Shown in pieces: positions 1 to 64,000 of a stretch of 64,000 nt of DNA. The stretch lies in sequence record NC_048818.1; one strand, written 5' to 3'. Below the pieces are notes generated by a model. The model searched no databases. It was given only the letters and a program-made list of their open reading frames with translations, and was not told where the DNA came from. Origin of the DNA: Escherichia phage VEc33. Numbering within the stretch: position 1 is the stretch's first letter; every line of letters starts with the position of its first letter. The translations under genes were made by a program, and so were the position numbers.

Positions 1-123
1 TGTCCACTGCCTCCGGCGAAAATACTTAGTCTGCTAACCGCCACCCCCGTTACTATTACCATGCTAACTGTTTCACCCTGCAACCATTTTAATTGCAAGG
101 TGAAACAATTTCAACTTTAATTA

Positions 124-858
124 TTACGCAACTTTTAATTTCTCAATATATTGTTGCGGGCTGCAACTATATTCTGCGCGTTCTTCTTCGGTCATACCTT
201 CCCAACATAATTGCAGGCGGTCGGCTAGGAACTGATAATCATTATCATCGTCGAGAGATTCATCGATAAAGGTTTCACCTATCAATGTCACGCCGATTGA
301 TAGAATATCGTTAACGGCTTGTGCGTCCAGCGTTTTAAATCCGTATGACGCTGCCGCTGATAGCACGCCTTTATGATCATCAATCATTGTAAAATCAGCG
401 TTCGGATATAATTGTTTGAATAGCCCAAAATAGTAACTTTTATAAACTGCGTCTTTGCTGTGGTATATCTCGCTAACTTTATCAGCCTCAAAATATTTGT
501 GTAGTGTATCGCGGGAAAATACACGGATATTACTATCACCACGACCGCGCAACCCTTGTTTACGCAAATAATAATAGTCCGACTTGCTCATTAGTCGAGC
601 GGTGCAAATAATGTTTAAAGTATTTACGTCATTCATGCACTGGCGCATATATGTAACAAGGGGTAATAGTGTATCTTGCATTATTAAATCATGTTTGCAG
701 GCTTCATTTTTATACTTATTTAAATCTAAATTGCCCTCGCTATCAAAGCAAGGCGCTACACGATGAAACGAATTAATGATAGTGCCGTCCAGATCCCAAA
801 TCATGACGCGGGAAATATGCGGGAAATTACGGGTAATATTCGTTTTAACTTGATTCAT
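124..858 (-). CDS. dmp: HAD-family 5'-deoxyribonucleotidase (T5 dmp-like); the six-frame ORF extends to 900 but the likely start is the internal Met at 858
   Basis: DxDGT motif (WDLDGTII) near the N-terminus typical of HAD phosphatases; 244 aa from the internal Met with a GGAG-type RBS upstream; position next to the A1-like gene. Confidence 0.6.
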   Translation of the reverse strand: MNQVKTNITRNFPHISRVMIWDLDGTIINSFHRVAPCFDSEGNLDLNKYKNEACKHDLIMQDTLLPLVTYMRQCMNDVNTLNIICTARLMSKSDYYYLRKQGLRGRGDSNIRVFSRDTLHKYFEADKVSEIYHSKDAVYKSYYFGLFKQLYPNADFTMIDDHKGVLSAAASYGFKTLDAQAVNDILSIGVTLIGETFIDESLDDDNDYQFLADRLQLCWEGMTEEERAEYSCSPQQYIEKLKVA

Positions 859-938
859 TTTGTTACGTTCTCCATTAAAGGGATTTAGTTTATCCAGCAT
901 TACCCGCTATTTATAAGCGGGTAATAATAAATCAACTA

Positions 939-1331
939 TTAAAGACCATAAGCCAACGCATCAGCGATAAAACTAATATCCTCGCCAGATACACCGGAAC
1001 GAATCCCCGCACAAGTATATACTTTTGCGCTGATCAATTGATCATCAAGACAAGCGGGGCAAGGCGCGACAACTGCAAAGGCTAGGCCGGATTTTACGGC
1101 GTCGATGATAATCGTTTCTTGTTTCACCGTGTCAACATAAACGCCTGCGGCCTTAATGTAACTACTTGCGCGGCCTTGCGTATAGGCAAAGGTAGTAACC
1201 TGCAAAGCGTCATTAAAGTCTAGTAGTTCATCAATAACGTGCCCTGCCTCAACGTGATACCGCTCACCATTAGAATAAACCAGAACAATTGAGGACTGAG
1301 CGCGATCGAATGGAATATTTTGCTTTTTCAT
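939..1331 (-). CDS. hypothetical pre-early protein (130 aa)
   Basis: Intact ORF co-oriented with and tightly spaced to neighbours; no recognisable motif. Confidence 0.45.
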   Translation of the reverse strand: MKKQNIPFDRAQSSIVLVYSNGERYHVEAGHVIDELLDFNDALQVTTFAYTQGRASSYIKAAGVYVDTVKQETIIIDAVKSGLAFAVVAPCPACLDDQLISAKVYTCAGIRSGVSGEDISFIADALAYGL

Positions 1332-1369
1332 ATTTATATAACTCCAATTAGTTTAATAAGGGGTTTAAT

Positions 1370-1627
1370 TTATTTGATAATAATCTGCATCTGGTACGGC
1401 GTTAATTCACCGTTTACGGGTAAATTATTATCGCTTAGCCACTCATAAAAAGCGCCATCATCATCAAAGGGGACAATATCGTTATCACGGGAATCGACGG
1501 AAATAATACCATCCGTATTAGTTTTGGCGGCTAGGATAGGCCCGAAGCTGTAAACTTTATCAGATTCCATTTCATCCGGTGAAATGAATACTTTTTCGTC
1601 CAATGTTTTGGGTAATGTAACTTTCAT
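1370..1627 (-). CDS. hypothetical pre-early protein (85 aa)
   Basis: Intact ORF, co-oriented, tight spacing. Confidence 0.4.
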   Translation of the reverse strand: MKVTLPKTLDEKVFISPDEMESDKVYSFGPILAAKTNTDGIISVDSRDNDIVPFDDDGAFYEWLSDNNLPVNGELTPYQMQIIIK

Positions 1628-1682
1628 TTTTGTGGCTCCTGTAATAGCGGCTATATTTCAAGCCGCTAGGGAAATAATTTAT

Positions 1683-3353
1683 TTACGCAAAGAATTTACC
1701 GTTTTTAAAGTCAATCAAAGTGCGCTGACCGTTTGCATAGGTAATTAAATGCGTTTGCGTCCAGCTTGACGCGCCAACGTTGTAACCCATATCCAGACTA
1801 CCAGCAACGCCAGCGGTATATACGCCGCCATAAATGCTGGCGGTATGGGTATGCCCCGTGTTTAACTTGCCCAATTTTTTAAATTGTTTAGGATTGCCAC
1901 GACTGCCGTTAATGCCATTGTGACCGTGTACGCCGCATTCAATGCCTGCAATCTTGAAAGATTGATCAGTGGTCAGGAAAATGGCGTTAAATTCACAACC
2001 TGCAACCTTGCGCAACGCATAATCTAGCACGTTAAACGTTTCGTCGTGTTCACCGATTGCCGCGTAAATTGCAGCATTCAGGCGGTGATATAACTCGGCG
2101 TTTGCTGGATCGTCTTTGATGTTAGCATTACGATCATCAAGCCAACGGGATAGCGCCAAATCGTGATTAGATTCAACAATGATTGTTTGACTAAAATCAC
2201 GTTCCATTGATTCCAGCACGCGCCCCGTATCGATAAGATCATCCAGAACTTTATCACGTCCGGCGGCGTATTGTTTAGCTAGGAATACACCGGATGCGCG
2301 GTTATGATGATTGCGGGATGTAAAATCGTGAACGTCATGCACAAACTGATATTTTGGTTTAAGAATATCTACTAGCCCATAAGTATCACCATGCCCCCAA
2401 GATGCGGCGGCGCACTCCTCATCTAATTTTTCGGCGTGAATATCGCCATACTGCAAGCCTAAAACATGCCCCGATGTCTCATAGCATCCGGCAGGAGTAG
2501 CGCAAACGTTCAGATCATAAAACACCCCGCTTTCGTCCATTGTTTCAAGCTGGCGAACAAAAAATTCCCCGTCCTCGTCGAACTCGACAATCAGCGCACC
2601 GAAGTTATGCAGCGCCTCGGCCTTTTGTCCTGCTTTCTGCTGAATGTAGTTTTTTAACGTTGCCGTTCCGGTTGAATACATACGGCGCACTACTTCACCT
2701 TTTAAAGCTGGCACGCTTTCAGCGGTAATTTTAGCGTGACCAATTGCCAGCCCCTCAATATTTAAAGCCGTTGCAGTCTCGGCGAATCCAGAAAGCGGAT
2801 AATCTGCGGTTGGCAAAACATTAATTTCAGCCATGAAAGCAAAGCGGCGGTTATTTAAAAACACGTTTTTGCTGCAAATATATTTATCGAACGCGGAATC
2901 ATATTTGATTCCATCCGCACCTTCCCCATTTTGAAAACCGTTTTTATTATAAATATACTTAGAAACAAGCAAATCAGCACCGATATATTTAGCAAATTGC
3001 TCCAGTGAGGCTAAAAAGTTTTTATGCGGGAAAGTATTATTCTGAATCGATGTAATAATAAAGCGTTTACCTTGTTTTACTTCCCATTGCTCCACCGTAC
3101 TAGAAACAATCCCAGCCGCTTCTGGGCGCTCATCATTTTTAATGGCTTTTGCTACTTTTGCCGCTTTTGGTTTCGCTGGTTTATTTGCTTCCAACCAATC
3201 ACAAATGGCGGTGGAGTGTTTAGTAGTATCGTATACCGCTTTCGAAATATCGTCACAAACTTCCAATTTAGTGGCGCGCAGGCGTTTACCGTAGAAGTTA
3301 AAGTCAGCGGCCATTTTCAGGATAACGGTTTGTTTTTCTGCGGAAATAATCAT
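1683..3353 (-). CDS. A1: A1-like pre-early protein, calcineurin-like metallophosphatase/nuclease fold (556 aa)
   Basis: 556 aa, the length I recall for T5 A1; metallophosphoesterase-type motifs (GDIHAEKLDE, GNHD-like, GHTHT); RBS before the ATG. Confidence 0.6.
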   Translation of the reverse strand: MIISAEKQTVILKMAADFNFYGKRLRATKLEVCDDISKAVYDTTKHSTAICDWLEANKPAKPKAAKVAKAIKNDERPEAAGIVSSTVEQWEVKQGKRFIITSIQNNTFPHKNFLASLEQFAKYIGADLLVSKYIYNKNGFQNGEGADGIKYDSAFDKYICSKNVFLNNRRFAFMAEINVLPTADYPLSGFAETATALNIEGLAIGHAKITAESVPALKGEVVRRMYSTGTATLKNYIQQKAGQKAEALHNFGALIVEFDEDGEFFVRQLETMDESGVFYDLNVCATPAGCYETSGHVLGLQYGDIHAEKLDEECAAASWGHGDTYGLVDILKPKYQFVHDVHDFTSRNHHNRASGVFLAKQYAAGRDKVLDDLIDTGRVLESMERDFSQTIIVESNHDLALSRWLDDRNANIKDDPANAELYHRLNAAIYAAIGEHDETFNVLDYALRKVAGCEFNAIFLTTDQSFKIAGIECGVHGHNGINGSRGNPKQFKKLGKLNTGHTHTASIYGGVYTAGVAGSLDMGYNVGASSWTQTHLITYANGQRTLIDFKNGKFFA

Positions 3354-3443
3354 AGTAATAAAACTCCATTAAAGGGATTAGGTTAATAACGGCAATATTG
3401 CCAAATATAACGCCTCGAACAATAGGCGTTATAATTTGCAACA

Positions 3444-3641
3444 TTAATTTAAAGGCACTAGGCTAGAACTAACACCACAAGCAACGGCAGCGATAAAACA
3501 AAGCAGACCTAAACGTTTTGCTAATTTAGATTTACGTTTAAAATAATATGAATCTAAATCATTTTGAAAATAAGCGAATAATAGGGAGGCCGCCATAATA
3601 AATAAGCCTAGAATTAAAGATTCAGTAGGGAAGAAAACCAT
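3444..3641 (-). CDS. small hydrophobic membrane protein (65 aa)
   Basis: Two hydrophobic segments; intact ORF between terminator-like hairpins. Confidence 0.35.
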   Translation of the reverse strand: MVFFPTESLILGLFIMAASLLFAYFQNDLDSYYFKRKSKLAKRLGLLCFIAAVACGVSSSLVPLN

Positions 3642-3731
3642 TTTTAAAACTCCTGATTTAAGGGAAGAAAATAACTATCGCTAAACAGTTATATTATTGC
3701 CCCCTCACTAAAAGGGGGCAAGATATAACTA

Positions 3732-4139
3732 TTATTCGCCTGCGGCCTGTTTTACTTCATCGGCAACGCCTAACAATTGCGCTACTGCGTCCAGCGTTTC
3801 AAGTTTTGCACTTTCAAGGCTTGCCAAATCATCGGCGTCTTTGATAATGCCGGAATCAATAGCATGTTTAGCGATAACGCGCACATAGTGAGCTTTACGC
3901 ACAGAGCTACCGCCGCCAACTTTACGCGGCTTATCGCTTTTTTGATAGGCTTTTGCACTGGTCAATTTTGAGCGAACGGATACGGGGGAGGCCGCGCCTA
4001 CTGCTTTTGCAATCTCTTTCAGGCCGTCGCTATTTGCAAAATCTAAACCGTTTTCGTTGATTAACTGCTGGTACATGGTAACAGCTTTCTGAGTGTTTTC
4101 TTCATTCCATGCGAATTTTGCGGTTTTTGCGTTAGTCAT
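3732..4139 (-). CDS. pre-early protein, possible A2-like DNA-binding protein (135 aa)
   Basis: Position immediately upstream (in transcript order) of the A1-like gene; basic central region; hairpin terminator downstream at about 3690-3720. Confidence 0.4.
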   Translation of the reverse strand: MTNAKTAKFAWNEENTQKAVTMYQQLINENGLDFANSDGLKEIAKAVGAASPVSVRSKLTSAKAYQKSDKPRKVGGGSSVRKAHYVRVIAKHAIDSGIIKDADDLASLESAKLETLDAVAQLLGVADEVKQAAGE

Positions 4140-4242
4140 GGTAAAAACTCCTATTAGTTTAATTTAAGGGATTAGATTAGATTAACTTAATGTTAATCGT
4201 TATATCCCCCTGAAATAAGAGGGATATAAAGTTAGCACTAAA

Positions 4243-4494
4243 TTATAAAACAGCTTCCCATTTTTCGTTGCGTTGAACAACCTTTACAACATCGCCGGAT
4301 TTAACGCGAACGCTAAAAACGGGCTTGCCGTTGTTACTGCGTTCATTTTCAGCGTATACCGCGTCGATTGTATCGAACGGCATAAGCGCCGCACCTTTAA
4401 TACGTTCGGCTTTTCCGGTTAATTCGTCCATTTTAGTAACGAAAGGAATAAAAACGGATTGACCAATTTTAGGCGCGGTAATAACGTTTTGCAT
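4243..4494 (-). CDS. hypothetical pre-early protein (83 aa)
   Basis: Intact ORF with RBS; hairpin at about 4205-4235 downstream. Confidence 0.4.
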   Translation of the reverse strand: MQNVITAPKIGQSVFIPFVTKMDELTGKAERIKGAALMPFDTIDAVYAENERSNNGKPVFSVRVKSGDVVKVVQRNEKWEAVL

Positions 4495-5371
4495 AATATA
4501 AACTCCTAGTTATTTGGGGATTGTTCCGCATTACCTGCTAGAAAGTAGCAGGTAATAAGTAACAATCCGCTCGCCAGTTTAATCAATTTAAAGAACTCCA
4601 CGTAGGCCGCTATATCCCGTTAGGGGGCGGGATGCATTATGGTAAGCACCGACCGTCAAATTTTATCAAGTTATCGCTCTTTTCGAACTGGGTACATCTT
4701 AAAACCTATCGGCTAGGCTGTCAAACAATTTTTTGAGATTTTTTATGATTTTCCTTCAGGTCAATCATAATGTTTCGCCAGATCATTTCTAAACCTTGCT
4801 GGCGACCTTGCAAATATTGCTTGAATCGCCATTTTACAGAATTTTGCGCTACTGTCAACAAGTTTTTTGTTTTGCTATCTAGTGCCTTGCTAGGCTTGCC
4901 AGTGATCAAAAGCGTTTGTTTCATATCGTCGATTCCTTATAATGAATAAGTTTACCGCCGATAGGCTTTAAGATATACCCAATTTTTAAAGAGCGCGGCG
5001 GTAAACTTCCCGCCGTGTAGTTCGTCATTGCCGCCCTACGAGATACATAATAGGGGATTCCCAAAAATGGCGCAACCTTATTTTTGTAAAGAAACGTAAA
5101 GACACGATTCACCGGACGGCGTGCGGCGACGGCCTAAAATTAAAAGAAACGGGCGCGCGAATACCACAAAACAGAACAAATAGGCAAGTAATTTTTTCAT
5201 TTATATTTGCTTTGCCCTACTTGACAAAATCTAAAAAGCTCGTGGCAGTGATAAACGGCGTGCCCCCTTATGATGGGATGGCTAAAAACTTCATCGCGTT
5301 CTAGGGCGTTTTAGGCGCATTCTAGCCTTGTTGATAACTTATCCCCAAAAGCAAAAATGAAATTTTCCTAG

Positions 5372-5797
5372 TTATCCACTTGACTTTTATTTTCCAGTGG
5401 ATAACTACTTATTTTATGAAATAAATTAATTGACTTTTATTTGTTAGTATGCATCGGAAAGATAGCAGACTAATAATTGCTAGAATGATAATCATGCTGG
5501 TGGATTGTAACGACCTGAATTATTAGCAGACTATTAATCACGGAAAATCTCATTAGCTAACTAACTATTTCCTGAGTTATAATATACATATAAATTAATG
5601 AGAAATAATAACTATAATAAATAATAACCGATAGGAATAATAACTATAAGAAACTATCGGCCTAAGTGAGAACCACTATCATTTAAGTTATCCACAAGTT
5701 TATTAACAGCACTTTTTGATTTGACACGATAGGCGGCGATATAAGCACTTATCCACAGACTTATCCACATGTTATCCTACTGTATAAATATACAAGA
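5372..5797. promoter_or_regulatory. divergent control region with at least five DnaA-box matches (TTATCCACA/T) and a LexA-box-like palindrome (CTGTATAAATATACAA at 5780-5795)
   Basis: TTATCCACT at 5372-5380 and reverse at 5396-5404; TTATCCACA at 5688-5696, 5749-5757, 5761-5769; CTGT-N8-ACAA adjacent. Confidence 0.6.
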
Positions 5798-6062
5798 CAA
5801 AAAGGTAGTGTTAACAACTGCAATCAATTTTAAGCGGCCTAAATCGCTTTCTAACGAGCAAAACGCTGTAGGGTAATACTAAAGTAAAGCCTCAACGCGT
5901 CGCCCTGGTGGCTTCGCCGTGTTTTGCTCTTTATTGCACCGCTGCGCGGTTAGCATAAAACTAGGCGTTAGGCAAGGAAAATAAAAAGGTAAAATAATAT
6001 TTGCCCCTAGAAAGAAAATACCTTTATCATTCACTCACCGATTAACGAGGGAGGCCGAACAA

Positions 6063-7073
6063 ATGAGGCTTTATAAACCAGATAACGCAACCGTCTTAAA
6101 AGGTGCGCTGCGTAACCTGCTGGACGGTAGCAAGTCAACCAGCATTAAACATTTTATTAACAAGGCTGAAACTATTCATCAAAACTTTTTTGATGACTAT
6201 GACGCCTATGATATGGATGGTTTTTTGCCATTATACAAGTATGGGGCAACGCTTGTTTTATATAATCGGGATTGCCATATCTTTACAGGCAGGGGAGCGG
6301 GGCCGGATACCGATTTTATTATTGCGCAGGGTAATAATATTGTTGCGTATCATAGCAATTCAGGCCGTCAATCATTTAATATAAATGGTTTTGAGCTTAT
6401 TGGGCTTGATCTGATAAACGGACTTTCTAGTATTGAGGGATTTTTAGATGTTATCTGGAAGTATTTACCAGCTGGATGGCATAAGCCGGATAACGACGGA
6501 TCTCAATATACTGGTATAATGGCTTTTGATGGCGACGGTAATTTTTTGTTACCCCGGGAGCTATACCCATATATTTATGATGGGGATATAGAAAGCGCTG
6601 GTTTTTCTTTCTGGAAAGATGAAGATCAGATTATTGACAGCGTAGAAAACCATGCTGTAAATTCTAACACTCAAAGCGTTAAAACTCAAACTACTGAAAA
6701 CAAAGGAAAAAACACCATGACCAAGATCGCTAATATTGTTGCCGCTAATAAATCCGCTGTTGTAAACGCTGCAAAACTGGAAGCGGGTAAAATTGCACTG
6801 ACTCAAATTACGAAAGTAGCGGCTAAAAAAGCACCGTTTATGATTAAAGGTTATATTGATACACCCATCGGTCGAGTAGTGATTGCCAACCTGCTGAGCG
6901 TAGCGGTTGACCAGTACGCCCCAAGTAACCAAAAGGCGAAAGCGGTGGCAGGTGCAGCTATGGAAGCGGCTATGTTAGAAATGGTACAAAGTTTTAATAT
7001 CGCTGAAATGATTGATGAAATGGTGAAAGGTATTGATATTTCTACTTTTACCACTAGCACCGAAAGCGAGTAA
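6063..7073 (+). CDS. hypothetical protein (336 aa), first gene of the rightward block
   Basis: Long ORF with GAGG RBS; Ala/Lys-rich C-terminal half; no recognisable catalytic motif. Confidence 0.55.
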   Translation: MRLYKPDNATVLKGALRNLLDGSKSTSIKHFINKAETIHQNFFDDYDAYDMDGFLPLYKYGATLVLYNRDCHIFTGRGAGPDTDFIIAQGNNIVAYHSNSGRQSFNINGFELIGLDLINGLSSIEGFLDVIWKYLPAGWHKPDNDGSQYTGIMAFDGDGNFLLPRELYPYIYDGDIESAGFSFWKDEDQIIDSVENHAVNSNTQSVKTQTTENKGKNTMTKIANIVAANKSAVVNAAKLEAGKIALTQITKVAAKKAPFMIKGYIDTPIGRVVIANLLSVAVDQYAPSNQKAKAVAGAAMEAAMLEMVQSFNIAEMIDEMVKGIDISTFTTSTESE

Positions 7074-7140
7074 TAACTAATTTAGCGGGGATTGTTTCCC
7101 CGCTTTATTATTCCCTTGTTAATTAATAGGAGGCTAATAA

Positions 7141-7635
7141 ATGGCTGCGGAAAAATATGGCTTCTCACTGGGAGAAGTGAGCACAGCTAAACACGATATG
7201 ATCATTTTGGTTGATTGTCATACGGGTTACTGCGGGGAAGGGAATACCGAGGAATATTTTGTTCCTGCTGGTACGGATCTGGACGCTTTAGCTCACGAAA
7301 TGGCTATTGATAATGCTTCTCGTTTTGGTAGCGATGGCTATGAAGACGAAGATACTGGCGAATGGTATGAAAATGAAAACGTATATGCAAGCCTTTATCA
7401 TTATCAATTAAGTAAATCCGGCACATATGTAAACGGCGGCGATCCTATTAATTCCGTCATGAAATTAATTATTAAATATGGTGGCGTCGAGATAATTGAT
7501 AACAAAGCGGTAATATATGCAAACCGATTAAAACAGCTTGTTTATATTCCTGATAGTACCCGATGGGAGGAATACGCTGTTTTGCATGACGAATTGAAAC
7601 GATGTTTCAATATTGAATCCTTACAAGTAGTCTAA
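7141..7635 (+). CDS. hypothetical protein (164 aa)
   Basis: ORF with AGGAGG RBS; followed by a hairpin terminator. Confidence 0.55.
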   Translation: MAAEKYGFSLGEVSTAKHDMIILVDCHTGYCGEGNTEEYFVPAGTDLDALAHEMAIDNASRFGSDGYEDEDTGEWYENENVYASLYHYQLSKSGTYVNGGDPINSVMKLIIKYGGVEIIDNKAVIYANRLKQLVYIPDSTRWEEYAVLHDELKRCFNIESLQVV

Positions 7636-7650
7636 TGTAAAGTTTTGTAA

Positions 7651-7678
7651 AGGCCGCCTCTTATGGTGGCCTTTTTTG
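7651..7678 (+). terminator. Rho-independent terminator
   Basis: GC hairpin AAAGGCCGCC...GGTGGCCTTTTTTGTT with T-run. Confidence 0.6.
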
Positions 7679-7741
7679 TTATAATGCCTTTACACCGTTT
7701 GAGGACGGTTGAAAATTTCCCAAAAAAATTGGAGGCTTAAA

Positions 7742-7972
7742 ATGGTTGCTTATTCTTCTGCTAGTCATCTGTTCACCGCTCAAGGCTGGGTGTCTAATCG
7801 CGTCATCATTCATGAAATGGTGCAGGAGTTCGGCATTGCTAAAACGTATAATACCATTCAGGAACTATATAACGCTGATAAAATCGATCAGCAAACGGCT
7901 GGCTTTTTGCTGGATACCCTGAAAGCGGAACACTGTACCAAAAAACAAGCGGCAAAAATTGTTTTAATGTAA
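7742..7972 (+). CDS. hypothetical small protein (76 aa from the RBS-supported ATG)
   Basis: GGAGG RBS 7 nt upstream of ATG 7742; the six-frame ORF begins further upstream at 7709. Confidence 0.45.
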   Translation: MVAYSSASHLFTAQGWVSNRVIIHEMVQEFGIAKTYNTIQELYNADKIDQQTAGFLLDTLKAEHCTKKQAAKIVLM

Positions 7973-8021
7973 TTAATAACGGGGCGTTACTTTCGCCCCA
8001 CTAACTAGGGGAGTAGTACAA

Positions 8022-8171
8022 ATGGTTATTTTTCGGGCTATTTTAGCTGGTATCTTGGGCGCCATTTTATCGTTGTTTGCAATAGCTTTCGGTGTTCACG
8101 CCGTTATTATCGGCGCGGGTATCGCCGCATTTTCTTATCTGCTGGGCTGCATGACTGGTAAAGGAGAATAA
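8022..8171 (+). CDS. small hydrophobic peptide (49 aa), absent from the ORF track
   Basis: ATG after GGGGAG RBS; translation MVIFRAILAGILGAILSLFAIAFGVHAVIIGAGIAAFSYLLGCMTGKGE; stop overlaps the RBS of the next gene. Confidence 0.4.
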   Translation: MVIFRAILAGILGAILSLFAIAFGVHAVIIGAGIAAFSYLLGCMTGKGE

Positions 8172-8173
8172 AA

Positions 8174-8386
8174 ATGATCCGCAACGTTTCTCTTGCTCGT
8201 TCGAAAGGCTTTAAGCTGGTGGATGTTAACACGTTCGAGCGGGAAGATTGTAAAATCGAATATGTAGCACGTAACAAAAATGCCTTTCGTGTTACCGAGA
8301 AAAAATTTGACAAGCGCGGCAACGTGATCGCTGAAACGGTTAAACACTTTGCCACCTTTTACGCTGCGTTTCGGGGAGTGTTATAA
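8174..8386 (+). CDS. hypothetical protein (70 aa)
   Basis: AAGGAG RBS; translationally coupled to neighbours. Confidence 0.5.
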   Translation: MIRNVSLARSKGFKLVDVNTFEREDCKIEYVARNKNAFRVTEKKFDKRGNVIAETVKHFATFYAAFRGVL

Positions 8387-8387
8387 A

Positions 8388-8732
8388 ATGGTTATTTATG
8401 AAGGCAATCGCTTTGTTGCTAATTGCCGTCCGGCATTATTAGCAAACTATTTAAATCAGCTTTCCCCAGCTTATAAGGGCGTTATTAATATTTATGAGGG
8501 CAAGGCGCATTATAAAATTAATGCGGTCGTTGCCCGTGAACTAGCGTTTCAATTTTTGACCTTTGCATCTTGTGACGTTCAGGTTATGGGTGAAGCATTA
8601 ATTGCAGAAAATGAAGATGATTTTATTAATATTTTCCGCAAGGTATGCACTGAGCGCCTAGTAATGAAAGGCGCGTATATTCAATCAACCGCTGACAGTA
8701 TTGAAACAGCGTTTCGAAAGGTGGCGCAATGA
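8388..8732 (+). CDS. hypothetical protein (114 aa from internal ATG with RBS)
   Basis: GGAG RBS before ATG 8388; the six-frame ORF begins at 8349. Confidence 0.5.
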   Translation: MVIYEGNRFVANCRPALLANYLNQLSPAYKGVINIYEGKAHYKINAVVARELAFQFLTFASCDVQVMGEALIAENEDDFINIFRKVCTERLVMKGAYIQSTADSIETAFRKVAQ

Positions 8733-8832
8733 GATTATATATTTTCGTTGGTAATGTTGAGGCAGCTAATGATTCCGCTGGTGGCGATAACGTTCGCCGC
8801 TATTGGCAAAAATATATTTACTAGGAGTTATT

Positions 8833-9027
8833 ATGAGCAATAAAATTGTTGTGACCAAAACTACTACGATGGTTGATGTTTTTTACGTGCCCGATACGCC
8901 GGAAAACCGACAAGCGGTCGAGCGTGGCGAATATGATAAAGTGATTTATGATCACGATGGTTATTATCAACATTTGGTAGATTCCTACGGGGAGGAGGAA
9001 AAAATCACGCACCGACTACCCGACTAA
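8833..9027 (+). CDS. hypothetical small protein (64 aa)
   Basis: AGGAG RBS before ATG 8833. Confidence 0.4.
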   Translation: MSNKIVVTKTTTMVDVFYVPDTPENRQAVERGEYDKVIYDHDGYYQHLVDSYGEEEKITHRLPD

Positions 9028-9283
9028 TAATCACGGGGCGCAACTATCAGGAAGTGCCCCCAATTTTCAAATGAGAATGATTATCATTTGACCGCGCCCG
9101 CGATAGTTAGCCTGCTAATGGTTAGGGTGTTACGTGTCGCCTTGTGTGATCGTTAGCGTGCTAACTAATTTTCAAGCCTCCTCCAATTTTGCCCTTGTTT
9201 TAGTATCCCCACCAAAATTAAACGCGTCAGAATGCGATCTAGGACGTTTTAGGCCTATATTAGAATTATTCACTGCATAGGAA

Positions 9284-9303
9284 TACTGTATAAATATACA
9301 GTA
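9284..9303. promoter_or_regulatory. LexA (SOS) box-like palindrome TACTGTATAAATATACAGTA
   Basis: Perfect CTGT-N8-ACAG with AT-rich spacer. Confidence 0.5.
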
Positions 9304-9313
9304 GAATAACCTG

Positions 9314-9394
9314 GGGATAAGTCTGTGGATAACGCTTCAAAATGGCTAGGATTCTGTCAAGTCAAATCGTGCTGTTGATAAGTCTGTGGATAAC
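9314..9394. promoter_or_regulatory. DnaA-box pair in reverse orientation (TGTGGATAA at 9324-9332 and 9386-9394), each preceded by GATAAGTC
   Basis: Reverse complements of TTATCCACA; inverted copy of the 5741-5769 module. Confidence 0.55.
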
Positions 9395-9627
9395 TTAAAT
9401 AGCAGTGTTTCTCACTTCCGTTTTTAAATGCGAATCATTATCATTCGCATTTCACTAGCTAACCGATAATCACTCCACGTTTTAAATGAGAATCATTTCA
9501 CTTCTTGAATAGTTCTCATTCCCTTTCTTAAATGCAAATCATTATCATTCGCATTTCACTTTTTAAATGAGATTGATTCTCATTATCATTCGCATTCAGG
9601 CGAGCAGGGCAATTGCCCTGCGCTTTT

Positions 9628-10228
9628 GTGCAAATCCGACATTTGCCCCCATGGGTTACGCGTGGGCATGTATGTGCAAATCCGACAATTTTTGGTAGTG
9701 TGCAAATCCGACCCGAAAAATTTTTATAGTGTGCAAATCCGACAACGAATTTTCCCAAAAACTCCAGCAATCACGAACTGCGTTCGAATCCTGTGGAATT
9801 AGCTAGAGTATGTGCAAATCCGACATGTGTTGAGCTATGCGAATCCGACAAGATTTTTGTGACTTCGATTGGAGGGTGTGTGATTGTATAAGTTTGAGGA
9901 GAAGATGAGAGAGCGAGAGAAATTTTGGGACTAGAAGGATGTGGGCGCAGGATTGGTGCGGAGCACCTGATTTGCGTGGATTTTGGGGAAGAGTTGAGAT
10001 AATTTGGGAAGATTTGAGATAGGCGCAGAAAAAGTAAAATTTTATTAGCAAAATGGCGCAAAATAGCTTGACAAGTGAAAATTCTTGTGGCTCTAAAAAC
10101 TCAGGCAATCATGGGCCTTCGGCCCGAAATAATGCTGCTATTTTCAGGAGAGTAAGAGTTCCTAAAAACTTAGGCGTTTGTGCAAATCCGACCATAAATT
10201 TCTAGAATATCAATGTGCAAATCCGACA
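9628..10228. repeat. about 8 dispersed direct repeats of GTGCAAATCCGACA
   Basis: Copies at 9628, 9674, 9699, 9731, 9812, 9837 (variant), 10180, 10215; irregular spacing. Confidence 0.6.
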
Positions 10229-10254
10229 GTAATTTCTAGAAATGTGTTTTCGAA

Positions 10255-10355
10255 AAATGTCTCCTAGAAATAACCGCCCTCCCTATAACCGCCCTATATT
10301 AACCGCCTAGTATATGCTCCTAGAAACTTAGGAGAACCGCCCTAGAAAGAGGGAG
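10255..10355. repeat. short tandem-like repeats of AACCGCCCT / CCTAGAAA
   Basis: AACCGCC(C)T four times and CTAGAAA four times within 100 bp. Confidence 0.45.
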
Positions 10356-10680
10356 TATTTCGTGAGAACTCTGGAGTTTCTAGGAAAGTGTTGTGTCATC
10401 CTAGCAGATGAGCGGCAACAGGTGTATCATCTTGAACACAGATATTGCCTTTAAATATTATAAGGTAAATTAAAAGTAAAGTAGCCCCCATTACATGTGT
10501 GCTTACTCGTGGGGCGCGTGATTAATTACGTAAGTCCTCGACTGTCATACCCCTGTTGCTCGGTCGCAAAGAGTTAACGAAGTCTCGTGTAATAATCATC
10601 GCCCCTAGAGTTCAAAACAAAAGTTGTTTTTAATCTATGTGATTATTATAACATGCAGATGGATGAACGTCAAGTAACGT

Positions 10681-11391
10681 TTATTCTTTTACTTTGGCTT
10701 TGAGTTTGATACCAAGAGATGCGAAGTAGATATAAGTTGCTAAATAGGACATAGCAGATCCTGTCTCTTCGTAAGAGAGAGTTCCTTTCACGTACCTCTT
10801 ATATTCTGGCTCTAGATTAATAATCGTAGTACTTGGCAATCCTAGCGAATTACATAATGATTTGAATGTTTCTTTATCTCTATGAATCGCATAGTGAATG
10901 GCTTTTTCTGTAGGAGTTAATTCTAGATCTTTGGTAATGGCTACGTGCAAACTCGCTATAGTCATGCCAATTCCACGATACGTTTCCTCCTTATTAAGAG
11001 AAGGTTTCTGTTTCTCTAACTCAGGAAGATGTGCAAATTCTCCCTTCTTTCTCGGAATCTTATCATCACTAAGTAATGCTGTTAAGAAATCTGTTTCTTC
11101 ATAGGCTGGGAGCACTTCATCAATCAATACTAGAATAGAACTAGCATTGATACCTTTCGCACTAGGATCTAAAGATTTTAATGCTTTATTAGTTTCAACG
11201 TAGGAGCCTGCTAATACTACCTTAGAGCTATTCCTATCATATTTAATTTTATTAGCTTCCCAACGTGCAGGACGATAATCAGATAGAAACATTACCGCAT
11301 ATTTTTGTTCATCTGTTAGCTCGGAGAAACATTTCTGGTTTGATTCTTTTGCTAGCGCAATAAGGTGCTTTAGTTTTTCTGCTTTATTCAT
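10681..11391 (-). CDS. hypothetical protein (236 aa)
   Basis: Long ORF; first of the AT-rich leftward early block. Confidence 0.55.
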   Translation of the reverse strand: MNKAEKLKHLIALAKESNQKCFSELTDEQKYAVMFLSDYRPARWEANKIKYDRNSSKVVLAGSYVETNKALKSLDPSAKGINASSILVLIDEVLPAYEETDFLTALLSDDKIPRKKGEFAHLPELEKQKPSLNKEETYRGIGMTIASLHVAITKDLELTPTEKAIHYAIHRDKETFKSLCNSLGLPSTTIINLEPEYKRYVKGTLSYEETGSAMSYLATYIYFASLGIKLKAKVKE

Positions 11392-11393
11392 TG

Positions 11394-11783
11394 TTAAACC
11401 TCCTGAGCTTTATCTTCTGTATAGAAATCTTCGGTAGCTTGATAATGTAATGTAAAGAATTCAAAAGACAGGCAATCTGATGCTGTCTTTTGAATGTATC
11501 TTAATTCATTAATAAAGGATTCCTTGAAGATCTTACGGTTAGGTTTTAGTTCTATCAGTTGGTTAATAAGCTCATCGATTAATTCTACTGCATCATCTAT
11601 ATAATCAACCTCAAAGACCGGGGATTCATAGATTATTTCCTCAACTCCGTTAGTAACTAAAGCGACTACAATTACCTCTCCAGTAGTTTCTTCAGGATAA
11701 AGATAACCTGCATCTACTTTACGAACAGTAACACGAGTTTGGCTAGTAATTTGACGATTTATAGCAATAATATAATGTAACAT
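11394..11783 (-). CDS. hypothetical protein (129 aa)
   Basis: ORF 3 nt from its neighbour (coupled). Confidence 0.5.
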   Translation of the reverse strand: MLHYIIAINRQITSQTRVTVRKVDAGYLYPEETTGEVIVVALVTNGVEEIIYESPVFEVDYIDDAVELIDELINQLIELKPNRKIFKESFINELRYIQKTASDCLSFEFFTLHYQATEDFYTEDKAQEV

Positions 11784-11854
11784 AAATTCTCCTAATATGC
11801 CTCTCCTATTAAAAGGTCTGGAGAGGCGTAGACCTATAAATTAGTTAACGATCT

Positions 11855-12469
11855 TTATTGATCTTTTTTACTCTCGTTAATAGCAGCTCCCAATGCCTCC
11901 ATAATAGCATCCTCTAAACTTCCATGTTTACCAGGATTATTAAAATGAATAGTACAAACAGAACTCCTAGAAACTCCAGAGTCCCCAGGTGCTACGCTTT
12001 TCATGTCAGATTCAAAAGCTTCTTGGGTATGTTGCAGCTGTACAGAAGGGCCGTAATCTTCACCAAACTTATATGACTTCGTACTACTTACCACACCACC
12101 ACAAGGAACATTGTGCATATCCGACATTAATCTTTTATCGGAGTTATTCAGCATTGAGATTGTCCCTGACTGCCACGGATCTCTAATAGTCACTGGGGTA
12201 CTGGGACGATTTACCTCAGTCTTCACAAGTTTGTACCCTGCATCGATCAGTGCATTAATCAGGTTATCCGCCGGGATGCGAGCCGTACCAAAAATCTTAC
12301 GAGCGTCCTCGAGCTTACCTTCAAGATCTTTACATGCTCTAAGGTCAGTGTGTGCAAATGTTAGCTTCATAGATTTGAATTGTACAGTAGCAGTCAAATC
12401 TTTAAAGCTATAATCCCATGTGTTCAGTTCATGGTCTGGTACTACTTGAATAGATTGTTGTGTAAACAT
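11855..12469 (-). CDS. hypothetical protein (204 aa)
   Basis: Long ORF with RBS. Confidence 0.55.
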   Translation of the reverse strand: MFTQQSIQVVPDHELNTWDYSFKDLTATVQFKSMKLTFAHTDLRACKDLEGKLEDARKIFGTARIPADNLINALIDAGYKLVKTEVNRPSTPVTIRDPWQSGTISMLNNSDKRLMSDMHNVPCGGVVSSTKSYKFGEDYGPSVQLQHTQEAFESDMKSVAPGDSGVSRSSVCTIHFNNPGKHGSLEDAIMEALGAAINESKKDQ

Positions 12470-12654
12470 TATTTATTCTCCAGTTTGTCTAACAGTTTAT
12501 GGGCTGCTAGGTTATATTGCTCAAGTTCACGATTAAGGATTTGGTTTTCACACTTTAGCTCTAGATTCTTATTATTAAGAATATTGCAGATCAGTAGAAG
12601 TGCTAATATAACTAGCAAGGAACCTACGAGCATTAAAATAAAAAGAGTTTCCAT
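12469..12654 (-). CDS. small membrane protein (61 aa)
   Basis: N-terminal TM helix then coiled coil; start/stop overlap with neighbours. Confidence 0.4.
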   Translation of the reverse strand: METLFILMLVGSLLVILALLLICNILNNKNLELKCENQILNRELEQYNLAAHKLLDKLENK

Positions 12655-12887
12655 TATTTAATTCCCATATAACGTTTGAGATATATGATGAAGTCTTCTG
12701 CTGTATGCTCTACGCTACCTTGAGCTACAAATAGCTTGAGGGCTTCACGTTGTAGTTTAAGAGCAGCCAACTCACCACGTAATTTTATTAGATCTTCTAC
12801 TAGTTCTCTAGCTCTACGCATAATAGCAAAAGATACAAGTACTACGATGAATAACATAACTACTAAAATAATTGCTATGATTTCCAT
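12654..12887 (-). CDS. small membrane protein (77 aa)
   Basis: N-terminal TM helix; coupled. Confidence 0.4.
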   Translation of the reverse strand: MEIIAIILVVMLFIVVLVSFAIMRRARELVEDLIKLRGELAALKLQREALKLFVAQGSVEHTAEDFIIYLKRYMGIK

Positions 12888-13165
12888 ATTAACATCCAGC
12901 TTTTATCGTATATTTGGGCATGTTCTACTAATTCGTTTATTGATGTAGAATTATCGTAGATACCCTCTAGTAAACGTTTTCTGTCAAATTTATCAACCAA
13001 ATACTCTGTGCCATTTATCACTACCCTATACAGCTCTGGAACTAAGGGGTGTTTGTTTGGTATTGGACGACTACCTAAGTCTATTTCGTTTTTACCCCAT
13101 TCTGTGTTAAATAGTTTGTTACTAAGTGCTGCTAGTGGGTTTGACCATACAATATAGCTACTCAC
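12875..13165 (-). CDS. hypothetical protein (96 aa)
   Basis: ORF with overlapping start/stop. Confidence 0.45.
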   Translation of the reverse strand: MSSYIVWSNPLAALSNKLFNTEWGKNEIDLGSRPIPNKHPLVPELYRVVINGTEYLVDKFDRKRLLEGIYDNSTSINELVEHAQIYDKSWMLIWKS

Positions 13166-13646
13166 TATTTATCTCCATTCTTAGCTTTGAAAACTTATTA
13201 TACCAAACTATATGATTATCGTCAATTACAAATTTATGGTAACATGCTGGTACGGTATAAGTTCCATAATCCGTGACACGCTGCACAACCTTGTGTGCAC
13301 ACAGTCGACAACCATGCCCTTCTAAATGAGATCTAGCAGTTTGCCAGTAATAACCATCATGGTCTGGGCAATAGATCTCGACTTGCTGTTGCATTGTCTT
13401 ATAATTTACACGCTCATACCCGAAGAAAGCTCCATGTGCTGATACTGCTTTCTTGATAAATATAAGGTTTAAGGCTTCTTGTTGAAAATCGGGATGTAGC
13501 TGTTTAATCTTAGTTCTATTAATAGACCCATCTGATTTGATGAACCTATTTATTGGAAAGTTGTTAGCTTCCTCTATTAATAATTCATTTACTTTTTCTC
13601 TCATACTAAATAGTCTCACAGCTAAGGTGGAAACATTCGTAAGCAT
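13158..13646 (-). CDS. hypothetical protein with Cys/His cluster (162 aa)
   Basis: CPDHDGYYWQTARSHLEGHGCRLCAH motif suggests a zinc-binding module. Confidence 0.5.
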   Translation of the reverse strand: MLTNVSTLAVRLFSMREKVNELLIEEANNFPINRFIKSDGSINRTKIKQLHPDFQQEALNLIFIKKAVSAHGAFFGYERVNYKTMQQQVEIYCPDHDGYYWQTARSHLEGHGCRLCAHKVVQRVTDYGTYTVPACYHKFVIDDNHIVWYNKFSKLRMEINSE

Positions 13647-13809
13647 CTCCAGTAAACTCTTTATCTTGTAGTAAACACTTAGCCTGGTCTTCCGGTACTC
13701 CAGTATCTAATAGTTGTTGTTTACTTGGCTTTTCAGCAAATACCTTTACAAAATACTCGCCATCCTGATTATACTCATTTATATCTCTAGTAAGGACATA
13801 TACTTGCAT
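13606..13809 (-). CDS. hypothetical protein (67 aa)
   Basis: ORF with RBS; hairpin terminator-like element at about 13825-13860 upstream. Confidence 0.4.
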   Translation of the reverse strand: MQVYVLTRDINEYNQDGEYFVKVFAEKPSKQQLLDTGVPEDQAKCLLQDKEFTGDAYECFHLSCETI

Positions 13810-13865
13810 TTGAAGTTCCTTGAAAACATAAAAGGCCAGAACAATTAAGTCCTGGCCTCCTAAAA

Positions 13866-14238
13866 TTAATGAAGTTGTTTACCACTTCTTAACATAGTGG
13901 CCGTTTCCATAAGACCTAGCGTAGCATCACGCTTATTGATCTGTTTACCAAGTTCATCAGTACGTTTACTGATGTAAGCATTAATAGCCATATTCATAGC
14001 TGTAGCGAGATCTTCTTTGGTTATCTCTTCATCGTCTAAAGCTAATTTAGCCAAAGAATCAAATGTGCTAGAGAGTCCTATAAGATCTGAGGTTTCTCCA
14101 GCCAAAATAGGATTAATATTATCTACTGTTACTTCTAGCATGGAGTTGACAATATCTTCACCGTCTATTAGACCAGTTTCAATATTACTCTCCCACTCCT
14201 TCATCTGCTCCAATAATGGATTTTTCTTTTCTGTCATG
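13866..14238 (-). CDS. hypothetical acidic protein (about 124 aa from the internal Met at 14238)
   Basis: The six-frame ORF runs to 14303, but the start at 14238 (MTEKKNPLL) reduces overlap with the upstream gene. Confidence 0.4.
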
Positions 14239-14646
14239 GTAGAGGTTTCCTGTATCTGTGGGTAAGAAGGATGATTGTGTCTTAGGAGGATGTTGCTTAG
14301 CAATCCAGTTAAGAATCAGCACGCGACTAGGAACAATATCGGTGTTATACCAAAAATCGTGAACCCATTGACGAGCATCTTCAAACTTACCAAATTTATA
14401 CGCTTTCTTAAATAATTCAAATCCAAAACAATCTGGTGTAAAGTCTACTTCGCGATATTGAACTACCTTAGAACCTGTTAAGTCTTGGATCGCTGCATTA
14501 ATTTCTGTATGCGAGAATTTTGTTTCATGAAACTTATTAAAGAATCGGTAGTTGAAGCGTCCGTTCGTTTCGACAAACAACTGGATGAAAAGATCGTTAA
14601 ATTGGCTATCAAACCAGTAATTCTGTAGTTGTTGTAGTGCTGTCAT
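14185..14646 (-). CDS. hypothetical protein (153 aa)
   Basis: Long ORF, aromatic-rich. Confidence 0.5.
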   Translation of the reverse strand: MTALQQLQNYWFDSQFNDLFIQLFVETNGRFNYRFFNKFHETKFSHTEINAAIQDLTGSKVVQYREVDFTPDCFGFELFKKAYKFGKFEDARQWVHDFWYNTDIVPSRVLILNWIAKQHPPKTQSSFLPTDTGNLYHDRKEKSIIGADEGVGE

Positions 14647-14843
14647 TTACGAACTCCGTTAATTGCCATAATGATGCCTTCGTACATAAAAGGAAGTAAC
14701 CCAGAAGTGTAAAATATATTTTCCGTTACTCCTAGATGTCGAAAAAGTATATTAAATAATGCTGTTAGAAATACAATCTGAGGCAGTAATACAAAATACT
14801 CAGTTACAATCTTTGGTGTCTGATAAACAAGACGTTTTATCAT
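14643..14843 (-). CDS. small membrane protein (66 aa)
   Basis: Hydrophobic core; overlapping start/stop. Confidence 0.4.
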   Translation of the reverse strand: MIKRLVYQTPKIVTEYFVLLPQIVFLTALFNILFRHLGVTENIFYTSGLLPFMYEGIIMAINGVRK

Positions 14844-14942
14844 TGTTTTTAAGTCTCCTTATTACTTTGGCCTGCTCCACAATAATGAAAACTGCTAGCA
14901 CTAACAATGCTATTAGCCCAGCAGTAATTGGTGCTAAATCAA

Positions 14943-15320
14943 TCATGGTAGACGCCATACATAATTAGCTGTCTGTAGAACTTCGGAAACACCATCATGT
15001 TGCATCACTACAGACGTTGGAGAGTAACTATTCGCCAGTTCTGTACGAACCATCTCACGTTCTTCTCCAGTTTCAATATTTTTAACAACTACCTTCATTT
15101 TGAGAGGTGTCAGTTCAGAGAGCGGTTTCCAAGAGTCCTCAATTGCAATTCCTACCTTTTTCTCGATTACCATGAGAACTTCTAGTGTGTCATCTGGAAT
15201 ACTAATATTATTATTTACAAACTGTAACAGCTCATGCAAAGTATTTAATTCGTTAAAATTAAGTTTCATCTTTAAGAATATCCTCAACCATATCACAGGA
15301 CTGTTGCAATTCGTCAGCAA
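14943..15320 (-). CDS. hypothetical protein (125 aa)
   Basis: ORF. Confidence 0.45.
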   Translation of the reverse strand: MLTNCNSPVIWLRIFLKMKLNFNELNTLHELLQFVNNNISIPDDTLEVLMVIEKKVGIAIEDSWKPLSELTPLKMKVVVKNIETGEEREMVRTELANSYSPTSVVMQHDGVSEVLQTANYVWRLP

Positions 15321-15501
15321 TGCGCTTAATATCGGTCTTTGTTACTTTACCGATTAACATCACCAGTAACATAGAAAGTATAATAAGTGGGACTGGAATA
15401 ACAAATAATGCTACCTTAGCTACATTCTTTGGTGCCCATGTGTGGTACTTAGTAACTAGAACCCCTACCACGATTAGATAAACCGCTAGAATAAACATCA
15501 T
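15259..15501 (-). CDS. small membrane protein (80 aa)
   Basis: Two TM segments. Confidence 0.4.
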   Translation of the reverse strand: MMFILAVYLIVVGVLVTKYHTWAPKNVAKVALFVIPVPLIILSMLLVMLIGKVTKTDIKRIADELQQSCDMVEDILKDET

Positions 15502-15779
15502 TTTTTAATCTCCGTGATTATCTGTGTACGCATTACTTTAGCAGGTAATTTATTATTTCCAATTATTGCTTCTATATTATTTAATTTTTCCTTAAGAATA
15601 TCCGAGCGTCTTTGTGCTAACTCAATATCTTGCTCTTGTTCTAGTAACCGGTGGTGTAGCCCATCATTAGTAATGAGCATACTTTCCATGTTTTTTCGTG
15701 CATTTACAATGCCAATAATTCCACCAATCGCTACTAGCGTAGTAAGAACCAGTAACCCAATAAGAATTTCTGTAATCAT
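15498..15779 (-). CDS. membrane-anchored coiled-coil protein (93 aa)
   Basis: N-terminal TM helix. Confidence 0.45.
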   Translation of the reverse strand: MITEILIGLLVLTTLVAIGGIIGIVNARKNMESMLITNDGLHHRLLEQEQDIELAQRRSDILKEKLNNIEAIIGNNKLPAKVMRTQIITEIKK

Positions 15780-16312
15780 TTATTTAATTCCTCTAAAGTA
15801 GGTAAGAGTTTTGTATGATCAAAAGTTTCTATAACAGCGTTAGACCCATGTAGTTCTAAACGTAGTTCATTAGCTCTTTGAACTGCCAACTCTAAATCTA
15901 AATACCTAAAGTAGCCTCCATGTACTGTAATACTTTCGGCGCTTCTGACCTGGACTCTCCATTGTTGTCGATCTTTTTTCCAGGTAACTCCTAAGTACCC
16001 CGAATTAGATTGAGCGATTTTGCTACGATTATTCTCTTGGGACGTACAATCTTTTAAATTACACCATCTATTATCTTTTCTTATATTATTTAAGTGGTGC
16101 ACTAGATTTGGAATATACCCCTCCATGTACAAAAAGGCTAATCTATGAGCTGCATATCTTTTTCTATTTATTCCAATAAATATATAACCATCCTTATCAG
16201 GACTACCAGCAATACTACCTGCTTTACCCCGTCCCCTACTGACTTTCCTTATAAACTCGCCCGTTTCCGGGCGGTATTCAAATAGCTCTTTTAATCTTTC
16301 TTGTGTTAGCAT
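15776..16312 (-). CDS. HNH homing endonuclease with AP2-like DNA-binding domain (178 aa)
   Basis: HHLNNIRKDNRWCNL...SQENNRSK HNH motif and YLGVTWKK...WRVQV AP2-like segment. Confidence 0.7.
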   Translation of the reverse strand: MLTQERLKELFEYRPETGEFIRKVSRGRGKAGSIAGSPDKDGYIFIGINRKRYAAHRLAFLYMEGYIPNLVHHLNNIRKDNRWCNLKDCTSQENNRSKIAQSNSGYLGVTWKKDRQQWRVQVRSAESITVHGGYFRYLDLELAVQRANELRLELHGSNAVIETFDHTKLLPTLEELNK

Positions 16313-16602
16313 TTTTTCTTTAATTGCTTAATTTCACGCTCAAAGCTAGCTGCTCGGCGTTCTGCCACTGCTTGGTGCTCCTTAGCAAAGCGTGCCTCTT
16401 GTTTTGCTAAGTTAAAGGCCATAGCGTTCTTGTTAAGAGAATCATACATCTTCTTCATCGCCGGAATAGACATTTTCATCAGTTGCCCCTCAAATCCTTG
16501 CATGTCGAGGAGAATTGCTAATACATTGGCCATTTCAGTCTTGGTAAGGTTAGAGGCGTCGAAGTCTTTAGTCATGTTTTCCATTAGAATTTCCTCTCTC
16601 AT
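16306..16602 (-). CDS. hypothetical protein (98 aa)
   Basis: ORF, coupled. Confidence 0.45.
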   Translation of the reverse strand: MREEILMENMTKDFDASNLTKTEMANVLAILLDMQGFEGQLMKMSIPAMKKMYDSLNKNAMAFNLAKQEARFAKEHQAVAERRAASFEREIKQLKKKC

Positions 16603-16662
16603 TAATTTATGGATTTATTATACAGAATTTTAAGGCTTAAAGCAACTGAATTTTTTAATTAC

Positions 16663-17094
16663 TTACCAATCGTTAACAACACCAGAGAACTCAGAAGCAA
16701 AAACTTTTTCAAATTTTTCTGCAATTTCAGGATGATCTTTACAGATCAACTCAATACATGCTTCTGGAGTCATTCCTTCATCTTCAGGATCGCCGTAATA
16801 TTTGTCCCAAAGATCATCAGGGATGATGTGCTCTGCCAAATCTTGGAAAGAGATTAGCTGATAACGTTCTGCTTCCTCGGGGATAAGGATTTCACAAAGA
16901 TCTTTATCTATATCACTACGGTAATCAGCAATTAGTAGGGTATTGCAAGCATGGCACTCCCAGACCATCAAGCGTTCAGAAATAGTATTAGACTTATCCT
17001 GAACGTAAGACTGGAACAAGGTTCGGAAAGTTGCCTTAACTTGTTCAAACTTATCTGCTGCTGCGAAAACTAGGGCTTTATCAACTTTGTTCAT
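16663..17094 (-). CDS. hypothetical acidic protein (143 aa)
   Basis: ORF with RBS and upstream promoter-like motif. Confidence 0.5.
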   Translation of the reverse strand: MNKVDKALVFAAADKFEQVKATFRTLFQSYVQDKSNTISERLMVWECHACNTLLIADYRSDIDKDLCEILIPEEAERYQLISFQDLAEHIIPDDLWDKYYGDPEDEGMTPEACIELICKDHPEIAEKFEKVFASEFSGVVNDW

Positions 17095-17261
17095 TTTTAT
17101 TCCTTCTCATCAATTTATAGAGTAATTATACAGAAACTTAGGCATTTTAGCAAATAAAACTTTTAATTAAAATGCCTAGTCCTGTACCAACAGCAATACA
17201 AATGATTATAAGTATTGCTACTGCTTGTATGATTCGTTTAATAATAGCCTCAGCTATATAC

Positions 17262-17783
17262 TTAGACATTTAACATCCAGCTAGTTTTATCATGAGAAGT
17301 GTACTTACCATTCATGATGTCTTCCAGGCGTACCGGTGATTTTGCATACTCTACACAAACGTTAATATAACGAGGGTCTCCCATTAACTCAAAGTGAGTA
17401 TGTCCGTGTAAGTTCTTCTTGCCTCTTAACTCTTCTGGATGTACTGGAGCATGGGAAAGCCAGAAGTTTTTATATTTAACTAGTGATTGTACGTTATCTA
17501 CAACTCCCACTAAGTCTTTGAAAGATAACCCTTCTCGTTCTAAGTCGTGGTTCCCCAAAACTAATGTAGTTCTAACATTGCTGAAGAGTTTCCCAAACTT
17601 CTCCAAACCATCTCTAGATACAAATGCATCCCCTAAAATATAGAATACTGTACGCTTATCCTTCATGGATGTAATGGTATCCATAATAAATTCATCATGC
17701 TCTTCCATAGTAGAGAAGATTGGTCTGAATTTAGTAATATTTGCATGTCCTAAATGGAGATCACTCCAAAAGCAAACTTTCAT
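17262..17783 (-). CDS. calcineurin-like metallophosphoesterase (173 aa)
   Basis: DLHLGH...GDAF...GNHD...GHTH motifs. Confidence 0.65.
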   Translation of the reverse strand: MKVCFWSDLHLGHANITKFRPIFSTMEEHDEFIMDTITSMKDKRTVFYILGDAFVSRDGLEKFGKLFSNVRTTLVLGNHDLEREGLSFKDLVGVVDNVQSLVKYKNFWLSHAPVHPEELRGKKNLHGHTHFELMGDPRYINVCVEYAKSPVRLEDIMNGKYTSHDKTSWMLNV

Positions 17784-18658
17784 TAAAGAATCCTCTGTAC
17801 ACCACAGCTATCTTCTCGAAGAGTGGTAAATGTTGTGATTTTTCCAGTTTCATCATTAACTTGCGCAACCGTCAACTGCCCGTTGAAAACACCGCCAGTA
17901 TCTAGGTAAACACGATTCTGGTATAAAATAGGGTAAGGTACTCCAGTATGTCCGTGAAACACGAAATCTACCCCACTAACTGGAGGTACTTCTACCATGT
18001 ATTTTTCTTTAAATCCTGCATAACGCTGGAAATACGAGTGTTCCTCGCCATTTTTGGACAAGTGGAAGCCTATTTCTTGGATTACATCTCGATCCCATAA
18101 GTATGGTTCAACATGGTATCCAGGATGGTCATGTGGGTCTTCCTTAGCTGCTTCTACTTGTGCAATAAGGTTATCCCATACTGGGGTTTCTACTTCGTTA
18201 CCACATTCTTTGTACGTAAAAGGTACACCACCATGAACAACACCATACTTCTTGCCACGATGTTTAACAGTTAGGAATACTGGCATTTTTTCAGCCATGT
18301 CTTCGGCAATATTTTTAATTGTATCTGCATCTAGTTCATTCATAGCCCACATACCACCGTTATACATCCAGTTAGCCCAATCTCCCACAATCATAAACTG
18401 GTCGTGGTTTCCACGAACGCTACAAAAACGTGGATTATATAAGAATTTAGCTAAAACTTGTAGGTTCTGCGTGCCTCGATCAATTAAATCTCCCACGCAT
18501 ACAACGCAATCTTTCTTGCCATTATAGCCAGCTAATTGTAGTGCATCTTCTAGTAAATCGTTACATCCATGAATATCACCAACAAAAAATAAGTTAACAT
18601 CATCAGGTACTACTAGTGTTTTATGCACATTAAATTCTTTTTTCATAATTATTCCCAA
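17783..18658 (-). CDS. Ser/Thr protein phosphatase (PPP family) (291 aa)
   Basis: GDIHGC, GDLIDRG, GNHD motifs. Confidence 0.7.
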   Translation of the reverse strand: MGIIMKKEFNVHKTLVVPDDVNLFFVGDIHGCNDLLEDALQLAGYNGKKDCVVCVGDLIDRGTQNLQVLAKFLYNPRFCSVRGNHDQFMIVGDWANWMYNGGMWAMNELDADTIKNIAEDMAEKMPVFLTVKHRGKKYGVVHGGVPFTYKECGNEVETPVWDNLIAQVEAAKEDPHDHPGYHVEPYLWDRDVIQEIGFHLSKNGEEHSYFQRYAGFKEKYMVEVPPVSGVDFVFHGHTGVPYPILYQNRVYLDTGGVFNGQLTVAQVNDETGKITTFTTLREDSCGVQRIL

Positions 18659-18894
18659 ATAACATTTAAAATAGTTGTACCATAGTTATTAGATAGTTTG
18701 AGAGTATAACCCTCTTTATAAATAGCTTTTATGGCCTCATAACTAATTTCATCACGGTTAAACTGCACATAAGAACCACCACATTCTACAGAAGATATAA
18801 TCCGTCTTTTAACGTATCTATACGGTTTCTTTCTGCTCTTGAGAAGAGCAGCTCTATTAACCCTAGCTAAATGTTTTGCTTGCTCTGCTAACAT
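18649..18894 (-). CDS. hypothetical protein (81 aa)
   Basis: ORF, overlapping coupling. Confidence 0.4.
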   Translation of the reverse strand: MLAEQAKHLARVNRAALLKSRKKPYRYVKRRIISSVECGGSYVQFNRDEISYEAIKAIYKEGYTLKLSNNYGTTILNVIWE

Positions 18895-18898
18895 TTAA

Positions 18899-19276
18899 TT
18901 ATCTCCAATGGTTGGTATGTTTTTCGGCCTCTTCATCATTAGGCTCAAATACTACGTGGCAATCTACAGCTTCCCAAAAGGCTTCACGGATTAAGGAGTT
19001 TTTAGCTGAGATATCTAACTCTTCCCACTCTTCCAAAGTCTCTAAGTCTGTATCAACTTCGGTATCACAGCCAACCAAACCCAGAGACACAACAAGAGTA
19101 AGACGATCTTCACGTTCTTCGGGATAAACCTCAGCATACTCCCAAGCAGCTTCTTCAACATAATATTGTTGTTCCTTTTCTGGAAGTGACTTATACTTTT
19201 CTTCTGTAATACCCATCTCAACAGCGCGAGTACCACAAACTACGTTATTATTAATAATTAGATATGCATAGTTCAT
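18899..19276 (-). CDS. hypothetical acidic protein (125 aa)
   Basis: ORF. Confidence 0.45.
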   Translation of the reverse strand: MNYAYLIINNNVVCGTRAVEMGITEEKYKSLPEKEQQYYVEEAAWEYAEVYPEEREDRLTLVVSLGLVGCDTEVDTDLETLEEWEELDISAKNSLIREAFWEAVDCHVVFEPNDEEAEKHTNHWR

Positions 19277-19403
19277 TGGAATACCCCTATTTCTTGTAGT
19301 GCGTAGATAGCCTTCTCATCAATTTATATAAGTATTATACCAAAATTTTTAGCAAAAAGCAAGTAAAATAAAAGCCTGATCCGCTAAGATCAGGCTTGGT
19401 TTA

Positions 19404-19694
19404 TTAATCCTCTGGATTATCATCCAGGAAATTTTTAATAGCTTCGTGCATAGTTTCTTTACGAAGCTGACGTCCAATCAAAATATGATTAGCTTCTACT
19501 CGACCATTAGGTAAGCGATCCGCCAGAACTACTACAGGAACTTGGCGCACACCAAATTTCTGCATTAATTCTGTATTATCAGTCTCTTTATGGATTTCCA
19601 AATTATAGTCACTGACTACTTTATCAAATACTGGCTCAAACATTTTGCAAGGGTTGCAAGTGGAACCTTTCAATAGATATACTAATTTACTCAT
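19404..19694 (-). CDS. thioredoxin/glutaredoxin-like protein (96 aa)
   Basis: CNPC (CxxC) active-site motif near the N-terminus. Confidence 0.6.
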   Translation of the reverse strand: MSKLVYLLKGSTCNPCKMFEPVFDKVVSDYNLEIHKETDNTELMQKFGVRQVPVVVLADRLPNGRVEANHILIGRQLRKETMHEAIKNFLDDNPED

Positions 19695-20118
19695 AGTTAT
19701 TAATGGCCTCTAAGAAGTTTTTCATAGTTTTTACGGTTGCGGTGCTCAGATCAAGATTTACACCCAAACACTCGGTTAGTGCTTTCTGATAAGGAGCCTT
19801 CAATCTGCCTTCTGGGACTTCTACCTTTTTATACTCTTTATTTTTGACCTTTTTAATCATAGTCTCTAGTACAAGAAGCGGTAATTTAGCACCTTCAATA
19901 TCAGTACCCAAAAGTTCAGTTAAAATTTTATTAAGATCAAGACGAGTTAACTTTTTGCCCTTAGACATAGATGCACCTACCTTTGTATCAATAGATTTTT
20001 CCGCTTTCTTTTCGAGCTTTTTGTACTCAGGAGAGTCATGATCGCGGAGTGCAATGTTTAGCTCGTAATGTGGTATACGAAAATGTTCCGCCATTTGAGT
20101 GTAGAAACGATCAGACAT
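19687..20118 (-). CDS. hypothetical protein (143 aa)
   Basis: ORF. Confidence 0.45.
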   Translation of the reverse strand: MSDRFYTQMAEHFRIPHYELNIALRDHDSPEYKKLEKKAEKSIDTKVGASMSKGKKLTRLDLNKILTELLGTDIEGAKLPLLVLETMIKKVKNKEYKKVEVPEGRLKAPYQKALTECLGVNLDLSTATVKTMKNFLEAINNYE

Positions 20119-20193
20119 AATATATACCTCTCTTAACTAATTTATGTATATATTATATAATAACTAGGGCTAAAAGTCAACTACTTTTTTATC

Positions 20194-20610
20194 TTAATCT
20201 ACTGCATGTATAAATCTTTTCCTAACTAGATACATAGTTATTGGGTAAATTGAGTACATAAGTATCGGGGAGAAAAGGGTGAAATACGCTGTAACTCCCC
20301 CAGCTAACATCAAAGGTATTAATGCTAGAGTAAGGGCCATAAGAATCATACCGAATGAAACAGCCAAAGCTATGGATATAGGATTCTCTAGTTCCATCCA
20401 TAACCAACAATATTTCGTATCTCTATGGCAATTGCATTTACAAACGCCGAATGAACCCATAATTATATACTCTAGTCCGTGAATAACCTTTATTAATAAG
20501 CTATTTCGGGTAGTTAATGCAATGATAGTAAAGACTATCATTAAAACGAATACTACTAGACTTATTTTCCAGATACCTAGCAGCATCATAGTGAATAGTT
20601 CTGCAAACAT
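20194..20610 (-). CDS. multi-pass membrane protein, candidate holin (138 aa)
   Basis: Three or more hydrophobic helices; adjacent to the endolysin. Confidence 0.45.
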   Translation of the reverse strand: MFAELFTMMLLGIWKISLVVFVLMIVFTIIALTTRNSLLIKVIHGLEYIIMGSFGVCKCNCHRDTKYCWLWMELENPISIALAVSFGMILMALTLALIPLMLAGGVTAYFTLFSPILMYSIYPITMYLVRKRFIHAVD

Positions 20611-20688
20611 GGCTTTCTCCTATCTTCAAAAAATTATTAAAGCCCCCTTTGCCTAAAAAGGCGGGAGTATTCCCGCCTAAGTTATTAA

Positions 20689-21102
20689 TTAAACTAGTTC
20701 GACATGACCGCCATCATAGGTACCACGTTTTATTTCATCGTGATAGTCTCCCGAAGCATTCCAATCAGCACCAAAACGAAGTTTAATGCCTAGCTCTTTA
20801 CCAGCTTGTTCAAAAGCCTTTTTAACTGCCCAAAATGCTTCTAAGTCATTCCAATCAATTTTGCCATTAATGTATGGAGCAAAATCAAGGGCATCCCCAG
20901 TAATATGCTTGCTTTTACTAGGATCTTTTAAAAATGAAGTACCATTAGCAATATTCTGGGCACTTTGTGCTACTGTACGAATACCCTGTACGATCGTGAA
21001 ATCATATGGAGATAATTCTAAAGCTCTACGAGCTACTTTTTGTAGCTCTGGCTTAACGGTAGCTAATTGTTTTTCGCTATTTTTACCAAATTTAAAACTC
21101 AT
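20689..21102 (-). CDS. lys: endolysin, M15-family L-alanyl-D-glutamate peptidase (137 aa)
   Basis: Peptidase M15 signature (HxxGxAxD...H) as in the T5 endolysin. Confidence 0.7.
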   Translation of the reverse strand: MSFKFGKNSEKQLATVKPELQKVARRALELSPYDFTIVQGIRTVAQSAQNIANGTSFLKDPSKSKHITGDALDFAPYINGKIDWNDLEAFWAVKKAFEQAGKELGIKLRFGADWNASGDYHDEIKRGTYDGGHVELV

Positions 21103-21755
21103 ATTGATCTACCTAAAGATCTCTGTTGCGGGGAACAGAGCTTTGTTAAATACTCGTTAAATTTCTCAGAATCGGCTGCATCTACAGGATTATCTTTCCA
21201 AGCAATACCAATATATCCAGCATAGATATTGTTTAGATTGAAGTACGGACAAGTGTATATGTAATTAAAAGTAACATTCTTAAACGCAGGTATATTTAAC
21301 CCCATGTATTTATTTACTTTTACACTTAAATCCGATGCGTAGTTAAAGCCGTCTAAGTGACGTCTATATAGCTCAGACGTCTTATTTACCGCTTTATCGG
21401 CCAAGTCAGCCCTATCTAATTGCGCATTGCTTTCCCATGCAATAATGTTAGAATAATCATTAATGGCATCGGGTTTATACTTGACTACAAAAACAGCATC
21501 CGCACCCGTTTGGGAAAAAAGCACCATGCTCTTTTCTCTAGCTACGTTAGGAAAATTACTTATCCTTTGAGTTTGAACATCCTGTAGAACCGCAGACGTG
21601 GAGAAAGTCTTTAAGAATGACATCACCTCACTAGTATTACTAACAAATAAGAAAATAATGACAGCAACTAAGATAGTTAGCAGACGTTTAAGAAGCGATG
21701 CTGGATCTTTCGCTTCTTGGAGCAGTACCGTTAATAATTGTAAGAACTTTTCCAA
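21099..21755 (-). CDS. membrane-anchored protein (218 aa)
   Basis: N-terminal TM helix; coupled to lys. Confidence 0.5.
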   Translation of the reverse strand: MEKFLQLLTVLLQEAKDPASLLKRLLTILVAVIIFLFVSNTSEVMSFLKTFSTSAVLQDVQTQRISNFPNVAREKSMVLFSQTGADAVFVVKYKPDAINDYSNIIAWESNAQLDRADLADKAVNKTSELYRRHLDGFNYASDLSVKVNKYMGLNIPAFKNVTFNYIYTCPYFNLNNIYAGYIGIAWKDNPVDAADSEKFNEYLTKLCSPQQRSLGRSI

Positions 21756-21867
21756 TTGTAACCTCCTCTAACCAGTACCATTATACTAATTTTGGAGGAA
21801 AATTACAATGTGTTTTTAAAGATCACTTCTGGAGCATAAAATTTTGTCGTTGTCAAGAAGAATTTTA

Positions 21868-21900
21868 GATAAAAGAAAAGCCAGGGTCGTTAAACCCTGG
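21868..21900 (-). terminator. Rho-independent terminator
   Basis: Hairpin GCCAGGGTCGTTAAACCCTGGC followed by T-run on the minus strand. Confidence 0.5.
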
Positions 21901-21911
21901 CTTAAAATTAC

Positions 21912-22511
21912 TTACTCTTCGTTATGCTCCTCGGATTGAGGTAACTGGGCTTTATTATATTGCTCAGATCGATATTTTGCCAAGATTTCAATACGCTTAT
22001 GGATTTCTTTGCTATCTAGATAGATATTTTTGTTGTCTTTTACCATCTCGTCGATTTCGTCTATTGAGAAGAATGGATAGTAGACATCTAGCATCATATC
22101 TTCTACGAACTTGTTGTAAGATTCATAGGCTTTCTTGATTTCTTGACCTTTCTCACAGAATCCGCCAGAGAACGTGTGTCCCATTAACGTAGCGTGTGGA
22201 TGTACTACCCACCCATGACAGGATAGGAAAATTGTGCAGTAAGCAGAAGCACTAGGACCAATCAGATGTCCTATAACTGTTCCACGGCAATTAGCAATTA
22301 AGTTAGATAACTGTGCAGCAGTATCAACATAACCACCCGGGCCATTAATCATCAGATTAATTTCGTCGTCCTCATTTGCCTGCATAAGTACCATTGATAA
22401 ATCACGGTATTCATCAGGTGGACCTAATTCTTCATCAAAGAAAAAGGTATACTCATTAGATTGGCGAATGGAGTGAAACAGGTTAGTCTTTTCTTCTTTT
22501 TTATTAGTCAT
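21912..22511 (-). CDS. ClpP-family serine protease-like protein (199 aa)
   Basis: INGPGGYV and GPSASAY motifs resemble the ClpP INSPGG / GxAAS signatures. Confidence 0.55.
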   Translation of the reverse strand: MTNKKEEKTNLFHSIRQSNEYTFFFDEELGPPDEYRDLSMVLMQANEDDEINLMINGPGGYVDTAAQLSNLIANCRGTVIGHLIGPSASAYCTIFLSCHGWVVHPHATLMGHTFSGGFCEKGQEIKKAYESYNKFVEDMMLDVYYPFFSIDEIDEMVKDNKNIYLDSKEIHKRIEILAKYRSEQYNKAQLPQSEEHNEE

Positions 22512-22523
22512 AGCGATCCTTGA

Positions 22524-23276
22524 TTATCCAACTAGTGGTTCTAGCTCTAAGTCACAGAAGTTATAAACTTCTAGTTTAAGGTTATTGATACCATCGAATT
22601 TATTAACTAATTCGTGAGTAATATATTTTGCAGGAATACCACTTTCAGATGGATGATCTGATTTAATAGTGAACTTCTGCTCAGCGGGTACTACATTTAC
22701 TATCAAAGAATCCATATCTAAATGGTTTGTTTCTCTGAGTAACTCTCCTTCATTGGGGAATCTAACATCTGTTATTACGGCGACGTCTGGGTCGTCTTTA
22801 GCGATGGATTGCTCCAGAATTATGAGCCAAATGCGTTCATGCACCAGCTGCCTTCCTAGCTCTGTTCCTACGAGCTGTAACATTTTTCTCGGAGAAATAA
22901 ATAAACTATAAAGACCATCTTCTTTACTCTCTGAGATAAGTTGTTGAGGATTAAGATATTTTTCCTCAAAAATAGGCCAAACGTACGAGAAGTCTTCAAA
23001 CTTATCGATACCATACTTAACCCACACATCTCTGGCTCGCTCCAATTGAGATTGTGTGACCGTAAACCATTGGTCAACCTCTTTTCCCCTGCGCTCTCCT
23101 AGAAACTCTGGAGTTACACCGAGGATTACGGATGCAAGTTCATAAACGGGCTTAGCAAAACTATAACGACGGGGTAAACACGTTGGATACGTGTCATTAC
23201 ACCAATCGATAATTAATTTTGCAACGGTATCTTTTCCCGAACCAGCTTCACCATGTAAACCGACTAATACTGACAT
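22524..23276 (-). CDS. deoxynucleoside monophosphate kinase (250 aa)
   Basis: P-loop GEAGSGKDT at the N-terminus; size matches phage dNMP kinases. Confidence 0.6.
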   Translation of the reverse strand: MSVLVGLHGEAGSGKDTVAKLIIDWCNDTYPTCLPRRYSFAKPVYELASVILGVTPEFLGERRGKEVDQWFTVTQSQLERARDVWVKYGIDKFEDFSYVWPIFEEKYLNPQQLISESKEDGLYSLFISPRKMLQLVGTELGRQLVHERIWLIILEQSIAKDDPDVAVITDVRFPNEGELLRETNHLDMDSLIVNVVPAEQKFTIKSDHPSESGIPAKYITHELVNKFDGINNLKLEVYNFCDLELEPLVG

Positions 23277-23629
23277 TAATCTTTCCTATTTGTAATGGGT
23301 GGATAGTAAACTAAGCAACGTTTTTCTTGTAAATCTTGGCGATAGAAGCAAACCATACTTGTCAGTCGTGAGATATATGAATATTCTGCCTCACGGCATT
23401 TTGCCAACATATTCCAATCTTTATATGGTACAACAACTACTACACCATCTTCTCCATTTGTAGCTAATTTCTTTTCAAACTTAAAATCAAAGCTACAAGG
23501 TTGAAGTCCTTTGGGCCAGTCTACATGAGCTGTTGGTAGCTCATGTGTAGATTCTGTCTTTATTTCTTGTGCACAGCCTGTGATTGTGATTGCGGCTGCG
23601 AGCAGTATTCCAAGTTTCCAGTTAAACAT
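23276..23629 (-). CDS. lipoprotein (117 aa)
   Basis: Signal peptide with lipobox ITGC. Confidence 0.55.
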   Translation of the reverse strand: MFNWKLGILLAAAITITGCAQEIKTESTHELPTAHVDWPKGLQPCSFDFKFEKKLATNGEDGVVVVVPYKDWNMLAKCREAEYSYISRLTSMVCFYRQDLQEKRCLVYYPPITNRKD

Positions 23630-24003
23630 GCTAATCTTTCCTCGAACTCCTTACTCTGCTTTTTAGCAATTAATGTTACCAATCCAGGCTTTGCAGCTAT
23701 AATGTCTTGACGACTAAGTGCTTTATCAAGCTGACTAATTTTCTTATCTAGATCTGCTTGGGAAACATTATTCATTGTGAAATACTGATTCATACGAGTC
23801 TCACGAAGTTCACTCTCAGCTTTCACCTTGTTAAGGGAAGTCTCTAGAGAAGAGATCTTTTTAGTAGCTACCGCAAGATCTCCCGCCAAAGTCTCCACTT
23901 TATTTATTAAGTGATAAGCACCGAACCCGATGCCTATCGCTAGACCTGCTCCCAGGATATACATCTTGTTATTCCAAACTAAGTCTACAAACCATTTCCG
24001 CAT
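23560..24003 (-). CDS. membrane-anchored coiled-coil protein (147 aa)
   Basis: N-terminal TM helix; ORF overlaps the downstream gene. Confidence 0.4.
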   Translation of the reverse strand: MRKWFVDLVWNNKMYILGAGLAIGIGFGAYHLINKVETLAGDLAVATKKISSLETSLNKVKAESELRETRMNQYFTMNNVSQADLDKKISQLDKALSRQDIIAAKPGLVTLIAKKQSKEFEERLACLTGNLEYCSQPQSQSQAVHKK

Positions 24004-24500
24004 TAGCCTGTACTCGCAAACTCACCGTGGAGTTCTTTGAGTTTGGTATCCCGCCATTTTATAGCCTCTTCCAAACTCTTAAGTGTTTTCGAAACTTGCT
24101 TACCATGTTTGGTAATTCTTACTTGGTAAGTCCCATTTGTTTTTCTATGGATATTTTTAACGCCTAAATGGTTATCGCTTCTTACTTTTTGGTTACAAGC
24201 ATTATCAGATCTTGTAGCAGGCCTTAGATTCTCAAATCTATCATTAGTTGAGTCTTTGTCCTTGTGATCAACTATTTCAGGCCATTCTCCAGTATGCCAT
24301 GCATAGATTAATCTATGTGCCCCTATAGCTATGGAACCATTATATAGTTCAACTACTCTATGTCCTGTACTTTGTCTAGATCCTGCTACTGTTCCGGCGA
24401 ATATCTTATTAAAATGTTCGTCCCCTTCCCTGGGTTTCCAGATAAGATTACCATCTTCTTGGTAATCGAACATTCTTCTTAGCTCTTCCTTACTGATCAT
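24003..24500 (-). CDS. HNH homing endonuclease with AP2-like domain (165 aa)
   Basis: HNH-type His/Asn motif (WHTGEWP...DHKDKDSTND...N) and AP2-like segment; same architecture as 15776..16312. Confidence 0.65.
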   Translation of the reverse strand: MISKEELRRMFDYQEDGNLIWKPREGDEHFNKIFAGTVAGSRQSTGHRVVELYNGSIAIGAHRLIYAWHTGEWPEIVDHKDKDSTNDRFENLRPATRSDNACNQKVRSDNHLGVKNIHRKTNGTYQVRITKHGKQVSKTLKSLEEAIKWRDTKLKELHGEFASTG

Positions 24501-25195
24501 CTTTTCATATTCCTAAAAGAAGTAACAGTATCAAATCCATGTGCAGCTAAGCGATCCTTATCGGAAATCGTAATAGTATTTGGTTCACCGGTTCCTAACA
24601 CGCCCCAGATATATTGCTCGATCATCTGGTGTAAACGGTATAAGTTACTTTCAATTTCCTGCCACGGAATACCGGACTGATGGAAACGAATGTTAGTCTG
24701 AATTACGAAGTTACGAACATCATCGTTATCGTTCTTTTTAATACCTTTCACATATGCAATCGGTACACGCAGTTCGGATAAGATACGTTCTGCTTTAGGT
24801 TTTGCTTCAGCTAGCAGATCACGCATTGTTTCACGAACATCTCCACGACTCTTATCCATTAAGTAAGAGCGAGCATGTAATCCCATCTCTTCCATTTTAT
24901 CGAACATAGTGTCGAGATTAAACGTTTTGAAGCTAAATGCTGGATGCCAGCAGTACAGCTCGTGTAACCAGTAAACTTCACCTGCAACAAATAGGGGGTT
25001 TACGAAGTATTCGAAATCACCACGGAAAGATAGCGAACCATCACGAAATACCTGGCGAGTATGCACAATGTTCTTTTCTGCATCATCGGTTACTTTAACC
25101 AGTAACTCCTCAGTTTTACGTTCCCACACACGATCTGGGTCGAACAAACTGTTCTGCAAATCATACACATCGGCGAACTTAGAAATAATCCTCAT
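24497..25195 (-). CDS. hypothetical protein (232 aa)
   Basis: Long ORF with promoter motif upstream at about 25200-25260. Confidence 0.55.
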   Translation of the reverse strand: MRIISKFADVYDLQNSLFDPDRVWERKTEELLVKVTDDAEKNIVHTRQVFRDGSLSFRGDFEYFVNPLFVAGEVYWLHELYCWHPAFSFKTFNLDTMFDKMEEMGLHARSYLMDKSRGDVRETMRDLLAEAKPKAERILSELRVPIAYVKGIKKNDNDDVRNFVIQTNIRFHQSGIPWQEIESNLYRLHQMIEQYIWGVLGTGEPNTITISDKDRLAAHGFDTVTSFRNMKR

Positions 25196-25349
25196 ATTTA
25201 ATCCTCTTGCCTCAATCTATAAACATATTATACAAAAGTTTGGGCATCTAAGCAACTAAAATTTTATTATAAAAATAGCCCAGTCGCAAAAGTGCAGGCT
25301 GGGCTTTGTCATTATTTGCTTTTGCTAGTAAGTTGATTTAGTATCAATC

Positions 25350-25730
25350 TTATGTAATATTAGTTTCTCTAGCTTTACGCAGTACCCCTGCATTTCTCCA
25401 CAATTTGATGTCAGCAACTGTTTCTTTATACGGAGCAATGGTAGAACCAATTGGGCCAGCAACTAATAGTCCAAAGAACCCTACAATACGCATGTAGAAC
25501 AAGCATTCTTTGGCTGTCATATTATTTACTGCTTTTTTCTGGCTTTCATCTTTAAACTCATGTTCTTGACCATCAATACGTAGATACTTAACAAACCATT
25601 CAGCAGAATGTTCGTCCAAATGTCTAATAATAGCTATCGCGTATCCAGCACCGATTAAAAACCAAGTTGTAACAAGAATTAGTAATATAGTCATATTATC
25701 TCCAGTTAGGGCTAGCAGCCACCTCACCAC
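25350..25730 (-). CDS. membrane protein (126 aa)
   Basis: Multiple hydrophobic helices. Confidence 0.45.
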   Translation of the reverse strand: MVRWLLALTGDNMTILLILVTTWFLIGAGYAIAIIRHLDEHSAEWFVKYLRIDGQEHEFKDESQKKAVNNMTAKECLFYMRIVGFFGLLVAGPIGSTIAPYKETVADIKLWRNAGVLRKARETNIT

Positions 25731-25804
25731 TTACCGCACTAAGGGGCACGACTCCCTTATCCGTAACAGTTGCAGGTGACGCAACTCGGTCCTACGCGAG
25801 TTCT

Positions 25805-26089
25805 TTAATTATTCTGCATTTCTGCTTTAAATTTTTTCATATTACGAGTTTTTCGGTAATAGAAAAATACAGATGTTGGGCCTAGAAGAATATCCATAAT
25901 AAATATCACAGATCTAGCACATCTGAGTAATGTTTTATCATCAAGAGGTGGTAGGTCTAACGGTCGGGTTTTATGTATAACATATAATATTACATCTTTG
26001 TTCTTAGAAATATACAGATCATCAACCAAGCTATAAATAGCTACTATGGATCCAATGACGAACCAAAGAGCAAAGGGAGAGATAATCAT
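25805..26089 (-). CDS. small membrane protein (94 aa)
   Basis: Hydrophobic N-terminus. Confidence 0.4.
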   Translation of the reverse strand: MIISPFALWFVIGSIVAIYSLVDDLYISKNKDVILYVIHKTRPLDLPPLDDKTLLRCARSVIFIMDILLGPTSVFFYYRKTRNMKKFKAEMQNN

Positions 26090-26382
26090 TTCAGATCCTT
26101 TTCATTAATTAGAATATTTGTAAACAGCGGAGTAAATCCTAGACTCATAGTAGGTCCAAACGTATTCATGGCTACCCACAATTGCATAGTGATCATCCCA
26201 TCTTTAATCTCTGGATCTTTATATTCTTCGATACGTTTTTTGGCAAAGGCAACTACATCTGGGTTATTTTTATTTTTCTGGATATAGTCATGCCAAAACT
26301 GGGCATTCTCACTACGTAGGAATGTTAAAATATCCTTAGTTGCTGGGATCTGCACTGTGCTATTAATATTTAGTCTTTTCAC
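26086..26382 (-). CDS. hypothetical protein (98 aa)
   Basis: ORF, coupled. Confidence 0.45.
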   Translation of the reverse strand: MKRLNINSTVQIPATKDILTFLRSENAQFWHDYIQKNKNNPDVVAFAKKRIEEYKDPEIKDGMITMQLWVAMNTFGPTMSLGFTPLFTNILINEKDLK

Positions 26383-26779
26383 GTTCTTCTCTCCGACGTT
26401 TGCATTCTTTCATCATATGAGCTGCTACAACTTCATGGTAGTAGCCATTAATGTTATCTTCTGGCAAGAAATGCTTAATAGTCTCTAGCTGACAAATAAC
26501 TCGATGAAGATGGTTATTTGGTAGACACAATTTTATACCTGCAACAAATCCAGAGAAGCCTGGAACACTGAACATGGGTTGGGCTTCTACTCTACCTTCA
26601 GAGTTGATATTAAGCTCAATTGAGATACCCATTTTCATGCTATAAAGCTGGCAATATTCTCCATTACCAGACCTTGACCAAACGGTGAAGTCCTCATCAA
26701 TTTGATCTTGGATTTCTGTAATTGCAAATTTAATTCTAGGATCTAAATTATTCATCTTCACCTTCAAAGTCGCAATCAT
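26363..26779 (-). CDS. hypothetical protein (138 aa)
   Basis: ORF. Confidence 0.45.
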   Translation of the reverse strand: MIATLKVKMNNLDPRIKFAITEIQDQIDEDFTVWSRSGNGEYCQLYSMKMGISIELNINSEGRVEAQPMFSVPGFSGFVAGIKLCLPNNHLHRVICQLETIKHFLPEDNINGYYHEVVAAHMMKECKRRREEREKTKY

Positions 26780-27053
26780 AACGACAAGTAAAAGAACTAG
26801 AGCTATTAGTACGTTGAGTAGTTATCTCACCACGTTTGCTAACAGTAACAGCCGGAGTAGAGAAGTTTTTATTAGTATATATTTCTACTTTGCCGTTACG
26901 TTCCTTAACATCACGCACTTTACCATATTCAGTAATGATGCCGTTTTGTTGGACTTTAACATTACCGTTTTTCATAGAAACTTTGGTAGATGCCAGAGAA
27001 CCGAAACTAACTGCGGAGATCATCAGTGCAATAATAAACTTATTCATCTTCAT
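26748..27053 (-). CDS. secreted protein with signal peptide (about 101 aa from the internal Met)
   Basis: MKMNKFIIALMISAVSFGSLAS signal-like N-terminus; the six-frame ORF extends to 27113. Confidence 0.45.
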   Translation of the reverse strand: MKMNKFIIALMISAVSFGSLASTKVSMKNGNVKVQQNGIITEYGKVRDVKERNGKVEIYTNKNFSTPAVTVSKRGEITTQRTNSSSSFTCRYDCDFEGEDE

Positions 27054-27321
27054 CCTCCCCACTACAATCACGACATACATCATAATCGTTGAAAGAACGT
27101 TCGTGAGCTTCACACCACCAAGAACAAGAATCGCAGAGGAACATTTCGGTTTTTTCCAGTGCTTGACCTAAAAGATCATCAGCTTCCTCAGCAGTAATCT
27201 TCAATCCACACACATCTGCCACACGTTCTTTAATTAAAGGACCTGCTTCGTGGTAAGACATACAGGTTCCCACAACATCATGTTCAAGAACATGAATGGC
27301 ACAGTCTAGGCGATTTTTCAT
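27040..27321 (-). CDS. Cys-rich zinc-ribbon-like protein (93 aa)
   Basis: C-x2-C ... C-x2-C pairs; promoter-type motif immediately upstream. Confidence 0.5.
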   Translation of the reverse strand: MKNRLDCAIHVLEHDVVGTCMSYHEAGPLIKERVADVCGLKITAEEADDLLGQALEKTEMFLCDSCSWWCEAHERSFNDYDVCRDCSGEDEDE

Positions 27322-27351
27322 TTCAAACCTCTCTCATCAATTTATAAATAT

Positions 27352-27380
27352 ATTATAGCAAGAAAAGAGAGGTTTAGCAA
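27352..27380 (-). promoter_or_regulatory. sigma70-type early promoter (TTGCTA -35, 17-nt spacer, TATAAT -10), representative of about 20 copies
   Basis: Reverse-complement reading: TTGCTA-N17-TATAAT followed by AAATTGATGAGAGAGG leader and the ATG. Confidence 0.6.
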
Positions 27381-27397
27381 ATGAATTATTTCAGAAT

Positions 27398-27745
27398 TTA
27401 GTCATAGCACCACCATAATCCACGCTTACGCATGTCATGATCGCGATTATAGTCGTAATTTTCTGGATCTTTCATCACGCGGTGGAGTTCTTGACGATTC
27501 CCTTGACGAACCATTTTATTAGAATGCCACTTAACATTCTTACTAATAGAATTCCAGTTATAACCATCCTTTTTCTCGTTACGAATGGTTGCTTCCTTCA
27601 TTTCCTGTTCTACATCATCCCAGGATTTGGCATAAATAACACGAATCCAGTAGCCATTTTCTTTGATGAAAGAATATTCTTGAGAGAATTGTTCTTTAGA
27701 CTTCCACCACTGATCACCAGATTGTCTACGATAAGTACGGCTCAT
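27398..27745 (-). CDS. hypothetical protein (115 aa)
   Basis: ORF. Confidence 0.45.
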   Translation of the reverse strand: MSRTYRRQSGDQWWKSKEQFSQEYSFIKENGYWIRVIYAKSWDDVEQEMKEATIRNEKKDGYNWNSISKNVKWHSNKMVRQGNRQELHRVMKDPENYDYNRDHDMRKRGLWWCYD

Positions 27746-27866
27746 ATTACCTCCATTAAGTCTTTTAAATTAACCTAATGTGGATGAATTTTGTTATACA
27801 TATATTATGTACCTTTATACAGAAAAACCCCAGACTACTTATTCAATAGCTGGGGTTTGTTATTAA

Positions 27867-28199
27867 TTACAGATCGGGGCGTTCATCTTCGAAACAGCCT
27901 GAGCTGATTCCTTCTCCGAATCCTACAAAGCCATCAAATTCATCATTTGAAGTACCACCAGTATAGGTGATGTCCGCAATCATCGCTTCCATTTTCCTGA
28001 TCTCCGAGGTTTTCATACCTGCTTTACTATTCTTATAATATTTGCGAGGGTTCCCACACATCCAGCAAGAACAGATGCAAGGAGTAGTAGTGATAATACC
28101 TAACCGCTTAGGGCTTTCTTCATGTGGAAAGACTGTCCAATACTTCTTGCGGTTGTTCTTCACACGTTGCCGGTGATGGCGTCTTAATGCTCGATCCAC
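27867..28199 (-). CDS. hypothetical Cys-containing protein (110 aa)
   Basis: ORF; CICSCWMC cluster. Confidence 0.45.
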   Translation of the reverse strand: MDRALRRHHRQRVKNNRKKYWTVFPHEESPKRLGIITTTPCICSCWMCGNPRKYYKNSKAGMKTSEIRKMEAMIADITYTGGTSNDEFDGFVGFGEGISSGCFEDERPDL

Positions 28200-28280
28200 A
28201 CATTTCTCCTAAAACTTGGGAGATAAACGGAGTTTGCTCGACTACCTTGCGTAGCTGGGAGAAATCGTATCCAAACCCCA

Positions 28281-28649
28281 TTACATCGCCTGAGTAAATG
28301 TACGACTAATAACGTCGTTCTGTTGTTCACGAGTCAGTGCGTTAAATCGAACAGCGTAGCCAGAGACACGGATGGTCAACTGAGGATATTTTTCAGGATG
28401 TTTCTGTGCATCCAAAAGCTGATCACGGCTTAACACATTGACATTTAGGTGCTGACCACCTTCGATTTGAGGGGCGACTTCCACTTTGACTTCACGGAAG
28501 GCTTCGGGATCGAATTGTGGTGTGATACCTTCTAGATCTTCAACTAGAACTTTCTGTTTAAGTTCACCATTGTCGGAGTATAGCTGAATAATCTGATTTT
28601 CATGAACAAGGTTAATTACGCCAGATTTAAGATTTTGATATGCTTTCAT
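28281..28649 (-). CDS. autonomous glycyl-radical cofactor (GrcA/YfiD-like) (122 aa)
   Basis: C-terminal [17 protein letters not shown] glycyl-radical signature. Confidence 0.65.
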
Positions 28650-28691
28650 TAGATCTCCCCGATGTTAGAAGTTGGCTCAGCTATTTATTCT

Positions 28692-28886
28692 TTATACTTT
28701 TCCATAGTATACGGAAACTGTCTTACCAGTTTGGTTCATGACATATGCTACTTCATCTTCTTTTAAAAAGATGGCTTGGTCTACTCCAACTATAGCCAAT
28801 CTTTTATTTCTAGGATTAAAGCTTACACTTTTGCCTGTATGAATCTGTTCCCCATTCTTGGCTGACATTATTTTAATTGTTAACAT
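28692..28886 (-). CDS. hypothetical small protein (64 aa)
   Basis: ORF. Confidence 0.35.
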   Translation of the reverse strand: MLTIKIMSAKNGEQIHTGKSVSFNPRNKRLAIVGVDQAIFLKEDEVAYVMNQTGKTVSVYYGKV

Positions 28887-28923
28887 AGCTGCTCCTAAAG
28901 TTAGCTATCTCTAGCTCTTTTAA

Positions 28924-28999
28924 TGGTAGTTAGTAGTGGATTTGAACCACTGTAGTCGCTCCGTATGAAGGAGGTGCATAACCTCTCTGCCAACTAACT
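28924..28999 (-). tRNA. tRNA-Met/Ile2 (anticodon CAT)
   Basis: Hand-folded: acceptor AGTTAGT/ACTAACT, T-arm GTGG-TTCAAAT-CCAC, anticodon loop TTCATAC, CCA encoded. Confidence 0.55.
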
Positions 29000-29166
29000 A
29001 GTTAATTCTTTATAGGTTAGATCTAGAAGATCTTTCTTACTGATAAGTCCTTCTCTATATTGGTCAATAAACATATCTATTCTAGAGTTCTCTGAGACTT
29101 CTATATCAGAAAGTTCAGCAAATATTTTTGCAAGTTTATCAATATCTTCCATACATAACCTTAATT

Positions 29167-29243
29167 TGGTACTCCGGGAGGGATTTAAACCCCCGATCTC
29201 TCGGTTATCAGCCGAGTGCTTTAGATCGCTAAGCTACCGAAGC
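29167..29243 (-). tRNA. tRNA-Ile (anticodon GAT)
   Basis: Anticodon stem CTCGG/CCGAG, loop CTGATAA; discriminator A; CCA encoded. Confidence 0.6.
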
Positions 29244-29244
29244 A

Positions 29245-29451
29245 TTAACATTTCACAGCAGAACGTTTGCCATTTCTAGGTGCACCGGGAAGTCGGGCAC
29301 ATTCCGCCATTTTTCTTTTTATTTTGCGGATGTTTTCAGGTGTTTGATCTTCTGGTTTTAGGCCAGATACATTACACCATAGTTTACCCTCCCATGCTGT
29401 AATGATCATTACGCCGTTACATATAATCTTTTCTGTAAAAGAAATTCTCAT
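29245..29451 (-). CDS. hypothetical small protein (68 aa)
   Basis: ORF between tRNAs. Confidence 0.35.
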   Translation of the reverse strand: MRISFTEKIICNGVMIITAWEGKLWCNVSGLKPEDQTPENIRKIKRKMAECARLPGAPRNGKRSAVKC

Positions 29452-29744
29452 TATCGTATCTCGTTTAGGTAAGAAGTATAATGGAATTTAGCTTCTCCAG
29501 TCTTATCTATTTCTACCTCAGTTCGTGGTACTTGACGAACCACGCCATGAATCATCTTATAGCGAATGCCTTTAGCTGGTTCATGATCTTTTGGAAATAC
29601 CTGTTTAACCGTTACTACTTTATACTCTTCACGCGGTGTTAACACAACTACTTGATCACCTTCTTTGATTTTCCAAGAAGATGGAAATTCATAGGTATAT
29701 CTTTGGCCACCAGTTTGGAATACTACAGAAAGATAACGCTTCAT
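29451..29744 (-). CDS. hypothetical protein (97 aa)
   Basis: ORF with promoter motif upstream. Confidence 0.45.
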   Translation of the reverse strand: MKRYLSVVFQTGGQRYTYEFPSSWKIKEGDQVVVLTPREEYKVVTVKQVFPKDHEPAKGIRYKMIHGVVRQVPRTEVEIDKTGEAKFHYTSYLNEIR

Positions 29745-29818
29745 TTGGTTTCCCTCTCATTAATTTATATAAATATTATAACAAGAAATAAGAGAGAAGG
29801 CAAATGAATTTTTAAATT

Positions 29819-29893
29819 TGGTGCTCCCACCAGGAATCGAACCCGGTTCAGATGCTTACAAGGCAACTGCATCGCCAGCAATGCTTTAGGAGC
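29819..29893 (-). tRNA. tRNA-Thr (anticodon TGT)
   Basis: T-arm CCGGG-TTCGATT-CCTGG; anticodon loop CTTGTAA; one mismatch in anticodon stem. Confidence 0.5.
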
Positions 29894-30060
29894 GATAATC
29901 CCATTATTTCAATGGGATTTCTTTTTCAAATACAGGGGATTTATCTGACATTACTGTCATTGCCAACTGCTGAAGAAACTCGAAAGTTAGCTTTAAACGT
30001 TCTTCGCCTAATTCAATCTCAACGTATTTCTTTTGTTTGTCAACCTTTAATTTTAGGTTA

Positions 30061-30282
30061 TCAGCCATCTTCGGATTCTCGTTGCTTGGCTACTGCTAGC
30101 CAGTCTGGTAAAAGAAACTTAGTACGAAACTCTTCATACGTTTCTTCTGGGTAAAAGCTAAAACCTCCTTTCTCATCATTCAAGATAACAGAGCCGTCAG
30201 TTTGTTCATAAGCTCGGTATGTTTCCCCAATAATGATAACTCGTTTATCGGTACTTTTATTACGAAACTCAAAAACGTGCAT
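30061..30282 (-). CDS. hypothetical small protein (73 aa)
   Basis: ORF. Confidence 0.4.
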   Translation of the reverse strand: MHVFEFRNKSTDKRVIIIGETYRAYEQTDGSVILNDEKGGFSFYPEETYEEFRTKFLLPDWLAVAKQRESEDG

Positions 30283-30298
30283 AATGTTTCCTTAAAGT

Positions 30299-30374
30299 TG
30301 GAGCGGCTAGAGGGAATCGAACCCTACTCAGCGAGGCTTGGAAGGCCTGCGACACAACCCGTGTGCTTAACCGC
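30299..30374 (-). tRNA. tRNA-Gly (anticodon TCC)
   Basis: Anticodon loop CTTCCAA; discriminator U; T-arm GGG-TTCGATT-CCC. Confidence 0.55.
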
Positions 30375-30382
30375 TTATTATT

Positions 30383-30458
30383 TGGCTGGAGAAGGAGGAA
30401 TCGAACCTACCATTAACGGGGTCAAAGTCCGTTGTGCTAACCGTTACACTACTCTCCA
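30383..30458 (-). tRNA. tRNA-Gln (anticodon TTG)
   Basis: Anticodon loop CTTTGAC; U1-A72; discriminator G. Confidence 0.55.
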
Positions 30459-30464
30459 ATTGTT

Positions 30465-30540
30465 TGGCTGGAGTGCCTGGGATCGAACCAGGAACCTTCG
30501 GAGTCAGAGGCCGACGATCTGCCAATTGATCTACACTCCA
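30465..30540 (-). tRNA. tRNA-Gln (anticodon CTG)
   Basis: Anticodon loop CTCTGAC; T-arm CCTGG-TTCGATC-CCAGG; discriminator G. Confidence 0.55.
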
Positions 30541-30548
30541 ATAATTCT

Positions 30549-30749
30549 TTACTCTACAGGAACCGTAGCTATTGGTTCTGGTTCTTCTAGACGTTTGCCT
30601 TCATGATCTACACGAATAACTCCGCATCCCTCGCAAAGCACAACAGCACCGTAACCTTCTTTAACTTCGGCTTCTGTAATCAAACCAGAAAGATCACCAG
30701 TATCTTTACCCCACATATCAATGGAGCATTGTTTGCAGAAATCAGCCAT
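30549..30749 (-). CDS. Cys-rich zinc-ribbon-like small protein (66 aa)
   Basis: CKQC ... CEGC pairs. Confidence 0.4.
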   Translation of the reverse strand: MADFCKQCSIDMWGKDTGDLSGLITEAEVKEGYGAVVLCEGCGVIRVDHEGKRLEEPEPIATVPVE

Positions 30750-30774
30750 ATTTTATTTCCTATTTAAGTTAATT

Positions 30775-30851
30775 TGGGGTGGCTAGTGGAATTCGAATCC
30801 ACATAGGCCTGATTCACAAGCAGGATCATTAACCAATTATGATATAGCCAC
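30775..30851 (-). tRNA. tRNA-His (anticodon GTG)
   Basis: Anticodon loop TTGTGAA; discriminator C as expected for His; T-arm GTGGA-TTCGAAT-TCCAC. Confidence 0.6.
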
Positions 30852-31405
30852 AATTGAAAACTCGCAGGGTTAGCGAAACCTTCCTCAATTAGCATGTTCT
30901 AGAATACTAATCAAGTTATCTCCTATTGCATGCAGCTCAAGACGAGTACGAATTTTCAATTGTGGCGGCTCTCAGAAACTCTTCTATTCTAGCCTCAGAA
31001 GCTTACCCCCGAACGCATGTCGGGAAAGTCTTTCCAGGAGCATCAAATAGCACCGTTACACTTTGAGCCATTGATGTATCAAGGAATAGAAGGGCTTGAA
31101 CCTTCACGAGATAGACCATTTATCTCAACCGCTTTTAAGGTATATTTCTAGGAGTGGATGTTCCTAGTAAACCTATTCGGCAGTCCCGTCTACCAATTCC
31201 GGCATATTCCAAGAATTTTTTATAAACCAGCAGAAGCCTCATTTAAAGCATCAATAATAGCTTCACGCTGGGTCATTCCATACCCGGTGGAGTCTAGGTG
31301 AGGCAAATAGGCTTCCCATCCATTATCTGTTTCATGAAGGCATGCTTTAAATTTTTTACCGTCCTTCATTGTTACAGTAACTGTTTTGCTCATAAGGATT
31401 CCTTA

Positions 31406-31495
31406 TATTTAATTGGAGGAAGGTAATGGAGTCGAACCATCACCGTATCACTACAGCGGGCTAGTTTTCAAGACTAGTTGCGTACCACTACGCCC
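31406..31495 (-). tRNA. tRNA-Ser (anticodon TGA), class II
   Basis: 90 nt with long variable arm; anticodon stem CTAGT/ACTAG, loop CTTGAAA. Confidence 0.6.
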
Positions 31496-31502
31496 TACCT
31501 TC

Positions 31503-31593
31503 CATTTGTTTGGCGGAAGAGGAGAGATTTGAACTCTCAAGCCGTTTTACCAGTCAGCCACTTTCCAAGCGGTTTTCGTCGCCAATTCGATTT
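31503..31593 (-). tRNA. tRNA-Ser (anticodon GGA), class II, tentative
   Basis: 91 nt; ...CTCTTCC-G-CCA 3' end; anticodon loop TTGGAAA resembles E. coli Ser(GGA). Confidence 0.45.
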
Positions 31594-31705
31594 GCTCTTC
31601 CAATAATAAGATGATGCCTCTATCACACCAGGCAGTTACGCCTCGCTGGGATTCGAACCCATTAAAACAGCTCAACCGAGATAGTAGGTTTAATTTACTC
31701 TGACC

Positions 31706-31782
31706 ATCAAATTTGGTGCGTGACAAGGGATTCGAACCCTCAAAACCCGACTTCTAAGGACGGTATGTATGCCAATTCCATC
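31706..31782 (-). tRNA. tRNA with anticodon TAG (Leu-type anticodon on a short class-I body)
   Basis: Acceptor GCGTGAT/GTCACGC, discriminator A, T-arm GAGGG-TTCGAAT-CCCTT; anticodon loop CTTAGAA; one U-U in the anticodon stem. Confidence 0.45.
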
Positions 31783-31787
31783 AATCA

Positions 31788-31866
31788 CGCATATTTGGTG
31801 GAGAATAACGGAATCGAACCGTTCTGATGTCCTCGGTGCAAGCGAGGTGTCCACTCCATGCAGACC
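31788..31866 (-). tRNA. tRNA-Ala (anticodon TGC)
   Basis: Anticodon stem CCTCG/CGAGG, loop CTTGCAC; G3-U70 wobble in acceptor; discriminator A. Confidence 0.6.
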
Positions 31867-32247
31867 CATTCCCCAAATTCTTTAGTTTACTAAGGCTATT
31901 AGCTCGGCGTAACTACAGCACCTTCGCTTCGAGCGGAAGGAACTGCGTCATCTCGCAAACCCAATACACTACTCAGTTGCCGCTGAATCTAGTGGACTAA
32001 TCTAGAACCTCTCCCAAATCGTAGGGATCGTGCTTTTTGGCAGCCAGTCCTAGGTCGAGCTAATACCTTAGTGAACTAAGATGAGGATTTCTCCTCATCA
32101 ATTTATATAAATATTATAACAAGAAATTAAGCATTAAGCAACTGCGTTTTTGAAATTTCTTGGACTTGGTACTCGGTGATAGAATCTAACTATCGCTACC
32201 GCCGTGTAAAGACGGGGTTCTCTCATTAAACTAACCGAGCAAAAATT

Positions 32248-32325
32248 TGGTGGATTGCCTGGGATTCGAACCCAGAACTGACGGATTAAAGGTCCGCTAC
32301 TCTTATCCAGTTGAGCTAGCAATCC
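32248..32325 (-). tRNA. tRNA-Lys (anticodon TTT)
   Basis: Anticodon loop CCTTTAA; D stem GCTC/GAGT; discriminator A. Confidence 0.6.
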
Positions 32326-32789
32326 AAATTCTCTACTAATAGTTTAAAAGCGTCTAACAGAGGTACTTCAAACCATTCTCCTGATACTTTGTAGTCTTTC
32401 AGAAGATTATGTAATGCTTTTTCAGTTCTTCTCTTGTCCGAGGAGAATCTAAAATGGTATAACTTGTAATCACGATAGGGCGAATATGTTTGATAACTAG
32501 ACAGTCTTTCATTTACGTCTACTGTCATACCTATCTTATAGAGTCCAGGCCACGCTGGGTTACCTATTACATATACAAACCCTTCTGTTATAGGGATTTT
32601 ATGCTCCCTTTTATACTTCAGTAAGTTTAACGCTGCCATTCTATAACAGAACTTAAACTCTGAGGATTTTAGTTTACCTTCTTTACCGGATATTTCGTTA
32701 TACTTCTCCATATACCTACGTATTAAGGAGTCAGTAATAGTAAAGTGCTTTGGAAGATCCAGGGCTTGAAGTACACGGTTAATAAGCAT
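32316..32789 (-). CDS. T5orf172-domain (GIY-YIG-like) endonuclease (157 aa)
   Basis: GFVYVIGNPAWPGLYKIGMT ... YKVSGEWF core; paralog of 34543..35061. Confidence 0.65.
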   Translation of the reverse strand: MLINRVLQALDLPKHFTITDSLIRRYMEKYNEISGKEGKLKSSEFKFCYRMAALNLLKYKREHKIPITEGFVYVIGNPAWPGLYKIGMTVDVNERLSSYQTYSPYRDYKLYHFRFSSDKRRTEKALHNLLKDYKVSGEWFEVPLLDAFKLLVENLDC

Positions 32790-32963
32790 AAACTTCCTTA
32801 ATAGAATGGACTTTTAAGTAAGAATGATTAATCCCAAACTCCGCCATTACTTCTTTTTCATCTTTTCCATAATGTGCAAGTAAGGATCTTGAGGTATTAT
32901 TACCTAAACGTTTGTCGCTTACTACTAATCGAAATACTTTCATTTCGAAATCCTCTATTAAAA

Positions 32964-33041
32964 TGGAAGCGGGTGCAGGAATCGAACCTACCTCTTTCTA
33001 GCTTATGAGACTAGCGATCTCTACCAGAGATCTAACCCGCA
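32964..33041 (-). tRNA. tRNA-Met/Ile2 (anticodon CAT)
   Basis: Anticodon stem CTAGT/GCTAG, loop CTCATAA; D stem GATC/GATC. Confidence 0.5.
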
Positions 33042-33047
33042 ATTGTT

Positions 33048-33125
33048 TGGTCTCCGTGGGAGGATTTGAACCCCCGACCCTATCGCCCCAAACGAAACGC
33101 TCTGGCCAAACTGAGCTACACGGAG
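33048..33125 (-). tRNA. tRNA-Pro (anticodon TGG)
   Basis: Anticodon loop TTTGGGG; D stem GCTC/GAGC; discriminator A. Confidence 0.55.
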
Positions 33126-33498
33126 AATATTATCTTTTTAACCACAGTAAAGATAAGCCTAGCATAGTGAATCCAGTACCTAATCCAATACATTTCTCTA
33201 TAAGAGTAAATGTATCTATGTTGAATGCTGTTATAACAATTGGGATACACCACAATAGCATAAAGACTTCGGCTATCTTATACTTCATTTAGCTTTCCTT
33301 CTCTTCACTTTATAAGATATATTATACAGAGAATTAAGTAAAATAGCAAATGAATTTTTAATAAATTTACTTATTGTGTAGGCCACCTGGAGGCTACCAA
33401 CCCCACGGCTGACAAAGAAGTTTGCGAGACCTCTCTTAAAAGCCAGAATAGACCCGCCGGTCTATCGGAACCTACATAATAAGTAAACTTTATAGTGT

Positions 33499-33619
33499 CA
33501 TTCTAGGCAGGATTCGAACCTGCTATCACTTGTGCGGACTTACGAGAACCATTCTTTCACTCGAATCGAACGAGCTTCTGCCCTAGCCAAGCTGGTTTCC
33601 CCATCAACCACGCTAGAAT
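33499..33619 (-). ncRNA. tRNA-like element with an approximately 45-nt insertion (unresolved)
   Basis: Acceptor-like ATTCTAG/CTAGAAT flanking a perfect T-arm GCAGG-TTCGAAT-CCTGC and D-arm TGGT...ACCA, but about 121 nt long with a second T-arm-like hairpin. Confidence 0.25.
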
Positions 33620-33741
33620 GTTAGATTGTTTTCAGTGCAAGAGTCCGAGTCTTGGACACGACCGCTTCGCAAGTACATAGGCAGCTTATCATGAGTCAGC
33701 ACTTCCGAATTGCTAGCTCCGTGTTCTGCACTGAAATTTTA

Positions 33742-34089
33742 TTAGTTTAACCGTAAAGTATTATCTACTTCACCATTAATTGTTCGGCATTCCTCTGGGA
33801 ATGCCGGGGTGGCTTTGTATTCCCACCACTCAGCACCATCATATTCCCCACGTTCTAGCCAAGTTCCATCGGCAAACCATACATTACCATAAAGTAATTG
33901 TCCACCGTATCCAGAATCATATTCAAAGTCTAGGTTATTAAGAAAATCCTCAATATCTTCTTCTGTATAACCTAAAGGTAATACCCAAACTTTTTTATCC
34001 CCATAATACCCAAATTCTATTTTAATACACTTAACTTCAGAATTAGTATTTTTTAAGGCAAGTAACAACTCTTCTTTGGCATTACGCAT
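33742..34089 (-). CDS. hypothetical protein (115 aa)
   Basis: ORF; Trp/Tyr/Gly-rich. Confidence 0.45.
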   Translation of the reverse strand: MRNAKEELLLALKNTNSEVKCIKIEFGYYGDKKVWVLPLGYTEEDIEDFLNNLDFEYDSGYGGQLLYGNVWFADGTWLERGEYDGAEWWEYKATPAFPEECRTINGEVDNTLRLN

Positions 34090-34114
34090 AGTATATTCTC
34101 ATACTGAATTAATT

Positions 34115-34191
34115 TGGCGCGACCGATGGGATTTGAACCCACATTCTCTCCCGTGACAGGGGAGTACCATTACCAAGCCAGCCCCGGTCGC
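34115..34191 (-). tRNA. tRNA-Asp (anticodon GTC)
   Basis: Anticodon stem CTCCC/GGGAG, loop CTGTCAC; discriminator G. Confidence 0.6.
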
Positions 34192-34200
34192 ATAATTTAT

Positions 34201-34386
34201 TTACTCAGCTTTGAGTTTTTCAATAGCTGCATTAAGTTCTTTAAGAAACTCTTTTCGTACATTAAGACGATTGAGACTTACTAGTATATCATGTTTAAGT
34301 TCTTCGATATATTTCTTCTCAACTTCAATATTGTTGATAGTGCTATCACGATGAACTTCTAGCTGCGCAATCACATTCTTGGACAT
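34201..34386 (-). CDS. hypothetical small protein (61 aa)
   Basis: ORF. Confidence 0.35.
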   Translation of the reverse strand: MSKNVIAQLEVHRDSTINNIEVEKKYIEELKHDILVSLNRLNVRKEFLKELNAAIEKLKAE

Positions 34387-34488
34387 ACTTATTTCCTCAG
34401 TTATTAATGAAAATGGTATCTGTGGCTGAATTCGATGTCAGCAATGATAGCTGGTTGGCTACCGGTTTACTTAACTCTACACAGAATT

Positions 34489-34566
34489 TGGCGGTTCCTG
34501 CTGGATTCGAACCAGCAACCCTCAACTTAACAAGATGCCGCTCTAACCAATTAGAGCTAAGGAACC
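34489..34566 (-). tRNA. tRNA-Asn (anticodon GTT), tentative
   Basis: Acceptor GGTTCCT/AGGAACC, T-arm GCTGG-TTCGAAT-CCAGC, loop TTGTTAA; anticodon stem poorly paired. Confidence 0.4.
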
Positions 34567-35061
34567 ATATAAGTCAGAACTAGAGTTAATACGTTCTAGA
34601 TATTTACTAAGATCTCTAGAATTTATACTAAACCACTCATGCTCTTTTAAATCTTTGAAATACCGGTGAATTAGTTTTTCACCTTTTCGTTTGTCAAACC
34701 AAAAAGACCAGTGCTCTAACTTATAATCCCTATAAGGGGAATAAGTCTGATATTGAGCTAATCTCTCTTTTGGATTTTGACTCATACCTATTTTATACTG
34801 ATTTTTCCATGCAGGATTACTAATACAGTATACAAAACCTTCAGAAATAGGAAGTTTATTTTCCTGCTTAAACTTTATAAAGGAAAGTGCAGCAAGTTTT
34901 CTCGAATACATAGTATTCGTATTCTTTTTGGTATTACCATTGGTTCCTGAAAGATTTATATATTCTTCCATAAATCTTTGGATTAGTTCTGCGGTTATAT
35001 AGAAGGGCTCATTAGTAACAACGCCTTTCTTTACCAAACTATCAAAAACTTTTGTATGCAC
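34543..35061 (-). CDS. T5orf172-domain (GIY-YIG-like) endonuclease (172 aa)
   Basis: GFVYCISNPAWKNQYKIGMS ... EHEWF core; 172 aa, the namesake size of the T5orf172 domain; 3' end overlaps the tRNA. Confidence 0.65.
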   Translation of the reverse strand: MHTKVFDSLVKKGVVTNEPFYITAELIQRFMEEYINLSGTNGNTKKNTNTMYSRKLAALSFIKFKQENKLPISEGFVYCISNPAWKNQYKIGMSQNPKERLAQYQTYSPYRDYKLEHWSFWFDKRKGEKLIHRYFKDLKEHEWFSINSRDLSKYLERINSSSDLYGSLALIG

Positions 35062-35082
35062 TACTTCTTTCCTTTAGCAAAT

Positions 35083-35158
35083 TGGACGACCGCATGAGAT
35101 TTGAACTCACATAAAAAGGATTTGCAATCCTTCGCCTAAGCCATTCAGCCAACGGTCG
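35083..35158 (-). tRNA. tRNA-Cys (anticodon GCA)
   Basis: Anticodon stem AAGGA/TCCTT, loop TTGCAAA; discriminator U. Confidence 0.6.
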
Positions 35159-35235
35159 GTTTATCTTGTTCTGTCATGTTGCTTCTCCAGTTCAATTTAT
35201 GTAATTATTATACAGAACTTTTGGAAACTAAGCAA

Positions 35236-35514
35236 CTACATTTTTAAGAATTTGATGCCTTTCTTTTTCTTCTTATATTTCCACGTTAATGGATTCTGCC
35301 GATTGTGAACGCTTGAGATCTTCGTCTCGTCAAAGTTCTTCAATATCATGTAATCACAAGATAATTGTTCTAATGGAATGTGATCACCGTCAAAAGCATA
35401 TACATAAGGTTGTTGACTAGCACGATAATGATAGACTTTGTTAATTCTACGTTTTAGCGACTTATCAGCGCAGTAAATAAAGAAGTTTTCAGGATGCATC
35501 AGCATCTCCTTCAA
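35236..35514 (-). CDS. hypothetical protein (92 aa)
   Basis: ORF. Confidence 0.4.
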   Translation of the reverse strand: MKEMLMHPENFFIYCADKSLKRRINKVYHYRASQQPYVYAFDGDHIPLEQLSCDYMILKNFDETKISSVHNRQNPLTWKYKKKKKGIKFLKM

Positions 35515-35516
35515 TT

Positions 35517-35591
35517 TGGTGCACCCTGTTCGTATCGAACGAACCTCTCAAGCTCTTCAGGCAAGCGCTAATCCATCTCAGCTAAAGGTGC
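35517..35591 (-). tRNA. tRNA-Phe (anticodon GAA), tentative
   Basis: T-arm GTTCG-TTCGATA-CGAAC; anticodon loop CTGAAGA; weak anticodon stem. Confidence 0.45.
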
Positions 35592-35597
35592 AAATTT

Positions 35598-35674
35598 TGG
35601 CAAACCTACTAGGACTCGAACCTAGACCGTACGGTTTTAGAGACCGACATGCTGTCCAGTAACACTCTAGGAAT
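35598..35674 (-). tRNA. Trp-like tRNA with anticodon CTA (reads UAG), candidate amber suppressor
   Basis: T-arm CTAGG-TTCGAGT-CCTAG and discriminator G as in E. coli tRNA-Trp; anticodon arm TCGGT-CTCTAAA-ACCGT differs from the Trp loop CTCCAAA by one base; acceptor stem has two U-U mismatches. Confidence 0.4.
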
Positions 35675-35682
35675 GCAGAAAT

Positions 35683-35759
35683 TGGCGTCCTGTGCGGGGA
35701 TCGAACCCGCAAATCCTACCTTGAAAGGGTAGTGACTTTACCAGTTTGTCTAACAGGAC
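35683..35759 (-). tRNA. tRNA-Glu (anticodon TTC)
   Basis: Acceptor GTCCTGT/ACAGGAC perfect; anticodon stem CTACC/GGTAG, loop CTTTCAA. Confidence 0.65.
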
Positions 35760-35766
35760 TTAAATT

Positions 35767-35857
35767 TGGTGTTGGATGATGGAGTCGAACCACCCGAGAC
35801 CCTTCCGAGTCGGCAGATTTACAGTCTGCTTCGCTACCTCTACGATACTAATCCAAC
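35767..35857 (-). tRNA. tRNA-Tyr (anticodon GTA), class II
   Basis: 91 nt; acceptor GTTGGAT/ATCCAAC; anticodon stem GCAGA/TCTGC, loop CTGTAAA. Confidence 0.6.
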
Positions 35858-35985
35858 ATATTTAAAAGTATTCAAATACTAGTTTAAACACTTTTAAATA
35901 TGTTTCCGAATTAGATAACTATTATATCAAGTTTTAAGGCACTGAGCAAGTCAAATTTTAAAGAACTTGCTCAGTGCTGTATTAG

Positions 35986-36261
35986 TTAGTCGAACTTAGG
36001 AGTGACAGTTAAGGAGAACGGAAGTTCGAAAACTTCTTCGCCCTCATTACTAACGGTAACTACACGACCTTTAAGTTCAGACATTAAAATATCAATATCA
36101 GCTTTTGCATCTGGAGCCATGCCAGCTTCAATACATTTAGCTTTAACTTCCGGTAAAAGCTCTACGTTATAGAGATAGAGCCACTCAATCTCACCTTCCC
36201 AGTCTTCCCAGGATTTGCAGATTGCACTTTCAATACCAGTTGCTACAACACGATTTTGCAT
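35986..36261 (-). CDS. hypothetical acidic protein (91 aa)
   Basis: ORF with promoter motif upstream. Confidence 0.45.
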   Translation of the reverse strand: MQNRVVATGIESAICKSWEDWEGEIEWLYLYNVELLPEVKAKCIEAGMAPDAKADIDILMSELKGRVVTVSNEGEEVFELPFSLTVTPKFD

Positions 36262-36351
36262 TAATTAACTCCTCCATCAATTTATATAATTATTATATCA
36301 GAAATTTAAGGCAAAAGGCAAGTACATTTTTAAAAATTCTGTTTGGAGGAG

Positions 36352-36558
36352 CTAAACTCCAGATTCTTCAGCTAAGTCTAGGCTAATAAGAGTTATAGCC
36401 ATAATTGCTGCACCGTGTTCTTTTTCTCCGGTGTTTTTAGCAGAGTCTATAATAGTCTTAATCTGTTCGTAATAGCCCTTTACTTCTTGTTCAATACCTG
36501 CCTCGGCTATCATGCCTTTAGTCATGATTCGTTGCATAGTAATTTCACGGTTAGCCAT
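36352..36558 (-). CDS. hypothetical small protein (68 aa)
   Basis: ORF. Confidence 0.35.
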   Translation of the reverse strand: MANREITMQRIMTKGMIAEAGIEQEVKGYYEQIKTIIDSAKNTGEKEHGAAIMAITLISLDLAEESGV

Positions 36559-36733
36559 GATGTTTCTCCAATTTCATCTTTAATAGTCTACAAATAAAAT
36601 CAATGTCTTCATCCGTGCCTAGATCTCTATCTTCAAGAGTTGCCTTGAAGTTTTTAGTCAATTCCATGAGGATAACTTCTCTAGAACGACGTGTTGGCGG
36701 AGGTGGATGTCTATACATCTTATTTCCTTAATT

Positions 36734-36810
36734 TGGTAGGGGTGGTGGGATTCGAACCCACAAAACCTGAATTTTAAGTCCAGTACCTATGCCAATTCGA
36801 TTACACCCCC
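36734..36810 (-). tRNA. tRNA with anticodon TAA (Leu-type anticodon on a class-I body)
   Basis: T-arm GTGGG-TTCGAAT-CCCAC; anticodon stem CTGGA/TTCAG, loop CTTAAAA; discriminator A; 5-nt variable loop. Confidence 0.5.
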
Positions 36811-36817
36811 GTGTAGT

Positions 36818-37006
36818 TTAGTCAATTACTTTTGAGGCTTCAAGGTAGTCGATATAGTGTATGTTTTCTACCGTAATCATATAATCTGCCACTTTATCCA
36901 TAGCTTGGGCTTCAGAGGTAGCTCTGGCTAACCTATATCCTTTTTTATATTCATCCTGGTATTCTCTATCTTGGATAAACACAACATAAACTATATATAG
37001 ATCCAT
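36818..37006 (-). CDS. hypothetical small protein (62 aa)
   Basis: ORF. Confidence 0.35.
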   Translation of the reverse strand: MDLYIVYVVFIQDREYQDEYKKGYRLARATSEAQAMDKVADYMITVENIHYIDYLEASKVID

Positions 37007-37025
37007 TTGTTACCTCTATTTAATT

Positions 37026-37103
37026 TGGTGGCTCCCCGAGGATTCGAACCTACGTACCTTCCGGTTATGAGCCGGGTGCTCATACCATATGAGCTTGAGA
37101 ACC
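37026..37103 (-). tRNA. tRNA-Met/fMet (anticodon CAT)
   Basis: Anticodon loop CTCATAA with a G-C-rich stem; third CAT tRNA in the cluster. Confidence 0.45.
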
Positions 37104-37109
37104 AAAATC

Positions 37110-37198
37110 TGGCGGAAGAAGTGGGAATCGAATCCACAAGGCTATATTTCAAACCGACAGATTAGCAATCTGCTGCAATACCGTTATGCTATTCTTCC
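37110..37198 (-). tRNA. tRNA-Ser (anticodon GCT), class II
   Basis: 89 nt; acceptor GGAAGAA/TTCTTCC; anticodon stem GCAGA/TCTGT, loop TTGCTAA; discriminator G. Confidence 0.55.
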
Positions 37199-37219
37199 GA
37201 ATTTATAAGATATATTATA

Positions 37220-37738
37220 TTAGAAATTTAGCTTCATAGCAAGAAAATTTTTCAAGTTTTCGGTAGACATCTCATCTACGTCTACAGGAGAAACAAAGCC
37301 GTTTAATTTTCTAGCAAATTTTTCACCCGCAGGATCATTATCCCCGACAGCTACCAATTTAAAAGGTAATAATTTCAGTTGCTTTAATAACGCTTTTCCT
37401 GGAGAAGAACCCAACATTGCTAGGGCTGGATAACCAGCGTTATGTAACGCAACTGCCTTAAATACAGATTCAGCGATCAATACTACTTTTTCATCTCCAT
37501 TGAGAGTTTCTAGTCCCCATACACACTGGGTAGTAGAATAAGTAAAGTATTTAGCTTCAAAAGGGCACTTACCATGACCTTTTGGAGCAGAAGGATTATA
37601 AGTTTGGTAGCCCCTCAACATCCCAGAGAAATCATATAACGGGACTGTTAGCCATCCTTCCGGACTTAACCAGCAATGATATTTTTCTGTATCAAATCCT
37701 CTAGATAAGAGGTGCTGTGTTAGCTCATCAACATTCAT
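37220..37738 (-). CDS. Toprim-domain-like protein (172 aa)
   Basis: VVLIAESVFKAV ... LVAVGDNDPAGEKFA resembles the Toprim E...DxD signature. Confidence 0.45.
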   Translation of the reverse strand: MNVDELTQHLLSRGFDTEKYHCWLSPEGWLTVPLYDFSGMLRGYQTYNPSAPKGHGKCPFEAKYFTYSTTQCVWGLETLNGDEKVVLIAESVFKAVALHNAGYPALAMLGSSPGKALLKQLKLLPFKLVAVGDNDPAGEKFARKLNGFVSPVDVDEMSTENLKNFLAMKLNF

Positions 37739-37915
37739 ACCTGGTTCCTCTCTCTCAAATTTATAGATATATTATACAGAGAATTTAGCATTCAAGCAAT
37801 CAAATTTTTTAACTTTTTAGAGGAAAATCATAGGGCACTTAAGGGTAGCAGATAAGTGGTGAGGACCAAAATTTGTGACCCCACTAAAAATCCGGGGGCA
37901 ATTTTTAAAGACCCC

Positions 37916-37944
37916 TTGACATTTTCGCTGGGGTAGTGTAAAGT
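37916..37944 (+). promoter_or_regulatory. sigma70-type promoter (TTGACA-N17-TAAAGT) for the rightward three-gene module
   Basis: Consensus -35 TTGACA at 37916-37921. Confidence 0.5.
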
Positions 37945-38006
37945 ATATGTTATGGATGAGTGATCAAAGAGACACACATTTTCTATATACTAGGAGGTGT
38001 CAAAAA

Positions 38007-38978
38007 ATGACAGAAGAAGTAGCTAAGAGTCCTGAAACCGTCGCTAGCGTAGCAGCAGAACTGCATCGTCACGAGGAATCAGATAAGAAAAAGTGGGAGA
38101 AGGTCAGAGCCTACGAAGAAAAACATCGTGTTCACGATGAAGAAGATGATGATGAACATTGTCATAAATATGGAAAACATAAAATGCAAGAACCAGTAAA
38201 CGTATTCACTAGTGGCTTCCCTGGCCTACTGGGTGGTTACCCAGCAAACGCAAGTGCTTTCGGTGGTGAAGGTATGGGACTATTCGGAGCTATCCTAATC
38301 GGTGCTCTATTAACAGGCGGATTTGGTGGTTTTGGTGGTTTTGGCCGTGGTGCTGGCGTTGCCGCTGAAGGGACTGCTGTGGACGCGATCCTTTCTAACC
38401 AAGATACTGCAAGTATTCTAGCTGCAATCAATACTACTCGTACAGAAGCTAACCAGGGCACTGGGGCTGTTCTAAGCGCAGTAAACGGTGTGGGAGCTGC
38501 TCAAGCTGCTAGCACTCAGCAAGTTCTGACTACTATCTACGGTACAGGTGCTAATCTGTCAAACCAGATCTGTGCTGAAACTCGTAACGTTATTCAGGGT
38601 CAGTTCGATCTTTCTCGTCAGATGGATCAATCTTTCGCTGCTAACCAGATCGCACGTGCTCAAGATAAATTTGACTCTGCTCAGATTGCTTTCCAGCAGT
38701 CTATTCAGACCAATAACCAGTTTGCCGCTGTTCAGGCTCAGATGTGTGCTAACCAGAATGCTATCGAACGTCAGCTTGCCGAATGTTGCTGTGAGCTTCA
38801 GACTGCAATCGCTGGTGTAACTACTGCACGTATCCAGGACGAACTGAATGAATGCCGTCTGCGTGAAGCAATCGCTGCAGGTAGCGGTGCTAACGGTCAG
38901 GTAATTAATCAAATCGCTGTAAGTCTTGGTGCTATCACTCAGACTCTGGCTGGTCTGCAGGCTAAACTGCCGGCTTAA
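38007..38978 (+). CDS. Gly-zipper membrane protein with acidic His-rich N-terminus and Ala/Gln-rich C-terminal domain (about 323 aa from the RBS-supported ATG)
   Basis: AGGAGG RBS before ATG 38007; hydrophobic GLFGAILIGALLTGGFGGFGGFG segment; CCCE and other Cys near the C-terminus; no recognisable enzymatic motif. Confidence 0.55.
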   Translation: MTEEVAKSPETVASVAAELHRHEESDKKKWEKVRAYEEKHRVHDEEDDDEHCHKYGKHKMQEPVNVFTSGFPGLLGGYPANASAFGGEGMGLFGAILIGALLTGGFGGFGGFGRGAGVAAEGTAVDAILSNQDTASILAAINTTRTEANQGTGAVLSAVNGVGAAQAASTQQVLTTIYGTGANLSNQICAETRNVIQGQFDLSRQMDQSFAANQIARAQDKFDSAQIAFQQSIQTNNQFAAVQAQMCANQNAIERQLAECCCELQTAIAGVTTARIQDELNECRLREAIAAGSGANGQVINQIAVSLGAITQTLAGLQAKLPA

Positions 38979-38999
38979 TATTAAGGGGAGGAGCCCATT

Positions 39000-39416
39000 A
39001 TGAGTAAATATGGTTTTGTAAATAACGGACTTAATCAAAGTATGGGCTCCCAGCAGCCCGTTCCGGGACTGGATAACCCTTACCTACAACAGTTGCAACA
39101 GCGTTTAGCAGAAGCGCAACAGATGCAGCAACAACTCCAGCAAAACCCTGGAAGTGTGAGTCCTATGCAAATGATGCAGCAAATGAGCGGGCAGTCGCAA
39201 ATGCCTCAACAAATGCAGCAACAGGTGCCTCAGCAGCAAGTTCAGCAGCAAACCCAACAACCGCAGGTTTCTGCGGAAGGACAGGCAGTACTAGCCCTTT
39301 TCGAAGACTTCGCAAAGACAGAGGATGGGAAGCAGCTTGTATCACTTATGGGTAAGTTTAATAGCTTCTGCCAAAGCCAAGTTGCAAAAGCTCAAAATGG
39401 TGGTAATAACTCCTAA
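39000..39416 (+). CDS. Gln-rich low-complexity protein (138 aa)
   Basis: GGAGGAG RBS; poly-Q/M stretches. Confidence 0.5.
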   Translation: MSKYGFVNNGLNQSMGSQQPVPGLDNPYLQQLQQRLAEAQQMQQQLQQNPGSVSPMQMMQQMSGQSQMPQQMQQQVPQQQVQQQTQQPQVSAEGQAVLALFEDFAKTEDGKQLVSLMGKFNSFCQSQVAKAQNGGNNS

Positions 39417-39425
39417 GGAGGAATT

Positions 39426-39620
39426 ATGTGTTGCAGAAAATCTGTTTCGTGCTGCCCAATGCCTGTAGCACGTTGTTGCTCTCCAGCAATGTTTACGCAA
39501 ATACCGGCGTTCAATCCGTTTGCCTTTAAGCCTACTCTTATCCTGCCCCCTAGAGTAGATTTTCAGTCAAGATTGGCCTCCCGTATGGGTGGTTGCTGTA
39601 ACAAGAGTATATGGTTCTAA
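39426..39620 (+). CDS. Cys-rich small protein with four CC doublets (64 aa)
   Basis: AGGAGG RBS; MCC..SCC..RCC..GCC pattern. Confidence 0.45.
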   Translation: MCCRKSVSCCPMPVARCCSPAMFTQIPAFNPFAFKPTLILPPRVDFQSRLASRMGGCCNKSIWF

Positions 39621-39633
39621 AGAACCAAACAAT

Positions 39634-39668
39634 AAAGCCCCTAGTCGAAAGACTTAGGGGCTTTTTCT
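39634..39668 (+). terminator. Rho-independent terminator, one of two back-to-back hairpins
   Basis: AAAGCCCCTAGTCGAAAGACTTAGGGGCTTTTTC. Confidence 0.6.
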
Positions 39669-39684
39669 TTTGCCTTAAATACAG

Positions 39685-39721
39685 AAAAGCCCGCGCTCTC
39701 GGAGGAAACGCGGGCTTGGTT
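39685..39721 (-). terminator. Rho-independent terminator for the convergent leftward gene
   Basis: AAAAGCCCGCGCTCTCGGAGGAAACGCGGGCTTGGTT hairpin. Confidence 0.5.
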
Positions 39722-39740
39722 CGAAGATTACGTGTAACTA

Positions 39741-40688
39741 TTACTTGTTACGCATATCCATGATCATTTGACCATCGTAACCAGTACCTACTACAGTCTG
39801 AGGCACACCACCTTGATATTTCTGAGCACGAATCATATCAACTTCCAGTTGTTTCCAACGAATCATCTCAGGAGTAATGGTACGTTGCAGTGCGGCGTTA
39901 GCTTCAGCTTCTTTCTTAGCTGCGTACAGTTTAGCATCTGCGTCACGTTCATTAGCGATAGCTTGGTTGTTGCGAGCTTCACGATCTGCTTCTGCTTGTT
40001 TAACTTTTTGCTGTGCTTCCTGTTCAACACGAGCTAATTCAGCTTTAGCAGCATTAGCCTGTTCTTCACGAACTTTGGTATTCTGTACCTGTTCCATGAT
40101 TACCGGTGGCAAAGTAATATCCTGAAGGAATACCTGCTTAACTGTGTAACCATATGGGCGTGCGTACTCTTCAACTTCCTGTTGAATTGCAGTTTGCAAT
40201 TGAGCCTGAATTTTAGCATCAAACAAATCTTGTGCTTTAGGTACAGACTTACCAAACTCACGAATAGTAGACAGTAATTTTTCAGTTACATATTTGTCTA
40301 ACGCTTGATCCTGAGTACCTGCATTAATACGGTTAATCGGTGCCTTAGAACCATCAAACTGCAACATAACAGTCAGATCAACAGTGGATTTAAACTTATC
40401 CTGACTAGGAACCTGAAGTTTATCTAATTTTACAGCAATATCTTTAGTACTAAAAGTATCGAAAGAAGCAAAAGGATTTACAATATGAAAGCCGGGTAAT
40501 ACTGGATTAGGGTCTACTTTACCCAGGAATGTTTGAGTTTTAACCGTACCATCAGAAACAATAGTATATGAATTAAAAGCTAGAATTAAACCTGCTAAAC
40601 CAACTACAGCACCAATCCCCCAACGTTTAATAGTACGAATTACTTTCTGCTCAGAAGTTAGTTCTTTCATATTTTTAGTATTAAACAT
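39741..40688 (-). CDS. SPFH/band-7 (prohibitin/HflC-like) membrane protein (315 aa)
   Basis: N-terminal TM helix, SPFH-like core, Ala/Glu/Gln-rich coiled coil. Confidence 0.6.
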   Translation of the reverse strand: MFNTKNMKELTSEQKVIRTIKRWGIGAVVGLAGLILAFNSYTIVSDGTVKTQTFLGKVDPNPVLPGFHIVNPFASFDTFSTKDIAVKLDKLQVPSQDKFKSTVDLTVMLQFDGSKAPINRINAGTQDQALDKYVTEKLLSTIREFGKSVPKAQDLFDAKIQAQLQTAIQQEVEEYARPYGYTVKQVFLQDITLPPVIMEQVQNTKVREEQANAAKAELARVEQEAQQKVKQAEADREARNNQAIANERDADAKLYAAKKEAEANAALQRTITPEMIRWKQLEVDMIRAQKYQGGVPQTVVGTGYDGQMIMDMRNK

Positions 40689-40722
40689 ATATTTCCTTTG
40701 TTTTAGTTACAGTTAATAAAAT

Positions 40723-40797
40723 TGGCCGAGGTGACAGGATTCGAACCTGCATAAAGGAATTTAGAAGACTCCTGCCTATCCCTTAGACTACACCCCG
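40723..40797 (-). tRNA. tRNA-Arg (anticodon TCT)
   Basis: T-arm GCAGG-TTCGAAT-CCTGT; anticodon stem GGAGT/ATTCC, loop CTTCTAA. Confidence 0.55.
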
Positions 40798-41299
40798 TTT
40801 AAGTATTTTTAAGAACTCTCGTAAAAACTCTTAAAAATACAGACGATACCGGGAGAGTCATAAGTCTCACTCATTAAGTATTTCAAGACAAAATACGGTA
40901 ACGTCTATTATTTTCCAGTTTAAGTCAGGGTGACTTAGTGGTTATGTCCTGCGGTATATTGAGGACTCGGTTAGGCTTGGGGTCATGACTTCCCGCCTTT
41001 TGCTGCTACTCAACAGGAGTTATCGCGAATTACCTGTGCTATTGTGCACCATTAGTGACATCTCTCATGTCAGCATTTCCCACTTTGTGGATAGCTTGAA
41101 AAACTACTCCGATATGGAGAAAGAACTTCACTACCCTAGAATACCTTCTAAAGTTCTTCTTTAGCCTGGACATAGTTAAATCGTAATAAAACTATTCAGC
41201 AGACTGGTTGGTTAGTCTGGAACCAACTACCGCGTGGTTTAGGCAGTGCGCAACTAACCTCGGAAGCTTTTACGTTAAAAGCATCAGTTATCCAGTTCT

Positions 41300-41371
41300 T
41301 ACCGACCGTAGGATTCGAACCTACATCTTCCACCAGTTACGGCTTGATAATACCAATTATACTAGGACGGC
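41300..41371 (-). ncRNA. tRNA-like element (acceptor and T-arm present, anticodon arm not foldable)
   Basis: Perfect T-arm GTAGG-TTCGAAT-CCTAC and acceptor-like GCCGTCC/GGTCGGT; no CCA; sits in an 840-bp ORF-free region. Confidence 0.25.
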
Positions 41372-41647
41372 AGTGTTACTACATAAGTGATTTCCACACC
41401 CCACTATTTATAAATTAGAGAAGAGTTTAGGGGAGAGGTTTCAGACGCCTCATTTTACACGTTCTAGCCACTAACCGGGATTGCCGCCCCCCTGTGTACT
41501 AGTTTTACAACTAACCCACCGACTCTATTCAACGAATCTTAGTGCTCGACGCATCTTACATTAAGACAAGTTCAGCGTAATCGGCTCGCTGTTCCCTAAT
41601 TTATGAATATATTATACAGAATTTAAAGGCATTTAGCAAATAAATTT

Positions 41648-42091
41648 TTAATTAAATTCGCCAGCAATCTGAGCAGCAGTACCACCATCATAACGCCCAG
41701 AAAATTCTTCCTTAATCGCTTTCATCAGCATACCTTTTGTAATTCCAGGGTTTAGCTTAACTAATTCTGCAAAGTATTTACGAATCTCAGTATCAGATAA
41801 CTGAGGAGGCAGATACTCCTGCAACCACTTAGTTAGAATGTATTCATACTGAGCGGACTGCAAGCTATAACTATCAAGATCTTGACCATGAAGTTTAGCT
41901 TTCATCTGGTTAATGCTTTTTAGTTGAGCTTTGAGATAAGACACAAATTGTTCAGAAGTGATGAAATCTTTATCAATACGCTGAAGATCCCCGATTATGG
42001 TCTGATAGCTTTTAGCGACTTCTTTATCAGAACCATTAAACTTAGAATCCTGCAAAGCTCTACGCAAAACATCTAAAATATTCTCTTCCAT
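41648..42091 (-). CDS. GatB/YqeY-domain-like protein (147 aa)
   Basis: Overall similarity to YqeY-family helical proteins (recognised by eye). Confidence 0.45.
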   Translation of the reverse strand: MEENILDVLRRALQDSKFNGSDKEVAKSYQTIIGDLQRIDKDFITSEQFVSYLKAQLKSINQMKAKLHGQDLDSYSLQSAQYEYILTKWLQEYLPPQLSDTEIRKYFAELVKLNPGITKGMLMKAIKEEFSGRYDGGTAAQIAGEFN

Positions 42092-42329
42092 TATTTCATT
42101 CCTAACGCTTGGTTAAAAGATTGTTCTGTCATAACTGCTGAGACTTTGGCGAAATCAAACTTTTTAGGGTTCGTAGTGATCTCAGCAACGTTAGAAGTTT
42201 TAACAGTTTTCGTAGTACGAATACCGCGAGTGTTAACGCCAATAATTACAACTGATTTCATATTTCGCTTCCTCTCATTAATTTATGAAAGTATTATACA
42301 GAAATTTAAGTACTTAAGCAAGTAAATTT

Positions 42330-42797
42330 TTAAGTTTTAGTGACAACAGGTTTATAAAACGTATGTCCCTTAATCTTAGTTGTTTTCTTAAACTTCTTTG
42401 TCCAGTAAGGTTTATCTTTACCACTATGGAAGTACAATGCTCCATGCGTAGGATCTTGTGGTAAATCAACGTAGTATATCACTCTAGCTAAATTCTTAGC
42501 GGTTTGCCAAGCCTCATCAGTTTTATCAACTTTTGGTCTCTTAGACACCCAAGAGAACTGGTTAGACTGATATACTACTTTACAGTAGGAATCTGGGAAT
42601 TTACCAGAGTTTACACGGTTTTTAGTAACGTGTGCAATCGCCGTCATTCCCTTTATGCCCTCACCACGACTTTCGAAATAGATATTTTTAGCAATGCAAT
42701 CTATTTCTTTTGCATCGTGCGATGCCTGACTACTAAAGCTGAAGGTAAGGGCAGCTACTAAAAGCAAAGCTGCCTTCATTCTTTTTACTCCTGCCAA
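42330..42797 (-). CDS. secreted cell-wall hydrolase (SleB/CwlJ-like) (155 aa)
   Basis: Signal peptide then CIAKNIYFESRGEG...AIAHVTKNR...QFSW hydrolase-2 motifs. Confidence 0.6.
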   Translation of the reverse strand: MAGVKRMKAALLLVAALTFSFSSQASHDAKEIDCIAKNIYFESRGEGIKGMTAIAHVTKNRVNSGKFPDSYCKVVYQSNQFSWVSKRPKVDKTDEAWQTAKNLARVIYYVDLPQDPTHGALYFHSGKDKPYWTKKFKKTTKIKGHTFYKPVVTKT

Positions 42798-43102
42798 TCA
42801 TATTCAACACGATTGGGGTTTTCTTTGTACCCTAAGTCAAGCAAATCATTACGCATATGTTGCTTAGCTACTGGGTTCGAGGTTACTAGTACCACTTTCT
42901 TTGGTCTCTGCCCAAATTCTAAGAGTAAACGAAGAATTTGATAACCTTCCATACCATCTACAGCCAAGTCATTATCCATATAAACGAAGTGGCCTGTGGT
43001 ATCAGTTTTATTCAGAAACTCTACAGCGGCTTCTGGGGTTCGAATGATAATGTCCATTCCGTGAAGATTACGCACATCATCAATCAAAATATGAAAAGTC
43101 AT
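42785..43102 (-). CDS. CheY-like receiver-domain protein (105 aa)
   Basis: ILIDD acidic pair, YMDNDL..DGMEG phospho-acceptor-like Asp region, VVLVTSN and downstream Lys, in receiver-domain order. Confidence 0.45.
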   Translation of the reverse strand: MTFHILIDDVRNLHGMDIIIRTPEAAVEFLNKTDTTGHFVYMDNDLAVDGMEGYQILRLLLEFGQRPKKVVLVTSNPVAKQHMRNDLLDLGYKENPNRVEYDWQE

Positions 43103-43544
43103 AATAGCCTCGTTTCATCAATTTAAAAATATATTATACAGATAACTTAATAAATTAGCAAATACATTTTTAAATTGTGAAACTAGTAAACCGATAAACA
43201 GCCTAGAGGCGCCACAGGCCATATCTTATGAGCCATGTACCTTTGATCTAGGGTTTGAATCATCAACGAATACTTTGCATCTTTTAGCTTTAGAAGTTTA
43301 GAAGTTTGAGTTCTTTAAACTTTTCAGCTTTCATACTTAAATGTTGATCTTTGAAGTTGTGTCGGTAATATCAACGACGCTTTGTTTTTACGTGTCAGAT
43401 TAAGTGTCTGATGTAATAAACATAATCTCCAATAGATTATACTTTATAGTATGGTCAGCGGTCTTATTTAACCTCGTATTTCAACCGCTGCTGCGAGGTA
43501 AGATGCTTGGGCTTTCGTCTACCGATTTACTAGCTTTTAAATTA

Positions 43545-44183
43545 TTACTCTACTTCAATGAAGGTAGAGGCGTTAGACTCGGACAGAACAAAGTCAACAT
43601 TTGTTGCAAAGTCCTGATATTCCTCGTCATGCTGCTTAATCAGCTTCTCCAGTTCCAGCGGATCAATCAAGAATGGAGTATTCTTGAGTTCCAGCAGGTT
43701 GAGCTGCATTTTAACTTCATCTTCGGAAGTTTTCTTATCGCGGGTAGCCATGCTATCCTGCAAACGCTCATATTTAGCATCAAACTGTGCTTTCTGCGTA
43801 TTAAACTTAACCGTAGCGGCATGGAACTGCTTACGCATGTTAGCCAGTAGCTGAGCTTTAAGCTCCATAGAACGCTTAGCTTCAATTGCTTCCGCAACAG
43901 TCATCTTACGAGAGCCAATCTCAACGATTGTTTCCGCATTGCTCTTAATCAGAGCAGCTTTGATACAATCACGCTGGGACATCATATCTAGGAGAGATTG
44001 GAAATCTGCCTTAATACGAGCAGATAGATCGTCTACTTCGATTGCAGCGCCAACTACAACCTTATTTTTATCCTTACCTTCACCAACAGCGATCAGAAGC
44101 TGTTGTTCAGTAGCTTTACGGATTTTAGCTTCCAGAGATTTGATAGTTGCCAGAGCGCGAGTTTTAGAAATACGAGTAGTCAT
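43545..44183 (-). CDS. coiled-coil protein (212 aa)
   Basis: Long ORF; heptad-like Ala/Lys/Glu pattern. Confidence 0.5.
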   Translation of the reverse strand: MTTRISKTRALATIKSLEAKIRKATEQQLLIAVGEGKDKNKVVVGAAIEVDDLSARIKADFQSLLDMMSQRDCIKAALIKSNAETIVEIGSRKMTVAEAIEAKRSMELKAQLLANMRKQFHAATVKFNTQKAQFDAKYERLQDSMATRDKKTSEDEVKMQLNLLELKNTPFLIDPLELEKLIKQHDEEYQDFATNVDFVLSESNASTFIEVE

Positions 44184-44236
44184 TATTTGCTTCCTTATAT
44201 GAAGTTTGAGATTTGAATTTGTTTAAATTTGATCTA

Positions 44237-44419
44237 TTACAGACCAATTGCCAGCAGAGTGCGCAGAACAGTATCATTACTGTTATCAATTTTAGGATTA
44301 GCACGATTTAACAGATCAAAGATTTTCTGGATACCTGATTGACGTTCAGCCATACGACGGATACCAAGATTACGAGTAGCTTTCTTACCATTTTTACGAA
44401 CATTTTTAGATACTGGCAT
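44237..44419 (-). CDS. small basic protein (60 aa)
   Basis: ORF; Lys/Arg-rich N-terminus. Confidence 0.35.
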   Translation of the reverse strand: MPVSKNVRKNGKKATRNLGIRRMAERQSGIQKIFDLLNRANPKIDNSNDTVLRTLLAIGL

Positions 44420-44489
44420 ATTTGTTTTCCTTTTATTGTTTTATCAAATTTATGAATATATTATACAGAATTTTGGGGACGGAAGCAAA

Positions 44490-45191
44490 TCAAATTTTCA
44501 TTTTTTCGATCATAGCTGCAACACAATAGCTTTCAACTAAGGCATCAAATGCAGGATCATGCTTAACCGGATAGATCCCATAACGAATAGTGTCCATCTT
44601 CTCCATTTTAGCTATTGCCCAGCTAATACCTTCGGTCTCTAGAGCCTTATAACTGTATCCAGCTTGCATCCAGAGATTACGAAGAGATCGAACATTACCC
44701 AAATTCCAGAATTTCCACGGAACTACCTCTTCATTGGTTCCAGCATGGAACGTGTTTGCAGAGTAGATAGTCATATCAAACTCTGGGCCATTGCCATAAT
44801 ACAAAGCATTTTCGCCTAGAGCCAACTCCATAATATTTTGAGCCATAGAGAAGGCAGCATAGTTTGAGCCTAATTTATTAGTGCAATGATGTTTACCATT
44901 TTGGAAGGCAATCAGTTTTGGATTACGTTCCTTCATAGCTTCCATAATGTGGATAGCAGACGGGCTATTTTTAGCTTGATCCATCCAGAATGCTAGAGTA
45001 GATGCTGTAACTTTGGCACCAGAATTAAGCTGATCCTGCACATCCAAAGTAACAAATACTAGATCAGGGTCTTTATCAACCCCATGCATAGCCACAAAAG
45101 CGAAAGAAGGCATTACGATATGAGTAGTACCACAATCTCCTGGAGTTCCTAGAGATTCAATATCTAGCATACCAAATGGTTTTACTTTCAT
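44490..45191 (-). CDS. DEDDh-family 3'-5' exonuclease (233 aa)
   Basis: LDIESLG (Exo I) and HDPAFDA (Exo III) motifs. Confidence 0.6.
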   Translation of the reverse strand: MKVKPFGMLDIESLGTPGDCGTTHIVMPSFAFVAMHGVDKDPDLVFVTLDVQDQLNSGAKVTASTLAFWMDQAKNSPSAIHIMEAMKERNPKLIAFQNGKHHCTNKLGSNYAAFSMAQNIMELALGENALYYGNGPEFDMTIYSANTFHAGTNEEVVPWKFWNLGNVRSLRNLWMQAGYSYKALETEGISWAIAKMEKMDTIRYGIYPVKHDPAFDALVESYCVAAMIEKMKI

Positions 45192-45219
45192 AACTTATCC
45201 TTTATTGTGTAGAAAACTA

Positions 45220-45456
45220 TTAAAGAGCTGTCTCTTTAATAGACTCCCACTTCTTGGGGTCTTTAAAACCAGGAAGCATATCCTCACTGACATCCCAGTT
45301 CTCCTCCATAGAGAGGTCGGGCCATTCATTCCAGCTACCTTCCAGCTCTTCATAACAGGTATCCATTACCTCATGACTAGAAAGTCGTGTATAATCCCTA
45401 GCTGACTTATGGGTGCTAGCACGGTTAAAATCATTCTTTGCTACAAAATTACGCAT
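45220..45456 (-). CDS. hypothetical protein (78 aa)
   Basis: ORF. Confidence 0.4.
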   Translation of the reverse strand: MRNFVAKNDFNRASTHKSARDYTRLSSHEVMDTCYEELEGSWNEWPDLSMEENWDVSEDMLPGFKDPKKWESIKETAL

Positions 45457-45497
45457 AGTTTCTCCAAATAAGAGGGGCTTTCGCCCCCTGATTTAAA

Positions 45498-45713
45498 TCA
45501 CTTGCCCAGCAGTTTAAGGATATTTTCCATAATAGTTTGGGCAGATTTTTCACTCTTGTTGGTTTCAGCCAACTTTAAAGCGAGTTCTTCCTGCTGTTTC
45601 TGAATATCCGCAGCAATTTTTTGATCAGCCTCAATACGAGCTTGAAGCTCATCAGTGATAGTGGTAAAGGAAGCAACGATTTCAGTAACAGAACGTGGTT
45701 TCTTAGAGAACAT
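45498..45713 (-). CDS. hypothetical coiled-coil protein (71 aa)
   Basis: ORF flanked by hairpins. Confidence 0.4.
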   Translation of the reverse strand: MFSKKPRSVTEIVASFTTITDELQARIEADQKIAADIQKQQEELALKLAETNKSEKSAQTIMENILKLLGK

Positions 45714-45776
45714 AAAAATATCCTTGATTAGTTAGAGAATTAGTAGATTGTAGGGGCAGAAGCCCCTATTTATCTA

Positions 45777-46292
45777 TTACTTCGCTTTACGCTTGCGAGC
45801 TGGTTTAGCAGATTTACGAGCAGAATCACCAGTGAACTTAATGCCTACACCGTAACACAGAGCACGAACATTATCTTTACTATACTCTACGCCAAAGATA
45901 TTTGGCTTAACAGAACCAAACTGTCCACGAGTATCACGCAATACATCTGCTGTTGGTTTACGCTTCTGGTTAACTGCTTTCTCGTAATCTTTCATGGCCA
46001 TGCCATTACGAGGGAACAATTCTGCTCCAGCATTGAAACTCAGTACTACTGGAACAGATTTGTGACCGTAACCCTGTACATAGGTCACAAGGTGGGCTAC
46101 AGAACGAGTAGCGTTCTTAGCCTTCGGCTTTTGACGAATCGGAGCCGGATTATTTAGTGCTTGCGCAGCCTGAGTATCGGTAGGATGCTTACGCAGGTGG
46201 CGTTCCAGACGAGCTTTACGGTTAGCCTCAGTCTGAGGGAAAGTTTTAACTGTAGTAGCTGCTTGAGTTTTTGCGTTTTTCTGCTTAGCCAT
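45777..46292 (-). CDS. basic, likely nucleic-acid-binding protein (171 aa)
   Basis: Lys/Arg-rich termini. Confidence 0.5.
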   Translation of the reverse strand: MAKQKNAKTQAATTVKTFPQTEANRKARLERHLRKHPTDTQAAQALNNPAPIRQKPKAKNATRSVAHLVTYVQGYGHKSVPVVLSFNAGAELFPRNGMAMKDYEKAVNQKRKPTADVLRDTRGQFGSVKPNIFGVEYSKDNVRALCYGVGIKFTGDSARKSAKPARKRKAK

Positions 46293-46375
46293 TATTTGTT
46301 TTCCTTTTTGTTTATCAATTTATGAAGTATATTATACGGTAATTTGAAGCGTTTAGCAAATGAATTTTTTAAAAA

Positions 46376-46654
46376 TTATCTACCAACCATCTTGGCTTGT
46401 TCTGCATCGGAAACATATTGATACGCTCCTTTATTATACGCTGGAGCAGTACACATTTTCTTACGCTCAATCTCTTCTTGGGCTTTTCTTTCGCGTTCAG
46501 CTAATTCTTCATCCAGATAAACTAAACGTTGTTCTGGAGGAGGTGGAAGACGTGTTTCTGGCTCACCAATATTAGCCTTTCTTATTTGACGAGGTGATTG
46601 TGCACGTTTTCTCAACGGTTTAAATCCTAATGAATTTGAGTTATAAATTCGCAT
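46376..46654 (-). CDS. hypothetical protein (92 aa)
   Basis: ORF. Confidence 0.4.
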   Translation of the reverse strand: MRIYNSNSLGFKPLRKRAQSPRQIRKANIGEPETRLPPPPEQRLVYLDEELAERERKAQEEIERKKMCTAPAYNKGAYQYVSDAEQAKMVGR

Positions 46655-46730
46655 AAAGCCCTCCTCACTTTCAATACGAATATTATACTAAATTAGAGGG
46701 CTTTAAGCAAGAAGATTTTTAATTTATTTA

Positions 46731-47219
46731 TTACATCTCAGCCATTTCAGCTTCAGTAATAACTGTGTTACACAATGCATCTACAGCTTCATTACCACTA
46801 ATACCAGAATGTCCTTTAACCTTAATAAAGGTAGGATTAGTATTGTGAAAGTTGATATACTGCTGTGTTAATTTAAATGCTTCCTGCCAAAGTTCTAGAT
46901 TAAGAGGGACTTCACCATCTGCTTTCTTCCAGCCTTTCCTTTGCCAAGAAAACATCCAACTTTCCATACCATTTTTGCAATAAGCAGAGTCAGTATAGAT
47001 AGCAATTGGTCTATTATCTTTTTTAACAGACCAACGTAGGGCTTCTACGATAGCTGTGAGTTCCATCTCATTATTTGTAGTTTTAGGATTATAACCAGAT
47101 TTAGAACCTAAACGATCGTCGTTATCATCATAGACAATAAAACCCCAAGCACCTGGACCTGGATTAGACTTACAAGCACCATCTGTGTAAATGTGGAAAA
47201 CCGACATTATACCTCCCAA
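46731..47219 (-). CDS. rnhA: ribonuclease H (162 aa)
   Basis: IYTDGACKSNPGPGAWG ... TNNEMEL ... YTDS RNase H motifs. Confidence 0.7.
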   Translation of the reverse strand: MGGIMSVFHIYTDGACKSNPGPGAWGFIVYDDNDDRLGSKSGYNPKTTNNEMELTAIVEALRWSVKKDNRPIAIYTDSAYCKNGMESWMFSWQRKGWKKADGEVPLNLELWQEAFKLTQQYINFHNTNPTFIKVKGHSGISGNEAVDALCNTVITEAEMAEM

Positions 47220-47488
47220 CTAATTTTAAGACCCATGTCTACAAAGGTGGCTTCTCGGTAGTATTGTGAGAGATGATACCCCTTATCCGATAAGGTTTTT
47301 AGTACCGATTTAGCTGCTCCTGGCATTTCTCTAGGATTATATAGCCACCTAGCGTAAGGATTATCTCGAATAATTACTTCTGTATTTCCAGACTTAGCAG
47401 CTTCTACAATCTTTTCTTCTATAAACTTTAGAAATGCGGGTACTTCTGTTAATCCTGCAAGTTCTTGGGCTTCTTTGGCTGAAATCAT
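47207..47488 (-). CDS. hypothetical protein (93 aa)
   Basis: ORF, coupled. Confidence 0.4.
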   Translation of the reverse strand: MISAKEAQELAGLTEVPAFLKFIEEKIVEAAKSGNTEVIIRDNPYARWLYNPREMPGAAKSVLKTLSDKGYHLSQYYREATFVDMGLKISWEV

Positions 47489-47581
47489 TGTATACCTCCA
47501 ATTTATAAAATATATTATATTTAAATTTCACTAAATAAGCAAATGAAATTTAAATATAATAGCCCCGAAGGGCTATTTAAG

Positions 47582-48421
47582 TTAAGAGGACATTTTAGCT
47601 TTAAGAGCCGGATGCGGATCATATCCTTCAAGCTGGAAAGACCAAGCTGCCGTATTATTTTCTAATAAATCGTAAAGATCTACAAACTCTGGCATTACTA
47701 GAGTAGGTAAAGCACGAGGTTTACGTTTTACCTGTTCTTCTACCTGTTCCATGTGGTCATTATAGATATGAGTATCACCACCACTAAAGATAAGATAACG
47801 AGGTTTTAATCCTGTCAGTTTTGCTAATATATGCGTTAATAAAGCATAGCTAGCAATATTGAAAGGTAAACCGAGGAAACAATCCACCGAGCGTTGTGTC
47901 CATTTAAGATCTAGGTATCCATCGTTACTTACATAGCACTGGAAGCCATAGTGACAGGGTGGTAATGCCATTTTATCAAGTTCAGCTACATTCCATGCAG
48001 ATACTAGGTGTCTACGACCATGTGGATTATTCTTGAGACCCTCAATGAGTTCTAGGATCTGATCTCGTCCACCAAAGTTGCGCCATTGTTTACCATATAC
48101 TGGCCCTAGATTACCATTGTCATATCCCATACTTATGGCTTGGTCTTCATAATTTGGAGTCCAGATGGTCCACTGTCCTTCGTCACGCCCAAATGTGAAT
48201 ACTCGCAGATCATGGAGATTTGTAGATCCAGATAAAAACCATAAGAGTTCTCCAACTACCGACTTCCAAGCTAGACGTTTAGTGGTTACAGCTGGGAATC
48301 CCTCACGTAGATCGAACTTAGCATAGGAATCAAAAATTGAAACTGTGCCTGTTCCTGTACGATCGTTACGTGGTTCACCTAGTAGAATTACATCTGTTAG
48401 AATTTTTAAATATTGTTGCAT
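47582..48421 (-). CDS. thyA: thymidylate synthase (279 aa)
   Basis: Active-site region PPCH and LGLPFNIASYALLTH motifs. Confidence 0.8.
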   Translation of the reverse strand: MQQYLKILTDVILLGEPRNDRTGTGTVSIFDSYAKFDLREGFPAVTTKRLAWKSVVGELLWFLSGSTNLHDLRVFTFGRDEGQWTIWTPNYEDQAISMGYDNGNLGPVYGKQWRNFGGRDQILELIEGLKNNPHGRRHLVSAWNVAELDKMALPPCHYGFQCYVSNDGYLDLKWTQRSVDCFLGLPFNIASYALLTHILAKLTGLKPRYLIFSGGDTHIYNDHMEQVEEQVKRKPRALPTLVMPEFVDLYDLLENNTAAWSFQLEGYDPHPALKAKMSS

Positions 48422-48954
48422 TAATAAGTAACCAATTCCTGTACAAATCGCAGGCTGTTATCACTGTTTGCGCCAACTGCATAGACTAATCGAGTGGATT
48501 CATAGTTATAATCCAGTATCATACTATCTAGGTGTATATCTGCCTCTAGCTTCTGCTCGCTAAAGATTGTAGATACAAAAGCACTTTCAATATGCCCATG
48601 TTGGTACATTTCTAGAAGAAGATTAGCTCCACCTAGAACTACTGTTTGCTGATCTTTTAGAAAAGTAGGTAATGTATCACCTATCATTGATATGGGAGTG
48701 TAAATATCGTGTGTAATATCATCTGGCAGTGGACGATCAGCACGAATAAATAGGTCAGAAGCTCCAATCATACGTTCCCTAACGGCGTATGGAAGAGCTA
48801 AATAAGTACCTGCCCCAATAATAATATTATCAGGATTTAGTACATCTAATTGTGAATAAAAAGCATCTAGTTCTTCTTTAAAAGAACCCCAGGGAAGCTT
48901 ACCTCGGAGGCCGAACTCCCCATTCGGCCCAACTGCATACATTGCTGTAATCAT
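48421..48954 (-). CDS. dihydrofolate reductase (177 aa)
   Basis: Size and MITAMYAVGPNGEFG...LPW N-terminal DHFR pattern; coupled to thymidylate synthase. Confidence 0.65.
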   Translation of the reverse strand: MITAMYAVGPNGEFGLRGKLPWGSFKEELDAFYSQLDVLNPDNIIIGAGTYLALPYAVRERMIGASDLFIRADRPLPDDITHDIYTPISMIGDTLPTFLKDQQTVVLGGANLLLEMYQHGHIESAFVSTIFSEQKLEADIHLDSMILDYNYESTRLVYAVGANSDNSLRFVQELVTY

Positions 48955-50096
48955 AGGAAATCTCCAAATTCATTGCCCAGATCTTTCAGAGTATCAGTAG
49001 AGGTCTCAGTTACCTGACCTACACGGTAAGCTGCACCAATCTGGATTTCTTGTGGAGCAGGCTGTAGAGAAGTAGTATCCAACCAGTTCATGATCCACGG
49101 AATAGGGTTTTTGGTGATTACTGGTAAGTGACTAGGCCATTCTACACCAATGTGTATAAATGCGTTACGTCCCACAAAGTACAAGTATTCTTCTAGAAGT
49201 TCTGCATTCAAACCAATCAGACTACGACCTTTGAAGATGAAATGACCCCATTCAATTTCAGTTTTCAGAGTTTTCAGGAGCTGTGCTGGTGCTTTAGCCA
49301 CTGCTTCATCTACCAGATCTTTGTCAAACTGCTGGAACATAATCTGGATGATTGTTTTAGACATCTGAGTATGTAGGGCTTCATCTTTAGCAATCAATTG
49401 CAGATTTTTAGCAATACCTTGCAGAATATCGTTCTCTGCTAACGCAAAGGTACATGCAAAGGATGCGTAGAACTGCATTGCTTCCAGACCGTAGATTGCA
49501 AAATAAGCATCTAACAGTTTAGCCTGAGTTTCACGCTTAACTTCAGGGAACTCAGTTTCTGGATATGTATTGTCACCACGATGATCACGTACTGCAATGA
49601 AATACTGACCTAACTGGTACAGTTCATCAAACAGTTCAACAGAATCTGCGATACGTGCAAATGCTTCTTGGTTTTTAGTTACAGAATCAATAAATTCTGC
49701 CGGATCAGTCAGCACATTACGGATAATGTTGCTATACGCACGGCTATGCAGGTCTTCGAAGTAGCTCCACTGTTTTAGCATTCCTTCCAGTTCAGGGCGG
49801 CTTACAAGTGGCATAATAGCTGCTTCAGGCGCTCGACTGATAAAGGAATCAGTTTGGGTCTGCCATGCTAAGTTCAGGAGTGTAATTTCCTGAATTTCAC
49901 GTGGGAGGTTGGGCCATTGTTTCTTATCTGCTTCCAGACTGATTTCAGTTTCAGTCCAAAATTGAGAGCGTTGCAGAAGTGCCAGACGCTCTAATTCTGG
50001 ATGGGCTACACGCACATAGTCTGCGATACCAAGAGAGTCTCCCAGGAAAAGATCAGCGTTAGTATGATCCCAGTTCAGGTTTAGTAAAGTAGTCAT
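48951..50096 (-). CDS. nrdB: ribonucleotide reductase class Ia beta subunit (381 aa)
   Basis: Di-iron/tyrosyl-radical helices (EALHTQ, FACTFALAE motifs). Confidence 0.8.
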   Translation of the reverse strand: MTTLLNLNWDHTNADLFLGDSLGIADYVRVAHPELERLALLQRSQFWTETEISLEADKKQWPNLPREIQEITLLNLAWQTQTDSFISRAPEAAIMPLVSRPELEGMLKQWSYFEDLHSRAYSNIIRNVLTDPAEFIDSVTKNQEAFARIADSVELFDELYQLGQYFIAVRDHRGDNTYPETEFPEVKRETQAKLLDAYFAIYGLEAMQFYASFACTFALAENDILQGIAKNLQLIAKDEALHTQMSKTIIQIMFQQFDKDLVDEAVAKAPAQLLKTLKTEIEWGHFIFKGRSLIGLNAELLEEYLYFVGRNAFIHIGVEWPSHLPVITKNPIPWIMNWLDTTSLQPAPQEIQIGAAYRVGQVTETSTDTLKDLGNEFGDFL

Positions 50097-50202
50097 TGAT
50101 TTTCCTCTTTCTCACTATTTCAGGAATATTATAGCAAATCAGGTAGCGATTAGCAAGTAAAATTTCAAAGAAAAAGGAGACCCGAAGATCTCCTTGTTTT
50201 TA

Positions 50203-52533
50203 TTATAACTGGCAACCACCAGAAGCACAACCCGCTGCTTCTTCTCCAGCCCCACCACCATTTGCAGTGTTGAAGTTTGCGTAGTACCAAGTTTTTATAC
50301 CGTACTTAACAGCAGTCATGAAATCACGAACTACTACTGGGCCAGGGATGATTTCATTCTCGAATTTAGAGTAATCATAATACATCTGGAAACTTGATGA
50401 CTGATTCAAGAATTTTTGGTAAACGGCGTTCCACTTGATCCACTCAGTGCGATCAATATCATAGGCCAGTTTATAGCTCATGAGAGTATCCCAATCGGTT
50501 GCACCTGGAGCAATTGCAATTACTTTATTCACTGCACTACCTTTGATAGATACAATCTTACGAGGTGGCTCAATTGAGTTGGTAACACCCAATAGTACAG
50601 AAGAGCTTTCTCCCGGCATCTGCGCAGTCAGAACAGAGTTACGCATACCGTATTTCAGAATATCTGCACGCAGAGATTCCCAGTCCATTTCTAGACCTAC
50701 GGATACCAGTTCATCAACAGTTTTCTTGTACGTGTCGATTACCAGAGTTCCTTTAGATGGTTTAGTACGATCGAACCATTCACATGCACCTTGCTCTTTG
50801 GCTAGACGTACAGAGGCTTTATGCAGGAAGTAAGACAGTTTTTCAGCCTCACGATGAATCCAGTTACGTGCTTCAACACCTTCGTAGGCCAAACCTTCCG
50901 CCGCCATTGCACCTGCTGCGTTCATCAGACCAATACCAACATTACGACGTTTCTTAGCCGTATATTCCATAGTTGGGAACGGATAATCCTGAATTTCAAT
51001 GATGGTATCAACGAATTTCAGAAGAATATAGCAAGTCTTTTCCCACTCAGCCAGAGATTCCATGCGTCCTAGTACAACACCACCTAAGTTACACAGAGAT
51101 ACTTCCCCAATATCCTCCGGCTTCATTTGATCAAGTTGTTCTTTTGTTTTATACAGTTCCGTGATATGATGGAACGGGCGTGTAGGCTGAGTAATTTCAA
51201 CACAAAGGTTTGTCATACGGATTGGATCAAGGAAGTTACCGTGACGATTAGATTCCCCGATGTGGTGTGCATACATACGTCCTGTTTCCATTCGGATACG
51301 TAGCCAAGTATCTAGGATTTCTTTTGCTGAGACTTTAGGAGCTGCTGGAACTGTTTTTCCTTCGTGGTCGATCTTTGTAAGAGATGCCACACGTTTCTCC
51401 GCTGCCACATAGATTTCTTCAAATTTAGCCTCGTCATCACTATAAAACGCTTCATGAACTTCTGGAGCATAGAAGTATGACATTAGCGTAATATCTTCAT
51501 TTTTCAGATAACGTTTTAACAAAAGATTGTTGAAGCTCAGAGAATAATCCATCTTATCGATTTTATTCTCATCTGTAGCACGTTGTTGCTTAACCTGCAT
51601 CAATTGAATGATTTCAGGGTCAAAGTATGGATAAGACACTGTAGCAGAACCACCACGAGTTTGCTGAGTATTGGCCTTTACTGAGCGGTCAATGTGTCGA
51701 TAATATGGCAGTTTTCCGGAATGCGGGAATGCCCCATTTCGCACCGGATCAGCAATTGATCGGCTTTCAAGATGATACCCGATTCCAGCTCTGGCTGCGA
51801 CCATTTTGAAGACGATGTGCTCGGCTGTGTCGATTGAATCCAACGTGTCAGTGGAATCCACGAGGCAGCAACTAGCAAATCCACGGTCACTAGAACGCAA
51901 ACCAACCAGTGGCGGCGTAGGAACGTTGATTTTGTGGAGCGACATTGCATTGTAGAGATCGATTGCATCTAGAATTGTCCAGTTGGGTTGAGATAACATC
52001 GCCATTGCCATGCCCATATAGGCAAATTGCGGGGTTTCGTAAATTTCGCCAGTTGCGATATTACGACGAGAATACTTATCAAAGAATTGTTTCAATCCTC
52101 CGCTAGTGAAAAGACGGTCGCGATCATGGTCGATAACCTGATTCAGAGCTTCAAATTGCTCATCGGTAATCCATGCACTCATGTCTTCCCATGCACCTAC
52201 ACTAACCATATGATCGTGGAAAAAGCGCAGAGAAGGTGGTTCGAAGGAATCATAAAGGCGTTTACGCATTTGCGCAAGACGTAATTCCTTTGCTGGCACG
52301 TCGTATGCTGGATTATCTTTGATAAGACTTTCAGCAGCCTTAATTAAAGCATCCATCAGAGTGTCGGAATCTACAATCCCCTTAGGTAGAGTTTTTTGAG
52401 CAGCCATAGTAATGGCTGACCAACTTACATCAACTGTTTTGCAACCATACTCTGCCCAACCATTGAGTTTTTCAGGAGCAAAGTCTTCTACAGTACCGTC
52501 ACGTTTAATTACTTTTTCGATGCGATGGCTCAT
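50203..52533 (-). CDS. nrdA: ribonucleotide reductase class Ia alpha subunit (about 776 aa from the RBS-supported ATG; the six-frame ORF extends to 52638)
   Basis: ATP-cone VIKRDGT near the N-terminus, catalytic core, C-terminal CxxC tail. Confidence 0.8.
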   Translation of the reverse strand: MSHRIEKVIKRDGTVEDFAPEKLNGWAEYGCKTVDVSWSAITMAAQKTLPKGIVDSDTLMDALIKAAESLIKDNPAYDVPAKELRLAQMRKRLYDSFEPPSLRFFHDHMVSVGAWEDMSAWITDEQFEALNQVIDHDRDRLFTSGGLKQFFDKYSRRNIATGEIYETPQFAYMGMAMAMLSQPNWTILDAIDLYNAMSLHKINVPTPPLVGLRSSDRGFASCCLVDSTDTLDSIDTAEHIVFKMVAARAGIGYHLESRSIADPVRNGAFPHSGKLPYYRHIDRSVKANTQQTRGGSATVSYPYFDPEIIQLMQVKQQRATDENKIDKMDYSLSFNNLLLKRYLKNEDITLMSYFYAPEVHEAFYSDDEAKFEEIYVAAEKRVASLTKIDHEGKTVPAAPKVSAKEILDTWLRIRMETGRMYAHHIGESNRHGNFLDPIRMTNLCVEITQPTRPFHHITELYKTKEQLDQMKPEDIGEVSLCNLGGVVLGRMESLAEWEKTCYILLKFVDTIIEIQDYPFPTMEYTAKKRRNVGIGLMNAAGAMAAEGLAYEGVEARNWIHREAEKLSYFLHKASVRLAKEQGACEWFDRTKPSKGTLVIDTYKKTVDELVSVGLEMDWESLRADILKYGMRNSVLTAQMPGESSSVLLGVTNSIEPPRKIVSIKGSAVNKVIAIAPGATDWDTLMSYKLAYDIDRTEWIKWNAVYQKFLNQSSSFQMYYDYSKFENEIIPGPVVVRDFMTAVKYGIKTWYYANFNTANGGGAGEEAAGCASGGCQL

Positions 52534-52677
52534 TTGGTTTTCCTTTTTATAGTTATCAGGATTTAGGAAATAGTTTACTTTATTCTCAGTCATTTGGCAA
52601 ATAAAATTTTCTGATAGAAAAGGCCCGAGTATTTTCATACCCAGGCCTTCTGTGTTGTCAGTCTAGTTTTTGGCCAC

Positions 52678-52875
52678 TTAAGTTCTCAGCAGAATATCTA
52701 TTGAGGTACTTAGTTCATTATAATTGAAGGGCCGATTTGGATTTGAGGTTACAATTTTCCACGCTAGGGTAGTCTTAGGACTATCTTCCCCTTCCTTACG
52801 TGTAATCATATTAGCAGCACTCAGTGAAGTACGATGTATTTTTGTTTTACGGTGTAGATGTACGACGTTTCCCAT
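52678..52875 (-). CDS. hypothetical small protein (65 aa from the internal Met)
   Basis: ATG 2 nt after the PhoH stop; the six-frame ORF extends into phoH. Confidence 0.35.
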   Translation of the reverse strand: MGNVVHLHRKTKIHRTSLSAANMITRKEGEDSPKTTLAWKIVTSNPNRPFNYNELSTSIDILLRT

Positions 52876-52876
52876 A

Positions 52877-53638
52877 TTACACCTTCCCCATGTCTTTAAA
52901 AATATCGTAGAATGCTTTAGACTCAGCAGAACGAACGTTATCAATCAATTCGATCATTGAGAATGGAGCATTTTCATATTTCTCATAAACTTCCATAAGA
53001 AGAGCTAGACCTGAGTCACCTTTAATATCTTTCTGAGCTATATCTCCGCAGATAATTAAACGGCAGTCTTGTCCTACACGAGTTAGGAGACAAACCATTG
53101 CCTCAACGGAAATATTCTGAGCTTCATCGACAATTACATAGGAGTTGTTGAAAGTTCTGCCACGAGCATGTTCTATAGCCAAAAATTTAATTTTCTGACG
53201 TTCGACATATCCCTTATAGGCATGATCACCGATGGCCCATTTCATACCATCAGCTATTGGCTCCAACCAAGGCTCTAGCTTTTCTGCTAGATCACCAGGA
53301 AGCATACCAAGAGACTTACCTAGAGGTTCATTAGGACGTACGAGGATCACTTGCTCAATATCTGAGTGAATGTCTACGAGTTCCTGAGCTGCAAGAACAG
53401 ACGGGATAAAGGTTTTACCTGTACCTGGCTCACCGATACCCACAGTCACTGTGTTGTTCTTGATCATATTGATATATGATTTTTGCTCTCGGTTTTTACC
53501 TACTAGGGATTTAGCAACTGGGTTAGCGTAATCATTAGAAAAATCAGCCTGAATTACGTTATTCTCATATTTGTTGCCACGCTTTCTTGAACCATTGCGG
53601 TTCTCTCTTTTTTGACGTGCTTTTCCCATAAATAACAC
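52877..53638 (-). CDS. phoH: PhoH-family ATPase (253 aa)
   Basis: Walker A GEPGTGKTF and PhoH-type Walker B. Confidence 0.75.
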   Translation of the reverse strand: MLFMGKARQKRENRNGSRKRGNKYENNVIQADFSNDYANPVAKSLVGKNREQKSYINMIKNNTVTVGIGEPGTGKTFIPSVLAAQELVDIHSDIEQVILVRPNEPLGKSLGMLPGDLAEKLEPWLEPIADGMKWAIGDHAYKGYVERQKIKFLAIEHARGRTFNNSYVIVDEAQNISVEAMVCLLTRVGQDCRLIICGDIAQKDIKGDSGLALLMEVYEKYENAPFSMIELIDNVRSAESKAFYDIFKDMGKV

Positions 53639-53942
53639 TCCTATAGTGTACTTCGCTAACAGAGGATCAACAAAAAGATCTTGTTTATCAACTTACAAAT
53701 ATATTATACCAGTATATGCAGTAAAAAGCAACTACAATTTTAAATAAGCCTATGATATTGCATTTAAATAAAAAATTTGCTTGCTTTTAACTGGAAATGT
53801 ATGGTATTAGATAATCATTTTATACCGCGTACATAGGCGCGTGATTATACTATTTTAAGTACAAAATAGCAAATAAATTTTTTAACAATTTGCTAACTTT
53901 TTAGCACAGATCAAAATACAATATCTAAGAGAAAAATTATAT

Positions 53943-53970
53943 TGACATTTGCCCTTGAATAAGCTATAAT
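53943..53970 (+). promoter_or_regulatory. sigma70-type promoter (TTGACA-N16-TATAAT) upstream of nrdD
   Basis: Consensus hexamers followed by AAAGGAGGG RBS. Confidence 0.6.
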
Positions 53971-53999
53971 AGTAGTCTTAGTTAGAAAAGGAGGGTATA

Positions 54000-55874
54000 A
54001 TGAATCGCAATGATGAACTAAAATACAAGGAAATGCAGTCCTTGATTAGAAACTGCAAAGAAATTATTGAGGGTTCTGCTGATGAAGAGCTTCTCTTTAA
54101 TAATGCGAATAAACCCTCTGAGCGTTTCCCTACACAAAGGGATATGCTCGCAGGGGAATTGAGTAAATATCTGATTCTAGAAGAAATGCCAGTTCAGATT
54201 CGAAATGCTCATATGATTGGAGATATTCATTTCCATGATGCTGATTACGCTGCTTTAGGCATGACTAACTGTTGCCTAGTAGCCCTGGAAGATATGTTGA
54301 AAAATGGTATGAAAGTTGGTAATGCTGAAATTAGCACTCCAAACTCTATCACTACTGCGGCTGCTATTACAGCTCAGATTATCACACAGGTTAGCTCCCA
54401 TCAGTATGGGGGTACTTCTGTAGACCGATTAGATGAAGTATTGGCTCCTTATGTTCGTAAGTCTTATGATAAGAATCATGCGTTTGCAAAACGTTGGACT
54501 AAGGATGAAGCCAAAGCATCAGTAATGGCTACGGAGATGACTGAAAAAGAAGTCTATGATGCTTGTCAGGGTCTAGAGTATGAAATCAATACGATGTTCA
54601 ACTCTAATGGTCAGAGTCCATTTATTACCTTTGGTTTTGGTCTAGGAACTTCTTGGGAAGCACGTCTAGTACAGAAAGCAATACTGAAAGTACGTATGGA
54701 TGGCTTAGGTATCAATAAACGTACAGCTATCTTTCCGAAACTGGTGTTTGTTCTGCGTGATGGCGTAAATATGAAGCCAGGGGATGTTAATTATGACATC
54801 AAGAAGTTAGCTATGAAATGTACTGCTGAACGTATGTATCCAGACTATATCAGCTATGATAAGGTTGTGGAAGTTACTGGTGACTATAAAGTTTCTATGG
54901 GCTGCCGTTCATTCCTAGCTGCTGCAGAAGATGGTGAAACTGCCGGTCGTAATAACTTAGGTGTTGTTTCTGTAAACTTGCCTAGAATTGCTATCGAAGC
55001 TGAAGGGAATATTGATCTATTCTTTGATTTGCTTGAGCTACGTGTTGATACAGCGTTAAAAGCGTTGGAGTGGAGAGTTGATCGCTTAAAATACATTCAA
55101 GCTAAAGCCGCGCCCATCCTCTATATGTCAGGAGCCTTTGGGTTACGCTTAGGGCCTGATGAATATGTATTCGATCATTTCTATAACCGTGCTTCTGTAT
55201 CTCTGGGGTATATTGGTTGCCATGAAATGCTACAGTTCATGTTTGGCAAAGATGTAGACACAATGTCCGAGACTTGCATCAAGTTTGTTCAGCGTGTATT
55301 GCAGTACATGCGAGATAGAGTCGATCAGAAGAAGGAAGAGACTAAGTTAGGTTATAGCCTGTATGCTACACCGTCAGAGTCCCTATGCGATCGGTTTTGT
55401 CGTCTAGACCGTGAATATTTCCCGGAGCATGAAGATATTCTGTCTAAAGGATACTACACTAACTCGCACCACCTTGATGTAGAACGCAAAGTTGCTCCCA
55501 ATGTGAAATTTGATTATGAATCTAATTTTACTCCGATTGCTTCTGGTGGGTGCATTTCCTATGTAGAACTACCAGATATGAAACGATTCCCAGATGCACT
55601 GGAATGGGTTATTAATTATGCTGCTAGTAAAGTTCATTACTTCGGTATTAATACTCCAGTGGATTCTTGTAGTAAATGTGGATTCTTAGGTGAAACAATA
55701 GCATCTGAAGATGGATTTAAGTGCCCTATCTGTGGTAATCATGACCCCGAAACTCTTGAAGTAACTCGTCGAGTTTGTGGGTATCTTGGAAATCCGGGTG
55801 CTCGTCCATTTAACCCCGGCAAACAGCACGAGGTGATGGGCAGAGTGAAACATCAGGATATTCGAGCTAAATAA
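54000..55874 (+). CDS. nrdD: anaerobic ribonucleoside-triphosphate reductase (class III) (624 aa)
   Basis: C-terminal CxxC Zn site and glycyl-radical motif RRVCGYLG. Confidence 0.8.
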   Translation: MNRNDELKYKEMQSLIRNCKEIIEGSADEELLFNNANKPSERFPTQRDMLAGELSKYLILEEMPVQIRNAHMIGDIHFHDADYAALGMTNCCLVALEDMLKNGMKVGNAEISTPNSITTAAAITAQIITQVSSHQYGGTSVDRLDEVLAPYVRKSYDKNHAFAKRWTKDEAKASVMATEMTEKEVYDACQGLEYEINTMFNSNGQSPFITFGFGLGTSWEARLVQKAILKVRMDGLGINKRTAIFPKLVFVLRDGVNMKPGDVNYDIKKLAMKCTAERMYPDYISYDKVVEVTGDYKVSMGCRSFLAAAEDGETAGRNNLGVVSVNLPRIAIEAEGNIDLFFDLLELRVDTALKALEWRVDRLKYIQAKAAPILYMSGAFGLRLGPDEYVFDHFYNRASVSLGYIGCHEMLQFMFGKDVDTMSETCIKFVQRVLQYMRDRVDQKKEETKLGYSLYATPSESLCDRFCRLDREYFPEHEDILSKGYYTNSHHLDVERKVAPNVKFDYESNFTPIASGGCISYVELPDMKRFPDALEWVINYAASKVHYFGINTPVDSCSKCGFLGETIASEDGFKCPICGNHDPETLEVTRRVCGYLGNPGARPFNPGKQHEVMGRVKHQDIRAK

Positions 55875-55916
55875 GCTAATCAGCCGGGTTGCTAGTCGAC
55901 CTGGCTTTTATTTTAT

Positions 55917-55945
55917 TTGCTTTCAGCCAAAAATTTATATATAAT
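55917..55945 (+). promoter_or_regulatory. sigma70-type early promoter (TTGCTT-N17-TATAAT), paralogous to the 62606 promoter
   Basis: TTTATTTGCTTTCAGCC...TATAATAGATTTATAAATTTGAGAGGAG leader. Confidence 0.6.
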
Positions 55946-55973
55946 AGATTTATAAATTTGAGAGGAGAAAGCT

Positions 55974-56264
55974 ATGAGCGAGTTGCTTCCTAAAGTAGAT
56001 GTCTCCCATCTTGGGGAGCCTAGTGAAGAACGTAAGGCTCTAGATTGGTTGGGTGGATTTGATTATCGTCGTGTTGTTGCAACATGGAATGATAAGAATG
56101 ATAAGAAAGTTAAGAAGTTTCGGGTACATTATGTAGGTAAAGACAAGTGGCTCTGGATTGATTATGAAGAATCAAAGGGGTCTACTAAGGCTGTGAAAAT
56201 TTATTGTATGTATGGGTATTATTATGCTCACTGTGATAAGAATGAATTTACAGTACAGAACTAA
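55974..56264 (+). CDS. hypothetical protein (96 aa)
   Basis: ORF with RBS. Confidence 0.5.
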   Translation: MSELLPKVDVSHLGEPSEERKALDWLGGFDYRRVVATWNDKNDKKVKKFRVHYVGKDKWLWIDYEESKGSTKAVKIYCMYGYYYAHCDKNEFTVQN

Positions 56265-56273
56265 GGAACAAGA

Positions 56274-56477
56274 ATGAAAAACGTAAAACATCTTAAATAT
56301 CGCTTAATTTACAACGGACGTATGGAAACAGAAGATCTGGCCCAATTAGCTATTACTTCTAATGAGGTTACGGTGCGTGCTCTGGCAATTGAAAAGTTGC
56401 GTGCCTCTTATGAAAATCGTGTTATGGAACTGGAGGAGAAACTTTATGGACTTCTTGAATCAGAATCTAAAAAGTAA
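56274..56477 (+). CDS. hypothetical protein (67 aa)
   Basis: ORF. Confidence 0.4.
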   Translation: MKNVKHLKYRLIYNGRMETEDLAQLAITSNEVTVRALAIEKLRASYENRVMELEEKLYGLLESESKK

Positions 56478-56640
56478 TCCAGAAAACATGCTTATTGAGC
56501 AATGGAACTTTGGTTATAATGCTGGTGTAGCTACTTGTATTGCTAGATTGGATACGCTTATTAAGCAAGAAAAGGTACGCCCTGAGGAAGCAATTTTACT
56601 CCGAAATATTATCGAAGGATTTAAGCAAGGAATCGTATAG
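56446..56640 (+). CDS. hypothetical protein (about 64 aa from the internal Met)
   Basis: GGAGGAG RBS before ATG 56446. Confidence 0.4.
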   Translation: MDFLNQNLKSNPENMLIEQWNFGYNAGVATCIARLDTLIKQEKVRPEEAILLRNIIEGFKQGIV

Positions 56641-57476
56641 TGCGTAGATTAATTATTATTAGCGGTGCAGGTTTGAGTGTTGAAAGTGGTGTACGAGCTT
56701 TTCGTACTGATACTGCTAGTGGTAAAGCATTGTGGGATGATTATGATCTAGAAGAAGTATGTAATATTCATGCCTTTCGTGGTAATTTTTATCATAAAAC
56801 CCATATGTTTTACAACAAACGTCGTGAAGAGCTAAAAACTGTTGAACCCAATCTTGCACATTTGCGTATTGGTGAATGGTATAAACAATATCCAGGTCAA
56901 GTAGTAAACTTGACTACCAACGTTGATGACCTTATTGAGCGTGCTGGCGTTCCACATAGTGACATTCTGCACATTCACGGATATTTAAAAGAGGTTGTTG
57001 TAGCTGATAGCTACAATAGTAGCAATAAACGGATTATTGATGTAGGGTATAATTCTATTGATCCAGATGATTATAAATGGGTTAAACCTAATGTAATCTT
57101 CTTTGGAGAACATGCTCCTGCATACGCAGAAATGTATAATGTTTTTGATGGTATTACCAGTCAAGATATGATCATTGTGGTTGGTTGCTCTAATCAAGTA
57201 ATTAACTTCTACTGGGAATTATTTCCTGTTCTTAATTTGACTGCTGCCAAACTAATGGTAGTTAACTACTATGATAGTGCCATAGCAGCAGAGCCAGGCT
57301 ATCAAGGTATGACTCGTAGTGAGATGTACCAACTGGAAGATCGTGGTATTCCTTACTGGAGTAATGGTGCGGTAGATGCTTTTAGTGACCCTGATTTTAT
57401 TGCTCGTGTGGAAGCCCATTTAGAGGGTAGACCTTATGTGCCGGAGAGAAGGGGAAACAGATATGTCCATAGTTAA
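56640..57476 (+). CDS. Sir2-family (sirtuin-like) NAD-dependent protein (278 aa, GTG start)
   Basis: GAGLSVESGVRAFR N-terminal nucleotide-binding motif typical of sirtuins. Confidence 0.6.
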   Translation: MRRLIIISGAGLSVESGVRAFRTDTASGKALWDDYDLEEVCNIHAFRGNFYHKTHMFYNKRREELKTVEPNLAHLRIGEWYKQYPGQVVNLTTNVDDLIERAGVPHSDILHIHGYLKEVVVADSYNSSNKRIIDVGYNSIDPDDYKWVKPNVIFFGEHAPAYAEMYNVFDGITSQDMIIVVGCSNQVINFYWELFPVLNLTAAKLMVVNYYDSAIAAEPGYQGMTRSEMYQLEDRGIPYWSNGAVDAFSDPDFIARVEAHLEGRPYVPERRGNRYVHS

Positions 57477-57645
57477 ATCTGTTTATACACATCCCGATGA
57501 TATATTTGTATGGGCGGACGGTAGTTGGTGCTATCGCTGTGAGCTATGGGAAATGGACTATAAATCCGATGATTATGGTGTCATATATGTTGATACGGTT
57601 GAGTATGATACGTTCTTAGAAAGGGACAAAAATGGAAATAAGTAA
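57463..57645 (+). CDS. hypothetical small protein (60 aa)
   Basis: Internal Met with RBS; overlaps neighbours. Confidence 0.35.
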   Translation: MSIVKSVYTHPDDIFVWADGSWCYRCELWEMDYKSDDYGVIYVDTVEYDTFLERDKNGNK

Positions 57646-58138
57646 TACTCCAATTATTTTTCTAGATATTGATGGGGTGCTCAACTCGAGCATCTCCCAT
57701 CACCATGCACCTGATGATGAAAAGATTTTCTTTGGAAGTGACTGGGTTTTTAAACCGCTTCTCAAGGCTTTTCAGGATTTTATTCGTCCTTCTCCAATAA
57801 TGATTGTTGGGGTATCTTCATGGTTCTCTGTCAGGAATGAGATGGAGAACGTTCAGATTATGACCGGATTAGATCTTATCGATCGTTTTCTTGGTACAAC
57901 GGATTTTACTGGTGGTGGATTATCTAGGGGTAATTCTGTTCTTCGCTTCGTTGAAAAGCATAAGCTCAAACATTGGTGTGTGCTGGATGATGCTGGTGCT
58001 ATGATGTATCAGTATCCAACGGTTATAGTCAATGGTAGAACTGGAATAAATCTTCAAGATTTAAGAGCTGTTAGCTATATGTTAGAATTTAGTCCAGATC
58101 TTGAAATGTGTAAAGCCCTGCAACAATTTAAGGTGTAA
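57632..58138 (+). CDS. HAD-like hydrolase (168 aa)
   Basis: N-terminal FLDIDGVLN (DxDGxL) motif and downstream VLDDAG. Confidence 0.5.
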   Translation: MEISNTPIIFLDIDGVLNSSISHHHAPDDEKIFFGSDWVFKPLLKAFQDFIRPSPIMIVGVSSWFSVRNEMENVQIMTGLDLIDRFLGTTDFTGGGLSRGNSVLRFVEKHKLKHWCVLDDAGAMMYQYPTVIVNGRTGINLQDLRAVSYMLEFSPDLEMCKALQQFKV

Positions 58139-58140
58139 AT

Positions 58141-58569
58141 ATGTTCAATAATGTATTCTCTAAAGAGGCTAACCCGATATTGGTTAATTTTTGGCGTACT
58201 CTTCCAGCCAACCTGTACAATGAGGCTATTAATGCTTTGAAAATATGGTGTGAGAATAATGAAATCTCCTTTGCTTTTAAAGGTGAGATTGAAGAGGCTC
58301 CCTGTATTGGTTTAATTGTGCAGGTGGAGGATGGTCTTGAAGAGATTGTCGGCTGGAAAGAGTTGGATGAAATGGGCTTGGTTTTTGCGTTAAACTATAA
58401 GCTGTTTATGCCCAATAAACACCGTATTGTTGTTAACTATAAAACCAATGAATCTCCTGGTTTTCAAGTTAATGAACGGTATGGTTGGTCTTACTCACCA
58501 GAAGAAGTAAATGATGGTATCCAAAAACTTCGTCGTTTTGGTTATCAAATTCCGGGTTTAACCGCCTAA
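58141..58569 (+). CDS. hypothetical protein, paralog A (142 aa)
   Basis: Shares PCIG(L/V), MGL(V/I)(F/V)ALN(Y/F)(K/S)LF and G(Y/I)(Q/Y)(I/V)PGL blocks with the next gene. Confidence 0.5.
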   Translation: MFNNVFSKEANPILVNFWRTLPANLYNEAINALKIWCENNEISFAFKGEIEEAPCIGLIVQVEDGLEEIVGWKELDEMGLVFALNYKLFMPNKHRIVVNYKTNESPGFQVNERYGWSYSPEEVNDGIQKLRRFGYQIPGLTA

Positions 58570-58578
58570 GGGGGCACA

Positions 58579-58971
58579 ATGGAACAAGTATATTGGCGTC
58601 AGATCGACCCTAGTTTGGTGAAGCGTGCAGAGAAGCTGCTACAACGTTGGTTGGGGGTAAGACAAGCCTCCTTCACTTTTCCGGAGCAGCAAATAGACGA
58701 TCCCTGTATTGGTGTTTTCCTATCAGGCTACGCTAGGGAATGGGAATTGGATTGGAATGAGTTGTCTGCTATGGGTTTAATTGTTGCCCTAAATTTCTCT
58801 TTGTTCCATACACGTGGTTTGGCTATATGTCGTGTGCCTGATGACGGTTGTTCGCCCCATCTTTTACAGGTGGAAGATGATATTTGGGAGTACACTCCAG
58901 ATATTCTCAAAGAAGCTAAAGAACAATTAAATCGTGCTGGGATTTATGTTCCAGGCCTGAACGATGAATGA
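58579..58971 (+). CDS. hypothetical protein, paralog B (130 aa)
   Basis: Tandem paralog of 58141..58569. Confidence 0.5.
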   Translation: MEQVYWRQIDPSLVKRAEKLLQRWLGVRQASFTFPEQQIDDPCIGVFLSGYAREWELDWNELSAMGLIVALNFSLFHTRGLAICRVPDDGCSPHLLQVEDDIWEYTPDILKEAKEQLNRAGIYVPGLNDE

Positions 58972-59063
58972 GTTTTATTAGCTGAACTCTGATTACCGAG
59001 CCATTTTGACTCGGTTTTCTCTATGTTCAAAGACACTGGTAGCAGCTCCTGGAAAAATCTACT

Positions 59064-59091
59064 TGCAGGATGCCCAAAATCTTGATATAAT
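59064..59091 (+). promoter_or_regulatory. sigma70 promoter with extended -10 (TTGCAG-N16-TGATATAAT)
   Basis: Hexamers with TG extension; followed by an about 500-nt ORF-poor leader. Confidence 0.5.
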
Positions 59092-59590
59092 ATTTATATT
59101 GAATTGAGAGACATTAGTAAAAATTGATTTTGCTAATTTTTCTTGTTTACAATCCGCGATACGGAACAGTTAGGCTGCCCCATTAAGGGTTGTTTTAACT
59201 GTTACGTGTTAGTTTTTAAACAAATAGTTAATAGAATACTTAGCGATCTGCGTCCCGTAGGAACCCTGGTAAGGCCTCGAAGCAACCTAGATAGAGGTGG
59301 TTGTGAAGTGAGACGGGAGGAGTGAAAAACTCCGAGACGTGATTCTGTAAGTTATATTGCATCTAGTATGAGCTAGTATATGAAGCATTAGGTGAGCAAA
59401 TCTGGCTTAGCGGCCATCCTCAAGGATTTGTGCGGTATAGCAAAGCAGCAGCGCAGCGTGAAAGTGGAAGTTGCCACCCCACTTCAGTATTTGCGATTAA
59501 TTTGTTGAGAAATTGACAGTAACAGTTGTTCTATTCTTTCTGAATAGTCCTAAAGAAAACTTATTTCATTTCCAACACAGGAGTATTGTT

Positions 59591-62380
59591 GTGTTTTCAA
59601 TCCTACAAGGTCATGCAGGATTTCATCGCGATTTAGCCACAGGCAATTGGCGAGAAGTTAAAGCAGAAGATTATCTTTTTGCTAAAAGATTTTCCTCAAA
59701 GCATCCTGAAGGTAAACCAGCTTCAATGCCCTTCAAGTTTGATGTAATTGACGAAGTTGATCCTCAAACCCTAGTAGAAATGCTTCCCATTATGAGACGT
59801 TTAACGTCTGACCCTCATATCGTTGCGGTACGAGGTCGATGTCTTGCACCTAAAAATAATGTGCGGCGTAAGAAGGGCAACTTTAATGTATCTAACCCAA
59901 GTCATATAATCGCAATGGATGTGGATGGTATTGTAGATACAGGTGGTTGTAACAAGTTTGATCTTGTTGGCATGGCTCGACATATTATTAGAATGTTAAA
60001 TAGTATTAGTGAGGATATGTTCCCTCTTGATGCAGGGTTTATCGCTCATGCATCATCTTCGGCTGGGCTAAAACCAGGTATCCGAATGCACTTAATACTA
60101 GAATCTAATGTTAAAGTAACTCAGGGTCAAATCAAATTCTTATTTACATCTATCAACGAAAGTAGTAGACAAAAGTATGGCTTTGATATTGCCGACCTAG
60201 CTTATTACTCTTCCGTACAGCTTCATTATTTTGCAGATCCGTTATTTATCGATGGTATAGTAGATCCGTTTAAAGCGGAGGGTGCTTCACGTCTGGTATT
60301 TGTTAAGGGTTCTAAAGTAAATTTACCCAATAATCTGGTTGACTATGAAACAACTAGAGGAGAGTTTAAAGAGGAGTTCTACTCCTTACTCGATCAAATT
60401 AAAGGTAAAAAGGCTGCCTCTGATAAAGTAGAAGAAACCATCAGCGAGTTAGAAGAAGCCGAGGATGGAGTGTATCTACGTATTATTCCTAAACTCTATC
60501 ACAGAGCTTTAGAGGATGGTGTTGATTTTGCATGGCTAGAAAAAGAAATCCGCCCAGCCTTATCAGAATATATTGCAACTAAAGATAATAGTCGTAATAT
60601 TCAAGACTACTTTAATAACGGTCGTAAACAGGCTCTGAAAGCGTTTGTTAATAATTCTAAACGCGATATACCTGATGTTTTAAAAGGTATTCCACTTAAA
60701 AAGCTAGAAACTAATTCTCTAGAAACTGATAACTTCTTGAAATTAAACACTGTACCACCAGAAGGTTATATGACTTTTGTAAAAGCAAGTCTAGGTACAG
60801 GTAAAACCACGGCAGTTGTGCGTTGGTTAGATTCAGGGGTTATTAAAGGTAATTTCTTAGCAATTACCAATACTAGAGCACTGGTATCTTCAAATGCTAA
60901 GAAATTTAGTGCAGGACAGTATGATAAGTCTGTAGATATGCTTAATTTTAAGCGTGGTGCTATTGACCGTATGTCCACAACTATTCACTCTTTGCATAAA
61001 TTCAAGAGTTTTATTGGTCAAATTGACGCAATCTTTATCGATGAATGTGATGCAGTAATGAATGACCTATTATTCGCCCCGGTTGTTAAGCAACGTCGAG
61101 AGTGTATTCAGGTTCTTCGGGATATTCTTGCAACTGCAAAAATCATTATATTATCTGATGGGGATATTAGTGCAGAAACAATTGAAGCATATGGTTCTTT
61201 GATTGAGTTTGATAAACCGGTTGCATTTTATAATCATCACCGTAAAATGCTATCAAAAGCTCATGCTTATGAGTTTCCTGATGAATCCAGTATTTGGGTT
61301 GCACTTCAGACTTCCCTGGAGATGGGTGAGAAATCTATCCTAGTATCTGACTGTGGGCCAGATGAACTGAATGAGAAGGGCATGGCGTTGCGTCGTAATA
61401 CGGGTGCGTTAGTTAAGGAAATCCATTCAAATTCTACGTCTGATGTGGATATTAGACGTATCCTGGATTACACAACTAATGAGTTAATTGACCAACAAAT
61501 TGATTGCTTATTATGTAGTCCATCCGTAACGAGTGGTGTTGACTTCAACTATTTTGATAACGTATTCGTTATTACTAGAACCTCAAACCAAGCGCCAAAC
61601 ATGCGTTTCCAAGCAATCAGGCGCGACCGTGGTGCTCAGAATATCTATTATTTTATTGATAAATCCACTAGTGGATTCTCCGCAGGTTCTGAACAATATA
61701 ATATTGATGAAGGTTGGCTGGAGTTAGCACAGCAATTATATGCACGTCGCAGAGAGCTGGAATCTAGGAACTATACTAGTACTTTACGTTATTACTTGCT
61801 TGATCAGGGTGCAACTATTGATATTTTCAGCGAAAGCTGGGGAACTATTGAAGGTGCTGGTAAAGAGTACACAGAAGAGCGAATCAAAGCTATACTGTAT
61901 TCAACTCCTGATTATTGTGCTCCACGCCATGCAGATGCGTATGAAGCTAAACTACTTCTTGTTCGCTATTATCATCTTGAGTCTATTAAAGATGTAACAG
62001 TTGAGCATGTTGAACAATATATCAAGGATAAACCTAATGATCGAGCGGCATTCTTCCATAAAATGCACGAGATGTTTTGGGAAGATATTAAGAAGTGTTC
62101 AAATGTCACTATCAAACCATTCATAGAAGCTCTGAAAGGTAAGAAGAAAGATTTCTTCCTTAAAACAGGTCAGAGTGCTAACCCAAAATATGCGAGAATG
62201 TATCTTGGTATGATGGGTATTGGTAAGGATATGAACACTGAAAATATTGTAGACTGGTACAGAACCTATTGTAAAATCGAGTGTATGCCAATCCCGTATA
62301 AGTTTATGACTGATGAGGAGAAACATATGCATGATGAAGCAATGGCAGAGCTAGGTGCTAGAAATGACAGTGAAGAATAA
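59591..62380 (+). CDS. P-loop NTPase/helicase-like replication protein (about 930 aa from the RBS-supported GTG; the six-frame ORF begins at 59513)
   Basis: Walker A ASLGTGKTT and Walker B IFIDECD; AGGAG RBS 8 nt before GTG 59591. Confidence 0.6.
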   Translation: MFSILQGHAGFHRDLATGNWREVKAEDYLFAKRFSSKHPEGKPASMPFKFDVIDEVDPQTLVEMLPIMRRLTSDPHIVAVRGRCLAPKNNVRRKKGNFNVSNPSHIIAMDVDGIVDTGGCNKFDLVGMARHIIRMLNSISEDMFPLDAGFIAHASSSAGLKPGIRMHLILESNVKVTQGQIKFLFTSINESSRQKYGFDIADLAYYSSVQLHYFADPLFIDGIVDPFKAEGASRLVFVKGSKVNLPNNLVDYETTRGEFKEEFYSLLDQIKGKKAASDKVEETISELEEAEDGVYLRIIPKLYHRALEDGVDFAWLEKEIRPALSEYIATKDNSRNIQDYFNNGRKQALKAFVNNSKRDIPDVLKGIPLKKLETNSLETDNFLKLNTVPPEGYMTFVKASLGTGKTTAVVRWLDSGVIKGNFLAITNTRALVSSNAKKFSAGQYDKSVDMLNFKRGAIDRMSTTIHSLHKFKSFIGQIDAIFIDECDAVMNDLLFAPVVKQRRECIQVLRDILATAKIIILSDGDISAETIEAYGSLIEFDKPVAFYNHHRKMLSKAHAYEFPDESSIWVALQTSLEMGEKSILVSDCGPDELNEKGMALRRNTGALVKEIHSNSTSDVDIRRILDYTTNELIDQQIDCLLCSPSVTSGVDFNYFDNVFVITRTSNQAPNMRFQAIRRDRGAQNIYYFIDKSTSGFSAGSEQYNIDEGWLELAQQLYARRRELESRNYTSTLRYYLLDQGATIDIFSESWGTIEGAGKEYTEERIKAILYSTPDYCAPRHADAYEAKLLLVRYYHLESIKDVTVEHVEQYIKDKPNDRAAFFHKMHEMFWEDIKKCSNVTIKPFIEALKGKKKDFFLKTGQSANPKYARMYLGMMGIGKDMNTENIVDWYRTYCKIECMPIPYKFMTDEEKHMHDEAMAELGARNDSEE

Positions 62381-62605
62381 AAAATGGGAAACAAGGAAGT
62401 TCCCAGTAAAAGAGCGTAAAGTTCCTGTTTACGATACTTCGGAAAAGCTATGTAGGGTGGTACCGCACAGACTAGCTGGCATCCCTAACATATCCGAGTG
62501 GTTACTTAAACAACGGAGGACTAACGTATCTCTTCGCATAGGGTTTGAATTAGATAAAGTATATGCTGAACTTTCTTCTTTGCTCAAGGAATCGTAAAAA
62601 TTTAT

Positions 62606-62634
62606 TTGCTTTCAGGAAAATTTTTCTGTATAAT
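62606..62634 (+). promoter_or_regulatory. T5 PN25-type early promoter
   Basis: AAAAATTTATTTGCTTTCAGGAAAATTTTTCTGTATAATAGATTCATAAATTTGAGAGAG matches my recollection of the canonical PN25 sequence. Confidence 0.7.
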
Positions 62635-62667
62635 AGATTCATAAATTTGAGAGAGAGGAGTTTAAAT

Positions 62668-63372
62668 ATGGCTGGTTCTCGCAGAAAGAAACATATCCAT
62701 GAAATCCCGGATGAAGTCTTTAAAAAAGTTATAGAGCATCTGGAGAACGGTGGTACTAAGAAAGCAGCATGTGAAATGCTTGGCGTATCATCCAACCCAA
62801 CTATGGAAAGGATGATAGAAGAGTGGCAAGATCGCCAAATTCAAGTTGCCGAGATGAAGAAAAAGAAACGTGGCACACTCATTGAAGGCATTGAGTTAGC
62901 TAACGTTATTGAGCAGTATTTATCTGGTGATTCTTTTGAAGAAATTGCCGATCGTAATTACCGCTCTGTAGCAATGGTTAAATCTGTTCTGGAACGATAT
63001 GGTGCTCTACTTCGTTTGAACGATATTGTAGATCCATTGAATCCTCCAATTATTCCTGATGATGCTGTAGCAGAAGAATTTGCAGTTGGTGAGCTTGTTT
63101 GGGTTCCTGGGTACCAGTGTATCGGTGAAATCAAAAAAGCAATGGATAACCCTGTTGGTTGTTACCGTGTATGGCTTCTATCAGAAGGCAAACAACAGAA
63201 CGTTCATTATATGAATTATGAGTTGGCTTCTGTAAAGCATTTGGAAAAGCTAGGAGTAGACGTAAAATCTCTGGGGTATAAATGGACTCGGGAAGAAGTC
63301 ATTACGTTGATTAACGAAGCTGTTAAGGCCGCCTTGAAACTTGATAAAGAAAAAGGAAAACGCCGTGAGTAG
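62668..63372 (+). CDS. helix-turn-helix DNA-binding protein (234 aa); ends with a TAG stop
   Basis: GGAG RBS before ATG 62668; N-terminal HTH-like segment GGTKKAACEMLGVS; the six-frame ORF begins at 62563. Confidence 0.55.
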   Translation: MAGSRRKKHIHEIPDEVFKKVIEHLENGGTKKAACEMLGVSSNPTMERMIEEWQDRQIQVAEMKKKKRGTLIEGIELANVIEQYLSGDSFEEIADRNYRSVAMVKSVLERYGALLRLNDIVDPLNPPIIPDDAVAEEFAVGELVWVPGYQCIGEIKKAMDNPVGCYRVWLLSEGKQQNVHYMNYELASVKHLEKLGVDVKSLGYKWTREEVITLINEAVKAALKLDKEKGKRRE

Positions 63373-63616
63373 ACTAACTGATTTACTTAAAGATGGGGAA
63401 GTAAAAACACTATATCGTAGAAGCTGGGATAACGATAATAACGGCTTAGTGTTACTAACTTTAGATGCTGACTCGGATGTAGCTACTCAGCATACCTGGG
63501 TAGCCGGTAACTATCCATACAGCGAGGTTGTTTCATTAACGGTATGCGAAGCTATTGCTGATGATTGGGAGATTGCCAGCATTGATGATATGCTCGCTGT
63601 TGGCCTGGTGGAGTAA
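63364..63616 (+). CDS. hypothetical protein (about 84 aa, GTG start overlapping the upstream TAG)
   Basis: GTG at 63364 in the frame of the listed ORF 63341..63616; coupled. Confidence 0.4.
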
Positions 63617-63633
63617 CTACTTAAAAATTTCAG

Positions 63634-63662
63634 TTGCTTAATCCTACAATTCTTGATATAAT
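63634..63662 (+). promoter_or_regulatory. sigma70-type promoter (TTGCTT-N17-TATAAT)
   Basis: Same architecture as the 55917 and 62606 promoters. Confidence 0.55.
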
Positions 63663-63719
63663 ATTCTCATAGTTTGAAAGAACTATTCTGTTTAATTCTT
63701 AATTAAGGAAATATAAAAT

Positions 63720-64000
63720 ATGACTACTCCAACTCAGTGGACTGATGAACTGTTTGAAAAAATGTCTTCCGAATATGTTGCTCGTATGGAGCAATTCCCA
63801 GAGGATGAACGTCCGGGCGTTAGCATGGAAATTGTTAGTGAAATTGCCCAGGAAAATGGTGTAACTCCGAACGGTTTTCGTATGAAGCTGACTAAAGCAG
63901 GTTTGTATATCAAGAAAGCTGCTGGTTCTACTTCTAAATCTAGTGCATCTACTGGAGAAAAAGCTTCCGGTGGTTCTCGTACCTCCAAAGCCCAAGCTCA
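63720..64000 (+). CDS. partial CDS running off the window end (at least 93 aa), absent from the ORF track
   Basis: ATG at 63720 after AAGGAAA RBS and the 63634 promoter; open to position 64000. Confidence 0.5.
   Translation, partial: MTTPTQWTDELFEKMSSEYVARMEQFPEDERPGVSMEIVSEIAQENGVTPNGFRMKLTKAGLYIKKAAGSTSKSSASTGEKASGGSRTSKAQA

What the first reader, a model, noticed from the sequence alone, without database searches (positions are those of the whole stretch)
40798..41647. 850-bp ORF-free region with a truncated tRNA-like element
This is the longest coding gap in the window. It contains a perfect T-arm and acceptor-like pairing (41300-41371) with no foldable anticodon arm and no CCA, plus several hairpins and inverted repeats (for example CAGACTGGTTGGTTAGTCTG at about 41200). 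It could be a decayed tRNA, a structured RNA gene or a replication-origin-type element; the sequence alone does not distinguish these.
Basis: seen in the sequence. Interest (0 to 1): 0.45.

Follow-up and report, generated by a model that had tools for sequence, protein, structure and literature searches.

The report
T5-type RNAX noncoding RNA gene
The gap is the counterpart of phage T5's annotated but uncharacterised "RNAX" gene: a roughly 800-base, highly folded noncoding RNA that carries a built-in tRNA look-alike which cannot decode, and which is conserved across T5-like phages.

Summary
The window is a T5-like phage (Tequintavirus). The gap at 40798-41647 lies between a YqeY-like gene and tRNA-Arg, all on the minus strand. 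It is syntenic and homologous with T5 misc_RNA rnaX, annotated as "stable RNA with unknown functions".

- **Transcription.** A near-consensus sigma-70 promoter (41639-41611) opens the unit. No minus-strand terminator-like site was found before tRNA-Arg.
- **tRNA-like element (41371-41300).** It passes the Rfam tRNA threshold. Acceptor, D and T arms are kept by compensatory changes. The anticodon arm is a variable mini-hairpin, and there is no CCA, unlike all 23 ARAGORN-called tRNAs here.
- **Rest of the gap.** It is also structured: a 5' closing helix, a 174-nt core with 25 of 43 pairs covarying, and a 17-bp 3' hairpin.
- **Excluded.** There is no coding periodicity, no origin signature, and no Rfam family other than tRNA.
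- **Distribution.** Homologues occur across enterobacterial Demerecviridae.

It is therefore a structured RNA gene, not a decayed tRNA or a replication origin. Function is unknown. My best guess is a multi-domain stable RNA whose tRNA-like top half serves as an RNase P/tRNA-machinery handle or mimic. A GOLLD/ROOL-like role is not excluded.

The parts
41611..41639 (-). Sigma-70 promoter TTGCTA-N17-TATAAT, the counterpart of T5 promoter P16-17. The transcription start is inferred near 41604.
   Evidence: The consensus scan gives 10 of 12 matches. T5 and S114 annotate the syntenic site as the P16-17 promoter. The sequence is conserved in all aligned relatives.
41589..41609 (-). P1 helix, 5' strand: the 5' leader UAUUCAUAAAUUAGGGAACAG.
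   Evidence: It forms inverted repeat I1 with 41405-41425 (21 nt, 86% complementary). It is also present in the minimum-free-energy fold. Compensatory changes occur in AKFV33, KEY and KKP3711.
41426..41588 (-). Module A, the 5' domain enclosed by P1. It includes the hairpin CAGCG-AGCCGAUUA-CGCUG (41591-41573) and the conserved UGAAUAGAGUCGGUGGGUU and AAACUCUUCUC motifs.
   Evidence: It is absent from T5 and AKFV33 as a 162-163-nt deletion. It is present in Epseptimavirus, Sugarlandvirus, My1, KEY and Proteus/Providencia phages, with a covarying hairpin such as CAGCA..UGCUG in My1.
41405..41425 (-). P1 helix, 3' strand: CUCUUCUCUAAUUUAUAAAUA.
41372..41404 (-). Conserved 5' flank of core B: GUGGGGUGUGGAA-N14-AACACU.
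   Evidence: It is nearly invariant, with fixed 14-nt spacing, from Tequintavirus to My1 and PSTCR5. The core-B nhmmer profile hits all subfamilies tested.
41300..41371 (-). tRNA-like domain. It has acceptor, D and T arms. A 3-bp stem with a 6-nt loop stands in place of the anticodon arm. It has discriminator A and no CCA.
   Evidence: Rfam tRNA 35.5 bits. On alignment A1, 88% of cells are paired against 33-46% in slid controls, and 12 pairs carry double changes. The minimum-free-energy fold is a cloverleaf. Public records give inconsistent isotype calls: OTHER, Ser, Pro, Sec, Leu, Undet.
41266..41299 (-). Conserved linker AAGAACUGGAUAACUGAU followed by hairpin H2, GCUUUUAACGUAAAAGC (41282-41266).
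   Evidence: The linker is nearly invariant. H2 covaries at pairs 114:128 and 117:125 (UA, CG, AU).
41087..41265 (-).
   Evidence: It is replaced by unrelated sequence in the Epseptimavirus S114 and SH9 types. The hairpin folds with z = -3.1.
40913..41086 (-). Core D, a 174-nt conserved multi-hairpin domain with conserved loops GUGGGAAA, CUAAUGG, CGCGAUAAC, AUAACCAC, AGUCACCCUGACU and AAACUGGAA.
   Evidence: Covariance model R1 scores 201.6 bits here. On A4 (18 distinct sequences), 96% of cells are paired against 30-53% when slid, and 25 of 43 pairs carry compensatory changes. Per-segment folds agree, as does RNAalifold.
40973..40998 (-). Hairpin within core D that presents the loop AAGUCAUGA, which contains the self-complementary hexamer UCAUGA.
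   Evidence: The loop motif is invariant in alignment A2. The stem has 6 of 8 pairs covarying (helix 6). The motif is also present in IME260, KEY and PM135, and as AGUCAUG in My1. It appears as palindrome I7.
40841..40906 (-). 3' domain closed by AGACGUUACCG / CGGUAUCGUCU.
   Evidence: The minimum-free-energy fold shows it. Epseptimaviruses have different sequence with an analogous closing stem, GACGG..CCGUC.
40803..40840 (-). Terminal 17-bp AU-rich hairpin GUAUUUUUAAGAGUUUU-UACG-AGAGUUCUUAAAAAUAC. It marks the 3' boundary of the RNAX unit.
   Evidence: Perfect 12-nt arms (I6). The fold has z = -3.4. Stem and loop sequence are conserved in My1 and IME260, where ORFs rather than tRNA-Arg follow it.
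40723..40797 (-). tRNA-Arg(UCU) with encoded CCA, 5 nt downstream of the RNAX hairpin, apparently in the same transcription unit.
   Evidence: ARAGORN, Rfam 49.3 bits, CCA present. The scan found no minus-strand terminator-like site between the promoter and the tRNA.

Best explanation
**What is shown.** The gap is a noncoding RNA gene, the orthologue of bacteriophage T5 rnaX (T5s08, 'stable RNA with unknown functions').
- It has a strong early sigma-70 promoter and is read on the minus strand. No terminator-like site was found before tRNA-Arg.
- The roughly 800-nt RNA folds into modules: (i) a 5' helix P1 that closes an optional domain A; (ii) core B, in which a helix carries a tRNA-like domain; (iii) a variable region; (iv) a conserved multi-hairpin core D; (v) a 3' domain ending in a 17-bp hairpin.
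- The tRNA-like domain keeps the parts that make the tRNA 'top half' and elbow: the acceptor and T arms, the D arm, G18 G19 and the T loop.
- It lacks a 7-nt anticodon loop and lacks an encoded CCA. On sequence grounds it looks like a tRNA mimic rather than a decoder.

**What is inferred (about 35% likely).**
- The tRNA-like top half is a handle for host tRNA machinery. RNase P would cut at 41371/41372 and again at the 5' end of tRNA-Arg.
- A 3' tRNA-processing nuclease or RNase E would cut after A41300.
- These cuts would punctuate the primary transcript into stable, structured pieces.
- The stable product would then act through its conserved loops as a scaffold or sponge for a protein or RNA partner that is not yet known.
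For: **Identity**
- Synteny and homology with T5 rnaX.
- 529 phage records match the region, nearly all T5-like.

**Transcription unit**
- Promoter with 10 of 12 matches, and no minus-strand terminator-like site.
- T5 and S114 annotate the promoter at the same place.

**Structure**
- Cloverleaf plus H2: 88% of cells paired, 12 double-change pairs, all controls lower.
- Core D: 96% paired, 25 of 43 pairs compensatory.
- P1: compensatory changes in AKFV33, KEY and KKP3711.
- Many kept pairs are G-U, which is consistent with RNA pairing on the minus strand.

**Noncoding**
- No 3-periodicity in substitutions, and indels are mostly not multiples of 3.
- No conserved ORF; UTK9 has no sense ORF of 40 aa or more.

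**Selection**
- Core D is 88% identical and core B 84% identical to S114, against 89.6% for yqeY and 84% for the SPFH gene.
- In KKP3711 and My1, core B is easier to detect at the nucleotide level than yqeY.

**Top half is the selected part**
- The anticodon arm varies widely: 3 bp + 6 nt; 4 bp + 6 nt; 6 bp + 6 nt; 5 bp + 5 nt; or a long irregular hairpin.
- In SH9, L021 and PSTCR5 the domain shrinks to an acceptor-like stem plus one hairpin.
- Reading that form as an RNase P-type 'minihelix' is my own inference from established knowledge of RNase P substrates.
Against: - No expression or end-mapping data were available. 'Stable RNA' rests only on the T5 GenBank annotation, and no paper on RNAX was found.
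- RNase P cleavage is untested. E. coli RNase P favours substrates with CCA, which is missing here.
- The flanks of the tRNA-like domain (AACACU and AAGAA..GAUAACU) are as conserved as the domain itself. In PM135 the whole domain is replaced by a plain hairpin. The domain may therefore be a structural decoration rather than a processing site.
- The minimum-free-energy z-score of the whole RNA is only -1.66.
- The A4 alignment was fitted to the model, so its counts lean towards the structure.
- Some helices remain ambiguous, namely Hd and the choice between GUGG/CCAC and a local pairing.
Confidence: 0.6

Rival explanations
1. Anti-defence decoy. The non-decoding tRNA-like domain, displayed on a stable scaffold, would soak up or mis-direct host tRNA-targeting immune nucleases or tRNA-sensing effectors during T5-type infection.
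For: - E. coli defences active on T5-like phages cut tRNAs. PARIS is countered by a T5 tRNA (PMC11464382, found).
- Retron Eco2 nicks tRNA acceptor stems (PMC12916289).
- Loss of the tRNA-rich region sensitises T5 and SP15 to retrons (PMC11555353).
- The element keeps the acceptor, T and D features such enzymes could recognise, while being freed from decoding.
- The anticodon-arm replacement evolves fast. This could fit an arms race, but that is my reading and was not tested.
Against: - There is no experimental link to RNAX.
- PARIS acts on the anticodon stem, and the equivalent arm here is non-canonical and variable.
- Some lineages have lost the tRNA-like domain but keep the rest of RNAX, so the decoy cannot be the core function.
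- At about 41 kb RNAX probably lies outside the tRNA-rich deletion, but that deletion's coordinates were not checked.
Confidence: 0.13
2. A large 'ornate' self-assembling phage RNA, functionally analogous to GOLLD or ROOL. RNAX would oligomerise through the invariant self-complementary UCAUGA loop and other loops, and would display or enclose its covalently linked tRNA-like domain.
For: - GOLLD and ROOL are 600-800+ nt phage RNAs near tRNA islands.
- GOLLD has a variable 5' region, a conserved 3' region, and sometimes tRNAs in its linker (PMC12286853).
- RNAX has the same gross layout: variable 5' modules, an embedded tRNA-like domain and a conserved 3' core.
- The palindromic loop is conserved in nearly all lineages examined, on a covarying stem.
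Against: - There is no Rfam hit to GOLLD, ROOL or any large RNA, even at E of 10 or less on an 831-nt query.
- The resemblance is architectural only.
- A 6-nt palindrome can be conserved for other reasons. My1 keeps only CAUG, and I did not see the motif in PSTCR5.
- No oligomerisation data exist.
Confidence: 0.1
3. RNAX is only a long structured 5' leader whose job is correct expression and processing of the downstream tRNA-Arg.
For: - It lies directly upstream of tRNA-Arg, 5 nt away, in the same transcription unit.
- No terminator-like site was found in between.
Against: - In L021, L023, 26175I, KKP3711 and YZUL1 a 169-aa-type ORF separates the RNAX 3' hairpin from tRNA-Arg. In My1 and IME260 other ORFs do so. 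RNAX stays conserved in all of them.
- In one search, several tRNAs sit only a few bases from their neighbour, so they manage without such a leader.
- About 800 nt of covarying structure is far more than a leader needs.
Confidence: 0.07
4. RNAX is the RNA part of a ribonucleoprotein with the product of the adjacent YqeY/GatB-tail-like gene (41648-42091). From my own recall, not checked here, the GatB tail domain contacts the tRNA D loop and elbow.
For: - The YqeY-like gene sits immediately upstream of the RNAX promoter in Tequintavirus and Epseptimavirus.
- In My1 and PSTCR5 one small ORF lies between them.
- The D/T elbow of the tRNA-like domain is conserved.
Against: - The Pfam YqeY hit is just below threshold (26.3 against 27 bits) and covers only the C-terminal half.
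- Sugarlandviruses have RNAX with the tRNA-like domain, but no YqeY gene next to it.
- SH9 and L021 have YqeY but a reduced domain.
Confidence: 0.06
5. A decayed tRNA pseudogene within a neutrally evolving transcribed spacer; or a DNA-level element such as a replication origin; or unannotated small protein genes.
For: - ARAGORN does not call the element, and there is no CCA.
- Mechanical ORFs of 44-60 aa exist, and some records annotate them as hypothetical proteins.
- One DnaA-box-like CTATCCACA lies near 41085.
Against: - Compensatory changes occur throughout.
- Conservation equals that of neighbouring genes.
- There is no codon periodicity, and 1-nt indels are common.
- The ORFs are not conserved.
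- There is no skew inflection and there are no iterons.
- The DnaA-like box is not conserved in T5.
Confidence: 0.04

Closest known systems
Bacteriophage T5 rnaX (T5s08, misc_RNA 'RNAX', NC_005859 40848-41566)
   Same: - Same position between the YqeY-like gene (T5.081) with promoter P16-17 and tRNA-Arg.
- 92-98% nucleotide identity over the tRNA-like domain, core B, core D and the 3' hairpin.
   Different: - The window copy has the 163-nt module A that T5 lacks.
- The window copy lacks T5's 87-nt insertion flanked by a repeat.
- T5's acceptor position 5 is an A-U pair rather than U-U.
- T5's annotation gives no structure or function and does not mark the tRNA-like domain.
GOLLD and ROOL RNAs (large ornate phage/prophage RNAs; Rfam families; PMC12286853)
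   Same: - Phage-encoded, more than 600 nt, and located in or next to a tRNA island.
- Variable 5' part and conserved 3' part.
- A tRNA or tRNA-like element inside the RNA (GOLLD linker).
- Function unknown.
   Different: - No covariance-model match.
- Different host range: Enterobacterales lytic siphoviruses.
- Oligomerisation is untested.
- The embedded element is a non-decoding mimic rather than a tRNA.
tRNA-like processing modules in long RNAs (MALAT1/NEAT1 mascRNA; mitochondrial tRNA punctuation)
   Same: A tRNA-shaped element inside a long noncoding transcript that could recruit RNase P and a 3' tRNA-processing nuclease to define RNA ends. MALAT1 and NEAT1 use the tRNA-processing machinery (abstract of PMC12941219); the rest of this comparison is from my own knowledge.
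   Different: - Those systems are eukaryotic or organellar.
- Cleavage here is only inferred.
- The flanks here are themselves conserved and probably remain base-paired.
Canonical phage tRNA genes (the 23-24 in this window)
   Same: - Cloverleaf with acceptor, D and T arms.
- U8, G18 G19 and the GGUUCGAAUCC T loop.
- Passes the Rfam gathering score.
   Different: - No 5-bp stem with 7-nt anticodon loop.
- No encoded CCA.
- A conserved U-U mismatch in the acceptor stem.
- Embedded between conserved non-tRNA flanks.
tmRNA tRNA-like domain and bacterial Y-RNA-like YrlA
   Same: Partial tRNA mimicry (acceptor/T arm or T/D elbow) without an anticodon function. The descriptions of tmRNA and YrlA are from my own knowledge.
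   Different: - No tmRNA by ARAGORN or Rfam and no Y-RNA hit.
- tmRNA forms its tRNA-like domain from its two ends and carries a tag ORF.
- YrlA is open at the anticodon side, whereas this element is open at the acceptor side.

Membership tests
T5 rnaX-type stable RNA (Demerecviridae) | Synteny: between the YqeY-like gene with promoter P16-17 and tRNA-Arg, on the early-gene strand | tested here: met
T5 rnaX-type stable RNA (Demerecviridae) | Sequence homology to the annotated T5 rnaX | tested here: met
   blastn gives 91.7% identity over 516 nt and 98.1% over 213 nt to L002, the T5 locus. Model R1 scores 178 bits in T5 and 201.6 bits in the window.
T5 rnaX-type stable RNA (Demerecviridae) | Accumulates as a stable RNA in infected cells | not testable with these tools
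   Only the T5 record's note says so. No paper was found.
Canonical tRNA | Cloverleaf with acceptor, D and T arms and elbow nucleotides | tested here: met
   Rfam 35.5 bits against a threshold of 29; covariation; invariant GG and T loop.
Canonical tRNA | 5-bp anticodon stem with a 7-nt loop carrying an anticodon | tested here: not met
   A 3-bp stem with a 6-nt loop here. Loop and stem sizes differ between relatives. ARAGORN makes no call. Public records give inconsistent isotypes.
Canonical tRNA | 3' CCA, encoded in every ARAGORN-called tRNA of this genome | tested here: not met
   The sequence is GGUCGGU-A-AGAACU. All 23 ARAGORN tRNAs have CCA. Post-transcriptional CCA addition is not testable here.
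tmRNA | tRNA-like domain formed by the 5' and 3' ends, plus tag ORF and pseudoknots | tested here: not met
   ARAGORN finds no tmRNA. Rfam gives no hit at E of 10 or less.
GOLLD / ROOL | Match to the family covariance model | tested here: not met
   cmscan at E of 10 or less on 2.5-kb and 0.83-kb queries gives no hit.
GOLLD / ROOL | Large phage RNA next to a tRNA island, with a tRNA in the linker (GOLLD) | tested here: met
   About 800 nt, at the edge of a 24-tRNA island, with an embedded tRNA-like domain. Family description from PMC12286853.
GOLLD / ROOL | Homo-oligomeric nanocage | not testable with these tools
   Only a conserved self-complementary loop, UCAUGA, hints at self-association.
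Replication origin | GC-skew inflection, iterons or DnaA-box arrays, AT-rich unwinding element | tested here: not met
   The skew stays negative through 40-42 kb and changes sign at about 54 kb. Only short two- or three-copy repeats are present. GC content is 0.39, like the flanks.
Protein-coding gene(s) | Conserved ORF with third-position variation and in-frame indels | tested here: not met

The most novel reading that the evidence does not exclude
RNAX would be the T5-family representative of the large 'ornate' RNAs that phages keep in their tRNA islands, as with GOLLD and ROOL. It would be a self-associating RNA scaffold, held together by the near-invariant palindromic UCAUGA loop. It would present a non-decoding tRNA top half to host tRNA-directed machinery or to tRNA-targeting immune nucleases. 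It sits in a genetically tractable E. coli phage.
Probability: 0.12. Interest if true: 0.85.

Novelty: new member of a known kind. Interest (0 to 1): 0.5.

Why it matters
T5 is a classic, genetically tractable E. coli phage. Its relatives are widely used in phage therapy and in defence-system screens. Several points make this locus worth attention:

- An RNA of about 800 nt, conserved and covarying, has sat in the T5 annotation as "RNAX, unknown function". It has no Rfam family, and I found no paper on it.
- It contains a tRNA look-alike that selection has kept in shape while stripping it of decoding features.
- The functions of large phage RNAs next to tRNA islands (GOLLD, ROOL) are an open question. 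tRNA-targeting immunity against T5-like phages is a current topic.
- If RNAX acts in tRNA-machinery mimicry, anti-defence or RNA self-assembly, T5 would give a direct experimental handle on it.
- At the practical level, annotation pipelines mislabel the element as tRNA-OTHER, Sec, Ser, Pro or Leu, and call spurious "hypothetical proteins" inside it.

Tried and rejected
- **Rfam at permissive thresholds.** Two cmscan runs at E of 10 or less gave only the tRNA hit plus chance-level noise.
- **IMG/VR via the YqeY protein and a DNA motif.** These returned only close T5-like genomes, 20 and 25 loci.
- **The single metagenome scan.** A core-B motif returned 14 loci. Three were chance hits in GC-rich contigs, and only L071 was divergent. 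The motif was too strict and missed the bastian and SH9 types.
- **Literature.** Searches for RNAX, T5 stable RNAs and T5 transcriptomics found nothing on this RNA.
- **MAFFT alone for core D.** It misaligned the divergent L021, 26175I and KKP3711 types, so I replaced it with a covariance-model alignment.
- **Whole-RNA thermodynamic z-score.** At -1.66 it is uninformative. The same goes for the tRNA-like domain alone, at -0.67.
- **Long-range pairings.** I considered GGGGUGU with GCGCACUGCC, module A with the core-D flank (I2), and UUCCAG with CUGGAA. Covariation did not settle any of them.
- **Helices left open.** The exact register of helix Hd, and whether GUGG pairs with the distal CCAC or a local pyrimidine tract, remain unresolved.
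- **Model R1 on distant phages.** It did not reach My1 or PSTCR5. Homology of their 3' parts rests on shared motifs only.
Full report
**What the window is.** A 1.2-kb query around the finding matches 579 phage records. Nearly all are T5-like siphoviruses of Escherichia, Salmonella and Klebsiella, with up to 99.6% identity. The 850-nt gap alone matches 529 records. The window carries 23 ARAGORN tRNAs, all on the minus strand, and Rfam finds one more. The gap at 40798-41647 lies between tRNA-Arg(UCU) (40723-40797, minus) and a 147-aa ORF (41648-42091, minus). That ORF gives a sub-threshold Pfam YqeY hit.

**The observation.** Rfam's tRNA model scores 35.5 bits (gathering 29) at 41371-41300 on the minus strand, and leaves 18 nt at the anticodon position unaligned. 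ARAGORN does not call it.
- The T arm is perfect, and there is no CCA. All 23 ARAGORN-called tRNAs of the window encode CCA.
- The element is not truncated. It is a 72-nt cloverleaf with a D arm, and it has a 3-bp stem with a 6-nt loop where the anticodon arm should be.
- The hairpin at 41200-41219 exists.
- 'ORF-free' holds for ORFs of 61 aa or more. Other ORF-poor stretches in the window are longer.

**It is already annotated in T5.** In the T5 RefSeq record the syntenic gap is misc_RNA rnaX (T5s08), 'RNAX, stable RNA with unknown functions', at 40848-41566. Promoter 'P 16-17' precedes it and tRNA-Arg follows it. The window is 92-98% identical to T5 over most of this RNA.
- The window has the same promoter, TTGCTA-N17-TATAAT at 41639-41611. 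No intrinsic-terminator-like site lies on the minus strand before tRNA-Arg.
- I found no paper describing RNAX.
- Other public records leave the gap empty, call small 'hypothetical proteins' in it, or label the tRNA-like element inconsistently as tRNA-OTHER, Ser, Pro, Sec, Leu or Undet.

**Anatomy from comparison.** I collected the locus from these groups:
- Tequintavirus and Epseptimavirus;
- unclassified Markadamsvirinae (KKP_3711, KEY);
- Sugarlandvirus;
- Myunavirus (My1);
- Priunavirus (PSTCR5);
- Novosibvirus (PM135);
- metagenomes.

The region is modular.
1. **P1 helix.** The first roughly 20 nt of the transcript pair with 41425-41405 (inverted repeat I1; minimum-free-energy fold). Compensatory changes occur in AKFV33, KEY and KKP3711.
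2. **Module A.** P1 encloses a 163-nt module that T5 and AKFV33 have lost. My1, the Klebsiella phages and KEY retain it.
3. **Core B.** This is the most widely conserved part. An nhmmer profile finds it in every subfamily sampled. It consists of:
   - a nearly invariant strand, GGGGUGYSGAA-N14-AACACU;
   - a helix that carries the tRNA-like domain;
   - an invariant linker, AAGAA..GAUAACU;
   - a covarying hairpin, H2.
5. **Core D (41086-40913).** This is a set of hairpins that differ in sequence between lineages. They sit between invariant loops: GUGGGAAA, CUAAUGG, CGCGAUAAC, AAGUCAUGA, AUAACCAC, AGUCACCYUGACU and AAACUGGAA.
6. **3' end.** A 3' domain and a 17-bp AU-rich hairpin (40840-40803) finish the unit. 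The hairpin's stem and loop sequences are conserved even in My1 and IME260, where ORFs rather than tRNA-Arg follow it.

**Is the structure real?**
- *Cloverleaf plus H2, 20 distinct sequences (MAFFT alignment A1).* 88% of cells pair, against 33-46% when partners are slid. Twelve of 25 pairs carry changes on both sides, against 1-5 in the slid controls. No shuffle reached the observed covariation score.
- *Core D.* RNAalifold on eight sequences already showed 7 compensatory pairs. A covariance model built from them (R1) found and aligned the divergent L021, 26175I, KKP3711, YZUL1 and Klebsiella versions. On that alignment 96% of cells pair (slid 30-53%), and 25 of 43 pairs have compensatory changes (slid 4-9). 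This alignment is fitted to the model and so leans towards it. Independent per-segment folds give the same hairpins.
- *Strand.* Many retained pairs are G-U, which is consistent with RNA pairing on the minus strand.
- *Coding.* Substitutions show no 3-periodicity, 1-nt indels are common, and no ORF is conserved.
- *Selection.* Nucleotide conservation of cores B and D equals that of the flanking protein genes. In distant phages it exceeds that of yqeY.

**The tRNA-like domain.**
- *Conserved:* the acceptor helix, U8, the D stem (with compensatory changes such as GUA/UAU to GCA/UGC), G18 G19, and the T stem and T loop. The acceptor helix keeps a U-U mismatch at position 5 in most lineages.
- *Not conserved:* the anticodon arm. 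It has a 6-nt loop on 3, 4 or 6 bp in this window, bastian, and KEY/L071 respectively. It has 5 nt on 5 bp in My1. In the Klebsiella phages and L066 it is a long irregular hairpin whose tip covaries.
- *Reduced forms:* in SH9, L021 and PSTCR5 the domain shrinks to an acceptor-like stem plus one hairpin. In PM135 it is a plain hairpin. The flanks are kept in all of these.
- *Conclusion:* selection acts on the tRNA 'top half' and elbow, not on decoding. The domain is a lineage-variable decoration on a helix of a larger RNA.

**What it is not.**
- It matches no Rfam family other than tRNA, including tmRNA, GOLLD, ROOL and Y RNA.
- It is not an origin. GC skew is flat through the region and flips at about 54 kb. 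There are no iterons. A DnaA-box-like 9-mer is not conserved in T5.
- It is not merely a leader for tRNA-Arg. Mobile ORFs separate the two in many relatives while RNAX stays intact.

**How it most likely works.**
- *Shown:* a promoter-driven, conserved, multi-domain structured noncoding RNA with an embedded element that, on sequence grounds, is a non-decoding tRNA mimic.
- *Inferred:* the acceptor/T-arm stack is what RNase P, 3' tRNA-processing nucleases and the CCA-adding enzyme recognise (established knowledge of tRNA processing). The element is the one tRNA feature kept even in reduced versions. I therefore think it most likely serves as a handle for host tRNA machinery. It would punctuate and stabilise the transcript, with tRNA-Arg providing the second RNase P site. 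The conserved loops of cores B and D would bind the true partner. I put this mechanism at roughly one in three.

**Alternatives with some support.**
- *tRNA decoy.* It could act against tRNA-targeting defences known to act on T5-like phages (PMC11464382, PMC12916289, PMC11555353).
- *GOLLD/ROOL-like assembly.* It could self-assemble, as suggested by the shared gross architecture (PMC12286853) and by the near-invariant self-complementary UCAUGA loop on a covarying stem.
- *Ribonucleoprotein.* It could bind the neighbouring YqeY-like protein, though co-occurrence is imperfect.

**Novelty and verdict.** The locus is real and non-random, and it is explained as the orthologue of an RNA that T5's annotators already flagged. 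It is therefore a new member of a known but essentially uncharacterised kind. What is added here:
- the modular covariation-supported structure;
- the recognition that the tRNA-like domain is a selected, non-decoding mimic;
- the family's breadth across enterobacterial Demerecviridae;
- the absence of any Rfam family for it.

Interest is moderate. The function is open and testable in a model phage.

Noticed in passing
window 35598-35674 (-): A tRNA with a CUA anticodon. ARAGORN labels it 'tRNA-Pyl' and Rfam tRNA scores it 36.9 bits. It has encoded CCA. Its sequence looks unrelated, by eye, to the tRNA-Trp(CCA) that T5 has in the same slot. It looks like an amber-suppressor-type tRNA in a T5-like phage.
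   Followed up: partly
window 37029-37103 (-): Rfam finds a tRNA (40.3 bits) that ARAGORN did not call. It occupies the slot of T5 tRNA-Ile2(CAU). Phage Baret annotates a tRNA-Met there.
   Followed up: no
L018:3488-3970; L026:1244-1726; L021:4333-4842; L059:4200-4745: The RNAX locus is a landing site for mobile ORFs in relatives. An HNH_3 endonuclease replaces P1 and module A in L018; MET_P1-88 has an ORF of the same length and position, inferred to be the same. A 169-aa ORF with no Pfam family sits between the 3' hairpin and tRNA-Arg in L021; ORFs of the same size at the same place in S124, 26175I, KKP3711 and YZUL1 were not scanned. My1 has a T5orf172/MUG113 ORF there.
   Followed up: partly
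L002 (T5) about 12990-13080, aligned to window about 40920: T5's own RNAX carries an 87-nt insertion flanked by a direct repeat of AGTCACCTTGAC[T/A]TAAACTGGAA. It also lacks the 163-nt module A present in this window.
   Followed up: partly
L076 (Proteus phage PM135) 1195-1225 and 1255-1375; L060 (PSTCR5) 3520-3560: In Novosibvirus and Priunavirus the module order differs. In PM135 the AAGUCAUGAC-loop hairpin lies upstream of core B. In both phages a separate T-arm-like hairpin sits further upstream, while the core-B helix carries only a small hairpin.
   Followed up: no
window 40983-40990 (-): The 8-nt DNA palindrome GTCATGAC, seen in RNA as the self-complementary loop UCAUGA, is invariant in a hairpin loop across all aligned RNAX copies. 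It could act as a kissing-loop dimerisation site.
   Followed up: partly
window 30600-32300, 33300-33750, 35500-36000: Other ORF-poor stretches inside the tRNA island lie at roughly the coordinates where T5 annotates further 'stable RNAs with unknown functions' (RNAI, RNAIII, RNA1, RNA2H, RNAIV, RNA2, RNA3). Some of those are described as tRNA-like. Sequence homology with the window was not checked.
   Followed up: no
window about 54000: GC skew changes sign at about 54 kb. I take this to be the switch from minus-strand early genes to plus-strand genes, though strands there were not examined. There is no inflection near the finding.
   Followed up: no
L074:720-830 (metagenome contig OLXE01000031.1): A Tequintavirus-type RNAX copy in which the D arm of the tRNA-like domain is deleted (GCCGATCTAGTTTATCAAGCC...). 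This is either a natural variant or an assembly error.
   Followed up: no

What the first reader, a model, noticed from the sequence alone, without database searches (positions are those of the whole stretch)
42785..43102. Orphan CheY-like receiver-domain protein
The 105-aa ORF has, in the right order, an N-terminal acidic pair (ILIDD), a central Asp in a MDNDL...DG context, a Thr/Ser (VVLVTSN) and a downstream Lys, matching the hallmark residues of response-regulator receiver domains. There is no output domain and no kinase in the window. It could act as a phosphate sink or a mimic interfering with a host two-component pathway.
Basis: inference. Interest (0 to 1): 0.5.

Follow-up and report, generated by a model that had tools for sequence, protein, structure and literature searches.

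The report
Phage T5-type minimal receiver-fold (cREC) protein
The 105-residue gene is real and does have a CheY-like receiver fold, but it belongs to the already catalogued, phage-specific "cREC" family (T5 gene T5.084), which has lost the parts a receiver needs to talk to histidine kinases and is more likely a small phosphate-processing enzyme of still untested function.

Summary

The signalling interpretation is not supported:
- The model lacks helices alpha1 and alpha5.
- The hallmark Lys is not conserved.
- The family instead conserves DDxR, R21, D-x-D, (T/S)-x-N and G53.
- Nearly all relatives seen are stand-alone proteins of about 100 aa.
- None of the 12 phage neighbourhoods inspected shows a histidine kinase.

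In Klebsiella phage BIS47, a cREC gene sits between an Rnl1-type RNA ligase and a P-loop kinase, near a Sir2 that is 62.5% identical to this window's Sir2. The window itself carries Sir2 plus an RNA-repair HAD phosphatase 13.5 kb away, and 23 tRNA genes.

The best reading is a minimal aspartyl-phosphate-type phosphoesterase acting on RNA-end or ADP-ribose-derived phosphates, as Aravind's group predicted. No member has been tested, and most stand-alone loci show no such neighbours. The family is already known, so interest is low to moderate.

The parts
42785..43102 (-). cREC coding sequence (105 aa plus stop), ortholog of T5.084. Key residues: D8, D9, R11, D17, R21, D43, D45, G53, P67, T74, N76, Y92.
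   Evidence: ORF; Pfam PF20274; PHROG 1479; conservation; structure; T5 ortholog; dN/dS.
43108..43111 (-). Shine-Dalgarno-like GAGG, 5 nt upstream of the ATG.
   Evidence: Read directly from the sequence.
43133..43161 (-). Sigma-70-type promoter-like site, TTGCTA-17-TATAAT (10 of 12 matches), about 30 nt upstream of the ATG.
   Evidence: the number of such sites in the region is not above the shuffle expectation. T5's own annotation places a promoter at the homologous position directly upstream of T5.084.
42330..42779 (-). SleB/CwlJ-type cell-wall hydrolase gene (Hydrolase_2), starting 5 nt after the cREC stop and probably co-transcribed. The adjacency is specific to the T5 lineage.
   Evidence: Pfam; annotation; not adjacent in phage My1.
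56640..57476 (+). SIR2-family gene. It is a candidate, unlinked functional partner (inference only): its 62.5%-identical ortholog in phage BIS47 lies in one gene cluster with an RNA ligase, a cREC gene and a kinase.
57632..58138 (+). HAD_SAK_2 ('Swiss-army-knife' RNA-repair HAD phosphatase) gene next to SIR2. It is a candidate member of the same dispersed end-healing toolkit (inference only).
   Evidence: The pairing is described for T5-like phages in PMC9503650.

Best explanation
This is the T5.084-type stand-alone cREC protein. It is a stripped-down receiver fold (five-stranded core, three helices, no alpha1 or alpha5) whose strand ends carry an acidic pocket. That pocket is made of D8/D9 (beta1), D43-x-D45 (beta3) and T74-x-N76 (beta4), flanked by two conserved arginines (R11, R21). 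The gene has its own promoter-like site in the early/auxiliary region of a T5-like phage. It does not take part in two-component signalling.

The most likely role (inferred, not shown) is a small phosphoesterase. By analogy, D43 would be transiently phosphorylated like CheY D57, and the D+2 aspartate D45 would act as general acid/base, as in DxD (HAD / T4 Pnkp-type) phosphatases. D8/D9 would hold Mg2+ and the arginines would bind the substrate phosphate.

The likely substrates are cyclic or terminal phosphates on cleaved RNA (tRNA) ends, or on ADP-ribose-derived products. The protein would work with the phage's Sir2 and HAD-SAK genes to undo damage from host anticodon nucleases or NAD-based defences.

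What is shown here: gene reality, family membership, fold, the conserved residue set, and lack of kinase partners in the sampled loci. What is inferred: catalysis, substrate and pathway.
For: - Active-site-like conservation over 149 divergent representatives: D8, D9, R11, R21, D43, D45, G53, T/S74 and N76, all at >=94%.
- hhalign puts D43 on CheY D57, D45 on the D+2 position and N76 on T+2.
- Purifying selection: dN/dS 0.09-0.17.
- Context: in Klebsiella phage BIS47 the order is Metallophos, two small ORFs, Rnl1 RNA ligase, cREC, AAA_33 kinase, a 74-aa ORF, SIR2, DNA ligase. That SIR2 is 62.5% identical to the window's.
- A metagenomic locus has an Rnl1 ligase 1 kb from its cREC gene.
- The window holds SIR2 plus HAD_SAK_2, two Metallophos genes and 23 tRNA genes.
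- 50 Vibrio phage records carry cREC and 50 carry this Sir2; I did not check that they are the same records.
- The published prediction points the same way (PMC7824862; PMC9503650).
Against: - No member of the family has been tested; PMC9503650 says so explicitly.
- In the window the gene is not next to any NAD or RNA-repair gene. Its immediate partner is a secreted-looking SleB-type hydrolase.
- Sir2/HAD lie 13.5 kb away on the other strand.
- No RNA ligase is annotated in the 99%-identical phage.
- In 11 distant stand-alone loci, none has Sir2, Macro, NADAR or Nudix within 5-6 kb, and only one has an RNA ligase. SprT-like (4 of 11), Metallophos (2), Ribosomal_L12-like (2) and DNA-replication genes are the neighbours instead.
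- hhalign support for the residue equivalences is weak (probability 43%).
- The active-site geometry was not inspected in coordinates.
- The authors who defined the family describe the site as metal-independent, so the Mg2+ part is my own inference.
Confidence: 0.45

Rival explanations
1. Non-catalytic binder ('sponge') of a phosphate-bearing small molecule. The acidic and arginine pocket would sequester a host immune signal (a cyclic nucleotide or an ADP-ribose-derived messenger) without cleaving it, as small phage anti-defence proteins do.
For: The protein is small (about 100 aa), stand-alone, phage-restricted and highly abundant (2,076 clusters). It sits in early/auxiliary regions full of small unknown genes. 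It has conserved charged pocket residues, including two arginines. Loss of alpha1 and alpha5 exposes a sheet face that could drive oligomerisation (inference).
Against: The set of residues retained is the catalytic set of receiver domains, plus a DxD arrangement typical of phosphatases. There is operonic linkage to an RNA ligase and a kinase in BIS47. No fold similarity to known sponges was seen.
Confidence: 0.15
2. One reading: an orphan CheY-like receiver that is phosphorylated by host histidine kinases or acetyl phosphate, and acts as a phosphate sink or mimic in a host two-component pathway.
For: It has a receiver fold. The acidic pair, the phospho-acceptor-equivalent Asp and the Thr are conserved, so small-molecule phosphodonors might still phosphorylate it.
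Against: There is no match to Response_reg. Alpha1 and alpha5 are absent in a pLDDT-94 model; alpha1 is the kinase-docking helix (established knowledge). The Lys and the D+4 Pro, invariant in the six classical receivers aligned, are absent. No kinase lies near any of 12 loci. The family is reported never to occur with histidine kinases. The protein is conserved in phages of very different hosts (Escherichia/Salmonella, Pectobacterium, Vibrio and unassigned metagenomic contigs), which argues against a host-specific kinase partner.
Confidence: 0.04
3. A DNA-directed function: a Toprim-like metal-binding nuclease or accessory module acting in replication, recombination or homing.
For: The DxD...G motif and acidic beta1 end loosely recall Toprim. 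In-frame HNH_3-cREC fusions occur at the same locus in JLBYU43 and Kenya-K38. DNA polymerase A or a UvrD helicase lies immediately adjacent in two loci. SprT-like genes are nearby in 4 of 11 loci.
Confidence: 0.08
4. A non-enzymatic partner or regulator of its downstream neighbour, the SleB-type cell-wall hydrolase, within a T5-specific operon.
For: There is a 5-nt gap to the hydrolase gene, on the same strand, with one promoter-like site upstream. Peptidoglycan hydrolases lie within 5 kb in three other loci.
Against: The adjacency is lost in the related phage My1 and absent in most distant loci. The hydrolase has a signal-peptide-like N-terminus while the cREC protein has none, so they would sit in different compartments. 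Every phage encodes lysins, so proximity is expected by chance.
Confidence: 0.06

Closest known systems
cREC_REC, 'cyclic-phosphate processing receiver domain' (Pfam PF20274; Iyer et al. 2021, PMC7824862; Iyer et al. 2022, PMC9503650)
   Same: Full-length profile match above the curated cut-off, the same conserved Asp/Arg/Thr/Asn set, a receiver-like Rossmannoid fold, restriction to phages, and no kinase partner. Identical and near-identical proteins are already labelled with this name by UniRef and NCBI.
   Different: Nothing that excludes membership. The T5-like subgroup has Asn rather than the commoner His between the two Asp of DxD, and Ala rather than Gly at position 47. It is not adjacent to NAD or RNA-repair genes, unlike the contexts used to name the family.
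Single-domain response regulators (CheY, Spo0F; Pfam Response_reg PF00072)
   Same: Parallel-sheet core, the beta1 acidic pair, the beta3 Asp, the beta4 Thr, and the Gly that starts the helix after beta3.
   Different: No PF00072 match, no alpha1 or alpha5, no beta5 Lys, no D+4 Pro, additional invariant R11/R21/D45/N76, and no histidine kinase or Hpt partner.
DxDxT acylphosphatases of the HAD superfamily, e.g. the 3'-phosphatase domain of T4 polynucleotide kinase-phosphatase (own knowledge)
   Same: What it may work like: an Asp nucleophile plus an Asp two residues later, on a Rossmannoid fold, in an RNA heal-and-seal context. BIS47 has a ligase and a kinase but no HAD profile hit among the ten cluster proteins scanned.
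   Different: The DxD sits after beta3, not beta1. There is no cap module and no HAD profile match. It is not a member.
2H phosphoesterases (LigT/CPDase type)
   Same: The predicted functional analogue: opening of 2',3'- or 1''-2''-cyclic phosphates (PMC9503650).
   Different: An unrelated fold and a His-based, metal-independent active site.

Membership tests
cREC_REC (PF20274) | Profile match above the curated gathering score over the whole domain | tested here: met
   54.8 bits against a cut-off of 27, E 1.5e-14, model positions 2-86 of 88.
cREC_REC (PF20274) | Conserved aspartates at the receiver active-site positions, with the family-specific extras | tested here: met
   D8, D9, R11, R21, D43, D45, T74 and N76 are all present in the query and conserved at >=94% in 149 representatives.
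cREC_REC (PF20274) | Receiver-like Rossmannoid fold | tested here: met
cREC_REC (PF20274) | Never associated with histidine kinases | tested here: met
   No kinase in the window's near-identical annotated relative or in 11 distant loci.
cREC_REC (PF20274) | Gene-neighbourhood or fusion link to NAD+/ADPr-processing or RNA-repair genes | tested here: inconclusive
   Not adjacent in the window; SIR2 plus HAD_SAK_2 lie 13.5 kb away. Clear linkage in BIS47 and one Rnl1 linkage among 11 loci. None of the 11 has Sir2, Macro, NADAR or Nudix nearby.
cREC_REC (PF20274) | Cyclic-phosphate-processing activity | not testable with these tools
   A prediction only; the family is stated to be experimentally uncharacterised (PMC9503650).
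Canonical response-regulator receiver (PF00072, CheY-like) | Match to the Response_reg profile | tested here: not met
   Not reported even at E<=10. Sequence searches of the PDB give CheY or other receiver domains only at E about 0.9-1.1.
Canonical response-regulator receiver (PF00072, CheY-like) | Complete (beta-alpha)5 sandwich, including alpha1 and alpha5 | tested here: not met
   The model has strands at 4-7, 18-20, 39-42, 69-72, 93-94 and 100-102, and only three helices at 23-32, 53-62 and 77-89. This rests on a predicted model, not a solved structure.
Canonical response-regulator receiver (PF00072, CheY-like) | Acidic pair after beta1, phospho-acceptor Asp after beta3, Thr/Ser after beta4 | tested here: met
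   D8/D9, D43 (= CheY D57) and T74 (= CheY T87).
Canonical response-regulator receiver (PF00072, CheY-like) | Invariant Lys after beta5 | tested here: not met
   K93 is Lys in 19% of the family, and no conserved Lys lies in residues 90-105. K109 is invariant in the six classical receivers aligned.
Canonical response-regulator receiver (PF00072, CheY-like) | Cognate histidine kinase or phosphotransfer partner | tested here: not met
   None in the phage or in related loci. An interaction with host kinases cannot be tested here.
HAD-superfamily DxD phosphatases | HAD profile match, with motif I DxD after beta1 | tested here: not met
   No HAD family in the Pfam scan at E<=10; the DxD follows beta3.
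Toprim domain | Toprim profile or fold match | tested here: not met

The most novel reading that the evidence does not exclude
cREC could be a new class of minimal aspartyl-phosphate enzyme: a receiver fold converted into a phosphoesterase. In T5-like phages it would either heal cleaved tRNA ends for re-ligation without any phage ligase, or destroy a cyclic-phosphate or ADP-ribose-derived host immune signal. Either role would make T5.084 an anti-defence gene in a classical model phage.
Probability: 0.3. Interest if true: 0.6.

Novelty: already known. Interest (0 to 1): 0.3.

Why it matters
The fold and family are already in Pfam, and NCBI and UniRef already use the name, so nothing here is a discovery. 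Two things are useful. First, the tempting "phage CheY that hijacks host signalling" reading can be set aside. Second, the family is very large (over 2,000 clusters), is present in the model phage T5, and has never been tested biochemically. T5.084 is therefore an easy entry point for finding out what a receiver fold does once it is freed from kinases. My small sample also shows that the published NAD/RNA-repair association holds for some lineages (BIS47) but not for most stand-alone copies, so the function should not be treated as settled.

Tried and rejected
- NCBIfam and PADLOC gave no hits.
- A single-sequence search of the PDB gave only noise: designed beta-trefoils at E 0.02, and CheY at E 0.9.
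- A family-profile search of the PDB returned TAL-effector repeats at E 1e-16. I rejected this as an artefact. Each repeat scores only 3-7 bits (per-repeat E above 50) on a short 'P..VV.I.SN' look-alike, and the total is just a sum over many tandem repeats.
- The Pfam PalB_C hit at E 0.2 is noise.
- The search for related loci with the diverse alignment failed because no block was conserved enough.
- The afdb50 structure library was not available.
- Literature searches for T5.084, its accession and KVP40.0304 found nothing relevant. A paper on Tequintavirus Bas33 pre-early genes and the HIDEN-SEQ essentiality preprint contain nothing on this gene.
- I considered that adjacency to the SleB-type hydrolase indicated a joint function. 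I rejected this because My1 and the distant loci do not keep the adjacency.
- No cREC gene lies within 7 kb of the Sir2 ortholog in phages VEcB or Vibrio D480.

Full report
**1. The observation**

The window comes from a T5-like phage (Demerecviridae, Tequintavirus). Bases 41000-45000 are 99.0% identical to Salmonella phage MET_P1_179_112, and 448 phage records match them.

The ORF lies at 42785..43102 on the minus strand, starts with ATG and encodes 105 aa. A GAGG sits 5 nt before the ATG. A TTGCTA-17-TATAAT site lies at 43161..43133. The T5 reference annotation places a promoter at the homologous position upstream of the ortholog T5.084, which is annotated 'hypothetical protein, similar to KVP40.0304'.

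Proteins 100% identical to this one are encoded in deposited phages. Against the T5 and HdH2 orthologs, dN/dS is 0.09-0.17. This is a real gene under purifying selection.

**2. Family**

Pfam matches cREC_REC (PF20274, 'cyclic-phosphate processing receiver domain') at E 1.5e-14 and 54.8 bits against a cut-off of 27. The match covers model positions 2-86 of 88. The canonical Response_reg model is not reported even at E<=10.

PHROG 1479 (unknown function) matches at E 1.5e-29. NCBIfam and PADLOC give nothing. UniRef and NCBI already name close homologs 'cyclic-phosphate processing receiver domain-containing protein'.

A profile search of 1.84 billion cluster representatives finds 440 at E<=1e-3, nearly all about 100 aa long. 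A second search finds 2,076 clusters at 90% identity, and the best 120 are all single-domain proteins. The only fusion partner identified among the ten longer proteins scanned is an HNH_3 domain N-terminal to cREC.

**3. Structure**

The model is not a full (beta-alpha)5 receiver, however. Strand 4-7 connects to strand 18-20 by a loop with no helix alpha1. After the third helix (77-89) come only short strands (93-94 and 100-102), with no alpha5.

**4. Residues**

Over 149 representatives sharing <=50% identity, these positions are conserved:
- D8 and D9, 99% each
- R11, 94%
- D17, 87%
- R21, 98%
- D43, 99%
- position 44, His 61% or Asn 34%
- D45, 99%
- G47, 93% (Ala in the query)
- G53, 100%
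- P67, 93%
- T/S74, 100%
- N76, 99%
- Y92, 89%

A profile-profile alignment against six classical receivers gave a weak but structurally consistent result (probability 43%, E 2.6e-4). CheY was verified against PDB chains; the other five were not. The alignment places:
- D43 on CheY D57
- D45 on the 'D+2' position (N59)
- G53 on G65
- T74 on T87
- N76 on 'T+2' (E89)

Four of the five hallmark positions are thus kept. The Lys is lost, as is the D+4 Pro that is invariant in the classical set. The family adds two arginines and an Asp/Asn pair at exactly the two positions known, from work on CheY-type receivers (own knowledge), to tune phosphoryl-group chemistry.

An Asp nucleophile followed two residues later by a second Asp is the hallmark of HAD-type phosphatases such as the T4 Pnkp phosphatase domain (own knowledge). 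That is why I read the pocket as catalytic rather than as a signalling switch.

**5. Context in the window**

The cREC gene is followed after 5 nt by a SleB/CwlJ-type cell-wall hydrolase with a signal-peptide-like N-terminus. After that come DUF7616, a YqeY-like protein, the region homologous to T5 'RNAX', tRNA-Arg, and an SPFH protein.

Upstream lie a 440-bp intergenic region, a 212-aa protein with no family match, and an Rv2179c-like exoribonuclease-fold protein.

The window has 23 tRNA genes. It has two Metallophos genes at 17.3-18.7 kb. On the plus strand at 56640-58138 it has a SIR2 gene directly followed by a HAD_SAK_2 'Swiss-army-knife RNA-repair' phosphatase. That pairing is the one PMC9503650 describes for T5-like phages.

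Relatives also carry NadR/PnuC and a DUF1768/NADAR gene. This window lacks both. No histidine kinase and no RNA ligase is annotated in the 99%-identical phage.

**6. Context elsewhere**

The adjacency to the hydrolase is not kept in Pectobacterium phage My1.

I inspected 11 distant stand-alone loci, with these results:

| Neighbour within 5-6 kb | Loci (of 11) |
|---|---|
| SprT-like gene | 4 |
| Metallophos gene | 2 |
| Ribosomal_L12-like gene overlapping the cREC stop | 2 |
| Rnl1-type RNA ligase, 1 kb away | 1 |
| DNA polymerase A immediately adjacent | 1 |
| UvrD helicase immediately adjacent | 1 |
| Sir2, Macro, NADAR or Nudix | 0 |

The window's Sir2 has orthologs in rV5-like and Mydovirus phages and in 50 Vibrio phage records. 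The cREC search also found 50 Vibrio records; I did not check that they are the same records.

In Klebsiella phage BIS47, whose Sir2 is 62.5% identical, the gene order is Metallophos, two small ORFs, RNA_lig_T4_1, cREC_REC (E 2.1e-17), an AAA_33 P-loop kinase, a 74-aa ORF, SIR2, then an ATP-dependent DNA ligase. That is an RNA heal-and-seal cassette with a ligase and a kinase but no Pnkp-type phosphatase. It leaves cREC as the obvious candidate for the end-healing phosphoesterase.

This independently reproduces one of the neighbourhoods reported in PMC9503650. No cREC gene is near the Sir2 ortholog in VEcB or Vibrio D480.

**7. Literature**

The family was defined by comparative genomics in PMC7824862 and revisited in PMC9503650. 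Those papers predict resolution of 2',3'-cyclic RNA ends or 1''-2'' cyclic ADP-ribose phosphate. They state that cREC 'remain[s] experimentally uncharacterized'. I found nothing on T5.084 itself.

**8. Conclusion**

It is a receiver fold, but a minimal, kinase-independent one that belongs to a known phage family.

My best mechanistic reading is a small phosphoesterase acting through D43/D45 on RNA-end or ADP-ribose-derived phosphates, as part of a dispersed Sir2/HAD toolkit protecting tRNAs. This is an inference, which I put at about 0.45. The alternatives, with my estimates, are:
- a small-molecule sponge, 0.15
- a DNA-directed role, 0.08
- a partner of the neighbouring hydrolase, 0.06

The remaining probability is 'something else'. 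On novelty, this is an already known family and an already labelled protein. The open question is its biochemistry.

Noticed in passing
window 35598..35674 (-): A tRNA with anticodon CTA (reads amber UAG). It is identical to the tRNA-Trp(CCA) of phage HdH2 except for one C-to-T change in the anticodon. Phage MET_P1_179_112 also has CCA and differs at one further position. So this phage carries an amber-suppressor-type variant of its tRNA-Trp.
   Followed up: partly
window 56640..57476 (+) and 57632..58138 (+): A SIR2-family gene directly followed by a HAD_SAK_2 ('Swiss-army-knife' RNA-repair phosphatase) gene. This is a predicted NAD-dependent RNA-end-healing pair. The Sir2 clade is shared with rV5-like, Mydovirus and Vibrio phages.
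   Followed up: partly
L011 2485..3306 (Escherichia phage JLBYU43); also Salmonella phage Kenya-K38: At the same locus, a 273-aa in-frame fusion of an HNH_3 endonuclease domain to a complete cREC domain. It fills what is a 440-bp intergenic region in the window. The cREC part is only about 51% identical to the window's protein, although the flanking genes have the same order and lengths as in the window. This suggests replacement by a mobile cassette.
   Followed up: partly
window 40798..41647 (-), especially 41300..41371: This ORF-free stretch is 92-98% identical to the T5 region annotated as 'RNAX, stable RNA with unknown functions'. Rfam finds a tRNA-like element inside it at 41300..41371 (35.5 bits, gathering score 29) that ARAGORN did not call.
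   Followed up: partly
window 46292..46731 and 37947..39416: This phage lacks the DUF1768/NADAR gene that HdH2 has between DUF7022 and RNase H (a same-sized 450-nt gene is also at that position in MET_P1_179_112). It also has the T5-type pair of unannotated plus-strand ORFs (no Pfam hit) where MET_P1_179_112 has nadR and pnuC. The NAD-related accessory genes are therefore variable among near-identical T5-like phages.
   Followed up: partly
L006 6306..6659 and L018 5312..5674: In two metagenomic phage contigs (32.5 and 77 kb, from different samples), a gene with a Ribosomal_L12 (C-terminal domain) hit overlaps the stop codon of the cREC gene. This is a recurrent and unexplained pairing.
   Followed up: no
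cREC family profile, query positions 52-87: The 'P-x-x-V-V-L-V-T-S-N-P-V-A' segment resembles the TAL-effector repeat ('LTPEQVVAIASNxGGKQALE') closely enough that tandem TALE repeats add up to E 1e-16 in a profile search. Each repeat alone is insignificant, so I judged this a chance or compositional artefact.
   Followed up: yes

What the first reader, a model, noticed from the sequence alone, without database searches (positions are those of the whole stretch)
56640..58971. Sir2-like protein clustered with a HAD-like hydrolase and a tandem pair of paralogous unknown proteins
A sirtuin-type NAD-binding protein is followed by a DxDGxL HAD-like hydrolase and two adjacent genes that are clear paralogs of each other (conserved PCIG, MGLxxALN..LF and xPGL blocks). 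Sir2 domains are NAD-consuming effectors in several bacterial defence systems, so a phage-encoded Sir2 next to a phosphohydrolase could be a NAD/ADP-ribose-directed host-takeover or counter-defence module. That role is inferred from context only.
Basis: partly seen in the sequence, partly recalled or inferred. Interest (0 to 1): 0.6.

Follow-up and report, generated by a model that had tools for sequence, protein, structure and literature searches.

The report
T5 sirtuin–HAD phosphatase early operon
This is the known early operon of T5-like phages that pairs a zinc-less, phage-specific sirtuin with an "RNA-repair type" HAD phosphatase and two acidic proteins of unknown function; the pairing was described computationally in 2022 as a probable NAD-dependent RNA-repair module, and its function is still untested.

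Summary
At 56640-58971 there are four tightly packed + strand genes. They are a Sir2 protein (Pfam SIR2, 8e-25), a HAD phosphatase (Pfam HAD_SAK_2, 2e-20) and two paralogous DUF7415 proteins (31% identity, E 5e-18).

The window is a T5-like phage, and the genes form one early transcription unit (55917-59022).

The Sir2 belongs to a phage-only clade. It keeps every NAD-binding and catalytic residue and the class III YxxR motif, has lost the zinc-binding cysteines, and matches no defence-type Sir2 model.

Across Demerecviridae, Sir2 is constant in this slot. The HAD and DUF7415 genes come and go independently. In other phages the same Sir2 clade sits beside an RNA ligase, a kinase, cREC and a phosphoesterase, or beside RlaP and Thg1.

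Iyer et al. 2022 already described the Sir2-HAD neighbourhood and proposed a KptA-like role in RNA 2'-phosphate removal. I adopt that reading at moderate confidence; a CobB-like protein deacylase is the main rival.

A published CRISPRi-ART screen found Sir2 and the HAD dispensable in T5, and called only the second DUF7415 gene (T5.107) "Fit", marginally.

The NADase or NAD-depletion counter-defence reading has no support. Verdict: real, already known, mechanism untested.

The parts
55917..55945 (+). Early sigma-70-type promoter (TTGCTT, 17-nt spacer, TATAAT) of the operon. It sits just after the nrdD terminator hairpin at 55882-55906.
   Evidence: Read directly from the sequence. The terminator comes from the scan. 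It corresponds to 'putative early promoter T5P31' in the T5 record AY587007.
55974..56264 (+). orf96, first gene of the operon, function unknown (phrog_7953).
   Evidence: It is 99% identical in an Epseptimavirus-like locus and has a 37%-identical relative in L012.
56274..56477 (+). orf67, function unknown (phrog_5236).
56446..56640 (+). orf64, function unknown (phrog_5827). Its stop overlaps the Sir2 start.
   Evidence: The start was chosen as in the JLBYU40 annotation.
56640..57476 (+). Phage-clade sirtuin, 278 aa, GTG start. It is derived from class III (CobB/SIRT5-like) sirtuins and has no zinc-binding cysteines. It is the orthologue of T5.102 / T5 'cobB'.
   Evidence: Pfam SIR2 8e-25. Best PDB match is E. 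coli CobB 1s5p at 1.8e-17. In 120 homologues GAGxS, FR, Y58xxR61, T93-N-V-D96 and H113-G are invariant and there are no conserved Zn cysteines. No PADLOC hit.
57463..57645 (+). orf60, an acidic 60-aa protein (phrog_5116, WxxGxWCYR...DDY). It follows Sir2 directly in three of the six slot arrangements compared (T5-like, Sugarland-like, L013). It is duplicated in T5 itself (T5.103 and T5.104).
   Evidence: It diverges together with Sir2 (39% identity against 90-99% in the flanks).
57632..58138 (+). HAD-superfamily phosphatase of the HAD_SAK_2 ('Swiss Army Knife RNA repair') family, 168 aa. It is the orthologue of T5.105.
   Evidence: Pfam PF18143 1.8e-20, covering 138 of 139 profile positions. 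Motifs I (D12xD14), II (S62), III (R99) and IV (D119-D120) are invariant in 8 homologues of 21-90% identity.
58141..58569 (+). DUF7415 paralogue a, 142 aa, acidic (pI 4.8). It is the orthologue of T5.106.
   Evidence: Pfam PF24187 3e-32 with two matched stretches. Orthologous to the Sugarland 'a' copy. pI.
58579..58971 (+). DUF7415 paralogue b, 130 aa, acidic (pI 4.6). It is the orthologue of T5.107, the only gene of the operon called 'Fit' in the T5 CRISPRi-ART screen.
58995..59022 (+). Terminator-like hairpin (ACCGAG, 9-nt loop, CTCGGT) followed by TTTTCTCT. It ends the operon. The next promoter (TTGCAG, 17-nt spacer, TATAAT) is at 59063-59091.
   Evidence: Read from the sequence. The scanner missed it because its loop limit is 8 nt. 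The T5 record annotates a terminator at the same relative position.

Best explanation
The locus is the early, non-essential accessory operon of T5-like phages, built around a phage-specific sirtuin.

Shown:
- One promoter-to-terminator unit encodes three small ORFs, the sirtuin, a co-diverging 60-aa protein, a HAD_SAK_2 phosphatase and two acidic DUF7415 proteins.
- The sirtuin keeps the full NAD+-binding and catalytic apparatus and the anion-binding YxxR motif of class III sirtuins. It has lost the zinc module and is not a defence-type NADase.
- The same sirtuin clade repeatedly sits next to RNA-end-processing enzymes in unrelated phages.

Inferred (following Iyer et al. 2022):
- The sirtuin uses NAD+ to ADP-ribosylate and thereby remove a 2'-phosphate left on cleaved or re-ligated RNA, probably tRNA. 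This is the same two-step chemistry as KptA/Tpt1. It is formally parallel to sirtuin deacylation: a nucleophile attacks NAD+ C1', then the His-activated ribose 2'-OH resolves the adduct.
- The HAD phosphatase either removes terminal 2'/3'-phosphates from the broken RNA or dephosphorylates the ADP-ribose-phosphate by-product.
- T5-like phages have no RNA ligase or polynucleotide kinase of their own, so sealing would fall to the host (RtcB).
- On this reading the module protects the translation apparatus, including the phage's own 23 tRNAs, against host ribonuclease-based immunity.
- The DUF7415 pair and orf60 are not enzymes by any test here. They are most likely protein-binding accessories or inhibitors, with no demonstrated link to the Sir2/HAD chemistry.
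For: - Identity of the parts.
- One transcription unit.
- Catalytic completeness: the Sir2 clade has invariant GAGxS, FR, YxxR, N94, D96 and H113 in 120 homologues. The HAD has invariant motifs I-IV.
- Not a defence Sir2: no PADLOC hit.
- The HAD stays within one gene of Sir2 although the order is rearranged. It lies upstream of Sir2 in Erwinia phage KEY, L012 and L013 (38-41% identical HADs), downstream in T5-like phages and L043, and 3 kb away in L064.
- Independent RNA-repair contexts for the same Sir2 clade: Metallophos-Rnl1-cREC-AAA_33 kinase-Sir2 in about 15 Mydovirus/Vequintavirus-type loci, and RlaP plus Thg1 beside Sir2 in a 279-kb jumbo contig.
- Rnl1-kinase-Metallophos cassettes that lack Sir2 also lack cREC in the two cases examined. 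cREC is the predicted cyclic phosphodiesterase that would create a 2'-phosphate.
- Sir2 and the HAD are dispensable in a laboratory host (CRISPRi-ART, PMC11879866 supplements), as expected for a conditional repair or counter-defence function.
- Sir2 plus orf60 form a hyper-divergent island (61% and 39% identity) inside 90-99% identical flanks, typical of genes under conflict-driven selection.
- The same proposal is published: PMC9503650, section 3.7.3.
Against: - No biochemical test exists for any member of this sirtuin clade (literature searches).
- T5-like phages lack an Rnl1-type RNA ligase and the kinase, cREC and Metallophos partners, so the pathway is incomplete here.
- The T4-type heal-and-seal pathway (Rnl1 plus kinase plus phosphoesterase) does not generate a 2'-phosphate, so a KptA analogue is not obviously needed. 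This rests on established knowledge of T4 Pnkp/Rnl1.
- The best sequence matches are genuine protein deacylases. The YxxR motif is the signature of desuccinylases and demalonylases.
- In the Mydovirus-type loci the cassette also neighbours NAD-salvage genes (NAPRTase, PRPP synthase, NADAR). The context may therefore reflect NAD metabolism rather than RNA.
- About 10 of 54 Sir2 loci (phi92-like, jumbo) show no recognisable partner.
- The HAD also occurs without Sir2 in T4-like Aeromonas and Proteus phages, next to td/nrdA.1.
- The RNA-directed role of HAD_SAK_2 is itself only a prediction.
Confidence: 0.4

Rival explanations
1. The sirtuin is what its closest relatives are: a CobB/SIRT5-like NAD+-dependent protein lysine deacylase (deacetylase or desuccinylase). 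It would reset acylation of host or phage proteins during early infection, for example activating acetyl-CoA synthetase or nucleotide-metabolism enzymes. The HAD and DUF7415 genes would be unrelated neighbours.
For: - Best PDB and NCBIfam matches are CobB-type deacylases.
- The catalytic His and the class III YxxR motif are invariant.
- FFGE and the V-I-N segment occupy the acyl-lysine tunnel positions.
- The operon lies in the nucleotide-metabolism block (nrdA/B, nrdD, thy, frd, phoH).
- This role was proposed for the Vibrio phage homologues, with T5 named (PMC5107563).
Against: - The zinc module that shapes the peptide-binding cleft of canonical sirtuins is lost in the whole clade (also noted in PMC5107563).
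- The Gln of TQNID is replaced by Thr in all 120 members.
- Scores are far below the CobB equivalog cut-offs (90 against 320 bits).
- This reading does not explain the recurrent linkage to RNA ligase/kinase/cREC, to RlaP/Thg1 and to the SAK-type HAD.
- The host already has CobB.
Confidence: 0.3
2. One reading: the Sir2 is an NAD+-consuming effector (an NADase, or an ADP-ribosyltransferase acting on protein or DNA). Together with the phosphohydrolase it would form an NAD/ADP-ribose-directed host-takeover module or a counter-measure to NAD-depleting defence systems.
For: - The protein certainly binds and cleaves NAD+ (conserved motifs).
- It is an early gene.
- It is dispensable in a defence-poor laboratory host.
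- It evolves fast.
- In Mydovirus-type phages it lies near NAD-salvage genes and NADAR. In a jumbo contig it lies beside DUF4326 and a SLOG-like protein.
Against: - There is no similarity to any defence-type Sir2 model (PADLOC).
- Consuming NAD+ would harm a phage that depends on an NAD+-dependent DNA ligase (annotated in T5).
- Neither gene resembles the known NAD-reconstitution enzymes (Pfam).
- No macro domain or other ADP-ribose-removing partner is present in the T5-type operon.
Confidence: 0.1
3. There is no functional module. The slot between nrdD/phoH and the origin-binding protein gene is a hyperplastic region where unrelated accessory genes accumulate. The four genes would be neighbours only by descent within Markadamsvirinae.
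For: - The HAD and DUF7415 are gained and lost independently of Sir2 and of each other across the six slot arrangements compared in Demerecviridae-like phages.
- Both also occur in T4-like phages without Sir2.
- Divergence is very uneven along the operon.
- Homing HNH genes insert nearby.
- Only DUF7415b shows a fitness signal.
Against: - HADs only 38-46% identical to the T5 one remain within one gene of Sir2 in four further lineages, on either side of Sir2. That is hard to explain by descent alone.
- The genes are translationally coupled, with overlapping stops and starts, in a single operon.
Confidence: 0.2

Closest known systems
Phage sirtuin-HAD 'type 3' RNA-repair neighbourhood of Iyer, Burroughs, Anantharaman & Aravind 2022 (Viruses 14:1977, PMC9503650), prototype Escherichia phage SP15
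   Same: [quoted passage not shown] The SP15 DUF7415 protein was among my hits (P0027). The two sister neighbourhood types they describe were reproduced here.
   Different: As far as I read that paper, it does not mention the DUF7415 pair, the orf60 partner, the facultative nature of the HAD within Demerecviridae, or the Sir2/orf60 divergence island. Its functional proposal is computational only.
E. coli CobB / human SIRT5 (class III sirtuin protein deacylases; PDB 1s5p, 6rxj, 3rig)
   Same: Rossmann NAD-binding core with GAGxS and FR, the catalytic His in an HG motif, the N and D of TQNID, FGE, and the class III YxxR motif. This is the best sequence match (E 1.8e-17).
   Different: All four zinc-binding cysteines are absent. 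The Gln of TQNID is Thr. The VYP substrate-staple segment is V-I-N-F. The score is far below the CobB equivalog cut-offs. The clade is found only on phage-sized contigs.
KptA/Tpt1 RNA 2'-phosphotransferase
   Same: [quoted passage not shown] The genomic logic (linkage to RNA ligase, kinase and cyclic phosphodiesterase) is also comparable.
   Different: It has an unrelated fold and there is no sequence relationship (only Pfam SIR2 is found). The activity of the phage sirtuin is untested. T5-like phages lack the ligase that would create the 2'-phosphate junction.
T4 polynucleotide kinase-phosphatase (Pnkp) / Rnl1 tRNA repair pathway
   Same: A HAD-superfamily DxD phosphatase encoded by a virulent coliphage. 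In sister phages the Sir2 clade sits with an Rnl1-type ligase and an AAA_33 kinase.
   Different: The T5-type HAD is a stand-alone 168-aa protein of a different HAD family (HAD_SAK_2). It has no detectable PDB relative by sequence or profile. No kinase or ligase is encoded nearby or, as far as tested, elsewhere in T5-like genomes.
Defence-associated Sir2 NADases (ThsA, DSR1/DSR2, SIR2-HerA, pAgo-associated Sir2)
   Same: They belong to the Sir2 superfamily and use NAD+ as a substrate.
   Different: No PADLOC model matches. The phage protein is a small single-domain protein of the canonical PF02146 type, with no sensor or partner domains.

Membership tests
Sirtuin superfamily (Pfam SIR2, PF02146) | Profile score above the curated cut-off | tested here: met
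   88.2 bits against a cut-off of 24, covering profile positions 1-178 of 180.
Sirtuin superfamily (Pfam SIR2, PF02146) | NAD+-binding GAGxS...FR loop, the Asn/Asp of the TQNID motif, and the catalytic His of the HG motif | tested here: met
   G9-A-G-x-S13, F21-R22, N94, D96 and H113-G114 are invariant in 120 clade members. The Gln is replaced by Thr93 in all of them.
Canonical sirtuin deacylases | Zn-binding module with four cysteines (CxxC...CxxC) between the HG and FGE motifs | tested here: not met
   There is no conserved Cys between residues 115 and 147. One Cys at position 148 occurs in 51 of 120 members only. The alignment to CobB shows the cysteines missing.
Class III sirtuins (CobB/SIRT5) | YxxR motif that binds the acidic acyl group | tested here: met
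   Y58 and R61 are invariant in 120 of 120 members and align with the CobB 'FYNARR' segment.
Class III sirtuins (CobB/SIRT5) | Equivalog-level similarity to CobB (NCBIfam cut-off) | tested here: not met
   NF040867 gives 90.1 bits against a cut-off of 320. NF001753 gives 99.9 against 243.
Class III sirtuins (CobB/SIRT5) | NAD+-dependent lysine deacylase activity | not testable with these tools
   No biochemical data were found for any phage-clade member.
Defence-type Sir2 NADases (ThsA, DSR, SIR2-HerA, pAgo-Sir2) | Match to a defence-system Sir2 profile | tested here: not met
   No PADLOC family at E <= 0.01 for the Sir2 or any neighbouring protein.
KptA/Tpt1 RNA 2'-phosphotransferase | Homology to the KptA/Tpt1 fold | tested here: not met
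   The Pfam scan at E <= 1 returns SIR2 only. Any relation is functional analogy, not membership.
KptA/Tpt1 RNA 2'-phosphotransferase | NAD+-dependent removal of an RNA 2'-phosphate | not testable with these tools
   Inferred from gene context only (PMC9503650).
HAD_SAK_2 (PF18143) HAD phosphatases | Profile score above cut-off and intact HAD motifs I-IV | tested here: met
   74.2 bits against a cut-off of 27.5. D12xD14, S62, R99 and D119-D120 are invariant in 8 homologues down to 21% identity.
HAD_SAK_2 (PF18143) HAD phosphatases | Phosphatase activity on RNA termini | not testable with these tools
   The family's role is itself a prediction. There is no solved relative by sequence or profile. 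The single-sequence AF2 model was unusable (pLDDT 45.9).
DUF7415 (PF24187) | Profile score above cut-off | tested here: met
   110.9 and 107.2 bits against a cut-off of 27, with two matched stretches per protein. The Sugarland copies and the 77-aa single-domain forms also match.
Phage sirtuin-HAD neighbourhood (Iyer et al. 2022, type 3) | A phage-clade sirtuin adjacent to a SAK-type HAD phosphatase in a conserved neighbourhood | tested here: met
   Sir2 and the HAD are separated by one 60-aa gene here. The same pair is present in about 30 T5-like IMG/VR loci and, rearranged, in KEY, L012, L013 and L043.

The most novel reading that the evidence does not exclude
The zinc-less phage sirtuin clade could be the first sirtuin that acts on nucleic acid. 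It would be an NAD+-dependent RNA 2'-phosphate (or terminal phosphate) remover. In T5-like phages it would work with a stand-alone HAD phosphatase and the host ligase as a minimal, ligase-free tRNA/mRNA healing system against ribonuclease-based immunity. The fast-evolving Sir2-orf60 pair and the acidic DUF7415 proteins (one with a fitness effect in T5) would be further, so far unrecognised, conflict components of the same operon.
Probability: 0.25. Interest if true: 0.75.

Novelty: already known. Interest (0 to 1): 0.35.

Why it matters
If the RNA-repair reading is right, it would extend sirtuin chemistry from acyl-lysine to RNA phosphate. It would also add a second, non-homologous solution to the KptA/Tpt1 reaction. 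And it would show that T5-like phages back up their large tRNA set with an enzymatic repair route against host anticodon nucleases.

The question is directly testable, because T5 is a model phage and the proteins are small. As it stands, the locus is a well-conserved and already described gene neighbourhood. Its enzymes are dispensable under laboratory conditions. The only part with a measured fitness effect (the T5.107 orthologue, DUF7415b) has no assignable function or fold.

Tried and rejected
- **DUF7415 homologues.** Two large-database searches found only phage proteins and no fusion to any other domain.
- **Internal repeat in DUF7415.** Pfam matches each protein twice. The model shows a beta-alpha-beta-beta pattern twice. 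My own hhalign of the N-terminal half against the C-terminal half did not confirm the repeat (probability 4%). It therefore stays probable only.
- **HAD structure.** There was no PDB hit by sequence or by an 8-sequence profile. Single-sequence AF2 gave pLDDT 45.9. I discarded the model and did not run a fold search on it.
- **Defence Sir2 reading.** Rejected after the empty PADLOC scan.
- **NrdD-accessory idea for DUF7415.** A single-domain form overlaps the nrdD stop in Klebsiella T4-like phages. I dropped the idea because Slocum-like phages have DUF7415 without nrdD, and in Aeh1 it lies next to rnlA.
- **Displacement test.** I checked whether KptA replaces Sir2 in Rnl1 cassettes that lack Sir2. 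No KptA was annotated in the two cassettes examined, and both also lack cREC. This is only weakly informative.
- **Rfam.** The scan of 55000-60500 found nothing.
- **Literature.** No experiment on any phage-clade sirtuin turned up. The Burroughs & Aravind 2016 paper that defines the SAK HAD domain is not in the library.
Full report
**Origin of the window.** The window comes from a T5-like phage (Tequintavirus). Region 55900-59500 is 96.7% identical to Escherichia phage JLBYU40 and matches 527 phage records, mostly Salmonella, Escherichia and Klebsiella T5-like phages. The flanks are the standard T5 early region. PhoH and the aerobic RNR genes lie on the minus strand. NrdD (54000-55874) lies upstream on the plus strand, and the origin-binding protein gene lies downstream.

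**The observation.**
- Sir2: 56640-57476. Pfam SIR2, 8e-25.
- HAD: 57632-58138. Pfam HAD_SAK_2, 'HAD domain in Swiss Army Knife RNA repair proteins', 1.8e-20, covering 138 of 139 profile positions.
- DUF7415a: 58141-58569. Pfam DUF7415, 3e-32.
- DUF7415b: 58579-58971. Pfam DUF7415, 5e-31 (all).

The two DUF7415 proteins are paralogues (31% identity, E 5e-18). The duplication predates the split of T5-like and Sugarland-like phages, because each copy has its own orthologue in Sugarland.

All of these genes form one transcription unit:
- the nrdD terminator hairpin at 55882-55906;
- a TTGCTT-17-TATAAT promoter at 55917-55945;
- overlapping or closely abutting genes;
- a hairpin plus T-tract at 58995-59022;
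- the next promoter at 59063-91.

The T5 record AY587007 annotates the same early promoter (P31) and terminators.

**The sirtuin.** Its best solved relative is E. coli CobB (1s5p, E 1.8e-17), followed by Sir2Af and SIRT5. The best NCBIfam models are CobB-type deacylases, but scores are far below their cut-offs.

A large-database search returned 173 relatives. The 120 listed all carry a single SIR2 domain, are 214-299 aa long, and, where the longest contig is large, sit on contigs of roughly 90-153 kb.

In an alignment of those 120:
- G9-A-G-x-S13, F21-R22, N94, D96, H113-G114, F154-F155, E157, G182, S184 and N209 are invariant or nearly so.
- The class III signature Y58-x-x-R61 is invariant.
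- The Gln of 'TQNID' is Thr in all members.
- There are no conserved cysteines where the Zn ribbon should be.

Skliros et al. 2016 (PMC5107563) had already noted the loss of the zinc ligands for the Vibrio phage homologues. No PADLOC defence model matches the protein.

So the protein is a catalytically complete, NAD+-cleaving sirtuin. It derives from class III sirtuins and belongs to a phage-specific clade. It is neither a canonical CobB nor a defence-type NADase.

**The HAD.** Motifs I (D12xD14), II (S62), III (R99) and IV (D119-D120) are invariant in eight homologues down to 21% identity. I found no solved relative by sequence or profile. A single-sequence AF2 model failed (pLDDT 45.9) and was not used. 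The assignment therefore rests on the Pfam family, whose RNA-repair role is itself a computational prediction.

**The DUF7415 proteins.**
- They are acidic (pI 4.2-4.8).
- They are restricted to phages, and no fusion to another domain was found.
- Pfam matches each of them twice. Single-domain forms of 77 aa occur in T4-like phages, next to nrdD in Klebsiella phages and next to rnlA in Aeh1.
- The AF2 model of paralogue b is very confident (pLDDT 94.3, pTM 0.88).
- My hhalign test of the internal repeat was negative.

No function can be derived for them.

**Co-occurrence.** I compared the syntenic slot in six divergent Demerecviridae-like lineages. I also scanned 54 IMG/VR loci carrying a clade Sir2 with home-made HMMs.

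| Lineage | Gene order in the slot |
|---|---|
| T5-like (about 30 loci) | NrdD, small orfs, Sir2, orf60 (0-2 copies), HAD, DUF7415, DUF7415, Obp |
| Sugarland-like | Sir2, orf60, two DUF7415 copies; no HAD |
| Slocum-like and L059 | Sir2, one DUF7415; no HAD |
| Erwinia phage KEY, L012, L013 | HAD, one small ORF, Sir2; no DUF7415 |
| L043 | Sir2, HAD, one DUF7415 |

Sir2 is the constant element. The HAD and DUF7415 are facultative and independent of each other. The HAD nevertheless stays within one gene of Sir2 on either side, even at 38-46% identity. That argues for a real Sir2-HAD coupling.

Outside the family, about 15 loci (Mydovirus, Vequintavirus and relatives) carry Metallophos, an Rnl1-type RNA ligase, cREC, an AAA_33 kinase, Sir2, an ATP-dependent ligase, MazG and NADAR. 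In a 279-kb jumbo contig Sir2 is flanked by DUF4326 and a SLOG-like protein, and by RlaP plus Thg1. About 10 loci (phi92-like and others) show no recognisable partner.

**Prior art.** This is the picture published by Iyer, Burroughs, Anantharaman and Aravind in 2022 (PMC9503650, section 3.7.3). They describe a distinct phage sirtuin clade in three neighbourhood types. [quoted passage not shown] They propose that the sirtuin acts like KptA and removes RNA 2'-phosphates.

My searches found no experimental follow-up.

The T5 genome paper's annotation (AY587007) already called the gene cobB. It had also noted the Aeh1 relatives of the HAD and of DUF7415b.

**Experimental data.** The CRISPRi-ART screen of T5 (Adler et al. 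2025, PMC11879866, supplementary files 1, 8 and 16) gives:

| T5 gene | Product | Call | Fitness | p |
|---|---|---|---|---|
| T5.102 | Sir2 | Not Fit | -4.08 | 0.72 |
| T5.103 / T5.104 | two orf60 copies | Not Fit | -3.68 / -3.48 | 0.40 / 0.48 |
| T5.105 | HAD | Not Fit | -3.91 | 0.81 |
| T5.106 | DUF7415a | Not Fit | -3.28 | 0.17 |
| T5.107 | DUF7415b | Fit | -2.90 | 0.0215 |

T5.107 is one of 17 Fit genes and is described as being of entirely unknown function. The signal is marginal. The screen also scored the origin-binding protein gene as Not Fit, so its sensitivity is limited. The enzymes are nonetheless clearly not essential in a laboratory host. That fits a conditional role.

**Additional observations.** I did not find these in the papers I read.
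- Against an Epseptimavirus-like locus the flanking genes are 90-99% identical at the protein level. Sir2 is 61% identical, orf60 39%, the HAD 90% and the DUF7415 genes 72-73%.
- DNA identity falls from about 90% to 46-51% over 57200-57600.
- The T5-type Sir2 is as close to myovirus Sir2s (60-62%) as to that of its sister genus.
- Sir2 and orf60 therefore behave as a fast-evolving or exchanged cassette, and orf60 is the most faithful partner of Sir2 in this family.
- T5-like phages lack an Rnl1-type ligase.
- Rnl1-kinase-Metallophos cassettes without Sir2 also lack cREC in the two cases examined. Both sit next to NAD-salvage genes.

**Weighing the explanations.** The RNA-repair reading has three supports. 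The same Sir2 clade is linked to RNA-end enzymes in three unrelated contexts. The HAD belongs to an RNA-repair-associated family. And sirtuin chemistry is formally equivalent to Tpt1 chemistry, so retention of His113 and of an anion-binding YxxR pocket is expected under that reading too.

Four points weaken it. The T5 pathway is incomplete: it has no ligase, kinase or cyclic phosphodiesterase. The T4-type repair route produces no 2'-phosphate. NAD-salvage genes confound the context in the Mydovirus-type loci. And there is no biochemistry.

The deacylase rival rests on the closest homologues and on the YxxR motif. It does not explain the contexts or the lost zinc module. The NADase or NAD-counter-defence reading has no specific support.

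My confidences are:
- RNA-directed reading: 0.4
- Protein deacylase: 0.3
- Unlinked neighbours: 0.2
- NADase or ADP-ribosylating takeover: 0.1

**Verdict.** The finding is real and correctly located. It is a conserved gene neighbourhood that has already been annotated and discussed in the literature, so its novelty is low. Some interest remains because the mechanism is untested and easy to test in T5. The DUF7415 pair, one copy of which has a reported fitness effect, and the co-diverging orf60 also remain unexplained.

Noticed in passing
window 56800-57650 compared with L048 and L051: Sir2 (61% aa identity) and the following orf60 (39%) form a hyper-divergent island between a Tequintavirus and an Epseptimavirus-like phage. 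The flanking genes are 90-99% identical. DNA identity drops to 46-51% at 57200-57600. The T5-type Sir2 is as close to myovirus Sir2s as to its sister genus, which suggests allele exchange or an arms race.
   Followed up: partly
window 58972-59512: A 541-nt non-coding gap lies between the operon and the origin-binding protein gene. It contains two promoter-like sites. Its first ~285 nt are ~86% conserved in Epseptimavirus, more conserved than the neighbouring DUF7415 genes. A segment at 59155-59345 folds better than shuffles (z = -2.5). There is no Rfam match. JLBYU40 carries an HNH homing endonuclease gene inserted here. It could be a regulatory, origin-related or small-RNA region.
   Followed up: partly
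window 28924-40797 (minus strand): A cluster of 23 tRNA genes. It includes one with a CUA anticodon (35598-35674, called 'tRNA-Pyl' by ARAGORN), which is a potential amber suppressor.
   Followed up: no
window 57632-58971 and public records: Annotation errors are propagating. phrog_18062, labelled 'Sir2', is really the C-terminal part of the HAD, so many GenBank records list two 'Sir2' genes. The DUF7415 genes are labelled 'exonuclease' and 'tail tube protein' in several records, and no search here supports either label.
   Followed up: yes
window 54000-55874 and 28281-28649: The phage encodes an anaerobic ribonucleotide reductase NrdD, but no NrdG activase is visible next to it. A 122-aa ORF at 28281-28649 has the same length as the T5 'glycine radical' (GrcA-like spare-part) protein annotated in AY587007 and lies at a similar position beside the tRNA cluster. 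I did not verify the equivalence.
   Followed up: no
L002 3980-4213; L003 4958-5191 (minus strand): Single-domain 77-aa DUF7415 proteins occur in T4-like phages. In Klebsiella phage Phi_KR1 the gene overlaps the stop of nrdD. In Aeromonas phage Aeh1 it lies directly downstream of rnlA (RNA ligase 1), 1.8 kb from the Aeh1 HAD_SAK_2 homologue.
   Followed up: partly
L009/L010 1-1133 and 12023-12529; L069 6322-9148; L070 8328-10924: In Mydovirus, Pakpunavirus and Thalassavirus the Rnl1-kinase-phosphoesterase RNA-repair cassette lies next to NAD-salvage genes (Nampt/NAPRTase plus PRPP synthase) and sometimes NADAR. This holds whether or not a Sir2 is present.
   Followed up: partly
T5 genes T5.103 and T5.104 (PMC11879866 supplement); L017, L019, L025, L029: The orf60 family gene is present once in this window. 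It is tandemly duplicated in T5 itself and in several IMG/VR T5-like loci, and absent in others (L018, L023, L024, L027). Its copy number therefore varies among close relatives.
   Followed up: partly
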